Source: Pholidichthys leucotaenia
Lineage: Eukaryota
NCBI GenBank assembly: GCA_020510985.1
Contig: CM035846.1
Coordinates: 202,779,081 to 202,843,080, forward strand
Length of the DNA stretch: 64,000 bases
Direction: 5' to 3'
Below the pieces are notes generated by a model, which saw only the letters and a program-made list of their open reading frames with translations, had not been told where the DNA came from and did not search any database. Numbering within the stretch: position 1 is the first letter of the stretch; every line of letters starts with the position of its first letter. Positions 1 through 64,000 of the stretch are shown piece by piece. The position numbers were made by a program, and so were the translations under genes.

Positions 1-114
1 ATTACGATTCTCGATGCATCTAATCCTTTTTTTCTATTCTGTATTTTTTTTTCCTCCCACTGTGTGACTGTTGAGGGTGAATGATGACTAAATGAAATAA
101 ACACACTATTAATT

Positions 115-893
115 AAGATAAGATAAGCCTTTATTAGTCCCACAATGGGGAAATTCCAGGATTGCAATAGCACAGGGATAGCAACACTCAGAGCAATAAT
201 TTAGAAGATAAGAAAATAAGAGCAGTGAATATGCATATGTACACTTAAATATATAAATATATATACACAGTGCGGAGCATTGCAGCTAGATAGAATAAAC
301 CACATAACCGTCTATTTAGTTACCCCACATAGTATGAATATGTACCCATACATATTGTCACCCTCCGTAGCGACTGATATTGTCCCAGTTGTATACTGGA
401 GGGGACCATTTGTGTAAGTCTGTTGTGTCTTTTGCATTCAATACTATTAGGTCGTCACGTTTTTTTGCTATCTCTGTGTGCAGCCCTGCTTAGGTTATAC
501 AGTCTGACAGCCGTAGGTAGGAAGGACCTGTGAAACCTCTGCCGCGCACCTAGGATGGTGTAGCCTACTGCTAAATGAGCTCCTCAGTGTGTTCAGTATG
601 TCCTGCATAGGGTGGGACTCGGACTCCAGCAGAGATGACAGCTTAGCCACCATCCTTGTCTCTCCTATCTCCTCCACTGGGTCAAGGCGCTGTCCCAGGG
701 CAGAGCTAGCTTTCTTGATTAGTTTGTTCAGTCTCTTCCTATCGGCTGCTGTGATGCCACTGCCCCAGCAGACCACTCCAAAAGTGATGGCTGATGCCAC
801 CACCGAATTGTAGAAGGTCTTCAGGAGCACCCCTTGTACACCAAAAGACCTGAGCCTCCTCGGTAGGAACAGCCTGCGCTGTCCCATCTTGTA
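115..893 (-). mobile_element. CR1/L2-clade LINE ('L2-A') 3' fragment (RT C-terminus + 3'UTR ending in (cttat)n tail read as ataag on +)
   Basis: ORF 495..902(-) is co-linear with C-terminus of ORFs 8449..9093(-) and 19606..20922(+); 3'UTR 115..480 matches 8147..8470, 21400..21560(rc) and 46384..46565. Confidence 0.8.
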
Positions 894-1249
894 ATTACAC
901 AAATGTGCGATGAATTATTTATAATTGGAAATGAAAAGCTCTTTCATTAAACAACTGTCAGTTATTTAAAATTGGAATTAAATATCTAATTTATTAAATA
1001 CATATACAAGTATTGGGGTGGGGATCTTTAGGTGCCTTTTATGATTACGATGCATTTTTTTTCCCCAACATGTAAATATTAGAAAAAGGACTTACTGCAC
1101 TTCATTCCAAAGAAAATGTAGCTGTTGCAGGTAATGGTCAGCTTAAGGACATCAAAATCACAGAGGAAAAGAGTCTGGAGCACACTGTCAGATTCAGTCT
1201 TTATTGGTGCCAAGACAATTTATTTTTTTAAATTTTGTATACTTTTTTA

Positions 1250-1510
1250 ATCCCAGAGGGAAATTCAGGGCATCTATATGTATGGCTGAGGCAGCAACAG
1301 TGCGGCGTCAATCCCTTCACCATTCACACATTCACACCTAGGGCCACTTTGGAGTCTCCAATTTACCTAAACTTACATGTTTTTGGCCTGTGGGAGGAAA
1401 CCGGAGTACCCGGGGTAAACCCACGCAGACACGGGGAAAACATGCAAACTTCACACAGAAGGGTCACTGAGGGTGGCACAGTGCTAATCACTGCTCCACC
1501 AAGCTGGTGG
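1250..1510 (-). mobile_element. tRNA-derived SINE fragment (core gtttgcatgttttccccgtgtctgcgtgggttt; tRNA-like head at right end)
   Basis: Shares conserved core with SINE copies at 23981..24382, 25085..25295 and 52166..52561. Confidence 0.55.
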
Positions 1511-1539
1511 CTAATACTGTATACCGACTAATATACATA

Positions 1540-3150
1540 CAGTATCTTACAAAAGTGAGTACACCCCTCACATTTTTGTAACTATTTTATTATATCTTTT
1601 CATGGGACAACACTGAAGATATGACACTTTGATATAATGTAGTCAGTGTACAGCTTGTATAACAGTGTAAATTTACAGTCCCCTAAAAATAACTCAACAC
1701 ACAGCCATTAATCTCTAAACTGCTGGCAACAAAAGTGAGTACACCCCAAAGTGAAAAGGTCCAAATTCTACCCAAAGTGTCAATATTTTGTGTGGCCATC
1801 ATTATTTTCCAGCACTGCCTCTTGGGCATGGAGTTCACTAGAGCTTCACAGGTTGCCACTAGAATTCTCTTCCACTCCTCCATGACAACTTCACAGAGCT
1901 GGTGGCTGTTAGAGAGCTTGCACTCCTCCACCTTCCGTTTGAGGATGCCCCACAGATGCTCAATAGGGTTTAGGACTGGAGACATGCTTGGCCAGTCCAT
2001 CACCTTTACCTTCAGTTTCTTTAGCAAGGCAGTGGTTGTCTTGGAGGTGTGTTTAGGGTCATTATCATGTTGGAATACTGCCCTGTGGCCCAGTTTCAGA
2101 AGGGAGTGGATCATGCTGTGCTTCAGTATGTCACAGTACATGTTGGCATTCATGGTTTCCTCAATGAACTGTAGCTCCCCAGCACCGGCAGCACTCATGC
2201 AGCCCCAAACCATGACACTCCCACCACCATGCTTGACTGTTGGCAAGACACCGTTGTCTTTGTACTCTCACCTGGTTGCTGCAACACAAGCTTGACACCA
2301 TCTGAATCAAATAAGTTAATCTTGGTCTCATCAGACCACAGGACATGGTTTCAGTAATCCATGTCCTTCGTCTGCTTGTATTCAGCAAACTGTTTGCGGG
2401 CTTTCTTGCGCATCATCTTTAAAAGGGGCTTCCTTCTGGGACGACAGCCATGCAGACGAATTTGATGCAGTGTGCGGCCTATGGTCTGGGTACTGACAGG
2501 CTGAACCCCCACCCCTTCAATCTCTGCAGCAATGCTGGCAGCACTCATATGTCTATTTTCAAAAGACAACCTCTGGATATGACGCTGAGCACATGCACTC
2601 AACTTCTTTGGTCAACCATGGCGAGGCCTGTTCTGAGTGGAACCTGTCCTGTTAAACCGCTGTATGGTCTTGGCCACTGTGCTGCAGCTCAGTTTCAGGG
2701 TGTTGGCAACTTCTGATAGCCTAGGCCATCTTTATGTAGAGCAACAATTCTTTTTTCAGATCCTCAGAGTTCCTTGCCATGAGGTGCCATGTTGAACTTC
2801 CAGTGACCAGTATGAGAGTGTGAGACCGATAACACCAAATTTAACACACCTGCTCCCCATTCACACCTGAGACCTTGTAACACTGAGTCACATGACATCA
2901 GGGAGGGAAAATAGCTAATTGGACACAATTTGGACATTTTCACTTAGGGGTGTACTCACTTTTGTTGCCAGCGATTTAGACATTAATGGCTGTGTGTTGA
3001 ATTATTTTGAGGGGACAGCAAATTTACACAGTTACACAAGCTGTACACTGACTACTTTACATTGTATCTATTGTCAGTGTTGTCCTATGAAAAGATGTAA
3101 TAAAACATTTACAAAAATGTGACGGGTGTACTTACTTTTGTGAGATACTG
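1540..3150 (-). mobile_element. Tc1-like DNA transposon #1 (TIRs tacagtatcttacaaaagtgagtacaccc / rc), transposase decayed
   Basis: Inverted termini at 1540..1580 and 3115..3150 flanked by TA; internal ORFs 1683..2246(-) and 2351..2602(-) encode Tc1 transposase DDE region (HDNDPKHTS...WPSMSP.LNPIEHLW) with frameshifts. Confidence 0.85.
1683..2602 (-). pseudogene. Tc1 transposase, frameshifted
   Basis: ORF 1683..2246 carries DD(34)E core motifs; N-terminal part in another frame (2351..2602 and further degraded to ~2900). Confidence 0.8.
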
Positions 3151-3152
3151 TA

Positions 3153-3215
3153 CATCCTCTTCAGTCTTCTTAGCAAAAATATGAGGGGTGTACTCACTTT
3201 TGTGAGATACTGTAC
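3153..3215. repeat. Tandem duplication of the Tc1#1 terminal ~35 bp TIR end plus 22 bp of flank
   Basis: ...tgtgagatactgtacatcctcttcagtcttcttagc occurs twice in tandem (3130..3180 and 3190..3240) with a few substitutions. Confidence 0.7.
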
Positions 3216-3497
3216 ATCCTCTTCAGTCTTCTTAGCTTGTAGACTTATTACTGATTTTTAACATTTATTTATTTTTTCAGGATATTGCATATTAATTAAC
3301 ACTTTACATGTAAATACACAACGGAGACAAGACAATTACAATTAAGACAATTAGTTATTATCAAGGGTGGCAACAACGCTGTTCATTTAAATGTGAAATA
3401 TACTGTCTGGGTCCATATTTATATTTTGCTGGGTAAGTTAACTAACTGTAATGCTGTTGATACCATCTCGCTGCAATTCTCCTGCACTGTGTACTTT

Positions 3498-5089
3498 CAG
3501 TGGTGTGAAAAAGTCTTTGCCCCTTCCCGATTTCTCTCTTCTTTTTTTTTTGTTTGTCACACTTAAATGTTTCAGATCATCAAACAAATTCAAGTATTAG
3601 ACAAAGATAACACAAGTAAACACAAAATGTAGTTTTTAAATGAAGGTGTTAACTATTCAGGAAAAAAAAAAATCCAAACCTACATGGCTCTGTGTGGTGA
3701 AAAAGTGATTGTCCCCCCCCCCCCCCCTTAAAACATAAATTAACTGTGGTTTATCATATCTTTGGAAAGTTGAGTTCAGTTTCTCTAGCCACACCCAGGC
3801 CTGATTACTGCCACACCTGTTCTCAATCAAGAAATTACTTGATTAGGATCTGCCTGACAAAGTGAAGTAGACCAAAAGACCCTCAAAAGCTAGACGTCAT
3901 GCTGTGATCCAGAGAAATTCAGGAACAAATGAGAAACAAAGTAATTAAGATCTGTTAGTCTGGAAAAGGTTATAAAGCCATTTCTAAAGCTTTGGGACTC
4001 CAGTGAACCACAGTGAGAGCCATTATCCACAAATGGCAGAAACATGGATCCAGGAGCCAACCAAAATTACCCCAAGAGCACAGCAATAACTCATCCAAGA
4101 GGTGACAAAAGACCCCACAACAATATCCAAAGAACTACAGGCCTCACCTGCCTCGGTTAAGGTCAGTGTTCATGACTCCACCATAAGAAAGAGACTGGGC
4201 AAGAGTTCCAAGATGAAAACCATTGCTGAGCAAAAAGAACATAAAGGCTCCTCTCAGTTTTGCCAGAAAACATCTTGATGATCCCCAAGACTTTTGGAAA
4301 AATACTCTGTGGACTGACGAGACAAAAGTTGAACTTTTTGGAAGGTGTGTGTTCCATTATATCTGGCTTAAAAGTAACACAGCATTTCAGAAAAGAAACA
4401 TTATACCAACAGTAAAATATGGTAGTGGTAGTGTGATGGTCTGGGGCTGTTTTGCTGCTTCAGGACCTGGAAGACTTACTGTGATAAATGGAACCATGAA
4501 TTCTGCTGTCTACCGAAAAATCCTGAAGTTGAATGTCCGGCCATCTGTTGGTGACCTCAAGCTGAAGCACACTTGGGTTCTGCAGCAGGACAATGATCCA
4601 GAACATACCAGCAAGCCCACCTCTGAATGGCTTCAGAAAAACAAAATGAAGACTTTGGAGTGGCCTAGTCAAAGTCCTGACCTGAATTTGATAAAGATGC
4701 TGTGGCATGACTTTAAAAAAGCAGTTCATGCTCAAAAACCCTCCAATGTGGCTGAATTACAACAATTCTGCAAAGATGAGTGGGCCAAAATTCCTCCACA
4801 GTGCTGTAAAAGACTCATTGCCAGTTATTGCAAACGCTTGATTGCAGTTGTTGCTGCAAAGGGTGACCCAACCAGTTATAAGGTTTAGGGGGCAGTCACT
4901 TTTTCACACAGGGCCATATAGGTTTGGATTTTTTCCCCCTTAATAATAAACACCTTCATATAAAAACTACATTTTGTGTTTACTTATCTTTGTCTAATAT
5001 TTAAATTTGTTTGATCTGAAACATTTAAGTGTGACAAACGTGCAAAAAATGAGAAATCAGGAAGGGGCAAACACTTGTTCATACCACTG
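3498..5089 (+). mobile_element. Tc1-like DNA transposon #2 (TIR cagtggtgtgaaaaagtctttgcccc)
   Basis: Terminal inverted repeats 3498..3530 / 5060..5089 (TA after right end); transposase ORF 4223..4888; same family as 50998..52617. Confidence 0.85.
4223..4888 (+). pseudogene. Tc1 transposase C-terminal DDE domain (N-terminal HTH part 3890..4220 frameshifted)
   Basis: VMVWGCF...QQDNDPEHTSK...[16 protein letters not shown]...KRL; upstream N-terminal region is out of frame. Confidence 0.8.
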
Positions 5090-5559
5090 TAACTATGTAC
5101 ATATGTATATTTGTTTACTACTTTGGCTAGCCAATTGTTATTTTTATTTACTATTACTCTGAATGCTGTTATCCCTGTGCTGCTTTAATCATGGAATTTC
5201 TCCATTGTGGGGACTAGTAAAGGCTCATCTTAAATATGCCTGATTGTTGCCAGACCTTATTTGCTATATCCTTTTTAACTGTTCTAATTCACATGTGGCA
5301 GTGAGTGAAAGATGCCAATAATATTTATCAAGTGTATAATAATAATAATAATAATGTTCCAAACACTCTGTCTTCTTCAAAGTCAGACACAGAAGCGTTG
5401 GGTTAGTCTAAACATCAATAAAGGCTGTCAATTTCACAGTGGGTTTTAACTCTCTTTCTCTGTCAAAGAAATGTTGTACACATTTCTAATGAAAAATAAA
5501 AGCATTCCTACATGCTGATTTCAGCCTTTCCATGTTTTGGTCTAGCCGCGGCTGTGCGT

Positions 5560-5950
5560 CGGTTGACCTGTGTTTCACACATGTGCATTGACTGCAATCT
5601 ACAGTCCATATAGGATGATAGTGACGCTCCAACAAACTGATCTGAACACCCATAATTAAACAAAATGAGGAGTTTTGTACCAGTGTTGACTGCTGCAACA
5701 TATTTACTACATGACATGACAAATACTGTCCGGGCGCCAACTTCCGCTTTTAAGAGTCTGCCTTTTTCGTTCCGTTAACATTAATTACGTTATTAATCAA
5801 GGGTCCTTATATACAGACAGCATGAAAGCGACGCTCTAGCAACCTGACACAAATAAAACGAGCAGTCGCTCTTCAGTGTTGTGCGTTATGCAAAATACTG
5901 TCCGGGTGTGCGCCAACTTCCACGTTTAAGGTTTTGCTTTTTTTTTTTTT
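5560..5950. repeat. Two tandem ~170-bp units (..aatactgtccgggcgccaacttccgcttttaag..)
   Basis: Direct sequence similarity between 5690..5770 and 5890..5950 with T-rich spacer. Confidence 0.5.
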
Positions 5951-6651
5951 TTTAACATTCCGGACATGTACAATTACATTAGAAATATATATTTAAGAAT
6001 TGTAATTTTGCTATTTGTGCATCAATTCAGAATCGTTCAACGTTTATATCGAGATGAATCAGAAAAATGAATATTTCTCTCACCTTTAATGCATGGTGGC
6101 CCAGGATGATGACAGCAGTTTAATGGTAAAACCCCATTTTAATTTGGGTCAAGTTTTCCAAGTAGTTTGTTAAAAAATGCTAACTAGCCTGGAGGATAAC
6201 ATTATTTAGGCCACAGAGTCCTGATTGGCTCATCACTACCCACGTGCCAGCACCATGAATAGTTGCGTCACTAAAAATGTTCCGTCTCATCTTGCCTTTT
6301 TGCAGTGGCCGGGGCTTAACTGAAACTTGACAGCAAAAGAACAGATGAGAGATTTGAGTGATTTTGCTCATGATAAGTCTTGTAAGTCATAAAAACAAGT
6401 TAGACATGTTAACAAGAAAAAAAAAACCTTGATTTTTGGTGGCGTGTCACTTTAAGGCAAAATGAGGAATCTAAAAATTAGATGGTCTAGACCTTTGAAA
6501 TATCATGCTTTCCTCAGAGACTCATAATTAAGCTCCTGGAAGTGGTGGGCAAAGTTATTCTACCCGCTGTTCCCTAAAATAAGTTGCACTTATAAACTGT
6601 AACACACCACACTACCTCTGGCTCCTTCACCATCCTTTTTCCCCCCCACAG

Positions 6652-6811
6652 GCCTGAAGGAAAAAGACTTTTCCTCTGTGCTCAACACGTGCAATGATCT
6701 GACCTCTCTGAACAGACCGCTCACATGGCAGGAAGTGCTGCAGCTGTCCAGGAAGCCCAAAGGGCGCATTCCCATGGTCACATTCACCTGGATGCTGGAG
6801 AGTTTGAAAAG
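6652..6811 (+). CDS. Host gene exon (..LKEKDFSSVLNTCNDLTSLNRPLTWQEVLQLSRKPKGRIPMVTFTWMLESLK)
   Basis: Pyrimidine tract + AG at 6650/51, GT donor at 6812; joins in frame to exon 7099. Confidence 0.5.
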
Positions 6812-7098
6812 GTAATAATGCAGGACAAATTAAGTGTAGTAAATCCAAGAACGAAATGGATCAATTTTGGGATATGACCATTGTTTCTGTCAACTCTGAT
6901 CTTCTCTAACATACTAATAATTTCACAAGTATTGCTCAACCATATTTGAATAATTGATCATTGTAAGGATAAATGTTCCCTTACTTTTTTAGTTGTGGGA
7001 TTTTGTTGCATTTCTAATTTTTTACATCTGTATACAAAGCCAAGTTTCAGATTTTCTTCCAAGAGACTTGAGACACTGATTTTAATTCTCTCCTTCAG

Positions 7099-7230
7099 TC
7101 TGATTTCTCCATCTCGCTGCCACATCAAGGATGACTCACTGATGTTAACCAATCCTGAGGTGAGGCAAGTCTTTGAGGACACTTTTCTCCCAACAGAAAG
7201 TGACAGAAACAGAGCTCACCTCATACTGGC
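7099..7230 (+). CDS. Host gene exon (SLISPSRCHIKDDSLMLTNPE[VRQVFEDTFLPTESDRNRAHLILAG]); alternative donor at 7160
   Basis: ctccttcag acceptor; in frame with preceding exon (leftover ag + t = Ser); GT donors at 7161 and 7231. Confidence 0.4.
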
Positions 7231-8146
7231 AGGTAAAATGTGCACAATTTGTTCTTAAATCTGCAAAGTTGGGTAAAAGGAAATTTAAAAGTATGTTTTG
7301 TGCAGCTCACCTGTGGACGCTGACCGACCCACAAGGACGAGGCACCTTCCTACACTGTGAGGCAGATCCTGTCAGGCATCTACCCTCTAGCCTGGTTAGA
7401 AATTTTTTATTATTACTTTTGATTGCAATTTCGCTCTAGTAGGATCACAGAGTTGGTGTTCCACTTTGATAGACTAAGGATAATGGAAGAGGATTAGTAG
7501 TTATTTATGCCTTGAGATATTAAGGAAAATCAGCTTGTATTTAATATTTTTTTTAATTTCTTGAACCATATTTAGTCCAAATAAGTTCATTTTGTCTCAA
7601 CTAAAGCTATTTAGCTCATTTTCTTACCTGTAGAGTACTAGAAAAAAGGTTTTATTTACCTTGACGTTTTGAGAATTGTTCCTGCTGCCTTTGTTAGAAG
7701 GGTGACGTGATGTACAGGTGTGGCCATCCTGTCTGCTCCAACAGGACGATCATGCCCCGAGTTTTCATCCAGCCTTTTCACAACAGTGTTGCTACACCTG
7801 TCAGACACCTGAGGAAAAAAAAAAAAATGAACCAAAAATGGTAAATATGGGTATGGTCACGCTACCATACATCTGACTAATCATGGAACACATTCAGAGA
7901 ATAATGAAAAAGTTCCATATTGACACTCCTGTGAAACTACACACACAACTAGGACAATTGTAAGTTCTCCCAGAAAAACAAAATGGATCAAGATAAAAGC
8001 TGCGTTGTCGTATTGCATGACAAAATATCCTGCTTGTCATGCAGGAAACAAAAAGTTGGAGAAACTGGAAGACCCTTCAGTACACAAAAGTGGGGCAATT
8101 GAGAATGTGAAAAAGAATAATCTGTTGGGTGCACAATACTAATAAG

Positions 8147-10062
8147 ATAAGCCTTTATTAGTCTCACAACAGCACAGGGATAGCAACACTCAGAGCAATA
8201 ATTTAGAAGATAAGAAAATAAGAGCAGTGAATAGACATATGTACACATAGATATATAAATATATATACACAGTGCGGAGCATTGTAGCTAGATGGACTAA
8301 ACAGCATAATTGTCTATTTAGTTACCCTTCATGGTATGAATATGTACCCATACATATTGTCACCCTCCATAGCGACTGATATTGTCCTAGTTGTATACTG
8401 GAGGGGACCATTTGTGTAAGTCTGTTGCGTCTTTTGCATTCAATACTATTAGGTCGTCACTTTTTTTTTGCTATCTCTGCGAGCAGCCCTGCTTAGGTTA
8501 TATAGTCTGACAGCTGTAGGTAGGAAGGACCTGCGAAACCTCTCAGTCGCGCACCTAGAATGATGTAGTCTACTGCTAAATAAGCTCCTCGGTGCGTTCA
8601 GTATGTCCTGCATAGGTTGGAACTCGGACTCCAGCAGAGATGACAGCTTAGCCACCATCCTTCTCTCCCCTATCTCCTCCACTGGGTCAAGGCGTTGCCC
8701 CAGGACAGAGCTAACTTTCTTGATTAGTTTGTTCAGTCTCTTCCTATCGGCTGCTGTAATGCCGTTGCCCCAGCAGACCACTCCAAAAGTGATGGCTGAT
8801 GCCACCACAGTGTCGTAGAATGTCTTCAAGAGCACCCCTTGTACACCAAAAGACCTGAATCTCCTCAGTAGAAACAGCCTGCGCTGTCCCTTCTTGTAGA
8901 GTGCGTCGGTATTGTGTGACCATTCTAGTTTATTGTTCAGATGAACACCCAGGTACTTGTAGGATGTCACCATCTCAATGTCTATTCCCTGGATGTTTAC
9001 TGGTGCTGTGAGGGGTTGTCCTTGCCTGCGGCAGTCCACTGCCAGCTCCTTAGTTTTCCTCGTCCTGGATAAGTCCTCTGTACTCAGCTTCATCTCTGTT
9101 GGAGATGAGGCTGACGATTGCAGAGTCGTCAGAGAACTTCTGTAGATGGCAGTGTGTTGTGTTGTGTGAGAAGTCCGCAGTATAAAGGGTGAACAGGAAG
9201 GGAGCTAAAACCGTTCCCTGGGGGGCCCCCTTGCTGCCGATGATCGTGTCGGACACACAATCCCGGGTTCTCACAAACTGTGGCCGGTTATTGAGGTAGT
9301 CCAGGATCCATGATGACAGGTGCCGGTCCACCCCTGCGTCATCGGTTGGATGGTGTTGAAAGCACTGGAGAAGTCAAAGAACATGATCCTCACCGCGTTC
9401 CCGGGCTTCTCCAGGTGGGACAGGGAATGGTGAAGGAGGAAGGCCACTGCATCCTCCACCCCAATGCCATGCTGGTAGGCGAACTGGAGTGGATCCATTG
9501 CTGGTCCCACCAGGGGGCAGAGGTGAGCAAGGAGCAGTCTCTCCAGGGTCTTCATCATGTGAGACGTCAGGGTCACTGGCCTGTAGCTGTTAAGGACTTT
9601 GGGGTGGGAAGTCTTTGGTACAGGTACCATGCAAGATGTTTTCCACAACTGTGGTACCCTCCCCAGCTTCAAGCTCAAGTTGAAGATGTGCTCCACAAGC
9701 CCACACAGCTGGTCTGCGCTGGACTTTAGGAGCTTGGCGCTGATGCCGTCTGGTCCCGAGGCCTTCCTCGCCTTGATATTCCTCAGCTCCATCCTCACCT
9801 GGGTCTTAGAGAGGGTCAGGTTGGGGGACTGTGTGCTGGGAGTGGGGGGGTGTTGATGGAGTGGGGTGTGGACAGCAGGTCTCGATGACTTAAGAGGCAG
9901 CAGTTGTTGGTGTGCAGGCGGATGGGAGGGCGGTTGGTCAAACCTATTAAAAAACAGGTTCAGATTGTTCACCCACTCCCTGCCCCCCAGTGGCCTGGGA
10001 GGAGATATTCTGGAGCCCAGAGATGGTTTTAAGGTTTCTCCAGACCCCGCTGATGTTGCTCT
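8147..10062 (-). mobile_element. CR1/L2-clade LINE ('L2-A') 5'-truncated copy (RT + C-term + 3'UTR), several frameshifts
   Basis: ORFs 9271..10110, 9050..9331, 8449..9093 (-) carry RT motifs (PGPDGI, FFDFSSAFNTI, QGTVLAPFLF, FSDDSAIV) co-linear with + copy 19040..20922; 3'UTR 8147..8470. Confidence 0.85.
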
Positions 10063-10387
10063 GTTGCAGCTTGATAGAGGTCTCCAATTTTCATCATAGG
10101 TATACCTCAACTATGAGAGACAAAATGAGGGAAAAAAAATCCAGAAAATCACATTGAAGGATTTTTAATGAATTAATTGGTAAATTCCTTGGTAAAATAA
10201 GTATTTGGTCACCTACAAACAAGCAAGATTTCTGGCTCTCACAGACCTGTAACAACTTCTTTAAGAGGCTCCTCTGTCCTCCACTCGTTACCTGTATTAA
10301 TGGCACCTGTTTTAACTCTTTATCAGTATAAAAAACACCTGTCCACAACCTCAAACATTCAGATTCCAAACTCCACTATGGCCAAGG

Positions 10388-10625
10388 CCAAAGAGCTGTC
10401 AAAGGACACCAGAAACAAAATTGTAGACCTGCACCGGGCTGGGAAGACTGAATCTGCAATAGGTAAGCAGCTTGGTGTGAAGAAATCAACTGTGGGAGCA
10501 ATTATTTGAAAATGGAAAACATACAAGACCACTGATAATCTCCCTCGATCTGGGGCTCCACGCAAGGTCTCACCCCGTGGGGTCAAAATGATCACGAGAA
10601 CGGTGAGCAAAAATCCCAGAACCGG
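10388..10625 (+). pseudogene. Tc1 transposase N-terminal (HTH) part, interrupted by L1 insertion
   Basis: [43 protein letters not shown].. typical Tc1 paired-like N-term. Confidence 0.75.
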
Positions 10626-11579
10626 ACTTCCGGTTATGGCTGCCACGTAAGAAGGACACGTCTCACTCTGCTCTGCTTCTGGAGAAAAAAAATCGGCAAA
10701 TAACTCATTTGGGACAGAACGTATCCCAGCGTTTGAGCGAGGATATGTCGGTGAAGCCTAAGGCTGGAAAACCAAGTAGAGGGAAAAAGCGAGCCGCAGA
10801 AACAGTCCAAATTAACGGACTTTCAGGTCTGTGACGCAGCAGAGAAAGCACCAAATATGGCGAAGGAAGCTAACAATGGCGCGGGAGCTGCGGGAAGCGA
10901 CACAGGTGCGTTGCTGGCGGCTATGAGTTCAATGAGAGCGGACTTTTCCTCTAGATTTGATGGGATTATGGCAGCGTTGGAAGGAATGAGAAAGGAATTG
11001 GGTGACTGTGTGGAACGAATGGCGCAGATGGAGCTTCGTATTTCCAGTGCTGAAGATGAAGTCAATTGTCTCCAATTAAAGGTGCGCACTTTGGGAAAAA
11101 AAAAATAAATGTCTGGAAGAAAACATTCTGGATTTGGAATCCCGGTCGAGACAGAACAACTTGAGGCTGGTGGGTCTACCGGAAGAATCCGAAGGTCAGG
11201 ACCTGTAAAGAACTGAGGTCCACACGAATAGTGGTTTCAACAAAGTTCTCTTTTAAAACTAGGAGCGGGAACATTAACAGGCGGCAACATCAACACATCG
11301 CCATTTTCATCTCATATCACTCGGTGAAGGTCAACTCTGACCTGTGACGTCACCACAGTCTTAAAGGCACAGCACATATAAATATCACATTATATGACAT
11401 CTCCCCCTTTTTTAGCTTTTTTTTTTTTTCAGAACAAAACAATTTTCAATTCAAACATTTTCCATTTCCATTTCACCCTTCCCCACAGCCCATGGTTTAA
11501 TTATTGAACCACATATAACCACACTTATCACAGTGAACACGTGAATTTCTCTCTTTTCATTTTTCATTTTTTTTTTTCT

Positions 11580-12344
11580 CTACAAATCTAGTCTTTGCAC
11601 AGGTTTAATCATTCTACCGGACCGGGTAAACAACAGTCCTTGCTTTGGGTCTGGCGGTTTGACACTGGATTCTGGTAAAATAGTGTCAGCAGCAGCTGCA
11701 GTTTCAGGCTGCTGATCGACAATCTCTGGCTGCAGGTCATTTGGAGCTGAAGAGTGTATCTCTCTGGCTGATTCAGGATCATGTTGCAAGTGACGGCGGT
11801 TGCGTCGCAAAGTTGCTCCCTGGGGTGTTTCAATAAAAAAGGAGCGAGGTGTGCTGCTTTCTCCTGTGACAACAGCGGGTGTTTTCCAGGATTTCTGATG
11901 GTCCAGCTTTGTGAGGACTGAATCTCCTGGCTTCAACGAAGGTAGGGGTTTAGCTCCATGGCGCTGATTGAAGTAGAATGCTTGTTTCTGTTTCTCCATT
12001 GCATCCTTGTTCCTGACGACTTCCAGATCAGGCCATCGGGGCTGAAGATTCACTTCGAGTGTAGGAAGAGTTGTTTTGATCTTTCGACCCATAAGTAGCT
12101 CTGCAGGACTCACGCCTGTGGTGGTGCAGGGCGTTGATCGAAAGCACATGAGGGCGAGCAAAGGATCTTGCTGCTTTAAGATTCTTTTTGCTGTTTGAAC
12201 TCCCCTCTCTGCATGTCCGTTTCCTTGGGGGTTGTGTGGACTTGAGGTGATGTGCAAAAAGTCAAACTCCCTTGCAAACTTTTTAAAATTCTTGGCATGA
12301 GAATTGAGGCCCATTGTCAGATACAACCACATCTGGACAACCAA
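11580..12344 (-). CDS. gypsy integrase core/C-terminal part (254 aa) in -1 frame relative to upstream pol, 62-nt overlap
   Basis: HITSSPHNPQGNGHAERGVQTAKRIL.. integrase DDE core; overlap with 12283..14838 implies a single frameshift. Confidence 0.75.
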   Translation of the reverse strand: MVVQMWLYLTMGLNSHAKNFKKFAREFDFLHITSSPHNPQGNGHAERGVQTAKRILKQQDPLLALMCFRSTPCTTTGVSPAELLMGRKIKTTLPTLEVNLQPRWPDLEVVRNKDAMEKQKQAFYFNQRHGAKPLPSLKPGDSVLTKLDHQKSWKTPAVVTGESSTPRSFFIETPQGATLRRNRRHLQHDPESAREIHSSAPNDLQPEIVDQQPETAAAADTILPESSVKPPDPKQGLLFTRSGRMIKPVQRLDL

Positions 12345-14838
12345 ACCTCGCGAACACTGCCTTCAGCTTTAAGATCATCTGAGAAGCAGTGGTTACTGGC
12401 AGATGAAGTATCTCGAGGAACCGAGAGAAATAGTCTGACACAACAAGGTAGGTGTGCTTGTTATGCTCACACAGGTCAACAGCAAGTCTCTTCCGGGGTC
12501 GATCAGGTAGAGGGGTTGACAAGAGAGGCTCTTTTCGCTGAGCTGGTCTCATCTCACGACACACCTGACAGGACTGGACTTTGCGTTTGATTTCAGATGA
12601 GATGCCAGGCCACCACACAGATGTGCAGGCCCGCTCTCTGCATTTTGTCAGACCTTGATGTCCATCATGTATTCGATCCAAGATGTCTGCTCTGAGCACA
12701 TCCGGAATCAGCATGCGGCTTCCTCTGGTGATAATTCCATCGCATTCAGACAGTTCATTTTTAATGGGAAAATAGTCTCTGATAGCTGCTGGGACATTGC
12801 CTATGTATTCTGGCCATCCTGACTTGATGTACCACAACACCAACTGTAGGTTACAGTCAGCTGCTGTAGCAGTCTTTATGGTGTCTATTTTCCTTAGATA
12901 GTTAAACATGCCCAGGACACGCTTGAGGTCATGCACGTTCTGTGGTGGAGGGAGCCCGCGGATTGCCTTGACTTTATCAGGGTCGGGTCTCACGCCTGAT
13001 TTGTCAATTTCTTGGCCCAAGAAGTGAAGCTTGTTTTGTCTAAACTTACATTTTTCTCTGTTCAGTTTAAGTCCGGCTGACTCGATCCTTTCCAGTACCT
13101 TGCTGAGACGCTGGTCGTGCTGTTCAGGAGTGTCGCCGTACACCAGTATGTCATCCATGTAGATAGCCACGCCTTCCAGGCCGTTGAGGGTTTCTGTCAT
13201 TTTGCGCTGAAAAATTTCAGGAGCGCTTGTGATCCCAAATGGAAGACGTTTGAATGCATATCTCCCAAAGGGTGTGATAAAGGTTGTTAATTTACTGCTT
13301 TCTGGATGGAGAGGAATCTGCCAAAACCCGGAGGCAGCATCCAATGATGTGAATGTGGTTGCTCCACTAAGTTTTGCAGTGATTTCCTCTGCAGTAGGGA
13401 GAACATACCTCTCTCTTCGTACAGCTTCATTTAACCTCTTTAAATCGACACAGATCCGCACTTTTCCATTTTTCCTTGGGACTGGCACCATTGGCGCGCA
13501 CCAATCTGTAGGATCAATCACAGCTTCAATCACATTATTATCCTCCATACGCTGCAATTCCTCTTTAACCTTCTGCAAAAGTGGCAAAGGTACACGACGG
13601 GCAGTGTGCACTGTGTATGGCTGAGCATTCTCTTTTAACAGGATTTTAACTGGTTCTGTTTTAAGTGTTCCATGTTCACCAAATGCTTTGTGTACTTCTT
13701 CAACACGCTTCACAAGCCCCATCGACATTGCTGTATCTCTGCCCAGCAAATTGTTTGCATTATTGCCACTGATGACATACACAGGAAAAGTATATGGTTT
13801 TTCTTTGTATTCTGTGAAGGCTTGAAATTTTCCTATACAGTCCAACTGACCACCCGGGCTGCACAGTGTGACATTAGATGGCTCTAATTCCTTCTTAGGA
13901 ACTAGTTCGTTAAATGTCTTTTGTCCCATAATGTTTGTATCTGCACCCGTATCAATTTTAAAATTGACTGGTGTTGTTCCAATTGTAAGCTGTATGGTCC
14001 ATGGGTCATCATTTCTGTCTGTTTTTATGACTGCGCCCAAAAAAAATGGTGTCTGGGAAACTGTCTCTTCAGTGACTTCTCTGACTGATTTACTGTGACA
14101 TTTCTTTTCCCAGTGACCCACCTTTTTACACTTGTTGCATGTTGACTTCATGGCTGGGCACTTTTCAGGATCTCTGTGTTTTAATTTTCCACATCTTCCA
14201 CACCATGAGTCTTTTTGCTCTCCACTTTTTCCTTTCCTTGGTTTAAATGGAGATCTTCCTCTGCCTGCTGCTTTTTCCTGGATCTCCTGCACCGTGGCGT
14301 GTGCCTCCCCCTGCTGGTGAACCTGGAGGACAACCTCCTCGTACTGGCGAACTGTTTGAATGGTTTGGGCAAGCGTTAGATCAGCCATCATCTGCAGTTT
14401 ACGTGACAGCTCTTTATCAAGGATGCCCACAACAATTCGGTCACGGATATGTTCATCTCTCTTTACACCAAAGTCACAGTGTTCTGACATCTCAAAAAGG
14501 GCTCTGATAAACATTTCCACTTTCTCACCGGGCCGCTGCAGCCTCTGGTGAAAACAAGCGCGCTCATGGATCACGTTCCGTTTGGGACAGAAGTACTCGT
14601 CGTATTTTCCTAACACAACGTCAAACTTCTTTTGATCCGCTTCCTCAGTAAATGAGAATGATTTCAAGATGTTTTCAGCTTCGGGGCCCATGGCGTAAAT
14701 CAGTGAACTGACCTGAATTTCGCCGTCCTCTTTATTCAGTTTTGTAGCCATCCGGAAACGCAGAAAGCGCTCTTTCCAGCCCGCCCATTCATTTGGACGA
14801 TGAAAAGGAAAACTTTCCGGGGGATTAAACTTGGCCAT
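12283..14838 (-). CDS. gypsy Gag-Pol polyprotein (851 aa: CCHC knuckle, D-T/S-G protease, RT YxDD, RNaseH, integrase HHCC N-term)
   Basis: ORF content: CGRCGKLKHRDPEKC, IDTGADTN, YMDDILVYG, integrase zinc finger HDGHQGLTKCRERACTSVWW. Confidence 0.85.
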   Translation of the reverse strand: MAKFNPPESFPFHRPNEWAGWKERFLRFRMATKLNKEDGEIQVSSLIYAMGPEAENILKSFSFTEEADQKKFDVVLGKYDEYFCPKRNVIHERACFHQRLQRPGEKVEMFIRALFEMSEHCDFGVKRDEHIRDRIVVGILDKELSRKLQMMADLTLAQTIQTVRQYEEVVLQVHQQGEAHATVQEIQEKAAGRGRSPFKPRKGKSGEQKDSWCGRCGKLKHRDPEKCPAMKSTCNKCKKVGHWEKKCHSKSVREVTEETVSQTPFFLGAVIKTDRNDDPWTIQLTIGTTPVNFKIDTGADTNIMGQKTFNELVPKKELEPSNVTLCSPGGQLDCIGKFQAFTEYKEKPYTFPVYVISGNNANNLLGRDTAMSMGLVKRVEEVHKAFGEHGTLKTEPVKILLKENAQPYTVHTARRVPLPLLQKVKEELQRMEDNNVIEAVIDPTDWCAPMVPVPRKNGKVRICVDLKRLNEAVRRERYVLPTAEEITAKLSGATTFTSLDAASGFWQIPLHPESSKLTTFITPFGRYAFKRLPFGITSAPEIFQRKMTETLNGLEGVAIYMDDILVYGDTPEQHDQRLSKVLERIESAGLKLNREKCKFRQNKLHFLGQEIDKSGVRPDPDKVKAIRGLPPPQNVHDLKRVLGMFNYLRKIDTIKTATAADCNLQLVLWYIKSGWPEYIGNVPAAIRDYFPIKNELSECDGIITRGSRMLIPDVLRADILDRIHDGHQGLTKCRERACTSVWWPGISSEIKRKVQSCQVCREMRPAQRKEPLLSTPLPDRPRKRLAVDLCEHNKHTYLVVSDYFSRFLEILHLPVTTASQMILKLKAVFARFGCPDVVVSDNGPQFSCQEF

Positions 14839-17800
14839 CTTACTGAAGCAGAGCGTCCGTCAAGCACTTCTGACACCATGTAAAGAACTGAGGTCCACAC
14901 GAATAGTGGTTTCAACAAAGTTCTCTTTTAAAACTAGGAGCGGGAACATTAACAGGCGGCAACATCAACACATCGCCATTTTCATCTCATATCACTCGGT
15001 GAAGGTCAACTCTGACCTGTGACGTCACCACAGTCTTAAAGGCACAGCACATATAAATATCACATTATATGACAGGACCCGTGTTCCTTTCTGGAAAAGT
15101 GGATTCCGGAGGCGCTGGGCAGTGCGGAGCTGCGGCCGGCGGTGGTTTTGGAGGGCGCGCATCGTATTGGCCCACGGAGAGATAAGGGACCACCGAGGAC
15201 CTTAATTATGAAGTTTGTCAGCAACAGAGACAGGATGAAGATCTTCAACGCAGCACGAGCTAAAGGAGAGATTAAACACCAGGATCAGCAGGTGCGGTTC
15301 TACCCAGATTGGGCCACAGGAATCCAACAATTGAGGAAGCAGTATGATCCCGTACGTAAGGAGCTGCGCAACCTTGGGATTCGTCATGGTGTAATCTATC
15401 CTGCGAGACTGCTGACCACGTATGGGGGCAGAACCCACATCTTCAAGACCCCAGAGGAGGCGCAGGAGTTTATCAAGAAGATCCAAGAAGAAGAGACTGG
15501 TGGGAGCTAAGCATAAACAAAATATAAGGTAGAATATTTAAGCATTTGCACAGGCATCTGACTGACTTGAAGCAAATAGCAAGTTTACAAAATATAGATT
15601 GCATTATATAATTAAAAAAAAAAAACTATGATGTACAAAGTTGCTAAAAATTTTGGAGTTAAGTTGGAAAACTACAGAGGAGAGTTAATGTTACGTCATT
15701 AAAAGCAGTAGAGTTAGGGTGATTGGGAGGATGAAGGAGTGGCTTAGGCTGATCCTCGTGGATGTGGAGCAGTCGATGGCTATATCGGGAGACGGAATTT
15801 TTCTTTTGATTTTGGGGGGTTTGCCACAAGTGTGGGAAGGGGGAATTTGTTTGTGTGTAGTTTGTAGGATGAATGTTCAACCACTCATTTTTTTGCTTCT
15901 CTGTATGAGCATGTTTACACTGCAAGGTAATCCCAAACTCCCTATTGATCATAAACCAAAGCGTTAATCTTAATTTAACTTCATGGAATTGCAGAGGTCT
16001 ACAAAATTTAAAAAAACTTAAACAAGTTATGAATAAAATAAAAGACATGGGTTCAAAAATTGTGTTTTTACAAGAAACTCATCTAATAGAGGAGGATGCA
16101 AAAAGAATTAGGAGTAGATGGCAAGGAAGTGTTTTCACCTCATCATTTTCATCCCGAGCCAGGGGAGTTATGACTCTCATACATAAATCAGTCCCTTTTC
16201 AAGTGAAAAATGTAATTGGAGACAAATTTGGAAGATATGTAATCATTCAAGGATCTTTGCTATTAGAAAATAGCAAAGATCCTATATGGTGAACCTATAT
16301 GGTCCCAATACAGATGATCAAAAGTTCTTTGCTAATTTATTTCTTATCTTATCATCACTTACAGGGCAACATATAATAGCAGGGGATTTTAATTGTACAT
16401 TGAATCCCGGTATAGATAGATCAACAGGACTGGACTGTACGCACAATGGATGTAGGATGACCATTAATCATTTTATGAAAGAATTGAGATTGCTAGATAT
16501 ATGGAGAGAAATGAAACCACAAGTCAAAGCCTACTCTTGTTATTCCAGTACCTACAAGACATTCTCACGTATTGATTATTTTTTTATTTCCACAGAATTA
16601 AGGTCCAAGATTCAAAACTGCTTTTATGATAACATCGTGATCTCTGATCATGCACCCTGCTGTATTTAGTATATGTAGATAAGAAATTGACAAAGGAATC
16701 AGGTAGATGGCAATTTCAGCATAAATGGCTTCAGGATGAGGAATTTGTCAAGTACATAGAAAAACAGATGAGTTCTTTGATATCAATACTACACAAACAT
16801 CAGCATGTGTAAAGTGGGAGGCTTTCAAAGCTTTTATTAGGGGACATATTATTAGTTATACATGTTCAAAATCTAAGAAGACTCGAGAGGAGAGAGCCCA
16901 ATTGGAACATAAAATAAAAAATCTTCAGGAAAAAGTGTATGCAGGAAGTGATCCAAGGTTGGAGAATGAATTACTGATTTTGAGAGCTGAATACGACAAA
17001 AAATCAGCGAATAGAGCTGCCTCGAGTCTTCTAAGATTGAAACAATCTTTTTATGAACAAGGTGAAAAATCAGGAAAATTATTGGCATGGCAGATTAAAC
17101 AATTAGAAATTAAAACACCAATTACCAGTATTATAAGTAACGGACAGGTAGTTATAGATCCTTTAGAAATTAACAGAGCCTTTAGAGATTACTATGAAAA
17201 ATTATATACCAAAAATGAATCTGATTTAACAAAACTAAATGGGTTTTTGAACGAACTATCTATACCTTGTATTCCAAATGAAAACAGGGAGATATTGGAG
17301 TCTAAAATTAGTCAAGAAGAAGTTGGGCTAGCCATTGATAATATGAAATCAGGAAAAAGTGCAGGACCAGATGGTCTTCCAGTTGACTTTTATAAAAAAT
17401 TTAAGAATAAATTAATAAAACCTTTTTTGGAAATGGTTTTAGAAGCATTTCAAAATAATAATTTACCATCATACATGAATAATGCCTTAATTATACTGTT
17501 GCCAAAACCAGGTAAGCCCTCTAATAAATGTGAAAATATGAGACCAATAAGCCTATTAAATGCCGACCTTAAGATAATCTGTGAAATTTTAGCAAGACGA
17601 ATACAAGAAATTTTACCAAATGTTATTAATCGAGATCAGAATGGCTTTATAAAGGGAAGACAAGGCTTCCATAATGTAAGAAGACTATTTAATATTATTT
17701 ATTTTAATAAAGAAGCACCGGATACAGCTGTCCTATCACTGGACGCCGAAAAGGCCTTTGATAGAGTCGAATGGCCCTTTCTTTTTGAAGTCTTACAAAG

Positions 17801-19039
17801 GTTTGGACTTGGAAATAATTTCATAAAATGGGTTCAGATAATATACAATAATGCTACAGCAGAAATCCTAACAAATAACAATATTTCAAAATCAATAAAA
17901 ATCAATAGAGGATGTCGACAAGGCTGTCCACTTTCACCTTTACTGTTTACTATGGCAATTGAACCTTTAGCGATGGCGATACGTTTACATTCACAAATAT
18001 ATGGAATTAAAGTTGGACCAACAGAACATAAAATCTCCCTGTACGCCGATGACATAATTTTGTTTATGTCGAATCTAAAAAAATCAATTCCGACCTTGTT
18101 GAATTTAATAAAGAATTTTGGGGAAATATCAGGATATAAAATAAATAAAACTAAATCTTCAATATTAATGCTAAATGAGACCCAGAGAAATTACCCAGAC
18201 CCTGAGGTAAATCAATTCAACGTTGTAAATCAGTTTAAATATTTAGGAATCCAAATTGTGCCTAAGCTAGAATCAGTCGCCAGTGTCAACTATGAAGCCT
18301 TAATGACAGATATCAATGAGTCAATTCAGAGATGGATGTCACTACCAATGTCGATGATCGGGAGAATCAATATACTTAAAAGTAATATTTTACCTAAAAT
18401 ACTTTATTTCAATACATTCCCTTACCACCACCTTTAGATTTATTCTCAAGAATTAAAAAAAAGTTAGTGGAATTTATATGGAACAACAGGAGGGCTAGAT
18501 TACGTCTGTCTTTATTATATTTACCATTTGATCGTGGAGGTCTGAAATGTCCAAATTTTATGTTGTATTATTGGTCGGCACAACTGAGGTCTATGACATA
18601 TTATTTTTCATTAAATGATCTCCCTCACTGGACTGAAATGGAATCATACAATTTACCTTTACCTCTTCCCATATTCATATACTCAGATTCGGCAAAAAAA
18701 TTACAAAAACAAGTTAAAAATCCATTTGTAAAGCATATGATCAAAATATGGTGTGAAGCTAAAAATTATTTAAAAGAACCACAGTTATTGTCACCATTTT
18801 GCCCAATATGGGGTAATCAATATTTTAAACCAGGAAGAGCGGACGCTGTATTTAAAGTATGGAATTCAAAAGGGATTCAAAAGATTCAAGATTTATATTT
18901 GCCATGTGCAGATAACATAACTCTCTAAAGCACTCTAAAGGACTGTTTTGAAGCCACCGCCTAGAAGCAGCTCTGCGATCCACATGGTGAGGACATCGAT
19001 GGCCTCATTCACACCTTCACGGGCTACCTCAGCTTCTGT

Positions 19040-20922
19040 GTGGACAAATCCGTTCCCACCAAGACCATACGGCGTCACTCAAACAACAAACACTGGATCA
19101 ACCCTGAGATAAAAACACTTCTGAGAGAGAAGAAGAGGATCTTCAGGTCGGGGAACAGGGAGATGCTGAAGTCCGTACAGAGGGAGCTGAGGAGAAAGAT
19201 CAGAGAAGGCAAGGACAGCTTCAGGAAGAAGATGGAGGACAAGCTGCAACAGAGCGACATCAGCGGGGTCTGGAGAAACCTCAAAACCATCTCGGGGCTC
19301 CAGAATACCTCCCCCCAGGCCACGGGGGGCAGGGAGTGGGCGAACAACCTGAATCTATTTTACAATAGATTTGACCAACCGCCCTCCCCCCTGTCTGCAC
19401 AACAACCACTGCTGCCTCTAAAGAAATCAAGTCCTGCTGCCCACTCCCCACTCCACCAACACCCCCCCACTCCCAACACACAGCCCCCCATCCTGACCCT
19501 GACCGAGACCCAGGTGAGGACGGAGCTGAGGAAGATCAAAGCGAGGAAGGCGCCGGGACCGGACGGCATCAGCGCAAAGCTCCTCAAGTCCTGTGCAGAC
19601 CAGCTGTGTGGGATTGTGACGTACAGTATATCTTCAACATGAGCCTGAAACTGGGGAGGGTACCACAGCTGTGGAAAACATCTTGTGTGGTACCTGTACC
19701 AAAGACTTCCCACCCCAAAGACCTGAACAGCTACAGACCGGTGGCCTTGACGTCCCACTTGATGAAGACCCTGGAGAGACTGCTCCTTGCTCACCTCCGC
19801 CCCCTGGTGGAACCAGCGATGGATCCACTCCAGTTCGCCTACCAGCATGGCATTGGGGTGGAGGATGCGGTGATCTTCCTCCTTCACCGTTCTCTGTCCC
19901 ACCTGGAGAAGCCCGGGAATATGGTGAGGATCATGTTCTTTGACTTCTCCAGTGCTTTCAACACCATCCAACCGATGATCCTGAAGGACAAGCTGCTGCG
20001 AGCAGGGGTGGACCAGCACCTGTCATCATGGATCCTGGACTACCTCACGAACCGGCCTCAGTTTGTGAGAACCCGGGACTGTGTGTCCGACACGATCATC
20101 AGTAGCACGGGGGCCCCCCAGGGAACGGTGCTGGCTCCCTTCCTGTTCACTCTTTATACTGCAGACTTCTCATACAACACAACACACTGCCATCTACAGA
20201 AGTTCTCTGATGACTCTGCGATCGTTGGCCTCATCTCCAATGGAGATGAAGCTGAGTACAGAGGGCTTATCCAGGACTTCGTGGACTGGTGCCATCGGAA
20301 CTGCCTCCAGATCAACGCGAGGAAAACTAAGGAGCTGGTGGTGGACTGCTGCAGGCATGGGCAGCCCCTCACAGCACCAGTAAATATACAGGGAACAGAC
20401 ATCGAGATGGTGACATCCTATAAGTACCTGGGTGTTCATCTGAACAATAAACTAGACTGGTCACACAATACTGACGCACTCTACAAGAAGGGACAGCGCA
20501 GGCTGTTCCTGCTGAGGAGACTCAGGTCTTTTGGTGTACAAGGGGCGCTGCTGAAGTCATTCTATGACACGGTGGTGGCATCAGCCATCACTTTTGGAGT
20601 GGTCTGCTGGGGCAGTGGCATTACTGCAGCCGATAGGAAGAGACTGAACAAACTGATTAAGAAAGCTAGCTCTGTCCTGGGGCAGCGCCTTGATCCGATG
20701 GAGGAGATAGGAGAGAGAAGGACGGTGGCTAAACTGTCATCTCTGCTGGAGTCCGAGTTCCACCCTATGCGGGACATACTGGATGCACTGAGGAGCTCAT
20801 TTAGCAGCAGACTACATCATCCCAGGTGCACAACCGAGAGGTTTCGTAGGTCCTTCCTACCAACGGCTGTCAGACTGTACAACCTAAGCAGGGCTGCTCG
20901 CAGAGATAGCAAAAAGACGTAA
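19040..20922 (+). pseudogene. L2-A ORF2 (post-endonuclease linker + RT + C-terminal domain), one frameshift at ~19610-19640
   Basis: KHWINPEIKTLLREKKRIFRSGN..., RT motifs PGPDGI / FFDFSSAFNTIQP / QGTVLAPFLF / FSDDSAIV. Confidence 0.85.
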
Positions 20923-21089
20923 CAAACTAATAGTTTTTTGACTGCAAAAGATGCAATAGACTTACACAATGGTCCCCTCCGGCATACAACTAGGAACATA
21001 CCGGTCGCTATGGAGGGTGAGAATATGTATGGGCACATAATCATACCATGTAGGATAACTAAGTAGACGGTTATGCTGTTTCATCCCAT

Positions 21090-21410
21090 CTAGCAACAAT
21101 GCTCTGCACTGTGTGTGTTTATATATTTACATATTTATTCCATCTAGCTACAATGCTCCGCACTGTGTTTTTATATATCTACATATTATTCCATCTAGCT
21201 ACATTGCTCCGCACTGTGTGTGTTTATATACTTGCATATTTATTCCACCTAGCTGCAATGCTCCGTACTGTGGGTGTTTATATATTTACATATTTATTCC
21301 ATCTAGCTACAATGCTCTGCACTGTGTGTTCATATACTCATATATTTATTCCATCCAGCTACAATGCTCTGCACTGTGTGTCTGTGTGTGTGTGTGTATA
21401 TATTTATTTT
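21090..21410. repeat. Minisatellite: ~5.5 tandem copies of a ~60-bp unit (tattccatctagctacaatgctc[ct]gcactgtgtgtgtttatatatttacatat) followed by (gt)n, inside L2-A 3'UTR
   Basis: Direct reading; other L2-A copies (220..300, 8240..8300, 46540..46575) contain only one unit. Confidence 0.8.
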
Positions 21411-22631
21411 ATAGTAATATGTACATATGTATATTAGCCGCTCTTGCTTGCTTGTTTTTTTCTTGCCTTCTGATTGTTGCTCTGAGTGTTGCTATCCCTG
21501 TGCTGTTGCAATCCTGGAATTTCCCCGTTGTGGGACTAATAAAGGCTTATCTTATCTTATAATGTCTTTTGAAGAGCTGAGGGTCAAATTTAATCTTAAT
21601 AGAACACATTTCTTTAAATATCTTCAACTTAGAAACTTTATTCGATCAAATCAAAATAAAGCTCTCACTCGACCTATTTATTCATCCTTGGAAAAAATGT
21701 TGATCAAAGATAGTAAAAGAAAGGGTATTATTTCAGAGTTTTATAACTCATTGACACTATCCTCAAGTGAAAATTCACAGAAAAGATTAAACTACTGGAA
21801 AGAAGATCTGCAAATTGAAATTTCAGAGGAACAATGGGAATTGGCTTGTACAGAAGCCCAAACCAAATCAATAAATGTACGTCTTAAATTGATACATTTC
21901 AAATGGTTAATGCGGATGTATGTTACACCGGAGGAGTTAAATAGATATAACAAAAATATACCAGATACATGCACAAAATGCATGGAAAGTAAAGGAACCC
22001 TATTTCATTGTGTATGGGAATGTAGAATAATAAGAATGTTTTGGGAAGAGGTGAGGGTAACAATTGAAAAAATAATCTCAAAACAAATCATTTTGAATCC
22101 TAAACTGTTTTTGTTGGGTCTGTACCCAGAAAAGCATAACTTTAATAAAAGTGAAAGAACATTCATAGACCTCAGTTTGCTTCATGCCAAAAAATGTATT
22201 GCACTACTGTGGAAAAAGACTCATAGACCAGATGTGACTCAGTGGTTAAGACAGATGTTAACAAACCTTCCATTAGAAAGAGTAACATATATACTGAAAT
22301 CAAAGGAAATTGTGTTTGAGAATATATGGAGACCTTTTATTGATCATGTAAAAAATTTAAACATAACTCTTGAAGAAGAAGGTGAATGATGTGTGTGGAC
22401 CTTGTAAATTCCAAACTGGTGAACATAATATGTATACTTATGTAATGGATTGTCTAGACTAAACAGAGGAGCATTGTTGAAGACTTGATTTTGTTGGTGG
22501 TTGTTGGTGTTTTTAGTGCATTTTTTTTTTTTTGTAGTACTTTAGTGTTAGTGTTTGTTTGTGTCATGTTTGTTTAAAAAAAAAAAGGTTCAATAAAGAT
22601 ATTGTGGGGAAAAAAAAAAAATCCCAGAACC

Positions 22632-23385
22632 ACACGGGGACCTAGTGAATGACCTGCAGTGAGCTGGGACCATAGTAACAAAGGCTACCATCAGTAACGC
22701 ACTACGCCGCCAGGGACTCAAATCCTGCAGTGCCAGACGTGTCCCCCTGCTTAAGCCAGTACATGTCCAGGCCCACCTGAAGTTTGCTTGAGAGCATTTG
22801 GATGATCCAGAAGAGGATTGGGAGAATGTCATTTGGTCAGATGAAACCAAAATAGAACTTTATTGTAAAAACTCAACTTGTTGTGTTTGGAGGAGAAAGA
22901 ACGCCATACCTACTGTGAAGCATGGGGGTGGAAACATCATGCTTTGGGGCTGTTTTTCTGCAAAGGGACCAGGACAACTGATCCGTGTAAAGGAAAGAAT
23001 GAATGGGGCCATGTATCGCGAGATTTTGAGTGAAAACCTCCTTCCATCAGCAAGGGCATTGAAGATGAAACGTGGCTGGGTCTTTCAGCATGACAATGAT
23101 CCCAAACACACTGCCCGGGCAACGAAGGAGTGGCTTTGTAAGAAGCATTTCAAGGTCCTGGAGTGGCCTAGCCAGTCTCCAGATCTCAACCCCATAGAAA
23201 ATCTTTGGAGGGAGTTGAAAGTCCATGTTGCTCAGCGACAGCTCCAAAACATCACTGCTCTAGAGGAGATCTGCATGGAGGAATGGGCCAAAATACCAGC
23301 AACAGTGTGTGAAAACCTTGTGAAGACGTACAGAAAACGTTTGACCTCTGTCATTGCCAACAAAGGGTATATAACAAAGTATTGA
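22632..23385 (+). pseudogene. Tc1 transposase C-terminal DDE part (continuation of 10388..10625)
   Basis: ORF 22798..23385: [10 protein letters not shown]...[14 protein letters not shown]...QHDNDPKHT...[16 protein letters not shown]. Confidence 0.8.
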
Positions 23386-23604
23386 GATTAAGTTTTGTTA
23401 TTGACCAAATACTTATTTTACCGAGGAATTTACCAATTAATTCATTAAAAATCCTTCAATGTGATTTTCTGGATTTTTTTTTTTTCCTCATTTTGTCTCT
23501 CATAGTTGAGGTATACCTATGATGAAAACTGGAGACCTCTCATCTTTTAAGTGGGAGAACTTGCACAATTGGTGGCTGACTAAATACTTTTTTGCCCCAC
23601 TGTA

Positions 23605-24640
23605 CGTTATCACTCCTCCGCCTCTTGCCTTCCCACTGTCTGGTGTTCGGTCTGCCCGTATTGCATGGAAACCCTCCAGTTCAATGTTAGCATCTGTTGC
23701 TAGTTCTGTTAGTCACATCTCAGTAAACATCAAGCTAATCTCTCTGAAGAAGCTCTCGTATCGAGCCATAGCCGCTAGCTCATCTGTCTTCTTGAGTAGC
23801 GATCGAACGTTCCCCATAATATCGGATGGAAGGACGGGTCTGTACCTTATATTTTTCGCTCGCCGTCTTGCTCCAGCACGGCATCCACGTCGTTTCTGTC
23901 TTATTTCACCCGGTATGTTGAGGTCTTGCGCTAGCATCTTGGTCCAGTTAAGTGCTAACAGCTGGTCTCTGCTGTAACGTCCATCCATCCATCCATCTTC
24001 TTCCGCTTAATCCTTTTCGGGTCGCAGGGGGGCTGGAGCCTATCCCAGCATCTTTTGGGCGAGAGGCAGGGTACACCCTGGACAGATCGCTAGTCCATCG
24101 CAGGGCCAACACAGAGAGACAGACAACCTTTCACTCTCACAGTCATACCTAAGGACAATTTAGAATCCCCAGTTTGATGCCAATTAACCTAACTTGCATG
24201 TTTTTGGCATGTGGGAGGAAACCGGAGAAATCCCAGAGTAAACCCACGCAGACACGGGGAGAACATACAAACTCCACACAGATCACTGTTGGTCAAGGGC
24301 TGGGATCGAACCCAGGATCCCCCGGCCAACGGTGAGTTACTGTGCTGCCGCAGTGCTAACCACTCCACCACCGCGCTGCCCCTGCTGTAACGTATCCTGC
24401 TAAAAACAGTGGCTCCGTCTGCTGGCTCAGGAGACATTTGGGCGATCCGTGTGTCTGTGCAATGTATAAGGTGTCACCGGATCAGAAAGATTAGCAAGAG
24501 AAGCCAGATAGTAAATAGAAATAGGAAGAAATTGATCCGCTGTTGCAAAAAGGCAGCCTACTTGTGTGGCGCCGGAAGTATAGTTAATATTTGCTATATT
24601 AACTATAAGTATAATTAATATATTTGCTAATATTAGCAAA
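23605..24640 (-). mobile_element. L2-A 5' fragment (5'UTR-like region + start of endonuclease ORF ..MGNVRSLLKKTDEL..), abutting the Tc1#3 right end
   Basis: ORF 23713..23988(-) shows CR1/L2 endonuclease start motif; 5' region homologous to 46990..47400. Confidence 0.6.
23981..24382 (-). mobile_element. tRNA-derived SINE with (gatg)n tail, inserted with ~11-bp TSD tgctgtaacgt
   Basis: TSD at 23970..23980 and 24383..24393; same family as 52166..52561. Confidence 0.85.
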
Positions 24641-25084
24641 AGGAGAACAGCAGAGTATAAAATCGACTATATTGAATCATTGTGAAAGGGAGAACCACAT
24701 CATGAGTTGGAAAAAAAAAAAAGCCCAAATCATTCAAACAGAAAGCAGAATGCATCACTGTTGGATCAGGGAGGCTATGGAGATCTGAAAATGCTCCCAA
24801 AGGACAGTGAACTGGGAGGGGGATGGACCACCACACACCTATGACACTCTCCTATAGAGGCTACATTACAATTCAGGGCATGGTTATCCAGTCAAAGCAG
24901 ATGGGATGACCACGCCTGTTTAAAACAACTGATGAAGACACCATATGACCATTCTGACAAAGGTGGCAACAGGAACAATCGGCAAAACATGTCGAGGGCA
25001 AATAAAACCTTCAGTAAGGTAAAGAAAAGAGCTCACTTGAACCCCTATTGACTTTTGTGTAGCTTGCTATTGTAATTCATAATG

Positions 25085-25295
25085 CCAGCATGGAGGAACA
25101 GTGGTTAGTTGCCTCACAGCGAGAAGATTGCTGGCTCGATTCCCCTGGCTGGCAGCAGTAGGAGCCTTTGTGTGGCGTTTACATGCTCCCCCCATGCTAT
25201 GTGGGTTTACTCCATATGCTCCAGTTTCTTCCCACAATCCAAATGCATGGATGCTAGGTCAGTTGGTCATTCTAAATTGGCTCTAGGTATCAATT
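25085..25295 (+). mobile_element. tRNA-derived SINE fragment (related family)
   Basis: tRNA-like head ..agtggttag..cgattcccc.. followed by conserved core ..gtttacatgctccccc..gtgggtttactcc.. Confidence 0.5.
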
Positions 25296-25328
25296 TCTAA
25301 GAAGTCCGTACAATAGTTGGTTAATGTA

Positions 25329-28112
<2,784 letters not shown>

Positions 28113-28406
28113 AGTTACTAGTGGAGTGCTTTGAGCGATCGTTAAAACTAGAAAAAGCACTATAAATACAGGCCCTTATCACTTAATCCTGATAATTGTT
28201 GAAGCTGCCTGTGGCTTCAATTCAGTGCTAGTTTGCCATACCATCACTTAAAATTATCCACCAAGTTCTTGCAGCTGCACAACACAGCCACCTCCAATAT
28301 GTACTTAATAATTATCAAAGAAAAAGCACACCAATAGCAGATCCTTGTTATCTTCTGTAGGTTTTAACTTTGAATGCCTTAATTTTGGCTTTTACTAGAT
28401 TCAAAG

Positions 28407-28513
28407 TGGACAACACAAGGTGCTGTGTTCCCTGCTCTCCAACTACTTTTTCCTGTATGCTAATGTGCGCCACGGCCTCCTGCACCACTTGTTGGAGATG
28501 TACAGCTCTTTTG
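28407..28513 (+). CDS. Host gene exon (GQHKVLCSLLSNYFFLYANVRHGLLHHLLEMYSSF)
   Basis: AG acceptor 28405/06, gtgagt donor 28514; phase-compatible with next two exons. Confidence 0.55.
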
Positions 28514-28692
28514 GTGAGTCTGCACAGTTAAACTATATGATAAATTAAACATGTTTGAAGTCTGATGTTTTTCCCTGTGAAGTTTTCACACATTTTTGTG
28601 AGGACACCGCATATTTCGTATTGCTGCAAGCAGGTTTTCTCCCCTTGATAAAATAATAAAAATTGTTTTTCACTGATATTTTACCTTTTCAG

Positions 28693-28719
28693 ATTCAGAC
28701 CCTGCATACACATCTTCAT
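28693..28719 (+). CDS. Host gene micro-exon (27 nt; DSDPAYTSS)
   Basis: ttaccttttcag acceptor, gtaagt donor; keeps frame between flanking exons. Confidence 0.4.
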
Positions 28720-28803
28720 GTAAGTGCCTGACAATTATTTTTCCACTCAAATTTCCAAAATATCATATTCTTTGCTCCACTCACAATCTTTTGGCTCTCT
28801 AAG

Positions 28804-29017
28804 GTGACTTGCAGGACTGTCTGAAGGATTGCCGTAGTTTCTTGCAGCACCATGCTGTCGTGCTGTCCTCCTGGCCTGGTCTTTTCATCCAGCAGGCCCT
28901 GGGTGAGCCTCCAGAGAGCATTGCTCACAAGTGGGCACAAGAGCTGGTAGAAAATGGTTCTGTTCGTGTAATTGAGTGTCTGAACAGAAACTGCGAGATG
29001 GCTGATAAAGAAGCCAG
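28804..29017 (+). CDS. Host gene exon (CDLQDCLKDCRSFLQHHAVVLSSWPGLFIQQALGEPPESIAHKWAQELVENGSVRVIECLNRNCEMADKEAR)
   Basis: Matches ORF 28809..29021; gtaagc donor at 29018. Confidence 0.6.
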
Positions 29018-30443
29018 GTAAGCCAGTGGTCTTCAGGAGGCATTCCGGTTAATACACTTTGGTGTTGGGAGAATCACAAAGATACAAACTCATCTTATCA
29101 GTAAAGCTCACATCCAGATGGTTTCATCTGGGTTAAGTTCAAGAATATTTACAAATATGTTCTGCTTAGTAATTTTTAATTGCATGTACTGCTGCTGTTT
29201 AGGAGTTAGGGTGTGCACTATAGCTGTAGAAATTTAATAGTAACCCTTAATAGCCCTTGTTTTAAACAAAATATGTGGTCAGTAAGCAGACTGAAGCCTT
29301 GTGGTCTGGAACCTGTGGCTCCTGAGTCATCTGTGGTTCTTGTGCCCATAACCAGGAATTCCATGCAACACTGACCCCCACAGACTTGTATAAAAGTTGT
29401 AAAAGTAAAGTGTAAAATTTACAGTCCACTTTATATATAAGCTGAAGACTAAAATCCACAGGTCTGTTATGACGATGGTGACAGATGCTTGTTTTGGTTT
29501 TTTTTAAAAAATCACAACTACTTAAAAATTTCTCTGGAAGCTATTCCGCTCCCCTCAAAGCTGGCGTTCCCATGTGCTCGTCACTCAACATTATCTGTTT
29601 GTGCCATGCTAGCTTTACATGGCAGATTTTAAACAATTGACAATTATGCTGTACTTTTTGTATAAGCTTTTAGATATTGTGTTTTTGCAGTATCTAGTAG
29701 TGATGTTTAGATGACTAAACCATGAAACTGAATGATCTTGTTACTATCTTAGTGTTGAACATACTAACAGTTGCCTGTGGAAGAAATACATTTTAGGAAT
29801 AGTTGGACAAACTGCTGGAATCTTTTAAACAACTTGGTACCGTTTTAAATATTGAAAAAACATATCAGCCCCTTAGAGACAACGTGGATTTCTTTAATGG
29901 GTCTGTCATGAATTGAGGACTATTTATTTTATTTATTTAATCTTCAAGTCGATGGTAAGAAGTCACCAAATTGCAGTGTCCCTCTGATCTGTGAAGATTA
30001 CTCACTAGCCTCTAGAGGAATACCAGTTCAGCTGGACAAGACATTCTGCTGAAATTCAAACCAAGCATCATAGAATAAAGTTGACTTTGAAAGTGGCATG
30101 GCTGTTGGTGCTAGACGGGATGGTCTTAATATTTCTGAAAATGCTGATTTACTGGGATTTACACCAACAACCATAGCTAGTGTTTAGAGGATGGTTTGAA
30201 AAAGGGGGATTATCCAGTTCTCTAAGTGAATATGCCTTATTGCCAGAGAAAATGGTCAGGATGGTTTGAGCTCTGAACAAATCCATTAAACCTTGAAGCA
30301 GAGAGACTACTGTAGCTGACAACCGCATGTGGTACCACTTCTATCAGTGAAGACCAGAAAAACTGATGCTACAATTTGCACAGACTCAGAAAACGGGACA
30401 ACAAGCAGTAAAGTTAAAAAAAAATTGTTTGTGTTTGGCCTCA

Positions 30444-30565
30444 GCAAACTGGTGTCGACTTTCTCCTCTGAACCTACCTGTATGGTTTTGAGCCTGGATG
30501 ACCAGCTGATGGTGATCGGTACCGGACAGGGAACGCTGCACTTCATCCACACTGAGACTGGACAG
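30444..30565 (+). CDS. Host gene exon, WD-like (KLVSTFSSEPTCMVLSLDDQLMVIGTGQGTLHFIHTETGQ)
   Basis: ORF 30329..30583; cctcag acceptor, gtgcaa donor; in frame with previous exon (ag+c=Ser). Confidence 0.55.
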
Positions 30566-31287
30566 GTGCAAACATGTTTTTAACCTCTTTTCTTTATTAT
30601 GCCACAGTTTTTAGCAGCATAGAAACTCTCCATGGTTTGTGTGCATGAGTGGCTGAATGGACTTGTTTACACTGCAAATTTCCACTGGACGTTTCTCTGT
30701 ATTTATAATGCACTGTAGTAATAAAGAAGTTGTTTTCTTAGATGCAGATATTTGCATGTGAGACTATGATTAATTTTTTTTTTTTACATGCCACAGCTGG
30801 GATATGTCTCCACAAACGATCAAGGTGGAATAGGAGTGTTTGTTCTTCATTTATCCCGGTTTATCTACAGTATATTTATGACCTGAAGTTTGGGTCTAGT
30901 CCACTGTTGGCATCCTCTCCAGTGGGAATTTTCAACAGATTTTGGCCAAAATTGTATGAAGTGGCAAACTATATTTTGCAGTTTTTTAAATGAATGTAAA
31001 GCAGCAGATGAGGCAATGAAGCAATGAGGTTTTGCCTCATTTACAAGTTTTCCCTGCAAGTTTGAGTTTTTAATAAATTTCTCCATTTTCATAATTTTAC
31101 ATTTTTTATAACTTTGCATCTTTTCCCCTTTTATTCAGAAGTAAACTAGAGCTTTTATTGGTGTGAATTTCCTTCTTTATTTGTGGAAACTGGTCTTTTT
31201 TTTCTTATGTAAATTTGTATTTTCTTGTAAGTTTTTCCACAACTTGTTTTAATGTCCAGTATTTTCTTTTTTCCTGGCTATGAGCAG

Positions 31288-31409
31288 GAAGTGAAGTCAC
31301 TGGTGAGCAGCTGTGATGGCATCTCAAGCTGCGTCTTCCTTAAAGACCAACTTGCTACCACCTCTTTTGATGGACGAATAGAAGTCTGGGACGTTGAGAA
31401 TGGATGCCG
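31288..31409 (+). CDS. Host gene exon, WD repeat (EVKSLVSSCDGISSCVFLKDQLATTSFDGRIEVWDVENGC)
   Basis: gagcag acceptor, gtgaga donor. Confidence 0.6.
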
Positions 31410-31497
31410 GTGAGAAAAGTATAGAAAGAGGTCTGCTTAACGCTCATGTTCCGGATTTTTTTTTTAAATGTTTGACCATTATTTCACGTGCCTGCAG

Positions 31498-31597
31498 GAC
31501 TTCACTTATTGATGGTCACACTAACTCAATAACAGCAAGTGACGTCACTACAGACAAGAAACACCTGGCAACGGTCTCTCTTGACTTCACGTTAAAG
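31498..31597 (+). CDS. Host gene exon, WD repeat (TSLIDGHTNSITASDVTTDKKHLATVSLDFTLK); GC-AG intron donor gcaagt
   Basis: Frame continues ..DFTLK|VWTSAKG.. into exon 36235. Confidence 0.6.
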
Positions 31598-32093
31598 GCA
31601 AGTTTCAAATAAATCTGTGTGACTGATGTTTGCATTTCTTTTCTGCTGTTTTTTTTTTTTTTTTAACCCTTGGTTGTTGCATTATAGCTGGGGTTTCAAA
31701 CTTGTGCCAGGAATGCCAAGATGCTGCAGGTTTCTTTCCTTCCAGTCACTAAAGCTGATAAGCAATCAGAGGGAAGGAATTTGGTGAACTTACCTGTTGA
31801 AGAGGCTGGTTGGAAAGAAAACCTGCCAGGACTTGGACCTCCTTGGCAAGATTTTGATATCCCTTCACTACAGGAACATTAGCAGTCAAGTGAATTGACT
31901 ACTATTGAATTAACTATTATTACTACTTACTACTGTTAATACAACTAAATTGTCCAGTCATTCAAATCAGAAAAAATTCTGTCAACCTTAAAAATCCCCC
32001 CAAAAGAACTTTGATGTGTATCACCATCCACTCTAAATATTAAAATAGATGTAGCAAAATCAATAAAAGGAAAACATTGAATGCAGTATAGTT

Positions 32094-32520
32094 TATACAG
32101 TGGCTTGCAAAAGTATTCATCCCCCTCAGCATTTTCTATTTTGTTGTGTTGCACCCTGATGCTTCAGTTTAAATTCATTTTATTCCCCTCATTAATCTAC
32201 ACTCAGTACCCCATAATGACAAAAGTAAAAACAGAATTTTAAATTTTTTTGTAAAGCTATTAATAAGAAAAAAAAAACCAAAAACAAATATTACATCTGC
32301 TTAAGTATTCAGACACTTTGCAAAAACTGTAAATTTAGCTGAGGTGCTTCATATTTCTTTTGAGCTTTGCTGACATATTTCTACACATTGATTGGAGTCC
32401 ACCTGTGGTAAACTAAATTTATTGCACTGAAGGTTCCCAAGAGCATAGTGGCCTCCATAATACTCAAATGGAAAAAGTTTGGCACAACCAAAAGTCTTCC
32501 AAGCACTTGGAAGAGTCTCT
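32094..32520 (+). mobile_element. Tc1-like transposon 5' fragment (TIR tacagtggcttgcaaaagtattcat.. + degraded transposase N-term)
   Basis: Canonical Tc1 terminus; no right end found. Confidence 0.6.
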
Positions 32521-32849
32521 CGCTCTAATTATTTCTGTGTTTTACAGCTCCTAAAAGTGGTCTTTAATGTTCAGTCTGAAATTGTTAGTTTTCAGTCTGC
32601 TCTTTATTAATAATAATAAGCCCCTGTTCTGTTTGGGTTAAGCCTTTTTTTGAGTGGACCAATCACAAGTAAGAAGGCACAGTCAGGGTGTGTTTGTTTT
32701 GCGGAGAACTTGGGCTTGTTGGTTTGTGACATCATAAAATCCAAGGAGGTACAGTCTTCTCATTTCTTTAAGAGTTTAACTAATTAAAAGCAGTGCATAT
32801 TTATTTGTGAAGTGAGAATTAGAAGACGACAACTTTGTCATTCAGTCCA

Positions 32850-33095
32850 TACAGCCAATCATATACAGTAGAACGAAATTACGTTTCTCCTATCTACAAT
32901 GTTAATCACATCTAGAATCAGAGGGGTCGCTGCCATGCAAGGCACCGCCACAAACATTCCACCATTCTATTATGCTGAGCACCAAACTAGAAGGCAGGAA
33001 GTACTATTTTTATATGGTCTTTGGTATGACTCGGCCAGGACTTGAACCCCCAATCTCCCGGTTGTGGGGCGGATGCTCTATCAACTAGGCCGCCA
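32850..33095 (-). mobile_element. tRNA-related SINE (third family; tRNA-like head ggcggcctagttgatagagcatccgcc..gggggttcaagtcc on minus strand)
   Basis: Second copy at 62285..62490+63405..63490. Confidence 0.6.
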
Positions 33096-33099
33096 ATTA

Positions 33100-35546
33100 T
33101 ATTCTTGTCATTGCATGCATGTCCCGAAAGCTGGGGATCAGACCAGCAAGGTCTCTGCCTTCAACCGCCACCTGATCCACAACCAGACCCCCATGATCCC
33201 TTCTGAAAGTGGTGAGCCCACTGGGGGGGCGGACCCATGTAACTCCTTTGGGCTGAGTCTGGCAGAGTCCCATGGGCAGAAACCCGGCTGCCAGACACTT
33301 GCCATCGAGGTCTTCCCCCAGGCCTGGCTCCAGGGCGGGCCCAGGAAACCCCATACCGGGCGGGGAAGGTCTATGTCAGGGTACTGGAGAGGAAAGTCCG
33401 ACCGTTGGTTGAACCTCGGAATCAGAAGGAGCAATGTGGTTTTCGTCCTGGCTGTGGCACATTGGACCAACTCTTTACTAGGGCTGAAATGATTAGTCGA
33501 TGTTGTCGATAACGTCGACAACAAAAATTTGTCCACAAATATTTTTTATTGCCGACAAATCGTTTAATTATAAAGTTTATATGCTTGCCGTGGTAATGTT
33601 CAGTTGTAACTGCAATGCACGACCGGAACTGCTGAGGGCCGTAGCGCCTCTGTTGTCCGGCATGCGTGAACGATTTCCAGTGAAGAAGAAGAGGAGCACA
33701 TTTACAGCTCTGAGTATGGTGAATGTCGAAGTGGATTTAAAAAAAAAAAAAGCAAACACAAACTTTCTGTTGTTTGGGAACATTTTACAGAAGACAAACA
33801 AGACGAGTAAAATACAGACTTTGCAAGGCAGACCTTTCTTACCACGGCAGCACTACAGTGATGCATGATCATCTGAAACAACGGCACCCGGGAGCCACGA
33901 CATTACCATCTGTTGGATAAGTTTTAATGAGTAAAGAAAATTAGTGCTGCTTATTTTCAATGGCCAACTGTTTCAAGCTTTAGAAAAATGACAATACTGT
34001 TAGTATGTGCTGTTAATGTTAGCTTACCTGTTTGACAGTAAACTCTCTGGTTGCTGAGGGCTGAACTGTCATGGCTAACATGTTGAATGCAGTAAATGAC
34101 TGAATTACAGGAGTTGCTATCGCTTTTTCATCTTTGTTAATATTAGGCCTCATTCTGAATATTAGTTGCACTCTGTTACTGTGTCCAGCTGAGACAAAAT
34201 GGCATTTAAATGCCTCCTGCCCATGGGAGACGGAACGTTAAGAGGTATTAAACAGCAGCTGAGGTAAAATATGCACTAGACTAGAGCCCCAACAAGAAGC
34301 AGAGATGGTGGACATGAAAAAATAAACTCCATTAGTCGACTAGTTGGGGGGGGGGGGAGTCATTAGCCGACTGCTAAAATAATCTTTAGTTGCAGCCCTA
34401 CTCTTTACCCTCTCGTGGAAGTTTGCCCAACCAGTCTACATGTGTTTGGTGGACTTGGAGAAAGCATTTGACCACATACCTCATGGTCCCTTGTGGTCTC
34501 TTGTGGGGGGTGCTGTGGGAGTATAGGGTATCAAGCATATAGCTACGAGGTAACCGGTCTCTATATGACCATTACAAGTGTTTGGTTCGTATTGCCAACA
34601 CTGTCGAACTTGTTTCCAGTAATGGTTGGACTCTGCCAGGGCTGCTCTTTGCCACTGATCCTGTTAATAATTTTTATGGAGAGGATATCTATGCACTGCC
34701 AAGGAACGGAAGGTGTCATGTTTGGTGACCACAGGATCTCATCTCTGCTGTTTGCAGATGTTGTCCTGTTGGCTTCATCAAGCAATGACCTACAGGTCTT
34801 ATTGGGACAATTAGCTACTGAGTGTGAAGCAGTTGGGCTGAGAATCAACACCTCCAAGTCCATAGCCCTCAGCCAGAAAAGGGTGGATTGTCTTCTCCGA
34901 GTCGGGGACAAGCTCCTGCCCCCAGTGGAAAAGTTTAAGTATCTCAGGGTCTTATTCATGAGTGAGGGGAGAATGAAGCAAGAGATTGACAGATGGATTG
35001 GAGCAGCATCTTCAGTGTTGCAGACGTTGTACCAGTCTATTGTGGTGAAGAGGGAGCTGAGCTCTAAAGCAAAGCTGTCGATTTACTGGTCAGTCGACAT
35101 TCCTACCCTCATCTATGGTGATGAACTTTGGGTAATGACGCAAAGCACGAGATCGTGAATACAAGCGGCTGAAATGAGCTTTCTCCGTAGGATTGCTGGA
35201 TTCACCCTTGGAGACAGGGTGAGGAGCTCAGTCATCCAGGAGAGGCTCAGAGTAGAACCACTGCTCCTCCACATTGAAAGGAGCCAGTTGAGGTGGTATG
35301 GGCATCTGATTAGGATGCCTCCTGGATGCCTCCCACTTGAGGTGTTTAGAGCACGTCCCACTGGGAGGAGACCCAGGACACGCTGGAGAGACTGTCTCTC
35401 TCAGCTGGCCTGGGAACATCTTGGTATCCTCTCTGAAGAGCTGGAGCAGGTGGCTGGGGAGAGAGAAGTCTGGGCTTCTCTGCTTGAGCTGCTGCTTCTG
35501 CGACCCAGACCTCCGGAAAAGCGGTAGAAGATGGATGGATGGATGG
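33100..35546 (+). mobile_element. CR1/L2-clade LINE ('LINE-C') 5'-truncated RT-containing copy with (gatg)n 3' tail, interrupted by a hAT element
   Basis: RT motifs ..QCGFRPGCGTLDQLFT.. (33400..33479) and ORF 34493..35158 (..LLFADDVVLLASS..); tail gatggatggatggatggatgg 35526..35546. Confidence 0.8.
33480..34400. mobile_element. Non-autonomous hAT-like element (TIR tagggctg.., BED-zinc-finger remnant ..VWEHF..H....H), 8-bp TSD ctctttac
   Basis: TSD at 33472..33479 and 34401..34408; termini tagggctgaaatg.. / ..ttgcagcccta. Confidence 0.8.
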
Positions 35547-36234
35547 ATGGCATTGCATTGCATACATTTGTCCCATGGATTTATTTTATCAGATTAAAAC
35601 CTATGAAAACATAATTGTGTGCAATATGGGATTTTTAGGAAGGGTGATAATGACTGATGTGAAATGTGTCTAACAATTTAATTGACTTTATGTGAATTCA
35701 TGTGACAGATTAATTTTAACTATTTTGTTTGCGTCAAAATGGCTTTAAAATTTCTTAAGCACAAACAGAACGGTGATGTAATCCAATTTATAAAAGTGTA
35801 AAGCTTTTCTTTTTTTATTTTACTCAGCAATAAAATACAGAACCCAGACTGAACCTTTTCATTTACAGACATAACATTCACTAAATGAATGTTAAAAAAC
35901 CAGGTGACTGAAAAGCTACAGCTACAGCAGGGCCTTATTTTTTGTAAGATATTTTTTCTAATATTATCTCCAAAAATTGGAAATATTTTAACTTGCAAAC
36001 TTTAACTTGTGGTGTTCCAAATTTTGACCCTAAATTTTTTGTCATAATTGTAATTCAGTCCAACTCCGATTCATCAGCGTAGCTGGTTAGTAATAGGCAA
36101 ACCCGAAACAGCCATAACAGCCAATCCTTTCGTGTCTTTCATACATCAGCGTTGCCATGGTGACTACAGGTTGACACTCTGCTTTGATAACGTTCCCTCC
36201 TAAATTGTTACACAGATATCTTTCTCCTCTTTAG

Positions 36235-36390
36235 GTGTGGACCTCTGCTAAAGGTCAGGAAGTCAGCTCTATGCTTGCCCCCAGCCCTATGAACTGTGTG
36301 ACCTTTGACCCCAAGGGCCATCTGTTGGCTGCTGGCTGCTGGAACGGAAAAGTGATCGTGTGGAACTGGCTCCAGAATAAAGTTTCTGCA
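36235..36390 (+). CDS. Host gene exon, WD repeat (VWTSAKGQEVSSMLAPSPMNCVTFDPKGHLLAAGCWNGKVIVWNWLQNKVSA)
   Basis: ctctttag acceptor, gtgagt donor, 52 codons phase 0. Confidence 0.65.
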
Positions 36391-36989
36391 GTGAGTCTTT
36401 ATGTAGCTCAGTGCAGATTAATGGGCAGCCTTTTAAAATAAAAACATGAATTTCTAACTTATCCTGAAATTACTGAATAAAATTCAGATACATGATCATC
36501 TGTAATTGTTTTAGCAATATTGTGGTGCAGTGAATTTAACAGTGGTTACACAATAATACACATTTAGTGATATAGATATTATGTACAGACATCTAGTATT
36601 GGTGCTTTATTTTTGGTACTTTTGTTTGCAATGGGTGATGATCCTCTCTGCCAATACCACATCGATGTGCAACAGGAAGCGGGCTATGCCACACATATTT
36701 ACAGAAGTTACAACTTCTAACACAACTGAAAAATGTCAGAAATATGGAAGTACTTTACAGCTAAATGATGACATCAAGCAAAATGTAATACGTTTACAGA
36801 GTAGGAAAAACATTTTCAGTCATTGGTATTGGTATTCTTACCTGGACAAAGTGTATCGGTGCATTCCTACTAGATGCTAATGCATTGAAGAAAAAAAAGA
36901 AGTCATGTTTTTGGGACTTGTTCTTTTTAAATGTTGAAAATCGATGCATTTAAGTAAACACATGCTTGAGGTTTTGCTCTGGAGAACTG

Positions 36990-38680
36990 CCAGTTTGTTG
37001 CATTTATGTGACTAGTGCATACCCGTGCATGCCCGTAGAAACCTGTGCATGCCCGTAGAGGGGATGCATTGGAACAGAATTCTTGCCAGTTACAGGACAG
37101 TTGGTATAGCAACACAGCACTAAGTGGAAATCACATATGATGGCTTCTGTATGCAGCAAAACATAAAAATCACACAAAATATGCCCTGCCATCTGGGGCT
37201 GTTTGCCCCTGCTTGTTACTTCTTCTCCTGCCTGTCACTGTTCTGTGTTATGTTGCTTACCTGTGTCTATATACAGTATATGTCTTGTAGGGAGTCATGT
37301 GCTCTATGTGCCGTCATATAGACATCATCTGGTGGGTCTTCATTCAGATCACTGAAGGGTCTCCTCCTGTCTCAGACGGCTGTGTTGTTCAGTCCACAGG
37401 CATCTGTGGCGTACTGGTGGAACCTGAGGTGTTTCATGTTCACGGCATCCTTTCTGATGTGCAGCAGTTCTCCTCATTCTATTGCTCTCCATCTGGTGGG
37501 TCTTTTTCTTCTTCGTCCAGACCACTGGTTGAGGGATGGGTGCATCGTAATTCCAGTTTGTGGGCACAATCCTGAAAAAGTGGCTTTCGACCCTGTTCAG
37601 GAAGACCCATGCATGCCCGTAGAAACCAAGAAACCGGAGCACCCAGAGAAAATCAGTGCTTTGCTTGGCATTTTACACGTTTGTAGTGTAGACTGGCATT
37701 CGTCAAGGTTACTCATTTGCTGTCATGTAGGCATGGCGAGTCGTCCTATGATACCCGAGTTCATAGATGATGAGGCAGAGATCATAGGCCATCCTATGAT
37801 GTCCTAGAAATGTGCTTTAAAGTCTGTCATACCCATGCTGGTGAAGGGTGTCCTCCTGTCTCATTCGGGTGCGATGTATTGCTGGAACGTCAGGTGTTTC
37901 ATCTTCATGGCATCTTTTCTGACGTGCAGCAGTTGTCATCATTCTATTGCTCTCCATCTGGTGGGTCTTGTTCTTCATTCAGACCATTGGTTGAGGGATA
38001 GGTGCGTCGTAATTCCAGTTCATGGACAGGATCATGAAAATAGATCTGAGCAAAAAGAGGCTTTCCGGCATGGACTCACTGTATGTGACATCATAAAGAC
38101 ACGTTTGTTGTCTTCTTCTTCTTTTAGATTTGGTTGGCGGTTGGCAACCAGCTTACAGGTGCATTACCGCCACGTCATCACTCTATATCATCACTTTTTC
38201 TGGTCAGGAGCTGTAGTCCTATCATCATTGCTGTGTCCAATTGAACCTCAACTGTATCTTCAGACATCACTCTTCTTCGTCTCCTCGTACTTCAGTCTAT
38301 ATCATCACTTCACTCTATACCGTCACTTCAGATGTATATGACATCATAAAGACACATTTGTCTATGTGCCGTCATATACTGTAGGCATCACGAGTCGTCC
38401 TATGATGCCTGAGTTCATGGTCTATATGACATCATAAAGACACATTTGTCTGTGTCCTATGATGCCGGAGTTCATAGGACGTCCTATGATGTCCTATGAA
38501 GCGTGACAGACACACACACACAGATTTCTTGCTTTTGGAGAGTGATGAGGTGTCCAGTTCAGGACTCCTTATAAGAACTCCTTATACAAAGCTATAGAGT
38601 GATGATAATCAAGTCAGTGGCGGTAATGCACCTGTAAGCTGGTTGCCAACCGCCAATCAAATCTAAAAGAAGACGTATGA
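36990..38680. repeat. Complex repeat block: tandem duplication (37290..37800 ~ 37800..38050), dispersed short direct repeats, and a ~65-bp inverted repeat (38095..38165 / 38612..38680)
   Basis: ORFs 37297..37575 and 37810..38001 are paralogous translations of the duplicated unit; arms gttggcggttggcaaccagcttacaggtgcattaccgccac are reverse complements. Confidence 0.6.
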
Positions 38681-39145
38681 AGTAAAAGATGGCAGCATGG
38701 TTTTGCTGCTACTGCTAGCATAGATGCCAACAATGAAAACTAAATGACATCAACAGACTGTGCATGCACAAAGGTTAAAGGTCACATGAATTCCAATCTG
38801 AACATTCTCAAATAAGTCACATGATCATGTATCTGATGTACAGTGTAGCCAATCTAGGCAACATGAAAGTGGTGTCGTGTTTACTATTGTTACAGCCATA
38901 ATTATCTGTATTAAAAATTATTTGCCTTTACCATTCTTATGGGTAAGAAACACTAAAAGAAAAACTGAAGTCACGTGGTTGATGGAGCCGAAGTAAATAA
39001 ACATAGTTTGCTGAAGTTGATGCATCTCCTGCAGGGATACAAAGACTGACCTGTTTTTAGTTTTCTTCTCAGGCAAACTAAGATGTTATTCTTCCAACGG
39101 AAATATATGTTTAACACCCAGCATTTCCCTCCTGTGTTTTTTCAG

Positions 39146-39358
39146 ACGCTGCATGGTCATGAGCATTCAGTGCGTTGTCTCTCCTTCTCACCCTCCTTCT
39201 CCATGCTCTGCTCCGGCTCCATGTCTGGAGATGTGAGGGTGTGGTCAGTGCCCACCTCCACCTGTGTGGGCTGCTTCCAGGCTCACAAAGGAGCCACCGA
39301 GGCCCTCACCTTTTTGGAAGAAGGAGCGATGCTTCTGACCGCTGGCTCCGATCACACG
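39146..39358 (+). CDS. Host gene exon, WD repeats (TLHGHEHSVRCLSFSPSFSMLCSGSMSGDVRVWSVPTSTCVGCFQAHKGATEALTFLEEGAMLLTAGSDHT)
   Basis: ORF 39083..39403; ttttcag acceptor, gtcagt donor; 71 codons. Confidence 0.65.
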
Positions 39359-40282
39359 GTCAGTGTAGACTTACCATATGATACAGAAATAGCTCAGGCA
39401 TGAATGTATCCTTTAATGATTCCATTCTTTTTACTTTACAATATTGTTTGTTTTTTTTAGACTCTTTTAGGATTACTATTGAGAAACTCCTCAGTGTCAC
39501 TAGCCAAGCTTTAATGCAGGACAGAGACCCCACTTTCATTTTATAGCGCAAATCCTCACTGATTCTAAAAACTGCTTCTCATTTCGCCGTTGTGTAAATC
39601 AGCTCCAGCTCTGGTCAGGAGGACTCGGACGTTCTGTCATGGCATTTAAGAGTCAGGAGGTAAGCTCTTATTGTCTGTTACCAAATGTTAGACTTGGACT
39701 GCCCAATGCATCTGTGACAATGGATAACTATATCAGTTAGTCAGTAAATACTTGAAACATGACATATGTTGACCCCACATGATCACGTGGTGTCTTTCGT
39801 GACATGTTTGATATCATTTGGAGAGAGACGCGAGCAACACATTTATAGGAAAAGAAGTTCTGTTTGCAAGTGATTAATGTTTTTTTAAATGTGGTAATTC
39901 ACTAAAAGGCTCTGCTTTATTCCTCTTCAGCAATGTCATTTTTGTGACGGGGGTAAAAAGTTCAGTGGCAGATTGTTCTGTGCTCATATTGGTCAGCCTC
40001 ACAGAAGTGATGGAACCATGATTAAAACAAATGTTAACCTGCCTTTTTCACTGCATTAGAATTACACCATACTGTAGATACAGTGGGGGAAATAATGATT
40101 TGATCCCTGCTGAATTTGTAAGTTTGCCCATTACAGAGTAATGAACAGTCCAGAATTTTTATGGTAGGTTTATTTTAACAGGGATACAGAAGGGGACTTC
40201 CGGTTATGGCTGCCACGTAGGACGGACGTGTCTCGCTCTGCTCTGCTCCTGGAGAAAAAAAATCGGCAAATAACTCTCTCAT

Positions 40283-41209
40283 TTGGGACAGAACGTATCC
40301 CAGCATTTGGGCGAGGATATGTCGGCGAAGCCTAAGGCTGGAAAACCAGGAAAAGGAAAAAGCGAGCCGCCGAAACAGTCCAAATTAACGGACTTTCAGG
40401 TCTGTGACGCAGCAAACAAAACTCCATATATGGCGGAGGAGGCTGGCAACGGTGCGATATCTGCGGGGAATGGCGCAGATGCGCTGATGGCTGCCATGAG
40501 TTCAATGAGAGCGGACTTTTCCTCTAGATTTGATGGGATTATGACAGCGTTGGAAGGAATAAGAAAGGAATTGGGTGACTGTGTAGAACGAACGGCGCAG
40601 ATGGAGCTCCGTCTCGCTAGTGCTGAAGATGACGTCACCCGTCTTCAATTAAAGGTGCGCACTTTGGAAAAAAAAAATAAATCTCTGGAAGATAATATTT
40701 TGGATTTGGAATCTCGGTCGAGACAGAATAATTTGAGGCTGGTGGGTCTTCCAGAGGAATCAGAAGGTCGGGACGTATGTTCCTTTCTGGAAAAGTGGAT
40801 TCCGGAGGTGCTGGGCAGCGAGGAGTTGCAATCAGCAGTGGTTCTGGAAAAAGCACATCGTATTGGCCCACGGAGAGATAAGGGACCGCCGAGGACCTTA
40901 ATTATGAAGTTTCTTAGCAACAGAGACAGGATGAAGATCTTCAACGCTGCACGTGCTAAAGGAGAGATTAAACAGCAGGACCAGCAGGTGCGGTTCTACC
41001 CAGATTTGGCCACAGGAATCCAGCAATTGAGGAAGCAGTTTGATCCCATACGTAAGGAGCTGCGCAACCTTGGGATTCGTCATGGTGTAATCTATCCTGC
41101 GAGACTGCTGACCACGTATGAGGGCAGAACCCACATCTTCAAGACCCCAGAGGAGGCGCAGGAGTTCATCAAGAAGATCAAAGAAGAAGAAGAGACTGGT
41201 GGGAGCTAA
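40283..41209 (+). CDS. L1 ORF1p (308 aa, intact)
   Basis: Uninterrupted ORF; coiled-coil region + C-terminal nucleic-acid-binding-like domain. Confidence 0.8.
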   Translation: MGQNVSQHLGEDMSAKPKAGKPGKGKSEPPKQSKLTDFQVCDAANKTPYMAEEAGNGAISAGNGADALMAAMSSMRADFSSRFDGIMTALEGIRKELGDCVERTAQMELRLASAEDDVTRLQLKVRTLEKKNKSLEDNILDLESRSRQNNLRLVGLPEESEGRDVCSFLEKWIPEVLGSEELQSAVVLEKAHRIGPRRDKGPPRTLIMKFLSNRDRMKIFNAARAKGEIKQQDQQVRFYPDLATGIQQLRKQFDPIRKELRNLGIRHGVIYPARLLTTYEGRTHIFKTPEEAQEFIKKIKEEEETGGS

Positions 41210-41661
41210 GCATGAACAAAATATAAGGTAGAATAATTAAGCATTTGCACAGGCATCTGACTGACTTGAAGTAAATAGTAAGTTTACAAAATATAGATTG
41301 TGTTATATATTAAAAAAACAAAACAAACAAACAAAAAAAAACTGATGTACAAAGTTGTTAAAAATTTTGGAGTTAAGTTGGAAAACTACAGAGGAGAGTT
41401 AATGTTACGTCATTAAAAGCAGTAGAGTTAGGGTGATTGGGAGGATGAAGAAGGAGTGGCTTAGGCTGTTCCCCGTGGATGTGGAACAGTCGATGGCTAT
41501 ATCGGGAGACAGAATTTTTCTTTTGATTTTGGGGGGTTTGCCACAAGTGTGGGAAGGGGAAATTTGTTTGTGTGTAGTTTGTAGGATGAATGTTCAACCA
41601 CTCATGTTTTTGCTTCTCTGTATGAGCATGTTTACACTGCAAGGTAATCCCAAACTCTCTA

Positions 41662-44600
41662 TTGATCATGGACCAAAGTGTTAATCTTAATTTAACTTCA
41701 TGGAATTGCAGAGGTCTACAAAATTTAAAAAAACTTAAACAAGTTATGAATAAAATAAAGGACATGGGTTCAAGAATTGTGTTTTTACAAGAAACTCATC
41801 TGATAGAGGAGGATGTTAAAAGAATTAGGAGTAGATGGCAGGGAAGTGTATTCACCTCTTCATTTTCATCCCGAGCCAGGGGAGTTATGACTCTCATACA
41901 TAAATCAGTTCCTTTTCAAGTGAAAAATGTAATTGGAGACAAATTTGGAAGATATGTAATCATTCAAGGTTCTTTGCTATTAGAAAATATAAATCTTGTG
42001 AACTTATATGGTCCCAATATAGATGATCAGAAGTTCTTTGCTAATTTATTTCTCATCTTATCATCACTTACAGGGCAACATATAATAGCAGGGGATTTTA
42101 ATTGTACATTGAATCCAGGTGTGGATAGATCAACAGGACTGGATTGTACGCACATTGGATGTAGGATGACTATTAATCATTTTATGAAAGAATTGAGATT
42201 GTTAGATATATGGAGAGAAATGAAACCACAAGTTAAAGCCTATTCTTGTTATTCCAGTACCTACAAGACATTCTCACGTATTGATTATTTTTTGATTTCC
42301 ACAGAATTAAGGTCCAAGATTCAAAACTGCTTTTATGATAACATCGTGATCTCTGATCATGCACCCTGTTGTCTAATATATGTAGATAAAAAATTGACAA
42401 AGGAATCAGGTAGATGGCAATTTCAGCATAAATGGCTTCAGGATGAGGAATTTGTCAAGTATATAGAAAAACAGATAGACGAGTTCTTTGACATCAATAC
42501 TACACAAACATCAGCATGTGTAAAGTGGGAGGCTTTCAAAGCTTTTATTAGGGGACATATTATTAGTTATACAGGATCAAAATCTAAGAAGACTCGAGAG
42601 GAGAGAGCTAAATTGGAACATAAAATAAAAAGTCTTCAGGAAAAAGTGTATGCAGGAAGTGACCCAAGGTTGGAGAATGAATTACTGATTTTGAGAGCTG
42701 AATACGACAAAAAATCAGCGAATAGAGCTGCCTCGAGTCTTCTAAGATTGAAACAATCTTTTTATGAACAAGGTGAAAAATCAGGAAAATTATTAGCATG
42801 GCAGATTAAACAATTGGAAATTAAAACACCAATTACCAGTATTATAAGTAATGGACAGGTAGTTATAGATCCTTTAGAAATTAATAGAGCCTTTAGAGAT
42901 TACTATGAAAAATTATATGATACCAAAAATGAACCTGATTTAACAAAACTAAATGGGTTTTTGAACGAACTATCTATACCGTGTATTCCAAATGAAAATA
43001 GGGAGATATTGGAGTCTAAAATTAGTCAAGAAGAAGTTGGGCTAGCCATTGATAATATGAAATCAGGAAAAAGTGCAGGACCAGATGGTCTTCCAGTTGA
43101 CCTTTATAAAAAATTTAAGAATAAATTAATAAAACCTTTTTTGGAAATGGTTTTAGAAGCATTTCAAAATAATAATTTACCATCATACATAAATAATGCC
43201 TTAATTATACTGCTGCCAAAACCAGGTAAGCCCTCTAATAAATGTGAAAATATGAGACCAATAAGCCTATTAAACGCCGACCTTAAGATAATCTGTAAAA
43301 TTTTAGCAAGACGAATACAAGAAATTTTACCAAATATTATTAATCGAGATCAGAATGGCTTTATAAAGGGTAGACAAGGCTTCCATAATGTAAGAAGACT
43401 ATTTAATATTATTTATTTTAATAAAGAAGCACCGGATACAGCTCTCCTATCATTGGACGCCGAAAAGGCCTTTGATAGAGTTGAATGGCCCTTTCTTTTT
43501 GAAGTCCTACAAAGGTTTGGACTTGGAAATAACTTCATAAAATGGGTTCAAATAATATACAATAATGCTACAGCAGAAATCCTAACAAATAACAATATTT
43601 CAAAACCAATAAAAATCAATAGAGGATGTCGACAAGGCTGTCCACTTTCACCTTTACTGTTTACTATGGCAATTGAACCTTTAGCGATAGCGATACGTTT
43701 ACATTCACAAATATATGGAATTAAAGTTGGACCAACAGAACATAAAATCTCCCTGTACGCCGATGACATAATTTTGTTTATGTCGAATCTAAAAAAATCA
43801 ATTCCAACCTTGTTGAATTTAATAAAGAATTTTGGGGAAATATCAGGATATAAAATAAATAAAACTAAATCTTCAATATTTAATGCTAAATGAGACCCAG
43901 AGAAATTACCCAGCCCCTGAGGTAAATCAATTCAATGTTGTAAATCAGTTTAAATATTTAGGAATCCAAATTATGCCTAAGCTAGAATCAGTCGCCAGTG
44001 TCAACTATGAAGCCTTAATGTCAGATATCAATGAGTTAACTCAGAGATGGATGTCACTACCAATGTCGATGATCGGGAGAATCAATATACTTAAAAGTAA
44101 TATTTTACCTAAAATACTTTATTTATTTCAATACATTCCCTTATCACCACCTTTAGATCTATTCTCAAGAATAAAAAAAAAAGTTAGTGGAATTTATATG
44201 GAACAACAGGAGGGCTAGATTACGTTTGTCTTTATTATATTTACCATTTGATCGTGGAGGTCTGAAATGTCCAAATTTTATGTTGTATTATTGGTCGGCA
44301 CAACTGAGGTCTATGACATATTATTTTTCATCAAATGATCTCCCTCACTGGACTGAAATGGAATCATACAATTTACCTTTACCTCTTCCCATATTCATAT
44401 ACTCAGATTCGGCAAAAAAATTACAAAAACAAGTTAAAAATCCATTTGTAAAGCATATGATCAAAATATGGTGTGAAGCTAAAAACTATTTAAAAGAACC
44501 ACAGTTATTGTCACAATTTAGTCCAATATGGGGTAATCAATATTTTAAACCAGGGAGAGCGGACGCTGTATTTAAAGTATGGAATTTAAAAGGGATACAA

Positions 44601-45467
44601 AAGATTCAGGATTTAGATTTGCCATGTGCAGACAACATAATGTCTTTTGAAGAGCTGAGGATCAAATTTAATCTCAATAGAACACATTTTTTTAAATATC
44701 TTCAACTTAGAAACTTTATTCGATCAAATCAAAATAAAGCTCTCACTCGACCTATTTATTCATCCTTGGAAAAAATGATGATGAAAGATAGTAAAAGAAA
44801 GGGTATTATTTCAGAGTTTTATAACTCATTGACACAATCCTCAAGTGAAAATTCACTGAAAAGATTAAACTACTGGAAAGAAGATCTGCAAATTGAAATT
44901 TCAGAGGAACAATGGGAATTGGCTTGTACAGAAGCTCAAACCAAATCAATAAATGTACGCCTTAAATTGATACATTTCAAATGGTTAATGCGGATGTATG
45001 TTACACCGGAGGAGTTAAATAGATATAACAAAAATATACCAGATACATGCACAAAATGCATGGAAAGTAAAGGAACCCTATTTCATTGTTTATGGGAATG
45101 TAGATTAATAAGAATGTTTTGGGAAGAGGTGAGGGTAACAATTGAAAAAATAATCTCAAAACAAATCATACTGAATCCTAAACTGTTTTTGTTGGGTCTG
45201 TACCCAGAAAAGCATAATTTTAATAAAAGTGAAAGAACATTCATAGACCTCAGTTTGCTTAATGCCAAAAAATGTATTGCACTATTATGGAAAAAGACTC
45301 ATAGACCAGATGTGACTCAGTGGTTAAGACAGATGTTAACAAACCTTCCATTAGAAAGAATAACATATATACTGAAATCAAAGGAAATTGTGTTTGAGAA
45401 TATATGGAGACCTTTTATTGATTATGTAAAAAATTTAAACATAACTCTTGAAGAAGAAGGTGAATGA
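41662..45467 (+). pseudogene. L1 ORF2 (APE endonuclease + RT + C-terminal domain, ~1270 codons) with two single-base frameshifts in homopolymer runs (~43885 and ~44190)
   Basis: Three consecutive overlapping ORFs 41662..43893, 43883..44218, 44187..45467. Confidence 0.85.
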
Positions 45468-46383
45468 TGTGTGTGGACCTTGTAAATTCCAAACTGGTGA
45501 ACATATGTATACTTATGTATTGGATTGTCTAGACTAAACAGAGGAGCATTGTTGAAGACTTGATTTTGTTGGTGGTTGTTGGTGTTTTTAGTGCATTTTT
45601 TTTTTGTAGTACTTTAGTGTTAGTGTTTGATTGTTTGTATCATGTTTGTTAAAAAAAAAAAAAGGTTCAATAAAGATATTGTGGAAAAAAAAAAAACAGG
45701 GATACAGAAGATCATAAAAGATCCAGGAAAAAAAAAACAACAAAACATTAAATAAGGGCTATAAATTGATTTGTATTTGATTTTGTGAAATAAGTATTCG
45801 ATCCTCAAGCAAAATGTGACTTAGTACTTGGTGGAGAAACCCTTCTTGGCAAGCACAGAGGTCAGATGTTTCTTGTAGCTGGTCACAGGTTTTGCACACG
45901 CCAGGAGGGATTTGGTCCACTTGTCTTCAGACACACTCCAAATCCTGAAGGTTTTCAGGCTGATCCCTCACCTTTCTCAGAATCATCCTTACCCCACGAA
46001 GTGCAATCTTGCATGAAGCTCCAGAACGAGGGCGATGGGCTGTTGTATTTTTTCCATTTTCAAATTATCACGCCAACAGCGGTCTCTTTCTCACCAAGCT
46101 TCTTGCTGGTGGTCTTGTAGCCCATTCCAACCTTGTGCTGGTCTACAATCTTGTCTCTGACATCCTTTGACAGCTCTTTGGTCTTACCCATGGTGGTGGA
46201 GAAGTTTGAATGGAAGAGACTGATTCTGTGACAGGAGTCTTTTATACATAAAATGAGCTGAGATCATTAGTACTTTTCTAAAGGGACAGGACTAATTTAT
46301 GTGCCTCATGGGCACATAACTGATCTGTGTTGGTCAGAATTCTTGCTGGTTGGTAGCGGATCAAGTACTTATTTCACTCAATC

Positions 46384-46575
46384 AAATGCAAATCAAATTT
46401 ATAAGATAAGATAAGATAAGCCTTTATTAGTCCCACAATGGGGAAATTCCAGGATTGCAACAGCACAGGGATAGCAACACTCAGAGCAACAATCAGAAGG
46501 CAAGAAAAAACATCTAGTAAACATATGTCCATATTACTATAAATGTATATATATAGACACACAGTGCAGAGCATT
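46384..46575 (-). mobile_element. L2-A 3'-terminal ~190 bp (last minisatellite unit to (cttat)3 tail)
   Basis: Reverse complement matches 21370..21560. Confidence 0.8.
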
Positions 46576-46613
46576 ATGGTTGGTTGGTGAATGTGCAGCA
46601 GAAAGTCTAAGCT

Positions 46614-46989
46614 CTCTCTCCGCGGATGCAGCGGGCCAGCTGGAAGTCTTTGGGCATGATGGTGACCCCCTTAGCGAAGAAGAGACCACCAGGTGGGCCT
46701 CGCTGGTCTCCTGCAGAGCCATGACGGCGAAGCTCAGGAAACGCAGGACGGTCTTGAAGTCCTGAGCGATCTCCCTCACCAGGCGCTGGACGGGCAGCTT
46801 ACGGATGAGCAGCTCCGTGGATTTCTGGTAGCGACGGATCTCTCTCAGAGCCACGGGCCTGTGACGGCGAGGCCTCTTCACTCTGCCGGTGGCCGGAGCG
46901 CCTCTCCGAGCAGCCCTGGTGGCTAGCTGTCTCCTGGGGGGCTTCTTCCTCCAGTAGATTTTACGGGCGGTCTGCTTGGTTCTTGCCAT
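46614..46989 (-). pseudogene. Histone H3-like gene, disrupted: 1-nt deletion near codon ~100, 24-nt in-frame deletion in the alpha3 region, diverged N-tail (S10I, K27R, K36-region changes)
   Basis: ORF 46537..46989 begins [57 protein letters not shown]; canonical C-terminus ..[20 protein letters not shown] present in -1 frame ending at 46614. Confidence 0.8.
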
Positions 46990-47254
46990 CGCTCTTTATT
47001 ATTCTGTCTTATATTTCTTGCACGCCGCCTAAACTCCAGCCCGGCACCCACGTCGTTTTTGCTACAGCTCCCGGTATGTCGAGTTTCCCATTAGCACCGG
47101 GCGGCGGCCAAGTGCTAGCTAGCACTAGCTCCTCCCCGCTGTAACGTCTCCCGCTGCAAACCGTGGCTCCGTCCGCCGACCCGGGAGACCCCCGGGGCGA
47201 TCCGTGCGTCCGTGACATATATACAGAGTGAAAGGTGTAGAAAGAAGAAGGAAG

Positions 47255-47289
<35 letters not shown>

Positions 47290-47400
47290 TGTTGCAACGG
47301 GCAGCCGACTCGTGTGGCGCCACCGGTCCAGCGGAACCGGAAAATATAGCCTATATTTTCTACAATATTTTCTGTTATATTTTACTTTATAGCCTATATT
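46990..47400 (-). mobile_element. L2-A 5'UTR-like segment (homolog of 23880..24640) with internal poly(A)26 at 47258..47285
   Basis: Shared blocks ..ccacgtcgttt..gctgtaacgt..cgtggctccgtc..gggcgatccgtg..gtgtggcgcc.. Confidence 0.65.
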
Positions 47401-48160
47401 TAATGTTTTTTCTGAATTTTTTTGTTGATATTCGATCTCTCTCTATTAAAATAAACCTACCATGAAAATTATGAACTGTTCATTTCCTTGTGAGGGGATA
47501 AAGGTTCAAATTCAGCAGGGGATCAAATAATTACTCCCCCCACTGTTTACACATAACAGCACATATGTCTGAACAAAGAAACAACAATTTTTGCATTAGA
47601 GACAAATGTGATTACAGTAATTTGGTACACCCAATATGTACAGGCTACACAAAATGGAATGACTGATTCTTGTTTCCGTCTCATTTTCTTTCAACATCCC
47701 GTCTTGATGGAATAAGGAATCATATGATCTGAGTTTGGTGTAACTTATCTATATTACCGAAGCTGAGAGCTGAATCTTTTTCAGTCAACCCCCCCCCCCA
47801 CCACCACCACCAAAGATTAGCCGTTTTTCCCTAAATACATTTTGTTTTATCTTAAAAAAAAGAGCCATTATCTTGTGATAACACAATTTTATTTTGTCAT
47901 CTCAAAAATACAGTGAAGAAAAAGATAGCAATGACCTTTTAGTTTCTGTACAGGAAATCGTTTTCATCCAACTTTTTTGGACCGCGCATGGTTGTGAGAT
48001 TGAACAAAGTAAACACACAAAATAAGACTATCAAATAAGTTAATAATTTTAAAAATGTTAAAATCCAGACTGAAAGGTACAACTTCAAGATTTCTCTGTA
48101 TGAATGTTTTGGCCTAATTCCTACCAATTTCTTGAGCAGTTGTTTTTGTATTTTTAAAAG

Positions 48161-48299
48161 CGTGTGCAGGAGCCTCCTCAGAAGAAGCTGAAAAAGGCGT
48201 CGTCTGAGCCTGCTGCAGCCTTGTGTGCAGCTGTGAGCGGAGATTATGTGGCTGTGGGATACCACGGCGAAGGCATCAAACTCTTCGGCGTCGACTCAG
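48161..48299 (+). CDS. Host gene exon (..VQEPPQKKLKKASSEPAAALCAAVSGDYVAVGYHGEGIKLFGVDSG); acceptor ambiguous (48161 or 48170)
   Basis: ORF 48164..48385; gtgttg donor at 48300. Confidence 0.45.
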
Positions 48300-49574
48300 G
48301 TGTTGTCACGTTATTGTTCTCACAACATGAGTTTAGAAGTGTTACCATCCAAAATTTGGAGTCATCTTTAACTTGCACATTATGAGAAGATGGCGTCTTA
48401 ATTTTAAAGGTGTAAAAGTGAATTAAAGCAGCTATTGTGTGCATGGTTGGTGCTGGAATATATGCAGTGGTATCACAAGTGAAGAAGAGGGAGGAAAAAA
48501 GACTCTCTTTTTTTTTGCCTTTGCAGTTTTAATGTTTGTTGGTGATTTTTACTGTTTTTCTTTCTTTTTTTAAATATTCTTTAACTTCTTACCTTATTTT
48601 TTAGACCATTCTGTAACAGAAGTTTAAGAGGTTGCAATATAAAAATAAGTTTATTCCCTAAAGGAGAAGGTTTCTCACAAAATGAACTGGAATAATAAAA
48701 AATGCAATATTAAATTGCATAAATAGTGTAAAGACATAAATTTACTTGTACTTCATTGCTGGGTTCATGTAATACAGGATCCTGCAAACTGCGACTCTGG
48801 AGCCATGTGTGACTCTAGTCTATTATGTCACAGGGAAAAAAAATAGAAAATTTGCACACAAAAAGTCTGAATTTACAAGAAAAAAATTGCAGATGTAAGC
48901 AAAAACCCTCCAACTGAAAGGCCACTTTATAACGTGGTTGATTTACCTTCAGTTTAGGGCTCAGTTATGCTTTGTTTCCATGCCTATTCTAATTCTTTGG
49001 GGGGAGCTCGAAATCGTTTAAAATATTTCTGTTACAGTAAACGTTGCTGACCCCTGATGTAATGCTTCTGGCAGGGAAGTGGCATTTTTTCCCTCCTGAC
49101 TTTTATGCTCTTCTATTGTATGCTCACTATCCACTTGTGTAAACCTCACAGACCATGACTGACTGTAAAAACTAAAGATGTCACCTGTCATTAAATGTAT
49201 TATCAGAAATTATTTTTCTGAATGTGAGCGCAAGATGTGGAATACACCTTTTTTTAAAGGAAAATATAAATTGAAAGCATTCAATCTGATTATATCTTGA
49301 GGTTTAATTGTAAATTAGGAAATGTTTCATGAAGTTGTAATTACTTGATTATAATTGAGGTTAATAGAGCAGTTGATTGGAAAAAGAGTGGCAGTTATGT
49401 TATTGCTGATGTGTCGACACACTGCTGAAAAGTATGTTTTAATCACCTTGTTTTTTTTTCTTTTCCTGGCTCATTTCTGTAACGACCACTTGTCTTACCA
49501 TTACAAGCTGCAACCAAAAACAACAACTAAAAAAAGCAAAAAACACCCTAAATTATTTTTTTTTTTAATTGTAG

Positions 49575-49817
49575 GTGAAAAGATTTGGGAGGGCCTTGAT
49601 GTGTCCGTGCCATGCTTGCTGTGGGTTGTTTTGGACACAGAGACCAAGTCTGAGGTCCTGATCTCCTCAGGAAGTGACAAACGTCTGAGGATATGGCAGA
49701 AAAAACAAAGTAAAGGGAAGCTTTTGGAAAGCCTGAAAAACGAGGGAATATTTGGAGCACAAACGGCCGTCGTCACAGCAATGGCCCAAAACTCCACTTA
49801 CCTGGCTACAGCTTCAG
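49575..49817 (+). CDS. Host gene exon, WD repeat (GEKIWEGLDVSVPCLLWVVLDTETKSEVLISSGSDKRLRIWQKK..LATAS)
   Basis: ORF 49355..49837; ttgtag acceptor, gtaggt donor; phase-compatible with 48161 and 49907 exons. Confidence 0.6.
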
Positions 49818-49906
49818 GTAGGTGTTGGATATGGTAGTGATTTGTCAGGTAACAGTCACCTTGTCTTGCCTCTAATATCTTTGTTCAACTTTTACCTTTA
49901 AAATAG

Positions 49907-50058
49907 ATGACTTCTCTGTTGCGCTGTGGCTGTTGAGTGAGCTGACCAACGACCCTCCAGCTGAACCAAAATCGCTGCTGAGGGGCCATGAAAGAGGAGT
50001 CACATGTCTGTCTTTTAGTCCCGATGGTGAATGGCTTCTGTCAGGAGGAAAAGATGGG
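49907..50058 (+). CDS. Host gene exon, WD repeat (DDFSVALWLLSELTNDPPAEPKSLLRGHERGVTCLSFSPDGEWLLSGGKDG)
   Basis: aaatag acceptor, gtatgc donor; joins ..SGGKDG|ALILWDV.. with exon 58558. Confidence 0.65.
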
Positions 50059-50997
50059 GTATGCATGTTCACCTCCTAGAGGCTTTATGGGGCTGATTTT
50101 CTCTGTTTTTGTCAACTACGATGGGTTTTGTTTTGTTAAACTAATTATAAACTTAAAGACTTTTTGGCAAACAGCTGTCAAGAAAGACAGCACACCATCA
50201 CATTTAAGAAGCTGGGGACATGAGATGGTAGAAAATAATTATATTTTATGCAACATTTTTCTTGTCTTATTGAAGACTTGAAGCATGTTAAAGGGATCAT
50301 TGACCCCGGTTACCTGGCCACAATAATCGGGTAACTGGGAATAAACAGATAATGGCAGTAATCCGATTTGATGTGTTTACTTGCACTGAATAAATGGATT
50401 ATTGGACAGTAAATTACTTGAGTTAATGTGAATTCTCATAACCCGATAATGGCCCTTATCTGATTATTCTGTTTACATGACTGCTTGAATAATCAGATAA
50501 CTCCAGAAATTCATCTATAATTGGTTTATTAGTGTACATGTAAACATAGCCATTGACTGCACTTTTCCCGCATGTTGACAGCTCTCAAAGGTATTAATGA
50601 AATGTTTTTGATATGTTTGGGTCAATTTATTTAATTATTACAGAATTCCTCAGAATAGCTTGTTTCAATGCATGTCTCTTTAAATGCCCAAGAACAGCCG
50701 TTAACTCCGCCCTCCCTCTTACTATGTCACTATTGCTAATCTTAGCTGGCTAGCTTCTACCTCGGATTGCAAGCCTGAGCCAAGTAACACAAATTTGTCT
50801 TAAAGAATGAACGAAATAATGCATCACTGATGGACAGGGTAGTGTGGCTTCAGATGTCCAATATATGACCAGTTCCTGTAGTATAGTGGGCACAGAAACA
50901 TTTGTGAATGAGTGACTGGTGGCCCAAGACAGCTAGCTGATGCTCGACAGACTAGTGGCTGTCGAGCAAAGTTAACATCTCGCAAAAATAACATCTA

Positions 50998-52617
50998 CAG
51001 TGCTGTGAAAAGTATTTGCCCCCTTCCTGATTTCTTATATTTTTGCATATTTGTCACACTTCAATGTTTCAGATCATCAAACAAATTTTAATATCAAAGA
51101 CAACCTGAATAAATACAAAATGCAGTTTTCAAATGATGATTTCATTTATTAAAGGAAAAAAAAAACTATCCAAACCTACCTGGCCCTATGTGAAAAAATA
51201 ATTACCCCCTTGTTACATCATGAATTAACTGTGATTAACCACATTTTTTTGTAAAGCTGAGTTCAGTTTCAGTAGCTACACCCAAGCCTGATTACTACCA
51301 GATCTGATGAATCAAGAAATCACTTAAATGGAGTCTGTTTGACAACCTGAGGAAGGCTAAAAGATCTCAGAAAGCAACACATCCCACTGTAATCTAAAGA
51401 AATTCAAGAACAGATCAGAAACAAAAACCCAGAACAACATCTAAAGAACTGCAGGCCTCACTTGCCTCAGTTGGGACACTGGACCATGATGGAACAAAAA
51501 TGGCATTCATGGGAGAGTCCCAAGACAAAAACCGCTGCTGTACAAAAAGAACATAAAGGCTCGTCACACATTTGCCAGAAAATAACTTGATGATCTTAAG
51601 ACTTTTGGGAAAATATTCTGTGGACTGACGAGACAAAAGTTGAACTTCTTGGAAGACATGTCCAATTTTATCTGGCATAAAACTAACACAGAATTTCATT
51701 TAAAAAAAATGTCATTTTCAACAGTCAGACATGGTCAGCATGGAGACATGGTCATGGTCTCGGGCTGATTTGCTGTTTCCAGACATGGACAACTTGCCCT
51801 AATTGACAGAACCATGAATTTTGCTCTCTACCAGAAAATCCTGAAGGAGAATGTCCGGCCATCAGTTCATGAAGCCCTCCAGTGTGACTGAATTTAAACA
51901 ATTCTGCACAGAAGAGGGGGTCAAAATTCCTCAGCAGCAATGCAAAAGACTCATTTCCAGTTGTTGGCACCAGTGGTGGCACAACCAGTTATTATTAGGT
52001 TTAGGAGGCAATTACTTTTTCACATAAGGCCACGTCGGTTTGGATAGCTTTTTTCTCTTAATAAATTAAATCATCATCTAAAAACTGCATTTTGTACTTA
52101 CTCAGGTTATCTTTGTCTAATACTAAAATTTGTTTGATGATCTGAAACATTTAGGTGTAACAATTGGGCAGCGCGGTGGTGGAGTGGTTAGCACTGCGGC
52201 AGCACAGCAACTCACTCTTGGCCGGGGGATCCTGGGTTCGATCCCAGCCCCCGACCAACAGTGATCTGTGTGGAGTTTGCATGTTCTCCCCGTGTCTGCG
52301 TGGGTTTACTCCGGGATTTCTCCGGTTTCCTCCCTCATGCCAAAAACATGCAAGTTAGGTTAATTGGCATCAAACTGGGGGTTCTAAATTATCCTTAAGT
52401 ATGACTGTGAGAGTGAATGGTTGTCTGTCTCTCCGTGTTGGCCCTGCAATGGACTGGCGATCTGTCCAGGGTGTACCCTGCCTCTTGCCCAAAGATGCTG
52501 GGATAGGCCCCAGCCTCCCCGTGACCCAAAAAGGATTAAGCGGAAGAAGATGGATGGATGGAAATATGCAAAAATATAAGAAATCAGGAAGGGGGCAAAT
52601 ATTTTTTCACAGCACTG
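50998..52617 (+). mobile_element. Tc1-like DNA transposon #6 (same family as #2), internally deleted, with a SINE inserted near its right TIR
   Basis: TA|cagtgctgtgaaaagtatttgccccc .. ggggcaaatattttttcacagcactg|TA. Confidence 0.85.
52166..52561 (+). mobile_element. tRNA-derived SINE with (gatg)n tail (same family as 23981..24382)
   Basis: tRNA-like head gggcagcgcggtggtggagtggttagcac..gggttcgatccc; tail ..aagcggaagaagatggatggatgg. Confidence 0.85.
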
Positions 52618-54210
52618 TAAGAGTAATGTATATATAGTGAAGTGTTGGTAGATAAACAAGGATTCCAGTGGGGGGTGAGTAGAATTTGTAGAAAATGGCG
52701 CTCAAAACTGGCCGGATCGATAGTTACACCAACGCCAAGCGGCCTGTCTGATTACCTAGCCAAGCTAATGCTAACAGTTTGATGTAGGATCACAACAAAA
52801 ATATCCACCTTATTCCTAGGCCCCATGATGCCTTGCGTGAATTATGGTAGCAACTTCCAGTATTAGTTTAGAACATATGGTTGTCACTGAAACAGGACAC
52901 TTTTCCTTGTTAAAAAACAATGACTTTGGCACCAGAAATGCGGGAAAACGGCCCCTTGCACCTCAGAACAGTAACATAATCATACCACTTCCCACGACTA
53001 TCAAGGGATGAGAAGATGACCTTAAAAAGTGGCCTCGTAGATTGTAGCTCTGTTAGTTAGTGCCACTGCTAAGATGCTAACGCTGTAAACAAATGACCCA
53101 TGCTGGCAAAATGAGTCGCTTTGAGGACATTTTCAGAACTGATGTAACATTATTTCCATATTCTGTGTTGAAAGACCTTCAAAATGATAGTTAAATTGTA
53201 GGAAGTACGCAAAAACTGACCCAGAAAAAGACGATTTGTTTATATTTTGGCTAGGTTGAAAACTTGCGTTCGATCGGTCGGGAGTTGTGTCTTCCACGAA
53301 AACATGCATATTTTTAGAAAGTACGATTTCTAAGCTTTCCAATGATATTAAGCACTCATGGGGTTTTCCCGGGACTTGCCGCTACCAAACAAATAGTCAT
53401 GATTTATGACTTCTCGTTGCCCGTAGCTCGTAATGACACGGTGCACATTCCGAATTTTGCCAGCACGTCTCCACCACAATAAAGTCAGCTGCATTTTGTT
53501 AAAATATGTTGGACATAATCAAATTTACCTTGGAGCAGACGTACGCCACAACACCGTGCTTGGATGTCGTCTGTCACCGTGTGGTGAAAAGCCTCCATTT
53601 ATCCAGTCTATGGCACAACCACAAACACCAGCAACAAGTACCAGAGCTACGCCAAAACATTCAAAAAAAATACAAAAGCTAGAAGAGCTGAAATTGGCTG
53701 CCACTTGATCACAAAACACGTATGTGGACTATACATTAAAATGAATTTGGAAAACTGTTACAAACAGTATTTTAAATGCCCCTGCTACTCCACTCTGACT
53801 GATTTAACACTACGTCAGCTGAAACTGGAAGCTCCGCCCATAATCGTTCCTACAGTGGCACCCCCAGGAATAACGTGGATAAGTCATAAGCCAAAATAAC
53901 ACAAGATATATTATTGACTGTGGATTAATGAACCAGTTGGAAATAGGGATGCTTATTGGGGTGAGTGATATCTAAAGAAAATAATCTAAACTACACTTGA
54001 TAAGCTAACTCCCTAGTAACACTATTAGCGTTGAAGCTACTGCTTTTGACTTTCCACCCATCTACATGACAGACAGCTAGGTTGGCCAATAACAGAGCAG
54101 TAGGCAGGTTTCAAGGCTGAGTTTACATTGTTTATGATGTTCTGTGGCAAACCCAGAAGAGTCAAAATGGCTCCTCGGAGAGAAATTGCATTTAAAAGAG
54201 AAGTGATAGT

Positions 54211-56895
54211 TGTGTTGGAGGTGGGGCTCTTATTTGGGTGGTACTGGTGGTGGCTCCACCTTTCCAGTTCTGCCACTACCCATGGGTGTAAGAAGGCAGT
54301 GGGCAGGAGGGGCAGTCTCTTGGCCACCTCCCTGCCTGGCGGATGCGCTTGTATTGTAAGAAGTGCCTATTAATAAACGTGCATTCAGTTCTACACTTCG
54401 CCTCGTCCTTGGCTCAAGGTACAGACATAACATTTGGCAATGAGGATAGAACCTGGTATGGACGTGTGTGTGACTTCTATTCGGCCATTTTTGGAGCTGC
54501 CCGGTGAACCACCCGTCCCTTGGTCATGGTGGTTTGCCGCATTCCAGACATACTTGGTGGCGCTGGACCTCGGGCAGATGGGGAAATTGAGAGCACGTGT
54601 ATTGTTGGTCCATAACTTAAGAATGGAGGGGACAGCGAATTTTGAGTACGTTGGGCGACTGTGATAGCTTTGAAAAAGTGGTGGAGCTAATGGCGCACCA
54701 TTTTCGTGCCCTGGAAAACGTCGTCATCTGGAGGATTCAGTTTCAACAGCGCCGCCAGCAGGCTGGTGAGTTGGTGCAGCGGTTTGTGACAGACCTGAGA
54801 CTGCTGGCCAGCGACTGTCAGTTCGGACTGTTGGAGGAAGAGATGGTCCATGACCAATTGGCGGAACACACTGTCTGCCCTGCTATTAGGTCGAAACTAC
54901 TCACGTTCTCGGGTGAACTGACGCTTTCTACAGCCATCGATTTGGCTCAACAGCTGGAGGCAGCGGATAAGCTATCACGGGAACTAAGTGGGAGTGTGCT
55001 TCATCGCCATATTGAATCACAGTCGACGGCGCAGGCAGTGGACCTGGACAGCAACGATAGCGTGGGGGGTGATGAGGAACACGCCAATGCTGTAAAAATG
55101 AGGTCTGCCCCGGCAACGCCCATATTGTATGTATTGGTTGTGATTCCACGAAGCACCGCCCAAAAGGCCAGGGAGTGTCCGGCAAGAGGTAAGCATTGCA
55201 GCAAGTGCGGACTCTTGCGTCATTTCGCCAGGGCATGCCACAAGTTAGAGCGAGGGAGTCCGAGACATAAGGAGGACTCTCCCGCCCCCACGGTTGTCCA
55301 TACTGTGTCCCCGAGCAGCTACGGACGTTCTTTCTGTATGGTGTTGTTGGATGGGGTAGTGGTGCCATTGTTGATTGACACGGGAGAGGTGAGCTCCGTG
55401 TTGAATTGGGTGACTGTGAGCACTTTTTCCCGCATTACAGGATTGGAGGCAGTTTGGTGCTGCTTTGCGGTTGTGGTGGAGGAAGATTGGCCACGGTGGG
55501 ATCACTGAGGGTGACGGCTCGGTACAAGTCGGCAGAGGTGTGCAACCTGAAGCTTGTTGTAACGGCCCGTGGCGAAAATATAATGGGATGGGATTTGTTT
55601 TATGGTTTGGGCTTCACCATCAAAAACGGTGCTAGAAAGGAGTGGTCGGGATGTGGTTTGTGGGACCGGCCAGTCCTGCGAATGGAAGACGGAGCTGTGT
55701 GGGACGAGACCTTGCCTAGCGCTCTGGAGAGTGAGCAGGACCAACACAATCCAGAGCCATTGCAGGAGGGTTCTGGTGCCAGAGCTCACGTCACCCTGGA
55801 AGAGGGTACTGGGTGGCACAGTGGGTGGCACTGTGACTGCGGGTGGCGCCGAGGGGCTGACCTCATCTGTTCCCGGATTTCAGCTGGGAGGGGCTGGTGA
55901 ACAGGAGATCACAACGGCGAAGGCGGCAACGGAGACGAAAGCGGTCGGGGCACGACCGGCTGGCATGGTAAAATGACGTGTCAAAGAGAGACATAAGCCA
56001 AGTAGGGCCCCTCTGGGGGTTGTGGATGTAGTCCATGCCTGGGAGGAGGCACAGTCGAGGAGGATTCGGGCCAAGCGCCGGTTGGAAGAGCACCAGGGGT
56101 GGCTGCAAGTGGTGGCCACACGGGAGGATGCCTGGATGCCTATCTCCAATTGTCAGATGGCTCATGGAGGCATCCAAATGAGCTGCGGTGCGCCCCAGAG
56201 AAGGTTGGTGGGTTTGGATCTAATCATGGGAGGTCCCTGGTGATGGCGCAGAGGAGGCGCACCGGGGTCGGGTCAGCCAGTGGCGACCCGGGAGGTCATT
56301 TCTCCCCTGGGGCGGACTGATGGGAGGATAGTCGGGGGGGGGGGGGGCATGGGTGTGTTCTTATGGTTGGTGTGACACGGTTGTGATGTTCTAGCAAATG
56401 TACTTACTGGTTATCTGTGTTCATGGGGATTTATGTTATGTTTATATTAGGACACAGCGGTGTTTTATGTTGAATTGTTTTGTGCAGAATATAAGAGGTA
56501 GAATAATCCGCTTTGCCATGTGGGGTGAGGTGGCAGTTTACCCATCCTCCCCTAACTTAGCTATTTTGGTATGTCTATGTTAGCCCATCTGTGTTGTGTT
56601 ATTACTTTAGTGCGTGTTTTGGGTTCCAATTGTGTGTGTGATTTTGTTGCTTTGTGAAGGGGGGGAAGAATGTTGTGTTGGAGTTGGGGCTCTTATTTGG
56701 GTGGTACGGGTGGTGGCTCCACCTTTCTGGTTCCGCCGCCACATGTGGGTATAAGAAGGCAGCGGGCAGGAGGGGCGGTCTCTTGCCCACCTCCCTGCCT
56801 GGCGGATGCGCTTGTATTGTAAGAAGTGCCTATTAATAAACGTGTGTTCAGTTCTACACTTCGCCTCGTCCTTGGCTCAAGGTACCGATATAACA
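54211..56895 (+). mobile_element. Internally deleted LTR retrotransposon (gag + partial protease only), 222-bp LTRs, PPT, 5-bp TSD ATAGT
   Basis: LTRs 54211..54432 and 56674..56895 (TG..CA); polypurine tract gaagggggggaagaa 56655..56670 abutting 3' LTR; TSD 54206..54210 and 56896..56900. Confidence 0.85.
54642..55508 (+). CDS. Gag-like protein with CCHC-type knuckle (CSKCGLLRHFARAC) running into protease start (LIDTGEVSS)
   Basis: 288-aa ORF inside the LTR element. Confidence 0.6.
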   Translation: MSTLGDCDSFEKVVELMAHHFRALENVVIWRIQFQQRRQQAGELVQRFVTDLRLLASDCQFGLLEEEMVHDQLAEHTVCPAIRSKLLTFSGELTLSTAIDLAQQLEAADKLSRELSGSVLHRHIESQSTAQAVDLDSNDSVGGDEEHANAVKMRSAPATPILYVLVVIPRSTAQKARECPARGKHCSKCGLLRHFARACHKLERGSPRHKEDSPAPTVVHTVSPSSYGRSFCMVLLDGVVVPLLIDTGEVSSVLNWVTVSTFSRITGLEAVWCCFAVVVEEDWPRWDH

Positions 56896-58557
56896 ATAGT
56901 TTTGATGTTTTTTCAATAATCACATGACCAATAGACGCATTTCTGGAGGTTCAAACCTACAAAAACACAAATTTTTAGTTAATGACACCTTTAAAAAAAT
57001 CCATTTATTTCTCCAAACTTGTGCACAATGATCCTCAAGTAGGGCTGCATCCAGGTTGCAGTCACTCAGGGTCAACAATCAGGAGATCTTGAACGTATGA
57101 GAGGTCAGGGTCAAGGGTCAGGAGATCTGACCACTCTCGGGGTGTTGTCGTCATGCCAAAATGAGCTACTCCATCAGTGATGATCTTGTCAGTACTTTGT
57201 CTGTATTTGTAGTTTCCATTAAGCTCTTCCTGCCTGTTTTTACAGTCTTGCAAACAGTGGTCCTCAGGTGAGTCTGCATCCAGAGAGTACTTAAAGGTCA
57301 GGATTAGGGCTGTGCTATATGACCAAAATTTCATATTCCAATACAAGTAATCTTATATCCCAATAATGATATACGTATATCCCGGTACACATTTTTTGTA
57401 AATTCTAGTTAGCTATTATAACCACATAAAAAGAACTGTCTCTTTTTTTACCATTTTAAATTACATACTGAAAAAAAATCAATTGTATAACTTCATCTGT
57501 CATTAATATTATGCAATTTTTTCCATCATAATTTTGTAGTGTTTTATAAAATTGTGTTTTTTAATGTACATTTGAGACTTGGTTCTCATGAATTTGAGGT
57601 TTTTCTTCTAAATCATATCATAGGAATAAAAAAGTAAACCTAAGTTAAATATTTCCTGAGCCGGGGAGAATAGCAGTAACTTGAGGAAAAAAAAATGTCA
57701 GTCTGAAAATGAGAAAATTACCCATCACTTATCATCCACAGATATAAATTAGCTGTTAGTTTACTTTGGTGCAATTATCTTTAAGCATCATGCCTGTGAC
57801 ATTATCAATAAATAAAGTATTTGAAACAAATCAATTAAAATCTAAGTGTAGATCTACAGCCTGAAGACTGCCATTTTGGTCTGATTAAAACATGTAGAAG
57901 TTTTTTTCACATCTGCTGGAGTTTGGTTCTTTGTAAAAATAATGTAATAAAATACAAGGGATGACTTCAACTTCATCATCATAATTTGACTAATTATTAT
58001 TGAACAATTATTTGAACTCAAGAAAATAACATTAAGAGCCAATTTGCTCCTCTGACGCATTTTAATTTATTTTGTGTGTATGTGCCACTATCACACACCT
58101 TTTCAGCTTTAATATATTTTTTCAGACAAAACTAAGAAACTCAGCAGAAATTTAAAGCAGAGAAACAAGGGCCTGATACAGTAATAAAGTTTCCTGTTGA
58201 TGACAACTTGGCATCGTCATTTAGCATTTGCTGTTTTATGGTAATAAGAGTGAGATGGTGTTAGTGTGACTTACCTCCAGTTAAAACAGGGTTAAAGGAC
58301 TAGCCTCTCTGTTTGCCACATCCCTGGCAAACAGAAGCATCGGCTATTTGACCAAACGATTAGTTCAAGAGTCTGGCCACTGTCAGGGTGGTTTCATCGG
58401 TTCAGGATGAACTACTCTTTCACTGCCTCTCTGGTTAAATAAAAATGTGTCTCATGAAAGAAAGGTCATTTGAATGCTGATTTTGTCATTATGCACATGT
58501 AAAATAGATTTTTAGACTACAAATTTCTGCATTTGTTATCACAAATGTTTATTTCAG

Positions 58558-58665
58558 GCTCTGATACTGTGGGATGTAAGGGGGTCTTCGCCTGCACTGA
58601 GCAAGTCACTTCCTCGTGCTCACAAAGACTGGATTACAGGCTGTGTTTGGACTCCAGATCTGGTG
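58558..58665 (+). CDS. Host gene exon, WD repeat (ALILWDVRGSSPALSKSLPRAHKDWITGCVWTPDLV)
   Basis: atttcag acceptor, gtgagt donor, phase 0 both ends. Confidence 0.65.
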
Positions 58666-59502
58666 GTGAGTCTTTTTACCCTCTATTAACTTTCTACCCC
58701 TTATCCATGGAACAAGCTAGCTACTACCTCCAGCTGCTGTGTGGGAACACCAAGTAGTTCCCAGGTCATCTGAGAAGCATAGCCTATCTAGCGCATCCTA
58801 GGCCTGCTTTAAGGTCTCTTCCCTATGTGAAATGCCTAACATAGAAGGCAGGAGACCAGGGAAAAATCCTGGACAGATGTGGTAGAGTAGCAGCTCTACT
58901 GTGAGCCTCTCTCAGATGTCTGAGCTGCTTATCCTGTATCTAAGTTTAAGCCCAGCCGCACTACAAAAGAGTGCAGATACAAGGAGGTGAAATGTGTATA
59001 TCTCTGGTGATCACCCAAAATTTATCGCCAAAGGTGAGGAAAGGAACAGATCAACAACTAAATCATCAGCTTCACAAACAAGCTGAGCTGCCCCTTCACC
59101 ACCACAGACTGCTTCAGTCAGTCTGATGACCTACTGCTCCTCTCTCCCCTCATTCATAAATCAGACACTCAGATACTTGAGCTGCTCACCTTGGGCCAGG
59201 ATTCCATCAAGATTGCAGCTTACCTGTTTTGGTGTGGGACCTTAGATGAATTGTCATTCCAGCCACTTCACACTCAGCTATAAGCCTTCAGTGTGAGCTG
59301 AAGATCATCGCTTGATGAAATAAACACGGCTACATCATCCACAGAAAATCAAAACGAGACTTTGAGATGACTGAACATGACACCTACATAAGAATCAAAC
59401 TAAATTGTTGACAAAGGGCAGCTCTGCTGGAGTTCACTTTTATGAGGAACAATTTATTGTATTTACCTCATAACAAAATATAAACCTTTGTCTTCATGGC
59501 AG

Positions 59503-59657
59503 CTTTATTTGAAGGAGTTACACTGTCATCCTCGTCCCCTGTTGTCTTCCAGATAAGCTCTTCTAATGATGGGAGACTTTGCTCATGGAACCTTGACAAA
59601 GGTCAACGTCTCGCTGAAATCTCCTGGAAGAGCCCACTCACTTCTGTATGCTGTCTG
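59503..59657 (+). CDS. Host gene exon, WD repeat (..LFEGVTLSSSSPVVFQISSSNDGRLCSWNLDKGQRLAEISWKSPLTSVCCL)
   Basis: ORF 59496..59702; catggcag acceptor, gtgagc donor; phase mismatch with the 58558 exon suggests a missed small exon or alternative site. Confidence 0.5.
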
Positions 59658-59787
59658 GTGAGCAAATCAGAAAGCAGTTTCTTCATTAAACTGACACTTT
59701 GATGGAGCTTTGTATTGAGCATAGAATCATTTCTCCTTTAGTTTTATTCTTTGTAGAGTCAAAACATCTTTCCTTTTTTGTGTGCAG

Positions 59788-59917
59788 GGACAGCATGTGA
59801 TTGTGGGCTGTGCTCTGGGTGGGCTGCATGTTTGGAACTGGGAGACAAAGACGGAAATCTGCCACATTAGTGCCCACGAACAACGAATACACCACTGCTT
59901 GCTCCTCCCAAAAGGAG
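59788..59917 (+). CDS. Host gene exon, WD repeat (GQHVIVGCALGGLHVWNWETKTEICHISAHEQRIHHCLLLPKG)
   Basis: ORF 59782..60018; tgtgcag acceptor, gtattg donor. Confidence 0.6.
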
Positions 59918-60025
59918 GTATTGCGTATACACATACGATCTCACTGGTTTTTAATTTATGTTGCACAGTACAAAAGCTGATTATGATATATTTTGGGATT
60001 TTTAAAATCTTGCTTTGATTTTAAG

Positions 60026-60111
60026 GCACAGAAAAAGAAATTCATCCAGAAGAAATGGCTGTTTTCACGACATCCGATGATGGCATGGTGAAACTGTGGA
60101 AACCTTTACAG
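60026..60111 (+). CDS. Host gene exon, WD repeat (GTEKEIHPEEMAVFTTSDDGMVKLWKPLQ)
   Basis: ttttaag acceptor, gtctat donor; phase joins the 59788 and 60288 exons. Confidence 0.6.
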
Positions 60112-60287
60112 GTCTATCAAACAGTCAAAACAATCCTCACACTTTATTAATTATATCTTAACTTTTGCATGACGACCTCCCTGCATTGTTACAGATAGTC
60201 TACCAGTTCATATACAATGTCTTTTGATTTTTGGTCATTATAAAAGAGAATATGCAAATAACGCATGTTTGTGAATGTCTATGAGCA

Positions 60288-60414
60288 GGTGGAGCCCTTC
60301 GGCACTTTCTATGGTCACAGTGGGGCAGTTCATGGAGTTGTTAGTAAAGGAGTCGTCCCAGAATTCCTCTCTGTTTCTGAAGACTACTCACTACGATGCT
60401 GGACATGGAAGATG
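60288..60414 (+). CDS. Host gene exon, WD repeat (VEPFGTFYGHSGAVHGVVSKGVVPEFLSVSEDYSLRCWTWKM)
   Basis: ORF 60265..60543; gagcag acceptor, gtaaaa donor. Confidence 0.55.
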
Positions 60415-60589
60415 GGTAAAAAGATCTCTATGGCAGCTCAATTATTGCCTGTTTCACAAAAGTCGGTGTTGTTTGGAGGACACTGGCTGTTATTTCAAGG
60501 AAATTTGAGAGATTTTTTGTGTAAATTTTTCCCAGATCCCTGAGCCTAGGGTATCCGTTGTACAATGCAAAAGTGGGCTAAGTACGAGG

Positions 60590-60762
60590 GGAGGGCTGAA
60601 AAGTTCATAGTGGTCAAATTTGACCAAATGTGGTTTATTTTTCAACCGCAGGGATCCAAGAGCTGCAACACTGATGGAAGAAGTGTGTGGACTGAAGGGG
60701 AGACTGTTGAAAAATAAACCACATTTGGTCAAATTTGACCACTATGAACTTTCCAGCCCCAT
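60590..60762. mobile_element. MITE-like foldback element: ~55-bp inverted arms (60590..60648 / 60703..60762) each containing the 16-bp palindrome tggtcaaatttgacca
   Basis: Arms agttcatagtggtcaaatttgaccaaatgtggtttatttttcaac and gttgaaaaataaaccacatttggtcaaatttgaccactatgaact are perfect reverse complements. Confidence 0.7.
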
Positions 60763-62284
60763 AAAATCAGAAACACCCAAGACACAACAGATTTGTATGG
60801 AGACTTTATTTGAAAACTGTCCAGCTGAATTGAATTTTGCCATTATAAACCATTGTTGGGTTATTTCTCAGTGCTTTGTAATCATGAATGAAATCTGGGG
60901 CCATTTTTAACTTTCAAGGAAAAAAATCAAATACGTTTGGGTCCGTTTTAACTTATTATGTACAGTCAACAGAACTTTTTAAAGTTTCTGACTGAACATG
61001 GTGGCAGTCTGTCTCTACCAATCATAAGCCTTATTTTCTTTTCTTTCTGAACTCATGAGTTGTTGCCTTGTAATTGTACAGCCCAGTAGCTGATTTCATG
61101 GGACAATTACGTTTAGCAGTAAAATAGAAAATAATTAATTATTTAGATACGTATTACATTTTTATGCCTCGGTGCAACGGAGGCATACAGTAATCACTCA
61201 GTGTGTCTGTGTATCTGTCTGTTACCAGCTTGTCAGCTCGTCCGGTCAAAATTAAGTGGAACCAAAGGCTTGTATCATTGTATTGCCATATTTTCTCAAC
61301 TTTTAATTTGCCAGAATTTCGAGATAAGGCTTTATTTTCAAAATAAACACAAATTTAACTCACCATTTCTGTCAATGCAGCCACGAAAAAAGGTGTTGTA
61401 ATAACTTTCCTGGGCCAGTAGAGGTTGTAGTGCCACTTTTTTTTTACAGCCTCCCATGCTACCATGAGACGGGCTCTGAGGCACAGCACCTTGGTGCTTT
61501 TTATTTGAATAAATCTGGCCCAGTGGTTCTGATGAAATTTCATGTCTTTGCAAGCATTCTACTTTTACTTCACATCAACATTTTAATTGTATTTTGAGAT
61601 GAAATATGAGGCGTGGGGTTTGTTGGAAATGTATTTTTAAATTGATTTGACTGCTTAAATGGATTTTGTAGCTCATTTCCACAAAGGTAAAAGGAGCCAA
61701 TACCCTGCCACTGTGTTCATTTGTCTGTTTTACAAAAAATACTCCTCCTCCTAGTTAAGTATTGAGTGGTCTTTACGATTAGAAAATGGGCTATATTAAT
61801 GCAGGTCCTTAATCCTTATCCATAATTGTCCTGTCACCAGACTTGCTCATGGGGATCCTCAGGTGCTTCTGCATCGAGGTTGTCCTCAAGGTGAAAGGTC
61901 AGGAGATTTGGGCATCTGTGTGATTTCAAGGAAGTCGCAGTTGCCCTTGTTTTTACAAAATGTAATGCTGTGAGTGTTTATGTTGAAATTGGCCATTAGT
62001 CGTAAACAAACTTGTTTATCAATTGTGTATATCCTTTGTCCCCAACAGACATGCTCTTTTATTTTAAAAAATTAAACTGGTCACACTATCAGAGTAAAAT
62101 CCACTGTTTCTCTCCTACATTGGGTTTTCAATGTTTTACCAATGAAGTTGAAATAAGTGGTGTATACTTAAAACTCAAAAGAAAAATATAAGATTAATAA
62201 ATGCATAACACAGGATACCCATTGGCAGATATATGTGGAAGAGAACAATAAACCCCACCTGATTAAATTAAATCACCCTTTGTC

Positions 62285-63490
62285 ATTCAACTGTACAACC
62301 AATCATGTACAGTAGAATGAGATTGTGTTTTACCTATCTACAGTGTTAATCACACACACCCCAAGTGTAGAATCAGAGGGCAGCTGCCATACAAGGCGCC
62401 GCCACAAATTTCCCTCCTCCATTCCATTATTGCTGAGCACCAAGCTGGACGGCAGGAAGTTCCACTTTTATATGGTCTTCGGCATGACCCGTGTGACAGG
62501 GTAACACCCACTAACACCTGCACTCGCCAGATTTTTGTGTGTAACCCTTACTAACACCCACTCACCTTAGGTGTAGTACCCTTTATGGTAGTGTTGTGTT
62601 ATGGCAATGTAGTTACCTTAACTTTTCTACCTGGACAAAAGGGATAATTGGGCCACATCAGATCGACCCTAGGTTCGTAGGAGCCTGGAGGGCGTAACAA
62701 CAGATGACACTGACACACGGTGTATGGAACTTGCAACTATGTATATTATTTACAAATATGTACACATAAATACACAGCGCGATAAAAGAAAACACAATCC
62801 ATAAACTCCAAATTATATTTACAATGTGTTCAGTCCTGTTGTATCAGTTCCAGATGACCAGTTGGGTCACCTCTAGCAGTTTCTAGGGTTCGGGCTTCGG
62901 CTCGCCATCCAGATCTGGAGAGCCACGCTCTGGTCAAACCAGTTCAAAGAAAAAAAAAAACCTGACCAAGCTAGGTGACACATGCGTCAAAGGGGTTCCT
63001 GCGCTCAACGGCGTCGACAGCCTTTGTATCCCAATCAATCTCAGGTTTTATCAGAGACAAAGGCTGCTATTAGCACGTTAGCATCGCCATATCACCAAAG
63101 ACAGTCTCTCTCTCTGGTCTGTGTCTATCGGCGTCTGGCGTGACTGAGCCAAAAATGCAAGTCATCCCAGACCCAGGGAGAGAGCGCTTAACCCATTGGC
63201 TGGCGTGACCCAGCAATGGCGCAGCCATTGGTTACTCAAAATACCAACACACATACTAGGAACTTTTATCAGAACTTTCTAGAAAATGTTCCTAAGTATT
63301 TATGAATATATATTAAATATTCAAATTATTTACTCCCATTGTGAAATGAATGTCCCCCCTTCTTCTTAAAGCGGTATCGACATTCATAATTCCATCCACG
63401 TTTTTAACACTGGGTTACACCCGGCCGGGATTTGAACCCCTGCCTCCCGAGTGTGGGGCGGATGCTCTACCAACTGAGCCACCACTCCGG
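62285..63490 (-). mobile_element. tRNA-related SINE (same family as 32850..33095) split by a ~920-bp unassigned insertion (62491..63404)
   Basis: 62285..62490 matches 32850..33040 and 63405..63490 matches 33040..33095 (tRNA-like head). Confidence 0.6.
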
Positions 63491-63716
63491 TGGGACTCGT
63501 ATGTTAAAGTTCATACAAGCTAAGATTTTACTACAGGCCTCAATTTTCTTTCCATAATTATTAAATGTTTTTGTCATCAGGGTAAATGAAATACAGGCTA
63601 CACAGCAGTGTGCATGAATCAACTCAATTTAAAGAGCAACTGCACTCTATAGGAGGCAGTTTGGCATTCAGGATGTTGTATGATCAAGAGTCTAATTTGT
63701 CTTTTTTTTTGCACAG

Positions 63717-63847
63717 ATCAACCTCTAAACCTGAAAGGCTGCATCTCGGCTCTGCGTTTCTCTCAGAAAGATGACGTCCTTTTTGTTGGTTATGAATCCG
63801 GTTTGGTGGAAATTTGGCAGAACAACATGCTGGTTGGCTTCAAGCAG
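63717..63847 (+). CDS. Host gene exon, WD repeat (DQPLNLKGCISALRFSQKDDVLFVGYESGLVEIWQNNMLVGFKQ)
   Basis: ORF 63680..63883; gcacag acceptor, gtaaag donor; phase joins the 60288 exon. Confidence 0.6.
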
Positions 63848-63935
63848 GTAAAGAGTGCACACGAGAATGGACTTTATCTTTGACTTGTGTTTTTTTTGGC
63901 TTGTGTTAATCTGGGGTGTGTGTGCGTGTTTCCAG

Positions 63936-64000
63936 GCATTGGACAGTCCCATCACCTCGTTTTGCTCCATGCCAAAAAGCCAAGTCGCCATCAGCTACAT
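63936..64000 (+). CDS. Host gene exon, partial at window edge (ALDSPITSFCSMPKSQVAISY..)
   Basis: ttccag acceptor at 63934/35; open to end of window. Confidence 0.45.

Follow-up and report, generated by a model that had tools for sequence, protein, structure and literature searches.

The 16.5-kb segment at positions 8147-24640 of the window, the window being the whole 64-kb stretch of DNA analyzed, was found to be a stack of nested transposable elements. As the earlier note had proposed, a Tc1-like transposon is interrupted by L1, and this L1 is interrupted by both a gypsy element and an L2-like LINE; each of these three inner levels showed a TSD and a host that was contiguous without the insert, and the sites in L1 were empty in a second L1 copy. 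The region is in all likelihood a pile of dead or decaying elements that built up in a teleost-type genome through successive independent insertions, and very probably the pile has no collective function.

Homology blocks in the window were identified by self-BLASTN, and the junctions and TSDs were read directly from the sequence. Empty sites and host contiguity were assessed by global alignment of L1 copy 1 with L1 copy 2, and proteins and domains were assigned using Pfam, BLASTP to full-length teleost relatives and tblastn. The Pfam and protein matches retained the family labels Tc1, L1, gypsy and L2-like LINE; on sequence grounds, the label L2-like would denote the CR1/L2 group, with L2 proper not separated from Rex1 or CR1. 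Several positions shifted by a few bases from those first given: the L2 3' end lies at ~8143 (not 8147), the L2/Tc1 junction at ~10072 (not 10062) and the L1 5' end at 10624 (not 10626).

The inner levels of the stack

The left part of the Tc1-like transposon (10073-10623, plus strand) contained an inverted repeat (10076-10219) that matched 23540-23394 with 93.9% identity by self-BLASTN, followed by the transposase ATG at 10378 and codons for aa 1-82, with an HTH_SB match in Pfam. The right part (22632-23604, plus strand) encoded transposase aa 85-333 with DDE_3 and a stop at 23385. At the left junction, Tc1 reads ...GTGAGC AAAAATCCCAGAACC | GGACTTCC, where L1 begins at 10624; at the right junction, the sequence ...AATAAAGATATTGTGGGG(A)12 TCCCAGAACC | ACACGGGG leads back into Tc1 at 22632. 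Upon removal of L1, the transposase reads VSKNPRT|TRG and formed a contiguous ORF with HTH_SB, HTH_Tnp_Tc3_2 and DDE_3 in Pfam and tblastn coverage of aa 1-82 and 85-333. These readings bear out the earlier description of a Tc1 split by an L1 with a poly(A) tail and a TSD. This transposase of ~340 aa, the long (~210 bp) inverted repeats ending in CAGTG and the TA target resemble Sleeping-Beauty-type teleost Tc1 elements. Unlike those elements, the present copy is dead: it is split by 12 kb of inserts, its left end is truncated, and it contains three in-frame stops and a 2-bp deletion.

L1 copy 1 is full-length (10624-22621 including its inserts, plus strand) and sits in the Tc1 transposase gene. 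It ends with an AATAAA signal followed by 12 A at 22610-22621, and its TSD is (A)n-TCCCAGAACC, a perfect 10-bp repeat extended by up to 5 A; the left TSD copy, (A)5TCCCAGAACC, occupies 10609-10623, and the right copy ends at 22631. L1 copy 2 (40193-45695, plus strand), which served as the reference for the empty sites, has its own 15-bp TSD, ACAGGGATACAGAAG, an intact ORF1 at 40319-41209 and two frameshifts in ORF2. The 5' ends of the two copies agree (GGACTTCC in copy 1 and GGGACTTCC in copy 2).

Copy 1 consists of three segments. The 5'UTR and the first half of ORF1 (10624-11203) showed 88% identity to copy 2 at 40187-40774. The second half of ORF1, the inter-ORF region and the part of ORF2, with APE and RT, that precedes the L2 site (15080-18920) showed 95.4% identity to 40778-44640, with an RVT_1 match of E=5.7e-42 and tblastn support. 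The ORF2 C-terminal region (CCHC) with the 3'UTR and AATAAA (21559-22621) showed 96.7% identity to 44637-45696. Without both inserts, copy 1 aligned with copy 2 from end to end (5479 and 5503 bp) at 95.9% identity, and this alignment confirmed the empty gypsy and inner L2 sites that had been reported for copy 2. The flanking halves of Tc1, L1 ORF1 and L1 ORF2 were thus all contiguous once the inserts were removed, which was the point on which the proposed nesting had been staked. Since the first ~800 bp of the two copies are far more diverged (88-90% identity, compared with 97-98% elsewhere), they are not simple siblings along their full length.

Comparison with human and other vertebrate LINE-1 showed that both L1 proteins, ORF1p and ORF2p, have homologues here that are collinear with the human proteins of solved structure: ORF2 matched human L1 ORF2p over aa 9-740 (E=2.7e-123), and ORF1 matched human ORF1p with E=1.8e-15. 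The AATAAA signal with a poly(A) tail, the 11-15-bp TSDs and the T-rich cleavage site are also shared. The differences are the fish lineage, the low GC content of ORF2 (~32-33%) and the divergence between the present copies, which is much greater across the 5'UTR and the initial half of ORF1 than in the rest of the element.

The Ty3/gypsy LTR retrotransposon in L1 ORF1 is 3871 bp long (11204-15074, minus strand) and was recognized from its LTRs, PBS and PPT and from Pfam matches to RVP, RVT_1, Integrase_H2C2 and rve. Its LTRs (11204-11399 and 14879-15074; 196 bp each, ends TG..CA) are bracketed by the TSD GGACC at 11199-11203 and 15075-15079. The PBS, TGGTGTCAGAAGTG, follows the 5' LTR when the minus strand is read from 14878, and the PPT, AAAAAAGGGGGAGA, lies at ~11400-11413. 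L1 ORF1 aa 117-153 and 151-296 were found on either side by tblastn, and copy 2 is unbroken at this site (40774-40778), so the claim that ORF1 was split by an element with 196-bp LTRs and a GGACC TSD held. The LTRs, which had looked identical on first reading, showed 0 differences in 196 positions; because of this identity, the gypsy insertion is suggested to be the youngest event.

The gag-pol ORF of this element runs from 14838 to 12283 and continues to 11580 past a frameshift. Mapping on full-length relatives (1265-1297 aa, with PF17917/PF17919) revealed an in-frame deletion of ~208 aa that removed the RT connection and RNase H, and a Pfam search of the copy gave no RNase H match; the integrase is frameshifted. 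As read from its sequence, the copy is defective and is predicted to make neither RNase H nor a full integrase, either through copying in trans from a defective RNA or through damage after insertion. The relatives indicate a full length of ~4.5 kb. The element may be akin to the compact single-ORF Ty3/gypsy elements of fish, such as Jule, a Xiphophorus element of the Mag family (Volff et al. 2001, as cited in PMC9025612 and PMC4746887), with which it presumably shares short (~200 bp) LTRs, one gag-pol ORF and this inferred full length. Unlike those elements, the copy in the window has lost RNase H through the 208-aa in-frame deletion and has a frameshifted integrase.

The inner L2-like LINE in L1 ORF2 (18921-21558, plus strand) was delimited by self-BLASTN, Pfam and comparison with relatives, which are teleost proteins of ~1000 aa with APE and RT. 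It is 5'-truncated at ~aa 326-330 of the full-length relatives, and its right edge lies at 21558/60. In the 3'UTR, a 54-bp unit is tandemly repeated 5.6 times (21086-21381), and the element has a (CTTAT)n tail. Overlap with this tail makes the TSD, which measures just 2-4 bp (AA to ATAA), ambiguous. Copy 2 is unbroken at the corresponding site (44637-44640), which substantiates the reported split of ORF2 by a 5'-truncated L2. Teleost CR1/L2-group LINEs (L2, Maui and Rex1) likewise have one ORF of ~1000 aa that encodes APE and RT, are often 5'-truncated, end in short tandem repeats instead of poly(A), and have short or absent TSDs.

The outer L2-like sequence and the left end of Tc1

Tc1 had been described as flanked by two halves of an L2, with every junction readable; the right junction conformed to this description. 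There, the Tc1 inverted repeat is intact, with its terminus ...CCCCACTG at 23602 and the target TA at 23603-23604, and it is followed by the outer L2-like 5' sequence on the minus strand. The first piece (23605-23980) contains the ORF 'RYSRDQLLAL...GGGVIT', which encodes the N-terminal region and the beginning of the endonuclease; Pfam searching alone gave no match for this piece, and BLASTP matched 12 full-length relatives (e.g., P0003 aa 33-157, E=2.6e-44). The second piece (24382-24640, minus strand, 5' boundary approximate) contains the first codons and 5'UTR, with 70.8% identity to the L2 5' region at 47134-47321.

The whole of 23605-24640 had been assigned to L2, which is correct for the flanks, but 23981-24381 (minus strand) is a separate SINE of 401 bp that the earlier note missed. 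It showed 94.5% identity to 52166-52562, and a partial copy lies at 1358-1459. A 12-bp TSD, ACGTTACAGCAG, is present at 24382-24393 and 23969-23980; the element carries a Pol III A-box-like motif, TGGTGGAGTGG, a B-box, GGTTCGATCCC, and a (GATG)n tail. Neither ARAGORN nor Rfam called a tRNA in its head. The paralogous L2 5' region is empty at the SINE site (~47130-47180), and removal of the SINE regained the L2 reading frame '...GATVFSRIRYSRDQLL'.

The left L2-like piece (8143-10072, minus strand) comprises the RT domain, C-terminal region, 3'UTR and a (CTTAT)n-type tail, with Pfam matches to RVT_1 and PF09004. It showed 86.6% identity over 1902 bp to the inner L2 by self-BLASTN and matched P0003 aa 430-995 by BLASTP; its 5' edge is a truncation at the codons 'KLQQS', ~aa 430 of the full-length relatives. 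At ~10072, this truncation is joined to another: the left inverted repeat of Tc1 begins only at ~position 59-63, its first 58-62 bp being absent. The join carries no TA and no more than 1-3 nt of microhomology, so this junction is not readable as claimed. The missing terminus is absent elsewhere in the 64-kb window. Both outer L2 pieces match the same ~1000-aa teleost proteins in the same orientation, in collinear and non-overlapping fashion. Because they cover only aa 33-157 and 430-995, ~272 aa (~0.8 kb) of L2 is absent; the halves are not contiguous, and this calls for either a later deletion or a second copy of L2. The outermost nesting thus rests on one junction and parsimony.

The second of these readings, in which the left piece is an independent 5'-truncated L2 younger than Tc1 that inserted into or beside the Tc1 left inverted repeat, with a large target-site deletion in which the end of Tc1 and the remainder of the older L2 were lost, is unlikely. 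The truncated Tc1 end abuts the L2 truncation point in the manner of the usual 5' junction of a truncated LINE, the two pieces are separated by the missing ~272 aa, no outer L2 TSD of at least 8 bp tying 8143 to ~24640 was found, and other L2 copies of the same type occur in the window (e.g., 165-893, 92% identity to the left piece). However, neither the other ~60 bp of the Tc1 terminus nor any continuation of the older L2 was found left of 8143 or elsewhere in the window, so this reading requires a target deletion of at least ~3 kb, which is rarer than a simple internal deletion of 0.9 kb. Additionally, it would be a coincidence that the two pieces share an orientation and occupy collinear, non-overlapping stretches of L2.

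Order of events and comparison with other nested insertions

The preferred reading, a single outer L2 followed by an internal deletion, would comprise at least six insertions and one deletion rather than five insertions, because the SINE had been overlooked and the outer level includes a deletion. An L2-like (CR1/L2-group) LINE would first have arrived in minus-strand orientation through target-primed reverse transcription, and a Tc1-like transposon would then have been cut and pasted at a TA inside its endonuclease codons (...GGGVIT|TA). Retroposition also placed a SINE, with its 12-bp TSD, in the initial codons of this outer L2, at a time relative to the other events that nesting does not fix. 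In what is the least firm step, a deletion of ~0.9 kb would have taken the first ~60 bp of the left inverted repeat of Tc1 and ~0.8 kb of adjoining L2 (aa ~158-429). Subsequently, a full-length L1 would have retrotransposed into the Tc1 transposase gene at a T-rich cleavage site, with an 11-15-bp TSD, AATAAA and poly(A); a 5'-truncated L2 would have entered L1 ORF2, and a compact Ty3/gypsy would have integrated into L1 ORF1 via integrase, with a 5-bp TSD.

For the SINE, L1, inner L2 and gypsy, direct observation covers the junctions, TSDs, empty sites and host contiguity; for Tc1, it covers the right junction. We infer the ~0.9-kb deletion and the mutual order of the SINE, deletion, inner L2 and gypsy; nesting fixes neither the order of gypsy and inner L2 nor that of the SINE or the deletion relative to all others. 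The clean chronology of five insertions in the earlier note is therefore overstated: the three inner levels stand, but the SINE was missed, the outer level is shown at its right junction only and part of the order is not fixed. Decay is graded in accordance with the nesting, from several stops and frameshifts in the outer L2 and Tc1, through multiple frameshifts in L1 copy 1, to an inner L2 that retains ORFs of 200 and 438 aa and gypsy LTRs without differences.

The L1 TSD brackets the whole composite, and the TSDs of the inserts show entry into L1 sequence but not where this took place; a source L1 already carrying the inner L2, the gypsy or both could thus have retrotransposed into Tc1 as one unit. 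This is very improbable, as it calls for an RNA of ~12 kb with an antisense LTR element inside and both L1 ORFs disrupted; moreover, the two gypsy LTRs match at every position, whereas the L1 around them carries many frameshifts and is 2-12% different from copy 2, and the sole other L1 copy in the window is without both inserts. An assembly artefact, either a wrong join at the single non-canonical junction (~10072) between two high-copy repeats or LTRs made identical by collapse or polishing, is barely conceivable, since mis-assembly would not produce the matching TSDs and restored host frames of all the other junctions and there are no N runs or composition breaks.

A vertebrate genome contains tens of thousands of insertions of one TE in another, with 17,928 in one marsupial genome, and these are routinely used for relative dating by the TinT method (PMC3403934). 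As in TinT and genome-wide defragmentation, a younger element here interrupts an older one with TSDs at the junctions, the order is read from nesting, and host contiguity is regained once the insert is removed. There is no difference in principle: the present case is one locus with four levels, compared with the thousands of two-level cases on which the statistical methods draw. Nested insertions are routine in vertebrate genomes, and this 16.5-kb stack is an ordinary one.

Element identities and the inner layers of the nest

The ORFs at 7-26 kb were found on both strands and translated into reverse transcriptase, integrase and transposase fragments, and the nearest database proteins to the L2-like and gypsy products came from teleost fishes in every case, which marks the window as eukaryotic, fish-like DNA rich in TEs. 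The interval 7.5-25.5 kb was used as a BLASTN query against the whole window, and the homologous blocks reported below come from this search.

The Tc1 element (10073..10623 and 22632..23604) encodes a DDE transposase with paired-like HTH domains, which places it in the Tc1/mariner (Tc1-like) group: HTH_SB (9.4e-24), HTH_Tnp_Tc3_2 (4.8e-20) and DDE_3 (2.9e-14) all exceeded the curated Pfam cut-offs. An L1 interrupts this transposase, and both junctions could be read directly (insertion points are marked by a slash): ...GAGC AAAAATCCCAGAACC/GGACTTCC on the left and AATAAAGATATTGTGGGG(A)12TCCCAGAACC/ACACGGGG on the right. Upon removal of the L1, the protein read ...VSKNPRT/TRG... across the site with the same three domains above their cut-offs, and tblastn placed aa 1-82 and 85-333 on either side of the insert, which bears out the contiguity of the two Tc1 halves. 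The transposase is otherwise dead: three stops lie in frame, and 2 bp are missing from a G-run located 8 bp past the L1 junction. Elsewhere in the 64 kb, tblastn found other LINE pieces and five additional Tc1/mariner-like transposase fragments, at 1818-2716 (minus), 3899-4879 (plus, spanning the entire transposase length), 27050-27901 (plus), 45957-46252 (minus) and 51496-52068 (plus). Their aa identity to the nested Tc1 was 27-55%, and the window is thus populated by several distinct Tc1-like families.

Two L1 copies are present, at 10624..22621 (copy 1) and 40193..45695 (copy 2), and their ORF1 and ORF2 products are homologous to LINE-1 proteins. ORF2 of copy 2 was collinear with human ORF2p (8uw3; E=2.7e-123, aa 9-740 to 8-741), and ORF1 matched human ORF1p (2ykp; E=1.8e-15). 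Pfam identified Exo_endo_phos and RVT_1, with Transposase_22 under its cut-off. Both copies have the poly(A) tail and variable-length TSD of LINE-1: copy 1 ends in AATAAA and 12 A's with a TSD of 11-15 bp; copy 2, with a poly(A) tail and a 15-bp TSD of its own (ACAGGGATACAGAAG), was inserted independently. The possibility that copy 2 also lies inside a Tc1 was rejected, as a Tc1 fragment was found ~260 bp to its right and none to its left.

Copy 1 holds two inserts, a gypsy element in ORF1 (11204..15074, minus strand) and an inner L2 in ORF2 (18921..21558). The junctions read ...GGTCAGGACC/TGTAAAG and ...ATGACA/GGACCCGTG for the gypsy and ...ACATAA/CTCTCTAAAG and ...CTTATCTTAT/AATGTC for the inner L2. 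Around the inserts, three blocks of copy 1 corresponded to copy 2: 10617-11202 to 40187-40774 (88%), 15082-18920 to 40778-44640 (95.4%) and 21559-22621 to 44637-45696 (96.7%). When the gypsy (with one TSD copy) and the L2 were cut out, the remaining 5479 bp aligned globally with the 5503 bp of copy 2 at 95.9% identity, and both insertion points were read through without a break in copy 2. In agreement, tblastn found ORF1 aa 117-153 and 151-296 on the two sides of the gypsy and ORF2 C-terminal aa 1-151 and ~152-426 on the two sides of the inner L2. The earlier note had reported unoccupied sites in copy 2 and would have given up its reading if the halves of Tc1, L1 ORF1 or L1 ORF2 were not contiguous without their inserts; all three are contiguous, and the reading survives its own test. 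We also observed that identity between the two L1 copies was 97-98% in ORF2 and the 3'UTR but fell to 88-90% in the first ~800 bp, which comprise the 5'UTR and the first half of ORF1 (10624-15294 versus 40193-41000). This uneven identity points to gene conversion or to mosaic subfamilies that differ in their 5' modules.

The gypsy element has the structure of a Ty3/gypsy retrotransposon, with 196-bp LTRs (11204-11399 and 14879-15074) ending in TGT..ACA, a PBS starting with TGG after the 5' LTR, the PPT AAAAAAGGGGGAGA before the 3' LTR and the TSD GGACC. The Pfam domains of its ORF were RVP (weak), RVT_1, Integrase_H2C2, which is typical of Ty3/gypsy, and rve, giving the order PR-RT-IN without RNase H. 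The full-length relatives (1265-1297 aa) all contain the RNase H domains PF17917 and PF17919. In comparison with P0121, a database relative of the gag-pol ORF, the copy has no equivalent of aa 622-829, an internal in-frame deletion of 208 aa that reads ...FNYLRK/IDTIKTATAAD..., with the deletion junction ...TTTAACTATCTAAGGAAA/ATAGACACCATAAAGACT.... The length of 3871 bp plus ~620 bp agrees with the ~4.4-4.5-kb contigs that bear full-length relatives. A frameshift was also present in an A-run in the integrase core (~12290), and the copy is thus defective through both lesions. These defects may have arisen before insertion, with trans-mobilisation, or after it, as a single copy fits either order. 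The LTRs were identical at 196/196 positions, which sets a 95% upper bound of ~1.5% on their divergence, and the gypsy is probably the youngest layer.

With identical LTRs and an in-frame loss of RNase H, the element might belong to a currently active non-autonomous deletion lineage that full-length relatives copy in trans; alternatively, the mixed-orientation nest might mark a TE-trap or piRNA-cluster-like region. We consider such readings unlikely. Exact-protein look-ups with the 851-aa gypsy ORF and with ORF1 of L1 copy 2 returned no other record. The related Etheostoma protein P0173 was rejected as a second copy lacking RNase H, as its gaps in the alignment differ and resemble gene-model artefacts. 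Apart from the nest, a block of 53% GC with strong GC skew was observed at 54000-56000; it contains a 288-aa ORF (54642-55508) of gag-like appearance with a CCHC-type motif and is probably another LTR-element remnant.

L2-like LINEs and the outermost level

The L2-like copies contain RVT_1 and PF09004, and their relatives are teleost APE+RT proteins of 970-1050 aa with PF03372 and PF00078. They show the features of the L2/CR1 group of LINEs, namely a single APE+RT ORF, no poly(A), a tandem-repeat 3' end and 5' truncation. All three tails in the window, at 21558, 8143 and 46401, are (CTTAT)n, and the inner L2 is truncated at ~aa 326. The match to L1 and R2 structures was weak and confined to the RT domain, so the element is clearly not an L1. 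Our label L2-like denotes an element of the CR1/L2 group with these features and a putative member of the L2 clade proper, as opposed to CR1 or Rex1.

The outer L2 consists of a left piece (8143..10072) and a right piece (23605..24640), both on the minus strand. The left piece (8247-10073) matched the inner L2 (21138-19240) on the opposite strand at 86.6% identity. The 132-aa right-hand fragment gave no Pfam match and was identified by BLASTP against full-length relatives. The earlier note had the L2 5' region reach 24640, and it does extend to ~24610-24640; 401 bp of this interval, however, are a SINE, with a TSD and a second copy in the window. The sequence at 23984-24381 was 94.5% identical to 52562-52166, with a partial match at 1358-1459 (88%). 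The element is short, non-coding and multicopy, begins with GGGCAGCGCGGTGGTGGAGTGGTTAGCAC..., finishes in (GATG)n and is flanked by an exact 12-bp TSD, ACGTTACAGCAG, at 24393-24382 and 23980-23969. Its excision restored the L2 reading ...GATVFSRIRYSRDQLLAL, in agreement with the N-termini of relatives, and a second L2 5' region at ~47000-47330 was unbroken at this site. The SINE contains an A-box-like motif (TGGTGGAGTGG) and an exact B box (GGTTCGATCCC), and a putative tRNA-derived origin is based on these motifs only; neither ARAGORN nor Rfam at E<=1 found a tRNA in its head.

At the outermost level, where Tc1 was read as inserted into one L2, the earlier account fails at the left junction. 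The right end of Tc1 is complete (…CCCCACTG TA) and breaks into the L2 codons at ...GGGVIT. At the left end, the inverted repeat could be matched from ~position 59-63 onwards (GAT-AGAGGTCTCC); 58-62 bp and the TA were absent, and the element directly abutted the L2 codons 'KLQQS'. The inverted repeats could still be aligned over 147 bp (10076-10219 with 23540-23394; 93.9%). Thus, Tc1 does not have two TA-flanked termini, and the L2 halves are also not contiguous. In a comparison with twelve full-length relatives, aa 33-157 were covered by the right piece and aa 430-995 by the left (numbering of P0003, a full-length teleost relative), so that ~272 aa (~0.8 kb), made up of the greater part of the endonuclease plus the linker, are absent. 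From the inner L2, at least 320 bp (18921-19240) would be expected upstream of the truncation point of the left piece, and BLASTN found none of this sequence right of Tc1.

Provided that the assembly is correct, the simplest reading, which we regard as probable, is one L2 that received Tc1 and then lost ~0.9 kb across the Tc1/L2 boundary. The left piece could also be a second, 5'-truncated L2; the gap in the protein and the abrupt Tc1 end would suit this as well, yet it is less parsimonious, as its arrival must have been accompanied by a target deletion of ~3 kb or more. A simple insertion of L2 into the Tc1 repeat with the target left intact was rejected: the missing ~60 bp of the left Tc1 terminus were sought across the window with up to 3 mismatches, and only the right-end copy was found. 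No TSD of at least 8 bp was shared between the flank left of 8143 and the sequence beyond the L2 5' end on the right.

Some further features of the L2-like copies were observed. An L2 3' fragment at 165-893 (minus) was 92% identical to the outer-left piece, whereas the inner L2 was only 87% identical to either; this is a hint that at least two L2 subfamilies or waves contributed. A 54-bp unit repeated in tandem (5.6 copies, 86% matches) occupies 21086-21381 within the 3'UTR of the inner L2, and only about one such unit is present in the outer L2 and in the L2 tail at 46401-46587. This tail belongs to a compact ~0.93-kb chimera (46401-47340, minus) of three directly adjoining parts: an L2 5' region with the first ORF codons to '..RRGCRAG..KKYKT'; a decayed histone H3 coding sequence (ATG 46989, TAG ~46610), which shows 79% aa identity in aa 1-102 and has undergone a frameshift and an internal deletion; and an L2 3'UTR with a (CTTAT)3 tail, which at 46587-46401 shares 80% identity with the tail of the inner L2. 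The chimera reads like an L2 with its ORF replaced by H3 and could be a histone-carrying non-autonomous L2 or have arisen by double template switching. A TSD was not seen at this chimera, and a search of the literature for such L2-histone combinations gave nothing specific and no description.

Order of insertions and its meaning

For Tc1, L1 ORF1, L1 ORF2 and the L2 5' codons, the host sequence was contiguous once the insert and one TSD copy were removed. These sites support the order L2 before SINE and Tc1 before L1, with the inner L2 and the gypsy both later than L1; an outer L2 older than Tc1 is supported by the right junction only. The decay of the ORFs is in line with this order. Nesting does not fix whether the gypsy or the inner L2 came first, nor when the SINE and the deletion arose. 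The feature described in the earlier note is real and most of the observation was correct, but its five clean insertions become at least six and one deletion, and its interpretation is partly supported.

Nested TE insertions are commonplace and the basis of standard relative dating, with 17,928 reported by TinT in one marsupial genome (PMC3403934), and among vertebrates teleosts rank highest in TE superfamily diversity, many families having been active recently (PMC5381603). The element types and mechanisms found here are all already known, and the significance of the locus beyond annotation is slight. It is a tidy teaching example of how relative transposon order is obtained from nesting, TSDs and empty paralogous sites. 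The corrections bear on any automated 'Russian-doll' chronology, in which truncated junctions and overlooked SINEs can let an outer layer seem too clean.

In the nest, activity of L2-like and Tc1 elements came first and was followed by that of L1 and, afterwards, by another L2 wave and a very recent gypsy. This suggests that L2-like elements were active before as well as after L1 in this genome, and the compact gypsy family may still be active. If an active gypsy deletion lineage did exist, the locus would document LTR retrotransposition in this fish that is either very recent or still under way.

Follow-up and report, generated by a model that had tools for sequence, protein, structure and literature searches.

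The element and its insertion site

The window, a stretch of 64,000 nucleotides of Pholidichthys leucotaenia DNA, contains a full-length L1 element of about 5.5 kb on the + strand at 40193-45696, the element proper being about 5504 bp long. A second L1 of the same lineage, here called copy #1, lies upstream of it, and two related L1 contigs from public read assemblies, L001 and L002, with 82% and 73% nucleotide identity respectively, provide further comparisons. A search of the literature with the accessions of the Logan runs gave nothing. The features are as follows.

10625..22621, +: copy #1, another subfamily within the same L1 lineage, by alignment (L1 parts 10625-11202, 15082-18920 and 21559-22621)
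40177..40192, +: 5' TSD AACAGGGATACAGAAG, directly preceded by TTTT; identical at 16/16 positions to 45695-45710 and present as a single copy in the paralogous Tc1 TIR
40193..40318, +: 5' UTR, 126 bp, beginning (G)GGACTTCCGGTTATGGCTGCCACGTA; 5' terminus common to copy #1 (10625) and L001
40319..41209, +: ORF1, intact, 296 aa, coiled coil, RRM and CTD (Type II ORF1p); no stop or frameshift
41210..41667, +: 458-bp spacer between the ORFs, including an A-rich tract; identity to copy #1 91-98%, conservation relative to L001 poor
41668..43893, +: ORF2 segment 1 (frame 1), APE endonuclease and RT through YADD, with a premature stop from frameshift 1; by Pfam and alignment to human ORF2p
43877..43879, +: frameshift 1 (+1), TTT against TT in copy #1, L001 and L002, by alignment
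43880..44173, +: ORF2 segment 2 (frame 2), distal part of RT, from the ORF listing; frame-corrected junctions match intact homologues
44164..44173, +: frameshift 2 (+1), A10 against T+A8 or similar in relatives, by alignment
44174..45467, +: ORF2 segment 3 (frame 0), C-terminal part with Cys-His motif CTKCMESKGTLFHCLWEC and stop codon; human ORF2p match to residue 1248
45468..45696, +: 3' UTR, 229 bp, AATAAA at 45670-45675 and A tail at 45685-45696, read from the sequence
45695..45710, +: 3' TSD, by repeat comparison with the 5' end

The TSD is a perfect 14-bp repeat, CAGGGATACAGAAG, found at 40179-40192 and again at 45697-45710. Its length becomes 16 bp (AACAGGGATACAGAAG) when two A's common to the tail are counted, these first two A's being indistinguishable from tail sequence. 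A perfect 16-bp repeat at precisely the two ends of the element would arise by chance with a probability of about 4^-16 per placement. The initial annotation of a full-length element of 5.5 kb with a perfect 14-bp TSD and a poly(A) tail is borne out, except that its end coordinate, 45709, is one base short of 45710. The tail is short and pure, consisting of 12 A's, of which 10-12 belong to the tail itself. The target reads TTTT/AACAGG, which implies a bottom-strand nick at 5'-TT/AAAA-3', and such a nick fits the preference of the L1 endonuclease. The element thus combines a TSD, a 3' poly(A) tail, an AATAAA signal and a T-rich/A-rich nick site with the absence of LTRs and TIRs, as in target-primed reverse transcription, and its sense strand is A-rich (36% A, 15% C).

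The host of the insertion is the long TIR of a Tc1-like DNA transposon. The opposite Tc1-like TIR (47386-47546) aligns without a break over the insertion point and serves as a proxy for the empty site. Since it runs across the junction with only one copy of the TSD, the element is a true insertion. Rfam and tRNA scans of the window gave no hits, so no SINE partner or structured RNA was found there. The locus as a whole is a nest of transposons.

The 5' end of the element is also complete. It begins GGGACTTCCGGTTATGGC, with one extra G relative to copy #1 and L001, and copy #1 and the independent contig L001 start at the same terminus, (G)GGACTTCCGGTTATGGC. In copy #1, GGACTTCCGGTTATGGC directly follows that copy's own TSD, while in L001 it directly follows an unrelated flank. 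One 5' terminus in three independent insertions is expected if each is a complete copy of an RNA whose start site is fixed. The 126-bp 5' UTR is presumably the internal promoter; it contains ACTTCCGG, which may be ETS-like, and ATGGC(G/T)GC, which may be YY1-like.

Copy #1 is flanked by a TSD of its own, (A)nTCCCAGAACC, contains several indels and is interrupted by two nested TEs. Its ORF2 carries at least five indels, including ones of 2, 4 and 8 bp that are not homopolymer errors, and its A tail is as short as that of the element. The three known copies lie at three different target sequences. An origin of the element by segmental duplication of copy #1 was rejected, because the TSDs and flanks of the two differ and their synonymous divergence is 7-30%.

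Coding regions, family identity and the two frameshifts

ORF1 starts at an ATG, at 40319, that is conserved in copy #1 and L001. It had been reported as uninterrupted and 308 aa long; it is indeed uninterrupted, while its length is 296 aa from this ATG, and 308 codons are obtained only by counting from an upstream TTG at 40283. The protein has the coiled coil, RRM and CTD that define a Type II ORF1p. Over residues 90-284 it matches human L1 ORF1p (2ykp) with an E value of 1.8e-15. It also matches 2w7a and 2jrb, two fragments of L1 ORF1p solved separately, with E values of 0.0012 and 0.029, respectively. The match to Pfam Transposase_22 is weak (E 0.003, 18.3 bits) and lies below the cut-off of 22.4.

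ORF2 extends from the ATG at 41668 to the stop codon ending at 45467, with the frame order 1>2>0. In the ORF listing, frame 1 is open to 43893, frame 2 over 43883-44218 and frame 0 over 44187-45467. Deletion of one base at each of the two frameshift sites yields an ORF2 of 1265 codons with no internal stop, and across both junctions (KSSILMLNE... and SRIKKKLVEFIWNNRRARLRLSLL) the frame-corrected ORF2p follows the pattern of intact homologues. The corrected protein has an N-terminal APE endonuclease, a central RT and a C-terminal Cys-His pattern, CTKC...H....C. It is collinear with human L1 ORF2p (8uw3) from end to end, residues 7-1248 aligning with residues 8-1249 at an E value of 2.8e-178, and Pfam recognizes Exo_endo_phos (2.1e-9) and RVT_1 (2.6e-39) in ORF2. 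The residues that are catalytic in human ORF2p lie in motifs that are conserved here, namely SWN, QETH, GDFN, SRIDY and SDH in the endonuclease and YADD, the counterpart of human FADD, in the RT.

Judged by these matches to human ORF2p and ORF1p, the element, previously called L1-like, is a non-LTR retrotransposon of the teleost L1 clade with a Type II ORF1. All of its named protein relatives are from teleosts, among them Oryzias, Poecilia, Nothobranchius, Oreochromis, Cirrhinus and Labeo, and some of the ORF1 relatives are labelled as L1 RRM-domain or LINE-1-type transposase proteins. The best identities in the protein collection searched are 83% (partial) and 68% (full-length) for ORF2p and 64% for ORF1p. 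An exact-sequence look-up with ORF1p returned no gene on record, a metagenome scan with the C-terminal part of ORF2 returned no relative, and no further family copies or near-identical sequences were found in the collections searched. As nothing closer is present in the protein collection searched, the element is an undescribed family or species representative.

The initial annotation described ORF2 as broken only by two single-base length differences relative to copy #1, in A/T runs around 43885 and 44190. Two such differences are what is found, at 43877-43879 and 44164-44173; the earlier positions mark the overlaps of the ORFs. The second site is an A10 run, produced by a synonymous ATT>ATA change (T>A) that lengthened the A run and then by one extra A. 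The first run is only 3 nt long and is hardly a homopolymer. Copy #1, L001 and L002 all lack the two insertions, which are therefore derived and private to the 40193-45696 copy. Programmed frameshifting was also considered and was rejected, since neither +1 base occurs in these three relatives, whose ORFs are continuous there.

As read, the first stop codon of ORF2 is at 43891-43893, codon 742, so that a product of 741 aa would end after YADD and the rest of ORF2p would be missing. Since ORF2p is truncated after the RT active site, the copy would not be autonomous. Ivancevic et al. 2016 (PMC5203782) define an L1 as potentially active when its ORF2 is intact, measures at least 3 kb, is bounded by start and stop codons, encodes an RT domain and is free of inactivating mutations. 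The ORF2 described here lies in three frames with two +1 insertions and falls outside this definition as read, which leaves the earlier suggestion of potential retrotransposition competence unsupported.

Age of the insertion and status of the frameshifts

The two window copies differ with a dS of 0.07-0.3 and an omega of 0.17. Polarization of their differences used L001, an outgroup only 82% identical, so that some calls are wrong and 32 of the 106 ORF2 differences are unpolarized. The lineage of the element shows 33 synonymous and 10 non-synonymous changes in ORF2, against a neutral expectation of 76.5% non-synonymous. The synonymous excess and the low omega indicate that most of the divergence between the two copies arose in replicating, selected lineages. 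If all non-synonymous changes are taken as post-insertional, a binomial bound scaled for the unpolarized sites allows at most about 17-23 neutral substitutions after insertion. Decay since insertion would then be about 0.5% or less (also put at 0.1-0.5%), a figure drawn from two copies rather than from a family consensus. This estimate is also consistent with the lack of any stop codon along the 4.7 kb that code for protein (ORF2 frame-corrected), with the perfect TSD and with the 440-bp spacer comparison, in which 3 derived changes fall in the element and 14 in copy #1. Across 92 full-length homologues, 132 alignment columns reach at least 95% conservation, and the corrected ORF2p departs at only two of them (S810 and H1102). 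Two departures is the median for full-length homologues, and both residues are common to copy #1; they are family traits, and no private damage is seen at conserved sites.

The element had been called apparently young, and purifying selection on its lineage, the lack of stops and the perfect TSD uphold that description. An old, long-dead copy could look intact through gene conversion with another copy or by lying in a slowly mutating region. CpG loss is not asymmetric (11 sites in the element and 17 in copy #1) and thus does not mark the element as the younger of the two, and the A tail is only 10-12 nt long, both of which would agree with such a history. It is nevertheless very improbable, because 5.4% of random ORF2 substitutions create a stop and none is present in the coding sequence, the lineage-specific changes show a strong synonymous excess, and the TSD, at 16 bp, and the A tail have remained perfect and pure. 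The equally short tail of copy #1 indicates, moreover, that short tails are a trait of the family. These sequence comparisons indicate that the family was active recently, and it may be active still.

Such limited decay also bears on the frameshifts. Both are single-base changes in mononucleotide runs, A10 is a classic site of assembly error, and the rest of the element looks functional, from the 5' end, ORF1 and the poly(A) signal to the catalytic motifs and conserved columns of ORF2p. If both +1 insertions were sequencing or assembly artefacts in A/T runs, the copy would be intact and retrotransposition-competent. This is an unlikely explanation, since two sites must both be wrong, consensus errors are rare at TT>TTT, and a count of two indels matches the estimated level of neutral substitution. 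The indels of 2-8 bp in copy #1 show, in addition, that genuine indels are common in this genome when set against substitutions. The bolder proposal, that both frameshifts are assembly errors and that the locus holds an intact, currently competent master copy of an undescribed teleost L1 family with an unusually compact, 126-bp ETS/YY1-like promoter, is slightly less likely again. Since a 3-nt T run is an unlikely place for an error and two indels fit the estimated decay, we consider both frameshifts to be probable real mutations.

The contrast between an intact ORF1 and a broken ORF2 might alternatively reflect a domesticated host gene, with ORF1 held intact by selection while ORF2 decays. 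With so little decay, however, an intact ORF of 0.9 kb is expected by chance, the surroundings are a transposon nest, and no identical or near-identical annotated ORF1 protein was found, the best being 64%. Domestication is therefore very unlikely.

The locus is best read, with a probability of roughly 0.8, as a recent full-length insertion of a teleost L1-clade element that has since been inactivated. By analogy with L1 biology, an active progenitor would have been transcribed from an internal promoter in the short 5' UTR, and its ORF1p (coiled coil-RRM-CTD) and ORF2p (endonuclease and RT) would have bound their own polyadenylated RNA. The endonuclease would then have nicked the TT/AAAA site inside the Tc1-like transposon, and target-primed reverse transcription would have copied the whole RNA. 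The sequence itself shows the 14-16-bp TSD, the short A tail and the complete 5' end. Change after insertion would amount to about 0.5% or less, including two real +1 slippage insertions that cut ORF2p after the RT active site.

Comparison with known L1 systems

The initial annotation placed the element in a lineage where active L1s are sparsely characterized. To our knowledge, teleost L1s have rarely been assayed functionally, and to that extent the remark is justified. Young, active fish lineages have already been well documented, however. Fish are described as having multiple young L1 lineages that are active at the same time and present in low copy number (Duvernell 2004 and Furano 2004, as cited by PMC3381678 and PMC5203782), and each non-LTR family in fish as having few, very similar, recent copies, full-length ones being rare (PMC3381678, citing Duvernell 2004 and Furano 2004). 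Fish have mammalian-like L1s together with diverse L1/Tx1 groups, and non-mammalian animals combine a high proportion of potentially active L1s with low copy numbers (PMC5203782).

The element is a textbook instance of this young, low-copy fish pattern. The only new point, as far as sequence similarity can tell, is a family without a close relative in the collections searched. Its use lies mainly in annotation, in that it gives a teleost L1 family a frame-corrected ORF2p and one reference copy that is nearly intact and has well-defined boundaries. The evidence of purifying selection within the window indicates, in addition, that the lineage was recently active. If this copy or a sibling were intact, it would provide a fish L1 for retrotransposition assays, a useful but unsurprising resource given the known young teleost lineages.

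Human and mouse LINE-1 (L1HS and L1Md) have a collinear ORF2p, the same order of ORF1p domains, a bicistronic organization, an A-rich sense strand and a T-rich/A-rich nick site, all of which are found in the fish element. Human L1 has a 5' UTR of about 900 bp and an inter-ORF spacer of about 63 bp. The 5' UTR of the fish element, at 126 bp, is much shorter, its spacer is 458 bp long and its A tail is very short. The Tx1 group of the L1 superfamily also combines an APE endonuclease with an RT in ORF2. Tx1-type elements are target-specific and have other types of ORF1, whereas in the fish element ORF1 is of Type II and the three known copies occupy three different targets. The Tx1 group is also present in fish and amphibians (PMC5203782).

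The closest resemblance is to the teleost L1 lineages, the mammalian-like fish L1s of Duvernell et al. 2004 and Furano et al. 2004, which are about 5.5 kb long and have a Type II ORF1, an ORF2 of about 1265 aa that combines APE and RT with a Cys-His tail, a poly(A) tail and a TSD. Young copies and co-existing subfamilies, represented in the window by copy #1 and the element itself (copy #2), are common to both. The copy at 40193-45696 differs from these lineages in its broken ORF2.

Host elements and nested insertions

All three L1 copies of the lineage, namely copy #2 (the full-length element under study), copy #1 (a member of a different subfamily) and the copy on the related Logan contig L001, sit within Tc1-like DNA transposons:

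Window ~40079-47546: Tc1-like host of L1 copy #2
Window 10319-10624 with 22622-23385: Tc1-like host of L1 copy #1
L001:1-102: Tc1-like host of the L001 L1 copy

These insertions probably just reflect the abundance of Tc1-like elements and their AT-rich target sites. The transposon that hosts copy #2 has, between its inverted repeats (two in number), a decayed ORF, which is histone H3-like at its start and divergent after it, and is either a pseudogene or a captured sequence:

46537-46989, minus strand: decayed histone H3-like ORF (Pfam Histone, 2.9e-19)

Copy #1 is itself interrupted by two retrotransposons, the second of which is inserted in its ORF2 and belongs to a non-LTR family with two further fragments in the window:

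11204-15074, minus strand: LTR retrotransposon within L1 copy #1
18921-21558, plus strand: non-LTR retrotransposon unrelated to the L1 copies (RVT_1, 2e-27)
8449-10110, minus strand: related fragment of the same non-LTR family
495-902, minus strand: related fragment of the same non-LTR family

The LTR retrotransposon is a very recent insertion, since its 196-bp LTRs are 100% identical to each other, its ends are TG..CA and it has a 5-bp TSD, GGACC. Its gag-pol carries RVT_1 and integrase; a single frameshift near 12283-12344, within the core of the integrase and outside any homopolymer, breaks it in two. The ALKBH8_N match in the non-LTR element at 18921-21558 is spurious.

The 5′ terminus and the ORF2 start

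The first ~30 nt of the L1 element, GGACTTCCGGTTATGGC[T/G]GCCACGTA, are conserved across subfamilies, which are only ~70% identical in the rest of the 5′ UTR:

Copy #2, 40193-40225: conserved 5′ terminus
Copy #1, 10625-10655: conserved 5′ terminus
L001, ~103-135: conserved 5′ terminus

This stretch contains an exact ACTTCCGG, which we take to be an ETS-type core, and a presumably YY1-like ATGGCGGC. It is a candidate minimal internal promoter.

The start codon of ORF2 is ATG in copy #2 (41668-41670) and ATA in copy #1 (15957 region); conservation of the ATG in L001 is not clear. Either ORF2 initiation in the L1 family of copy #2 may be independent of the AUG at 41668-41670, or copy #1 may have lost this codon.

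Synonymous divergence along the element

Between copy #2 (40319-45467) and copy #1, dS falls steeply from 5′ to 3′, from 0.31 in the N-terminal half of ORF1 to 0.18 in its C-terminal half, and from 0.16 in the endonuclease of ORF2 to 0.068 in the remainder. This gradient suggests that the 5′ part is mosaic or recombinant, or that turnover is faster at the 5′ end, as has been described for mammalian L1.

Follow-up and report, generated by a model that had tools for sequence, protein, structure and literature searches.

How a histone H3 coding sequence came to lie inside a LINE retrotransposon is the question raised by a locus of the fish Pholidichthys leucotaenia, within a 64-kb stretch of DNA that was analysed as a whole (the window). 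On the minus strand, a degenerate H3 reading frame is preceded by the 5' part of an L2 LINE and followed by the end of an L2 3'UTR. A first-pass annotation of the same DNA had taken this order for a chimera made by LINE reverse transcriptase (RT) and not for a set of adjacent insertions. The following sections ask whether the block entered as one unit, what each of its parts is and where it ends, how old the arrangement may be, whether the H3-like frame could still serve a function, and by which route the whole could have been made.

Genomic setting

The window consists of transposon-rich teleost DNA containing Tc1-like and Gypsy-type elements (the Gypsy reading frame is 851 aa long), several L2 copies and two poly(A)-tailed LINE copies. 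The chimeric block (Table 1) is located in a Tc1 transposon with an internal deletion, inside its left inverted repeat; the transposon extends from 47546 down to 40073 and has a CpG observed/expected ratio of 0.25-0.27. A 5.5-kb poly(A) LINE, with its own 14-bp duplication, interrupts the right inverted repeat of this transposon; despite this LINE, the repeat provides a paralogous empty site (45702-45812) against which the left repeat can be compared.

Table 1. Features of the chimeric block, in the order in which they are read on the minus strand, with positions given in the window
Feature	Positions	Strand	Basis or description
Target-site duplication, upstream copy (TATAAA)	47386..47391	-	Empty-site comparison, left Tc1 inverted repeat
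Extra 5'-junction sequence	47345..47385	-	41 nt: 27-nt filler (47385→47359) and 14-mer repeat (47358→47345)
L2 5' segment	47003..47344	-	Starts TTTTCCGG; 69% identity to L2 5' copy
13-nt stretch ATAATAAAGAGCG	46990..47002	-	From last L2-homologous base to H3 ATG; two in-frame TAA codons
H3.2-type H3 coding sequence, degenerate	46607..46989	-	tblastn, Pfam, codon analysis, DNA alignment to canonical fish H3
29-nt H3 3'UTR remnant	46578..46606	-	After stop; ends about where the histone stem-loop would begin
L2 3'UTR end, 174 nt	46404..46577	-	Starts ATAATGCTCTG (46577); match to four further L2 tails of the window
Target-site duplication, downstream copy (TATAAA)	46398..46403	-	Empty-site comparison, other Tc1 inverted repeat

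Integration as a single unit

When the 982 bp from 47385 to 46404 are removed together with one copy of TATAAA, the left Tc1 repeat aligns without a break to the empty site in the right repeat. The two TATAAA copies flanking the block are identical and form a target-site duplication (TSD) of 6 bp, which in combination with the (CTTAT)n sequence at the 3' end is as expected for L2 target-primed reverse transcription; the element itself measures ~0.94-0.98 kb. Within the block, the L2 5' segment, the H3 segment (47002→46578 including its flanks) and the L2 3' segment share one orientation and abut without spacers, and the block holds no internal duplications, poly(A) tails or tails of any other kind between the three parts. 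Since the other Tc1 repeat is unbroken at the insertion point, the whole L2(5')-H3-L2(3') block entered as a single insertion, and the composite was thus integrated at this position as one unit. The preference of the first-pass annotation for a chimera over neighbouring insertions is therefore upheld by the single TSD and the continuous empty site.

Three independent neighbouring insertions, or an assembly artefact, might be suspected from the different divergence of the parts from their nearest relatives (69% identity for the L2 5' part, ~79% at the protein level for H3 and 95% for the L2 3' part). However, the 69% is due to the age of the L2 5' copy taken as reference, in which CpG decay and a SINE insertion are seen, and the single TSD around the whole block, the continuous empty site, the lack of TSDs and tails between the parts and their direct, co-oriented abutment all speak against this reading. 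A single insertion bounded by one TSD excludes three independent neighbouring insertions at this locus, and with the assembly artefact included the reading is hardly credible.

The 5' junction and the L2 5' segment

The 14-mer within the extra 5'-junction sequence, AAATATAGGCTATA, is an exact repeat of a target 14-mer at 47401→47388, just outside the block, and these are its only two exact copies within the window. The 41 nt of extra sequence were possibly produced during 5' end joining. The other LINE family in the window begins at GGGACTTCCGG and the L2 5' reference copy carries ACTTCCGG at the equivalent place, which together suggest TTTTCCGG as the L2 5' end; the base at 47344 is thus probably the true L2 5' end, and the 41 nt before it are probably junction debris.

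Homology of the region upstream of H3 to the 5' part of L2, as previously proposed, was confirmed by an explicit alignment of 47321→47003 with 24573→23839, in which 228/331 positions (69%) are identical (E 1e-25) once a SINE is removed from the reference. This reference copy, interrupted by the SINE with a 12-bp duplication, encodes a typical fish L2 N-terminus (…YSRDQLLAL…RRGCRAG…RPVLPS.IMGNVRSL…). In the L2 proteins of other fishes, this N-terminus occurs together with the RT family of the window, so that the 5' piece of the chimera can be assigned to the L2 5'UTR plus ~57 codons of the L2 ORF. The L2-A of the first-pass annotation, by contrast, does not exist as one element: two different copies, lying in opposite orientation, supply the 5' reference (24620→23605, minus strand) and the reference for the RT and 3' tail (~18950→21560, plus strand). 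They are linked only through the L2 proteins of other fishes, and no single full-length L2 copy of the window ties the 5' and 3' parts of the chimera together.

What is left of the L2 ORF N-terminus is a 70-codon ORF with its ATG at 47218 and its stop at 47011→47009, which is frame-broken within the RRGCRAG motif. L2 homology stops at …AAATATAAGACAGA (47003). The junction sequences of the block are …AAATATAAGACAGA followed by ATAATAAAGAGCGATGGCAAG… (L2 5' to H3) and …CACCAACCAACC followed by ATAATGCTCTGCACTG…, and neither an endonuclease (EN) nor an RT is encoded between 47003 and 46577, meaning that the element is not an autonomous L2. The H3 sequence had been described as sitting exactly in the ORF slot of the LINE. 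This is incorrect, as the junctions fall within the L2 ORF and within the 3'UTR: ~57 L2 codons are kept on one side and ~70% of the L2 3'UTR is missing on the other.

The L2 5'UTR also includes a run of T30 (47286→47257), an expanded T-rich stretch. This is the run earlier listed as poly(A)26 at 47258..47285; it is 30 nt long, reads T on the sense strand and is the only homopolymer of the element. An origin as the tail of an antisense retrocopy was considered and rejected, because L2 homology is found on both sides of the run.

The H3 segment

The H3-like frame begins with an ATG at 46989 and ends with a TAG at 46609-46607. Amino acids 1-102 of canonical H3 are matched by tblastn at 79% identity (E 8e-44) and amino acids 115-136 in the next frame, indicating a 1-nt frameshift in the ORF, and the Pfam Histone profile is matched at 2.9e-19 over its positions 20-92 of 122 only. 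An H3-like ORF with a 1-nt deletion, as first suggested, is accordingly present; its position needs correction from ~46650, since a G is missing at about 46686/46685. With this base restored, the ORF gives a 127-aa product. The residue A31 and the S/F-A-V-M motif point to a replication-dependent H3.2-type gene as the source.

Codon analysis shows that residues 10-15 of the histone tail are rewritten with a net gain of 3 nt, S10I included. Further substitutions are K18R, K23R, K27R, S28G, G34R, K37R, H39R and Y41H, followed by F67V, D81V, Q85L, S87F, A95T, Y99H and I124F, so that the S10I and K27R changes noted before are seen again and those described around K36 can be specified as G34R and K37R. 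Two deletions complete the picture: G44-T45 is lost (-6 nt), and a single F stands in place of E105-H113, which is the net 8-aa deletion (-24 nt) in the histone fold that had been recognised initially. A complete histone fold (alpha1-L1-alpha2-L2-alpha3) is consequently lacking as a result of these two losses. An ADAR-like excess of A-to-G changes was also considered for the non-synonymous changes and discarded, as 6 A>G against 2 T>C are too few and lysine codons confound the comparison.

On the 5' side, the 13 nt ATAATAAAGAGCG are presumed to be a remnant of the H3 5'UTR. The in-frame stops here are TAA TAA at -12 to -7 relative to the H3 ATG, in place of the single in-frame stop previously put 18 nt before it; a stop codon 19-21 nt upstream belongs to the L2-derived upstream ORF and is in another frame. 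An H3 promoter (CCAAT/TATA) is absent upstream of the H3 ATG when the H3 locus of Characodon is taken for comparison, and the ATG is preceded by the 70-codon upstream ORF and two further ATGs.

On the 3' side, the flank of about 29 nt without a histone stem-loop was found as described, with Rfam RF00032 and a pattern scan of the whole window detecting no stem-loop in either the element or the window. The canonical H3 gene of Characodon has 27 nt between stop codon and stem-loop, compared with the 29 nt kept in the chimera. No poly(A) signal for the H3-like ORF is present. Taken together, the loss from alpha2, the missing stem-loop and promoter, the 70-codon upstream ORF and the frameshift identify the H3 reading frame as a relic.

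The L2 3' segment

L2 identity falls sharply upstream of 46577. The C/A-rich stretch CCAACCAACC can be read either as H3 3'UTR or as L2 repeat. The L2 3' piece starts where the last unit of a 54-bp tandem repeat starts, and its 3' terminus is a (CTTAT)n tail at 46420→46404, a type of tail shared by other L2 copies in the window. The assignment of this piece to the L2 3'UTR end with its (cttat)n tail was borne out by comparison with another tail (21361-21560, from the L2 copy at 19040-21560), to which it is identical at 163/171 positions (95.3%), with a single mismatch in the last ~97 nt. As the element ends in (CTTAT)n, with no poly(A) beside the TSD, it does not have the structure of an L1-type processed pseudogene. 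When the L2 3' tail was folded, covariation was absent and the z-score was +1.2; a stable covarying stem-loop was not found, for which reason no recognition stem-loop is claimed. A short UCCC/GGGA hairpin candidate can be made out by eye in the same tail.

A second copy and the age of the chimera

A protein search identified KAM9375479.1 (P0006) from Pholidichthys leucotaenia, named 'histone H3, embryonic-like isoform 2-T2', which has 127 aa and an intact frame. This protein carries every derived tail change and both in-frame deletions of the window H3, and its only differences from the window ORF, after frame correction, are R83S, G108R and C121R, showing that at least one further near-identical H3 sequence exists. 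Neither a variant-specific protein search nor a HMMER scan of 1.84 billion representatives revealed further variant copies or a longer isoform of P0006. A protein search with the L2 RT returned no Pholidichthys transposable element proteins, and the Pholidichthys annotation was therefore probably repeat-masked. P0006 may represent another such chimeric copy or the source of the H3 template.

The age of the insertion can be judged from its CpG content (observed/expected 1.17 in the L2 5' piece and 0.68 in the H3 piece, compared with a window average of 0.44 and 0.37-0.43 in older L2 copies), the perfect TSD and the nearly unchanged last ~97 nt, which suggest that the chimeric block was inserted recently. 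Given a young insertion, the heavy alteration of H3 predates the making of the window copy.

This order of events would suit a propagating, non-autonomous family of L2-derived, H3-carrying elements with shared junctions and their own TSDs, of which the window copy would be one member and in which the chimera would be old. Such a family would explain the second near-identical H3 ORF in P0006 and the preservation of the frame by all three shared indels. The chimera also keeps an L2 5' end with a CpG-rich, promoter-like region together with a conserved 3' end, and short internally deleted elements (SIDEs) that stem from CR1/L2-like LINEs are known, though rare (PMC6740152). However, P0006 is the only other copy in evidence, the variant-specific search added no more annotated relatives, the 64-kb window contains no other fragment of the chimera, and divergence is lower in the L2 3' part than in the H3 part. 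Scans for the two junction sequences in metagenome contigs, a collection that includes no fish genomes, gave 0 hits, as expected. A family of this kind is conceivable, at somewhat below an even chance.

The contrast in divergence between the parts is also relevant to a different origin, that of a one-off chimeric retrocopy, dead on arrival, with P0006 representing a separate, transcribed and diverged H3 gene or pseudogene unlinked to L2. The H3 part differs from canonical H3 at ~7% of non-synonymous sites plus three indels, compared with a total of 4.7% between the L2 3' piece and the other L2 copy. These numbers are small, and they lean slightly towards a recent jump onto an H3 transcript that had already diverged, over a long-lived chimeric lineage. 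A one-off event would agree with the ~99% identity of the H3 part to P0006 beside fresh-looking L2 parts, with P0006 being annotated as isoform 2 of a gene, perhaps on transcript evidence, and with tripartite chimeras reported elsewhere being single events. It is nevertheless rather unlikely; the rewritten tail patch and nine missing alpha2 residues would be odd in an expressed host gene, and the full L2 5' end of the chimera requires a second, long-range template switch.

Possible function of the H3-like frame

Alternatively, the frame could be a divergent H3 variant that is functional, either as a host gene or as a protein encoded by the element, with the L2 5' region driving it and the window copy being a recently pseudogenised paralogue. 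The intact 127-aa ORF of P0006, the in-frame nature of the shared indels (+3, -6, -24), the retention of CpG and the pattern of tail changes (four K-to-R and no K-to-E, with a net gain of positive charge) would all be compatible with selection on a protein. Against this, the loss of E105-H113 shortens alpha2 at its end and removes part of the H3-H3' interface, neither a stem-loop nor a poly(A) signal is available, the H3 ATG lies behind the 70-codon upstream ORF and two more ATGs, and the window copy is frameshifted. A neutral simulation gives a probability of ~0.45 that no stop codon arises at this level of change, so that selection cannot be read from the open frame of P0006, and an AlphaFold2 model of P0006 is uninformative (pLDDT 57, pTM 0.20). 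A functional variant is accordingly improbable and, judged from the missing residues 105-113, the H3-like ORF is very unlikely to be nucleosomal. The first-pass annotation had left the choice between a decaying retrocopy and a divergent variant, and the former suits the window copy, which combines the frameshift with the loss of part of alpha2.

A role other than that of a histone can also be envisaged, in which the window copy would be a decayed member of an active L2-derived lineage whose master copies keep an intact H3-derived ORF under selection, either as a histone-tail mimic or as a basic RNA-binding protein that replaces the LINE ORF. The H3-derived ORF keeps K4 and K9, has R at each of K18, K23, K27 and K37, carries G34R and extra basic residues, and has the end of alpha2 removed. 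If such a selected lineage existed, its ORF might be a decoy for chromatin-silencing enzymes or an ORF1-like chaperone. This proposal is highly improbable.

Formation of the chimera

The best explanation for the locus is that it is probably a non-autonomous, tripartite L2-H3-L2 chimera made by L2 reverse transcriptase. A 425-bp piece of a probable H3.2-type transcript, from -13 relative to the ATG to +29 past the stop, takes the place of the L2 interior between about codon 57 of the ORF and the last ~175 nt of the 3'UTR. Under the proposed mechanism, the L2 RT would start on its own 3' tail and copy ~175 nt, then jump to an H3 mRNA just 5' of the stem-loop and, after copying to 13 nt before the H3 ATG, return to L2 RNA within the 5' part of the ORF. 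H3 genes are intronless, and a DNA origin of the H3 piece is therefore also possible; a rearrangement or replacement at the DNA level in an earlier source copy would lead to the same product. As the conserved L2 3' end is kept, the element could be recopied by L2 proteins in trans. Zebrafish L2 ORF2 proteins have been described as strict in recognising the 3' tail (PMC4176376), and TSD-flanked tripartite chimeras, with which the anatomy of the locus agrees, have been attributed to double template jumps of a LINE RT (PMC2104539). The locus is a new example of a known process.

Comparison with known chimeric and non-autonomous elements

Mammalian bipartite chimeras such as U6-L1 consist of a host RNA joined to a 5'-truncated LINE 3' part by RT template switching, flanked by one TSD; they are L1-driven, have poly(A) tails and usually contain the host RNA complete to its 3' end. 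The chimera in the window would likewise join a host RNA to a LINE 3' part within one TSD and differs in having a LINE 5' part as well, whereas we know of no U6-L1-type chimera with a LINE 5' part upstream of the host RNA.

Closer counterparts are the tripartite retrogenes of Magnaporthe (WEIRD/Mg-SINE/MGL), human and other mammals (Gogvadze et al. 2007, PMC2104539), in which three transcript pieces are arranged head to tail in one orientation, with a LINE 3' end at the 3' side, one pair of short direct repeats and a promoterless gene piece, as is the case here for pieces of probable transcript origin. Three differences from these retrogenes (PMC2104539) can be recognised. The first and third pieces of the present chimera are derived from the same LINE family, so that the product resembles a LINE with a swapped interior; the RT would be of the stringent L2 clade with a microsatellite tail and not of the poly(A) type of L1 or MGL; and the middle piece would come from a histone mRNA that is not polyadenylated, broken off at the stem-loop.

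In comparison with processed pseudogenes made by L1, the window element is similarly a promoterless and probably RNA-derived copy of a host coding sequence, with an L2 tail instead of poly(A). Replication-dependent histone mRNAs have no poly(A) and serve L1 poorly as substrates. To be copied by a stringent LINE such as L2 or CR1, an RNA has to carry the 3' tail of that LINE, and this requirement is thought to explain why these LINEs have produced few retrocopies of host genes. The partnership of UnaL2 and UnaSINE is an example from fish in which a SINE depends on an L2 through a shared 3' tail; ZfL2-1 and ZfL2-2 (Hayashi et al. 2014, PMC4176376) are the zebrafish L2 elements to be compared here. 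At its 3' end the window element likewise has the ~100 terminal nt that are conserved in the local L2 family, together with the repeat tail, which is the part recognised by stringent L2 proteins. Unlike a SINE it has no pol III head, and its mobilisation in trans would be a prediction.

Retention of the parental LINE termini without EN and RT, and dependence on a partner LINE in trans via the shared 3' end, are also features of SIDEs such as Persaeus, derived from the CR1 element Zenon in Lepidoptera (PMC6740152). However, SIDEs are without foreign coding sequence, and amplification at the family level, which is a possibility for the present chimera, is documented for them.

Implications

Nothing specific on a chimera of L2, or of another LINE, with histone H3 was found in the literature searched. 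The unusual aspects of the present locus are the involvement of a stringent L2-type LINE, the presence of the same LINE on both sides and a cargo that would stem from a non-polyadenylated histone mRNA. For annotation, it carries the warning that the sister copy is deposited in GenBank as 'histone H3, embryonic-like', yet is probably transposon cargo. For the biology of stringent LINEs, the locus illustrates one way around the tail requirement, in which the enzyme would start on its own tail and then switch to a host mRNA. If the chimera should turn out to be multi-copy, it would represent a natural L2 vector for host coding sequence, a phylogenetic marker and a test case for the gain of an ORF by a LINE.

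Nested elements and other L2 copies in the window

The Tc1-like transposon hosts two retroelements: the L2-H3 chimera, an H3-like ORF between L2 5' and 3' segments, lies in its left inverted repeat, and a 5.5-kb LINE with a poly(A) tail, flanked by a 14-bp duplication (CAGGGATACAGAAG), lies in the right. Elsewhere, the L2 5' copy is truncated at 23604 by a Tc1 element and carries a SINE with a 12-bp target duplication (ACGTTACAGCAG). The 5'-truncated L2 copy inserted in another copy of this poly(A) LINE retains an intact reverse transcriptase ORF (19606-20922, 438 aa). A further ORF at 21427-22389, which runs from the L2 tail into the poly(A) LINE, is an artefact.

Transposable elements and repeats in the window
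Feature	Position	Strand	Context
Fish SINE, tRNA-like head, (GGAT)n-rich end	23980-24393		Inserted in L2 5' copy
L2 copy, 5'-truncated	~18929-21560		Inserted in poly(A) LINE ORF2, within 16902-22389
54-bp tandem repeat, 5.6 copies	21086-21381		In L2 3'UTR
Tc1-like transposon, internally deleted	40073-47546	minus	
Poly(A)-tailed LINE, 5.5 kb	~40185-45689		Inside right inverted repeat of the Tc1-like transposon

An ETS-like CTTCCGG motif lies at or adjoining the 5' terminus in two unrelated LINE families (47344, 24580 and 40185), in the context TTTTCCGG or ACTTCCGG in L2 and GGGACTTCCGG in the poly(A) LINE. This position suggests that the two families could share a common type of internal promoter start.

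Junctions and target site of the chimera

The 3' join of the chimera falls exactly at the start of the final 54-bp unit of the L2 3'UTR repeat, and unit boundaries may therefore be favoured switch or break points. At the other end, the 14-mer AAATATAGGCTATA occurs exactly twice (47345-47401), once in the target flank and again 29 nt inward, directly ahead of the L2 5' end. Since this 14-mer is repeated and the target site (…AGGCTATAAA) is similar to the L2 3' end (…AGGCTTATCTTAT), the sequences hint that microhomology may have operated both at priming and in 5' joining.

The H3-like ORF and its annotated relative

In both the ORF at 46989-46607 and the near-identical KAM9375479.1 (P0006), tail lysines K18, K23, K27 and K37 are all replaced by arginine, K4, K9, K14 and K36 are retained, and G34R, a known oncohistone substitution, is likewise present. 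On the sense strand, A>G changes are more numerous than T>C changes, by six to two. These patterns could have arisen by chance, through selection to preserve charge, or because the RNA intermediate was edited. KAM9375479.1 is named 'histone H3, embryonic-like' in GenBank, but in view of the alpha2 deletion (E105-H113 replaced by F) and of the L2 segments that flank the window copy, it probably represents a pseudogene or cargo of a transposon rather than a histone gene.
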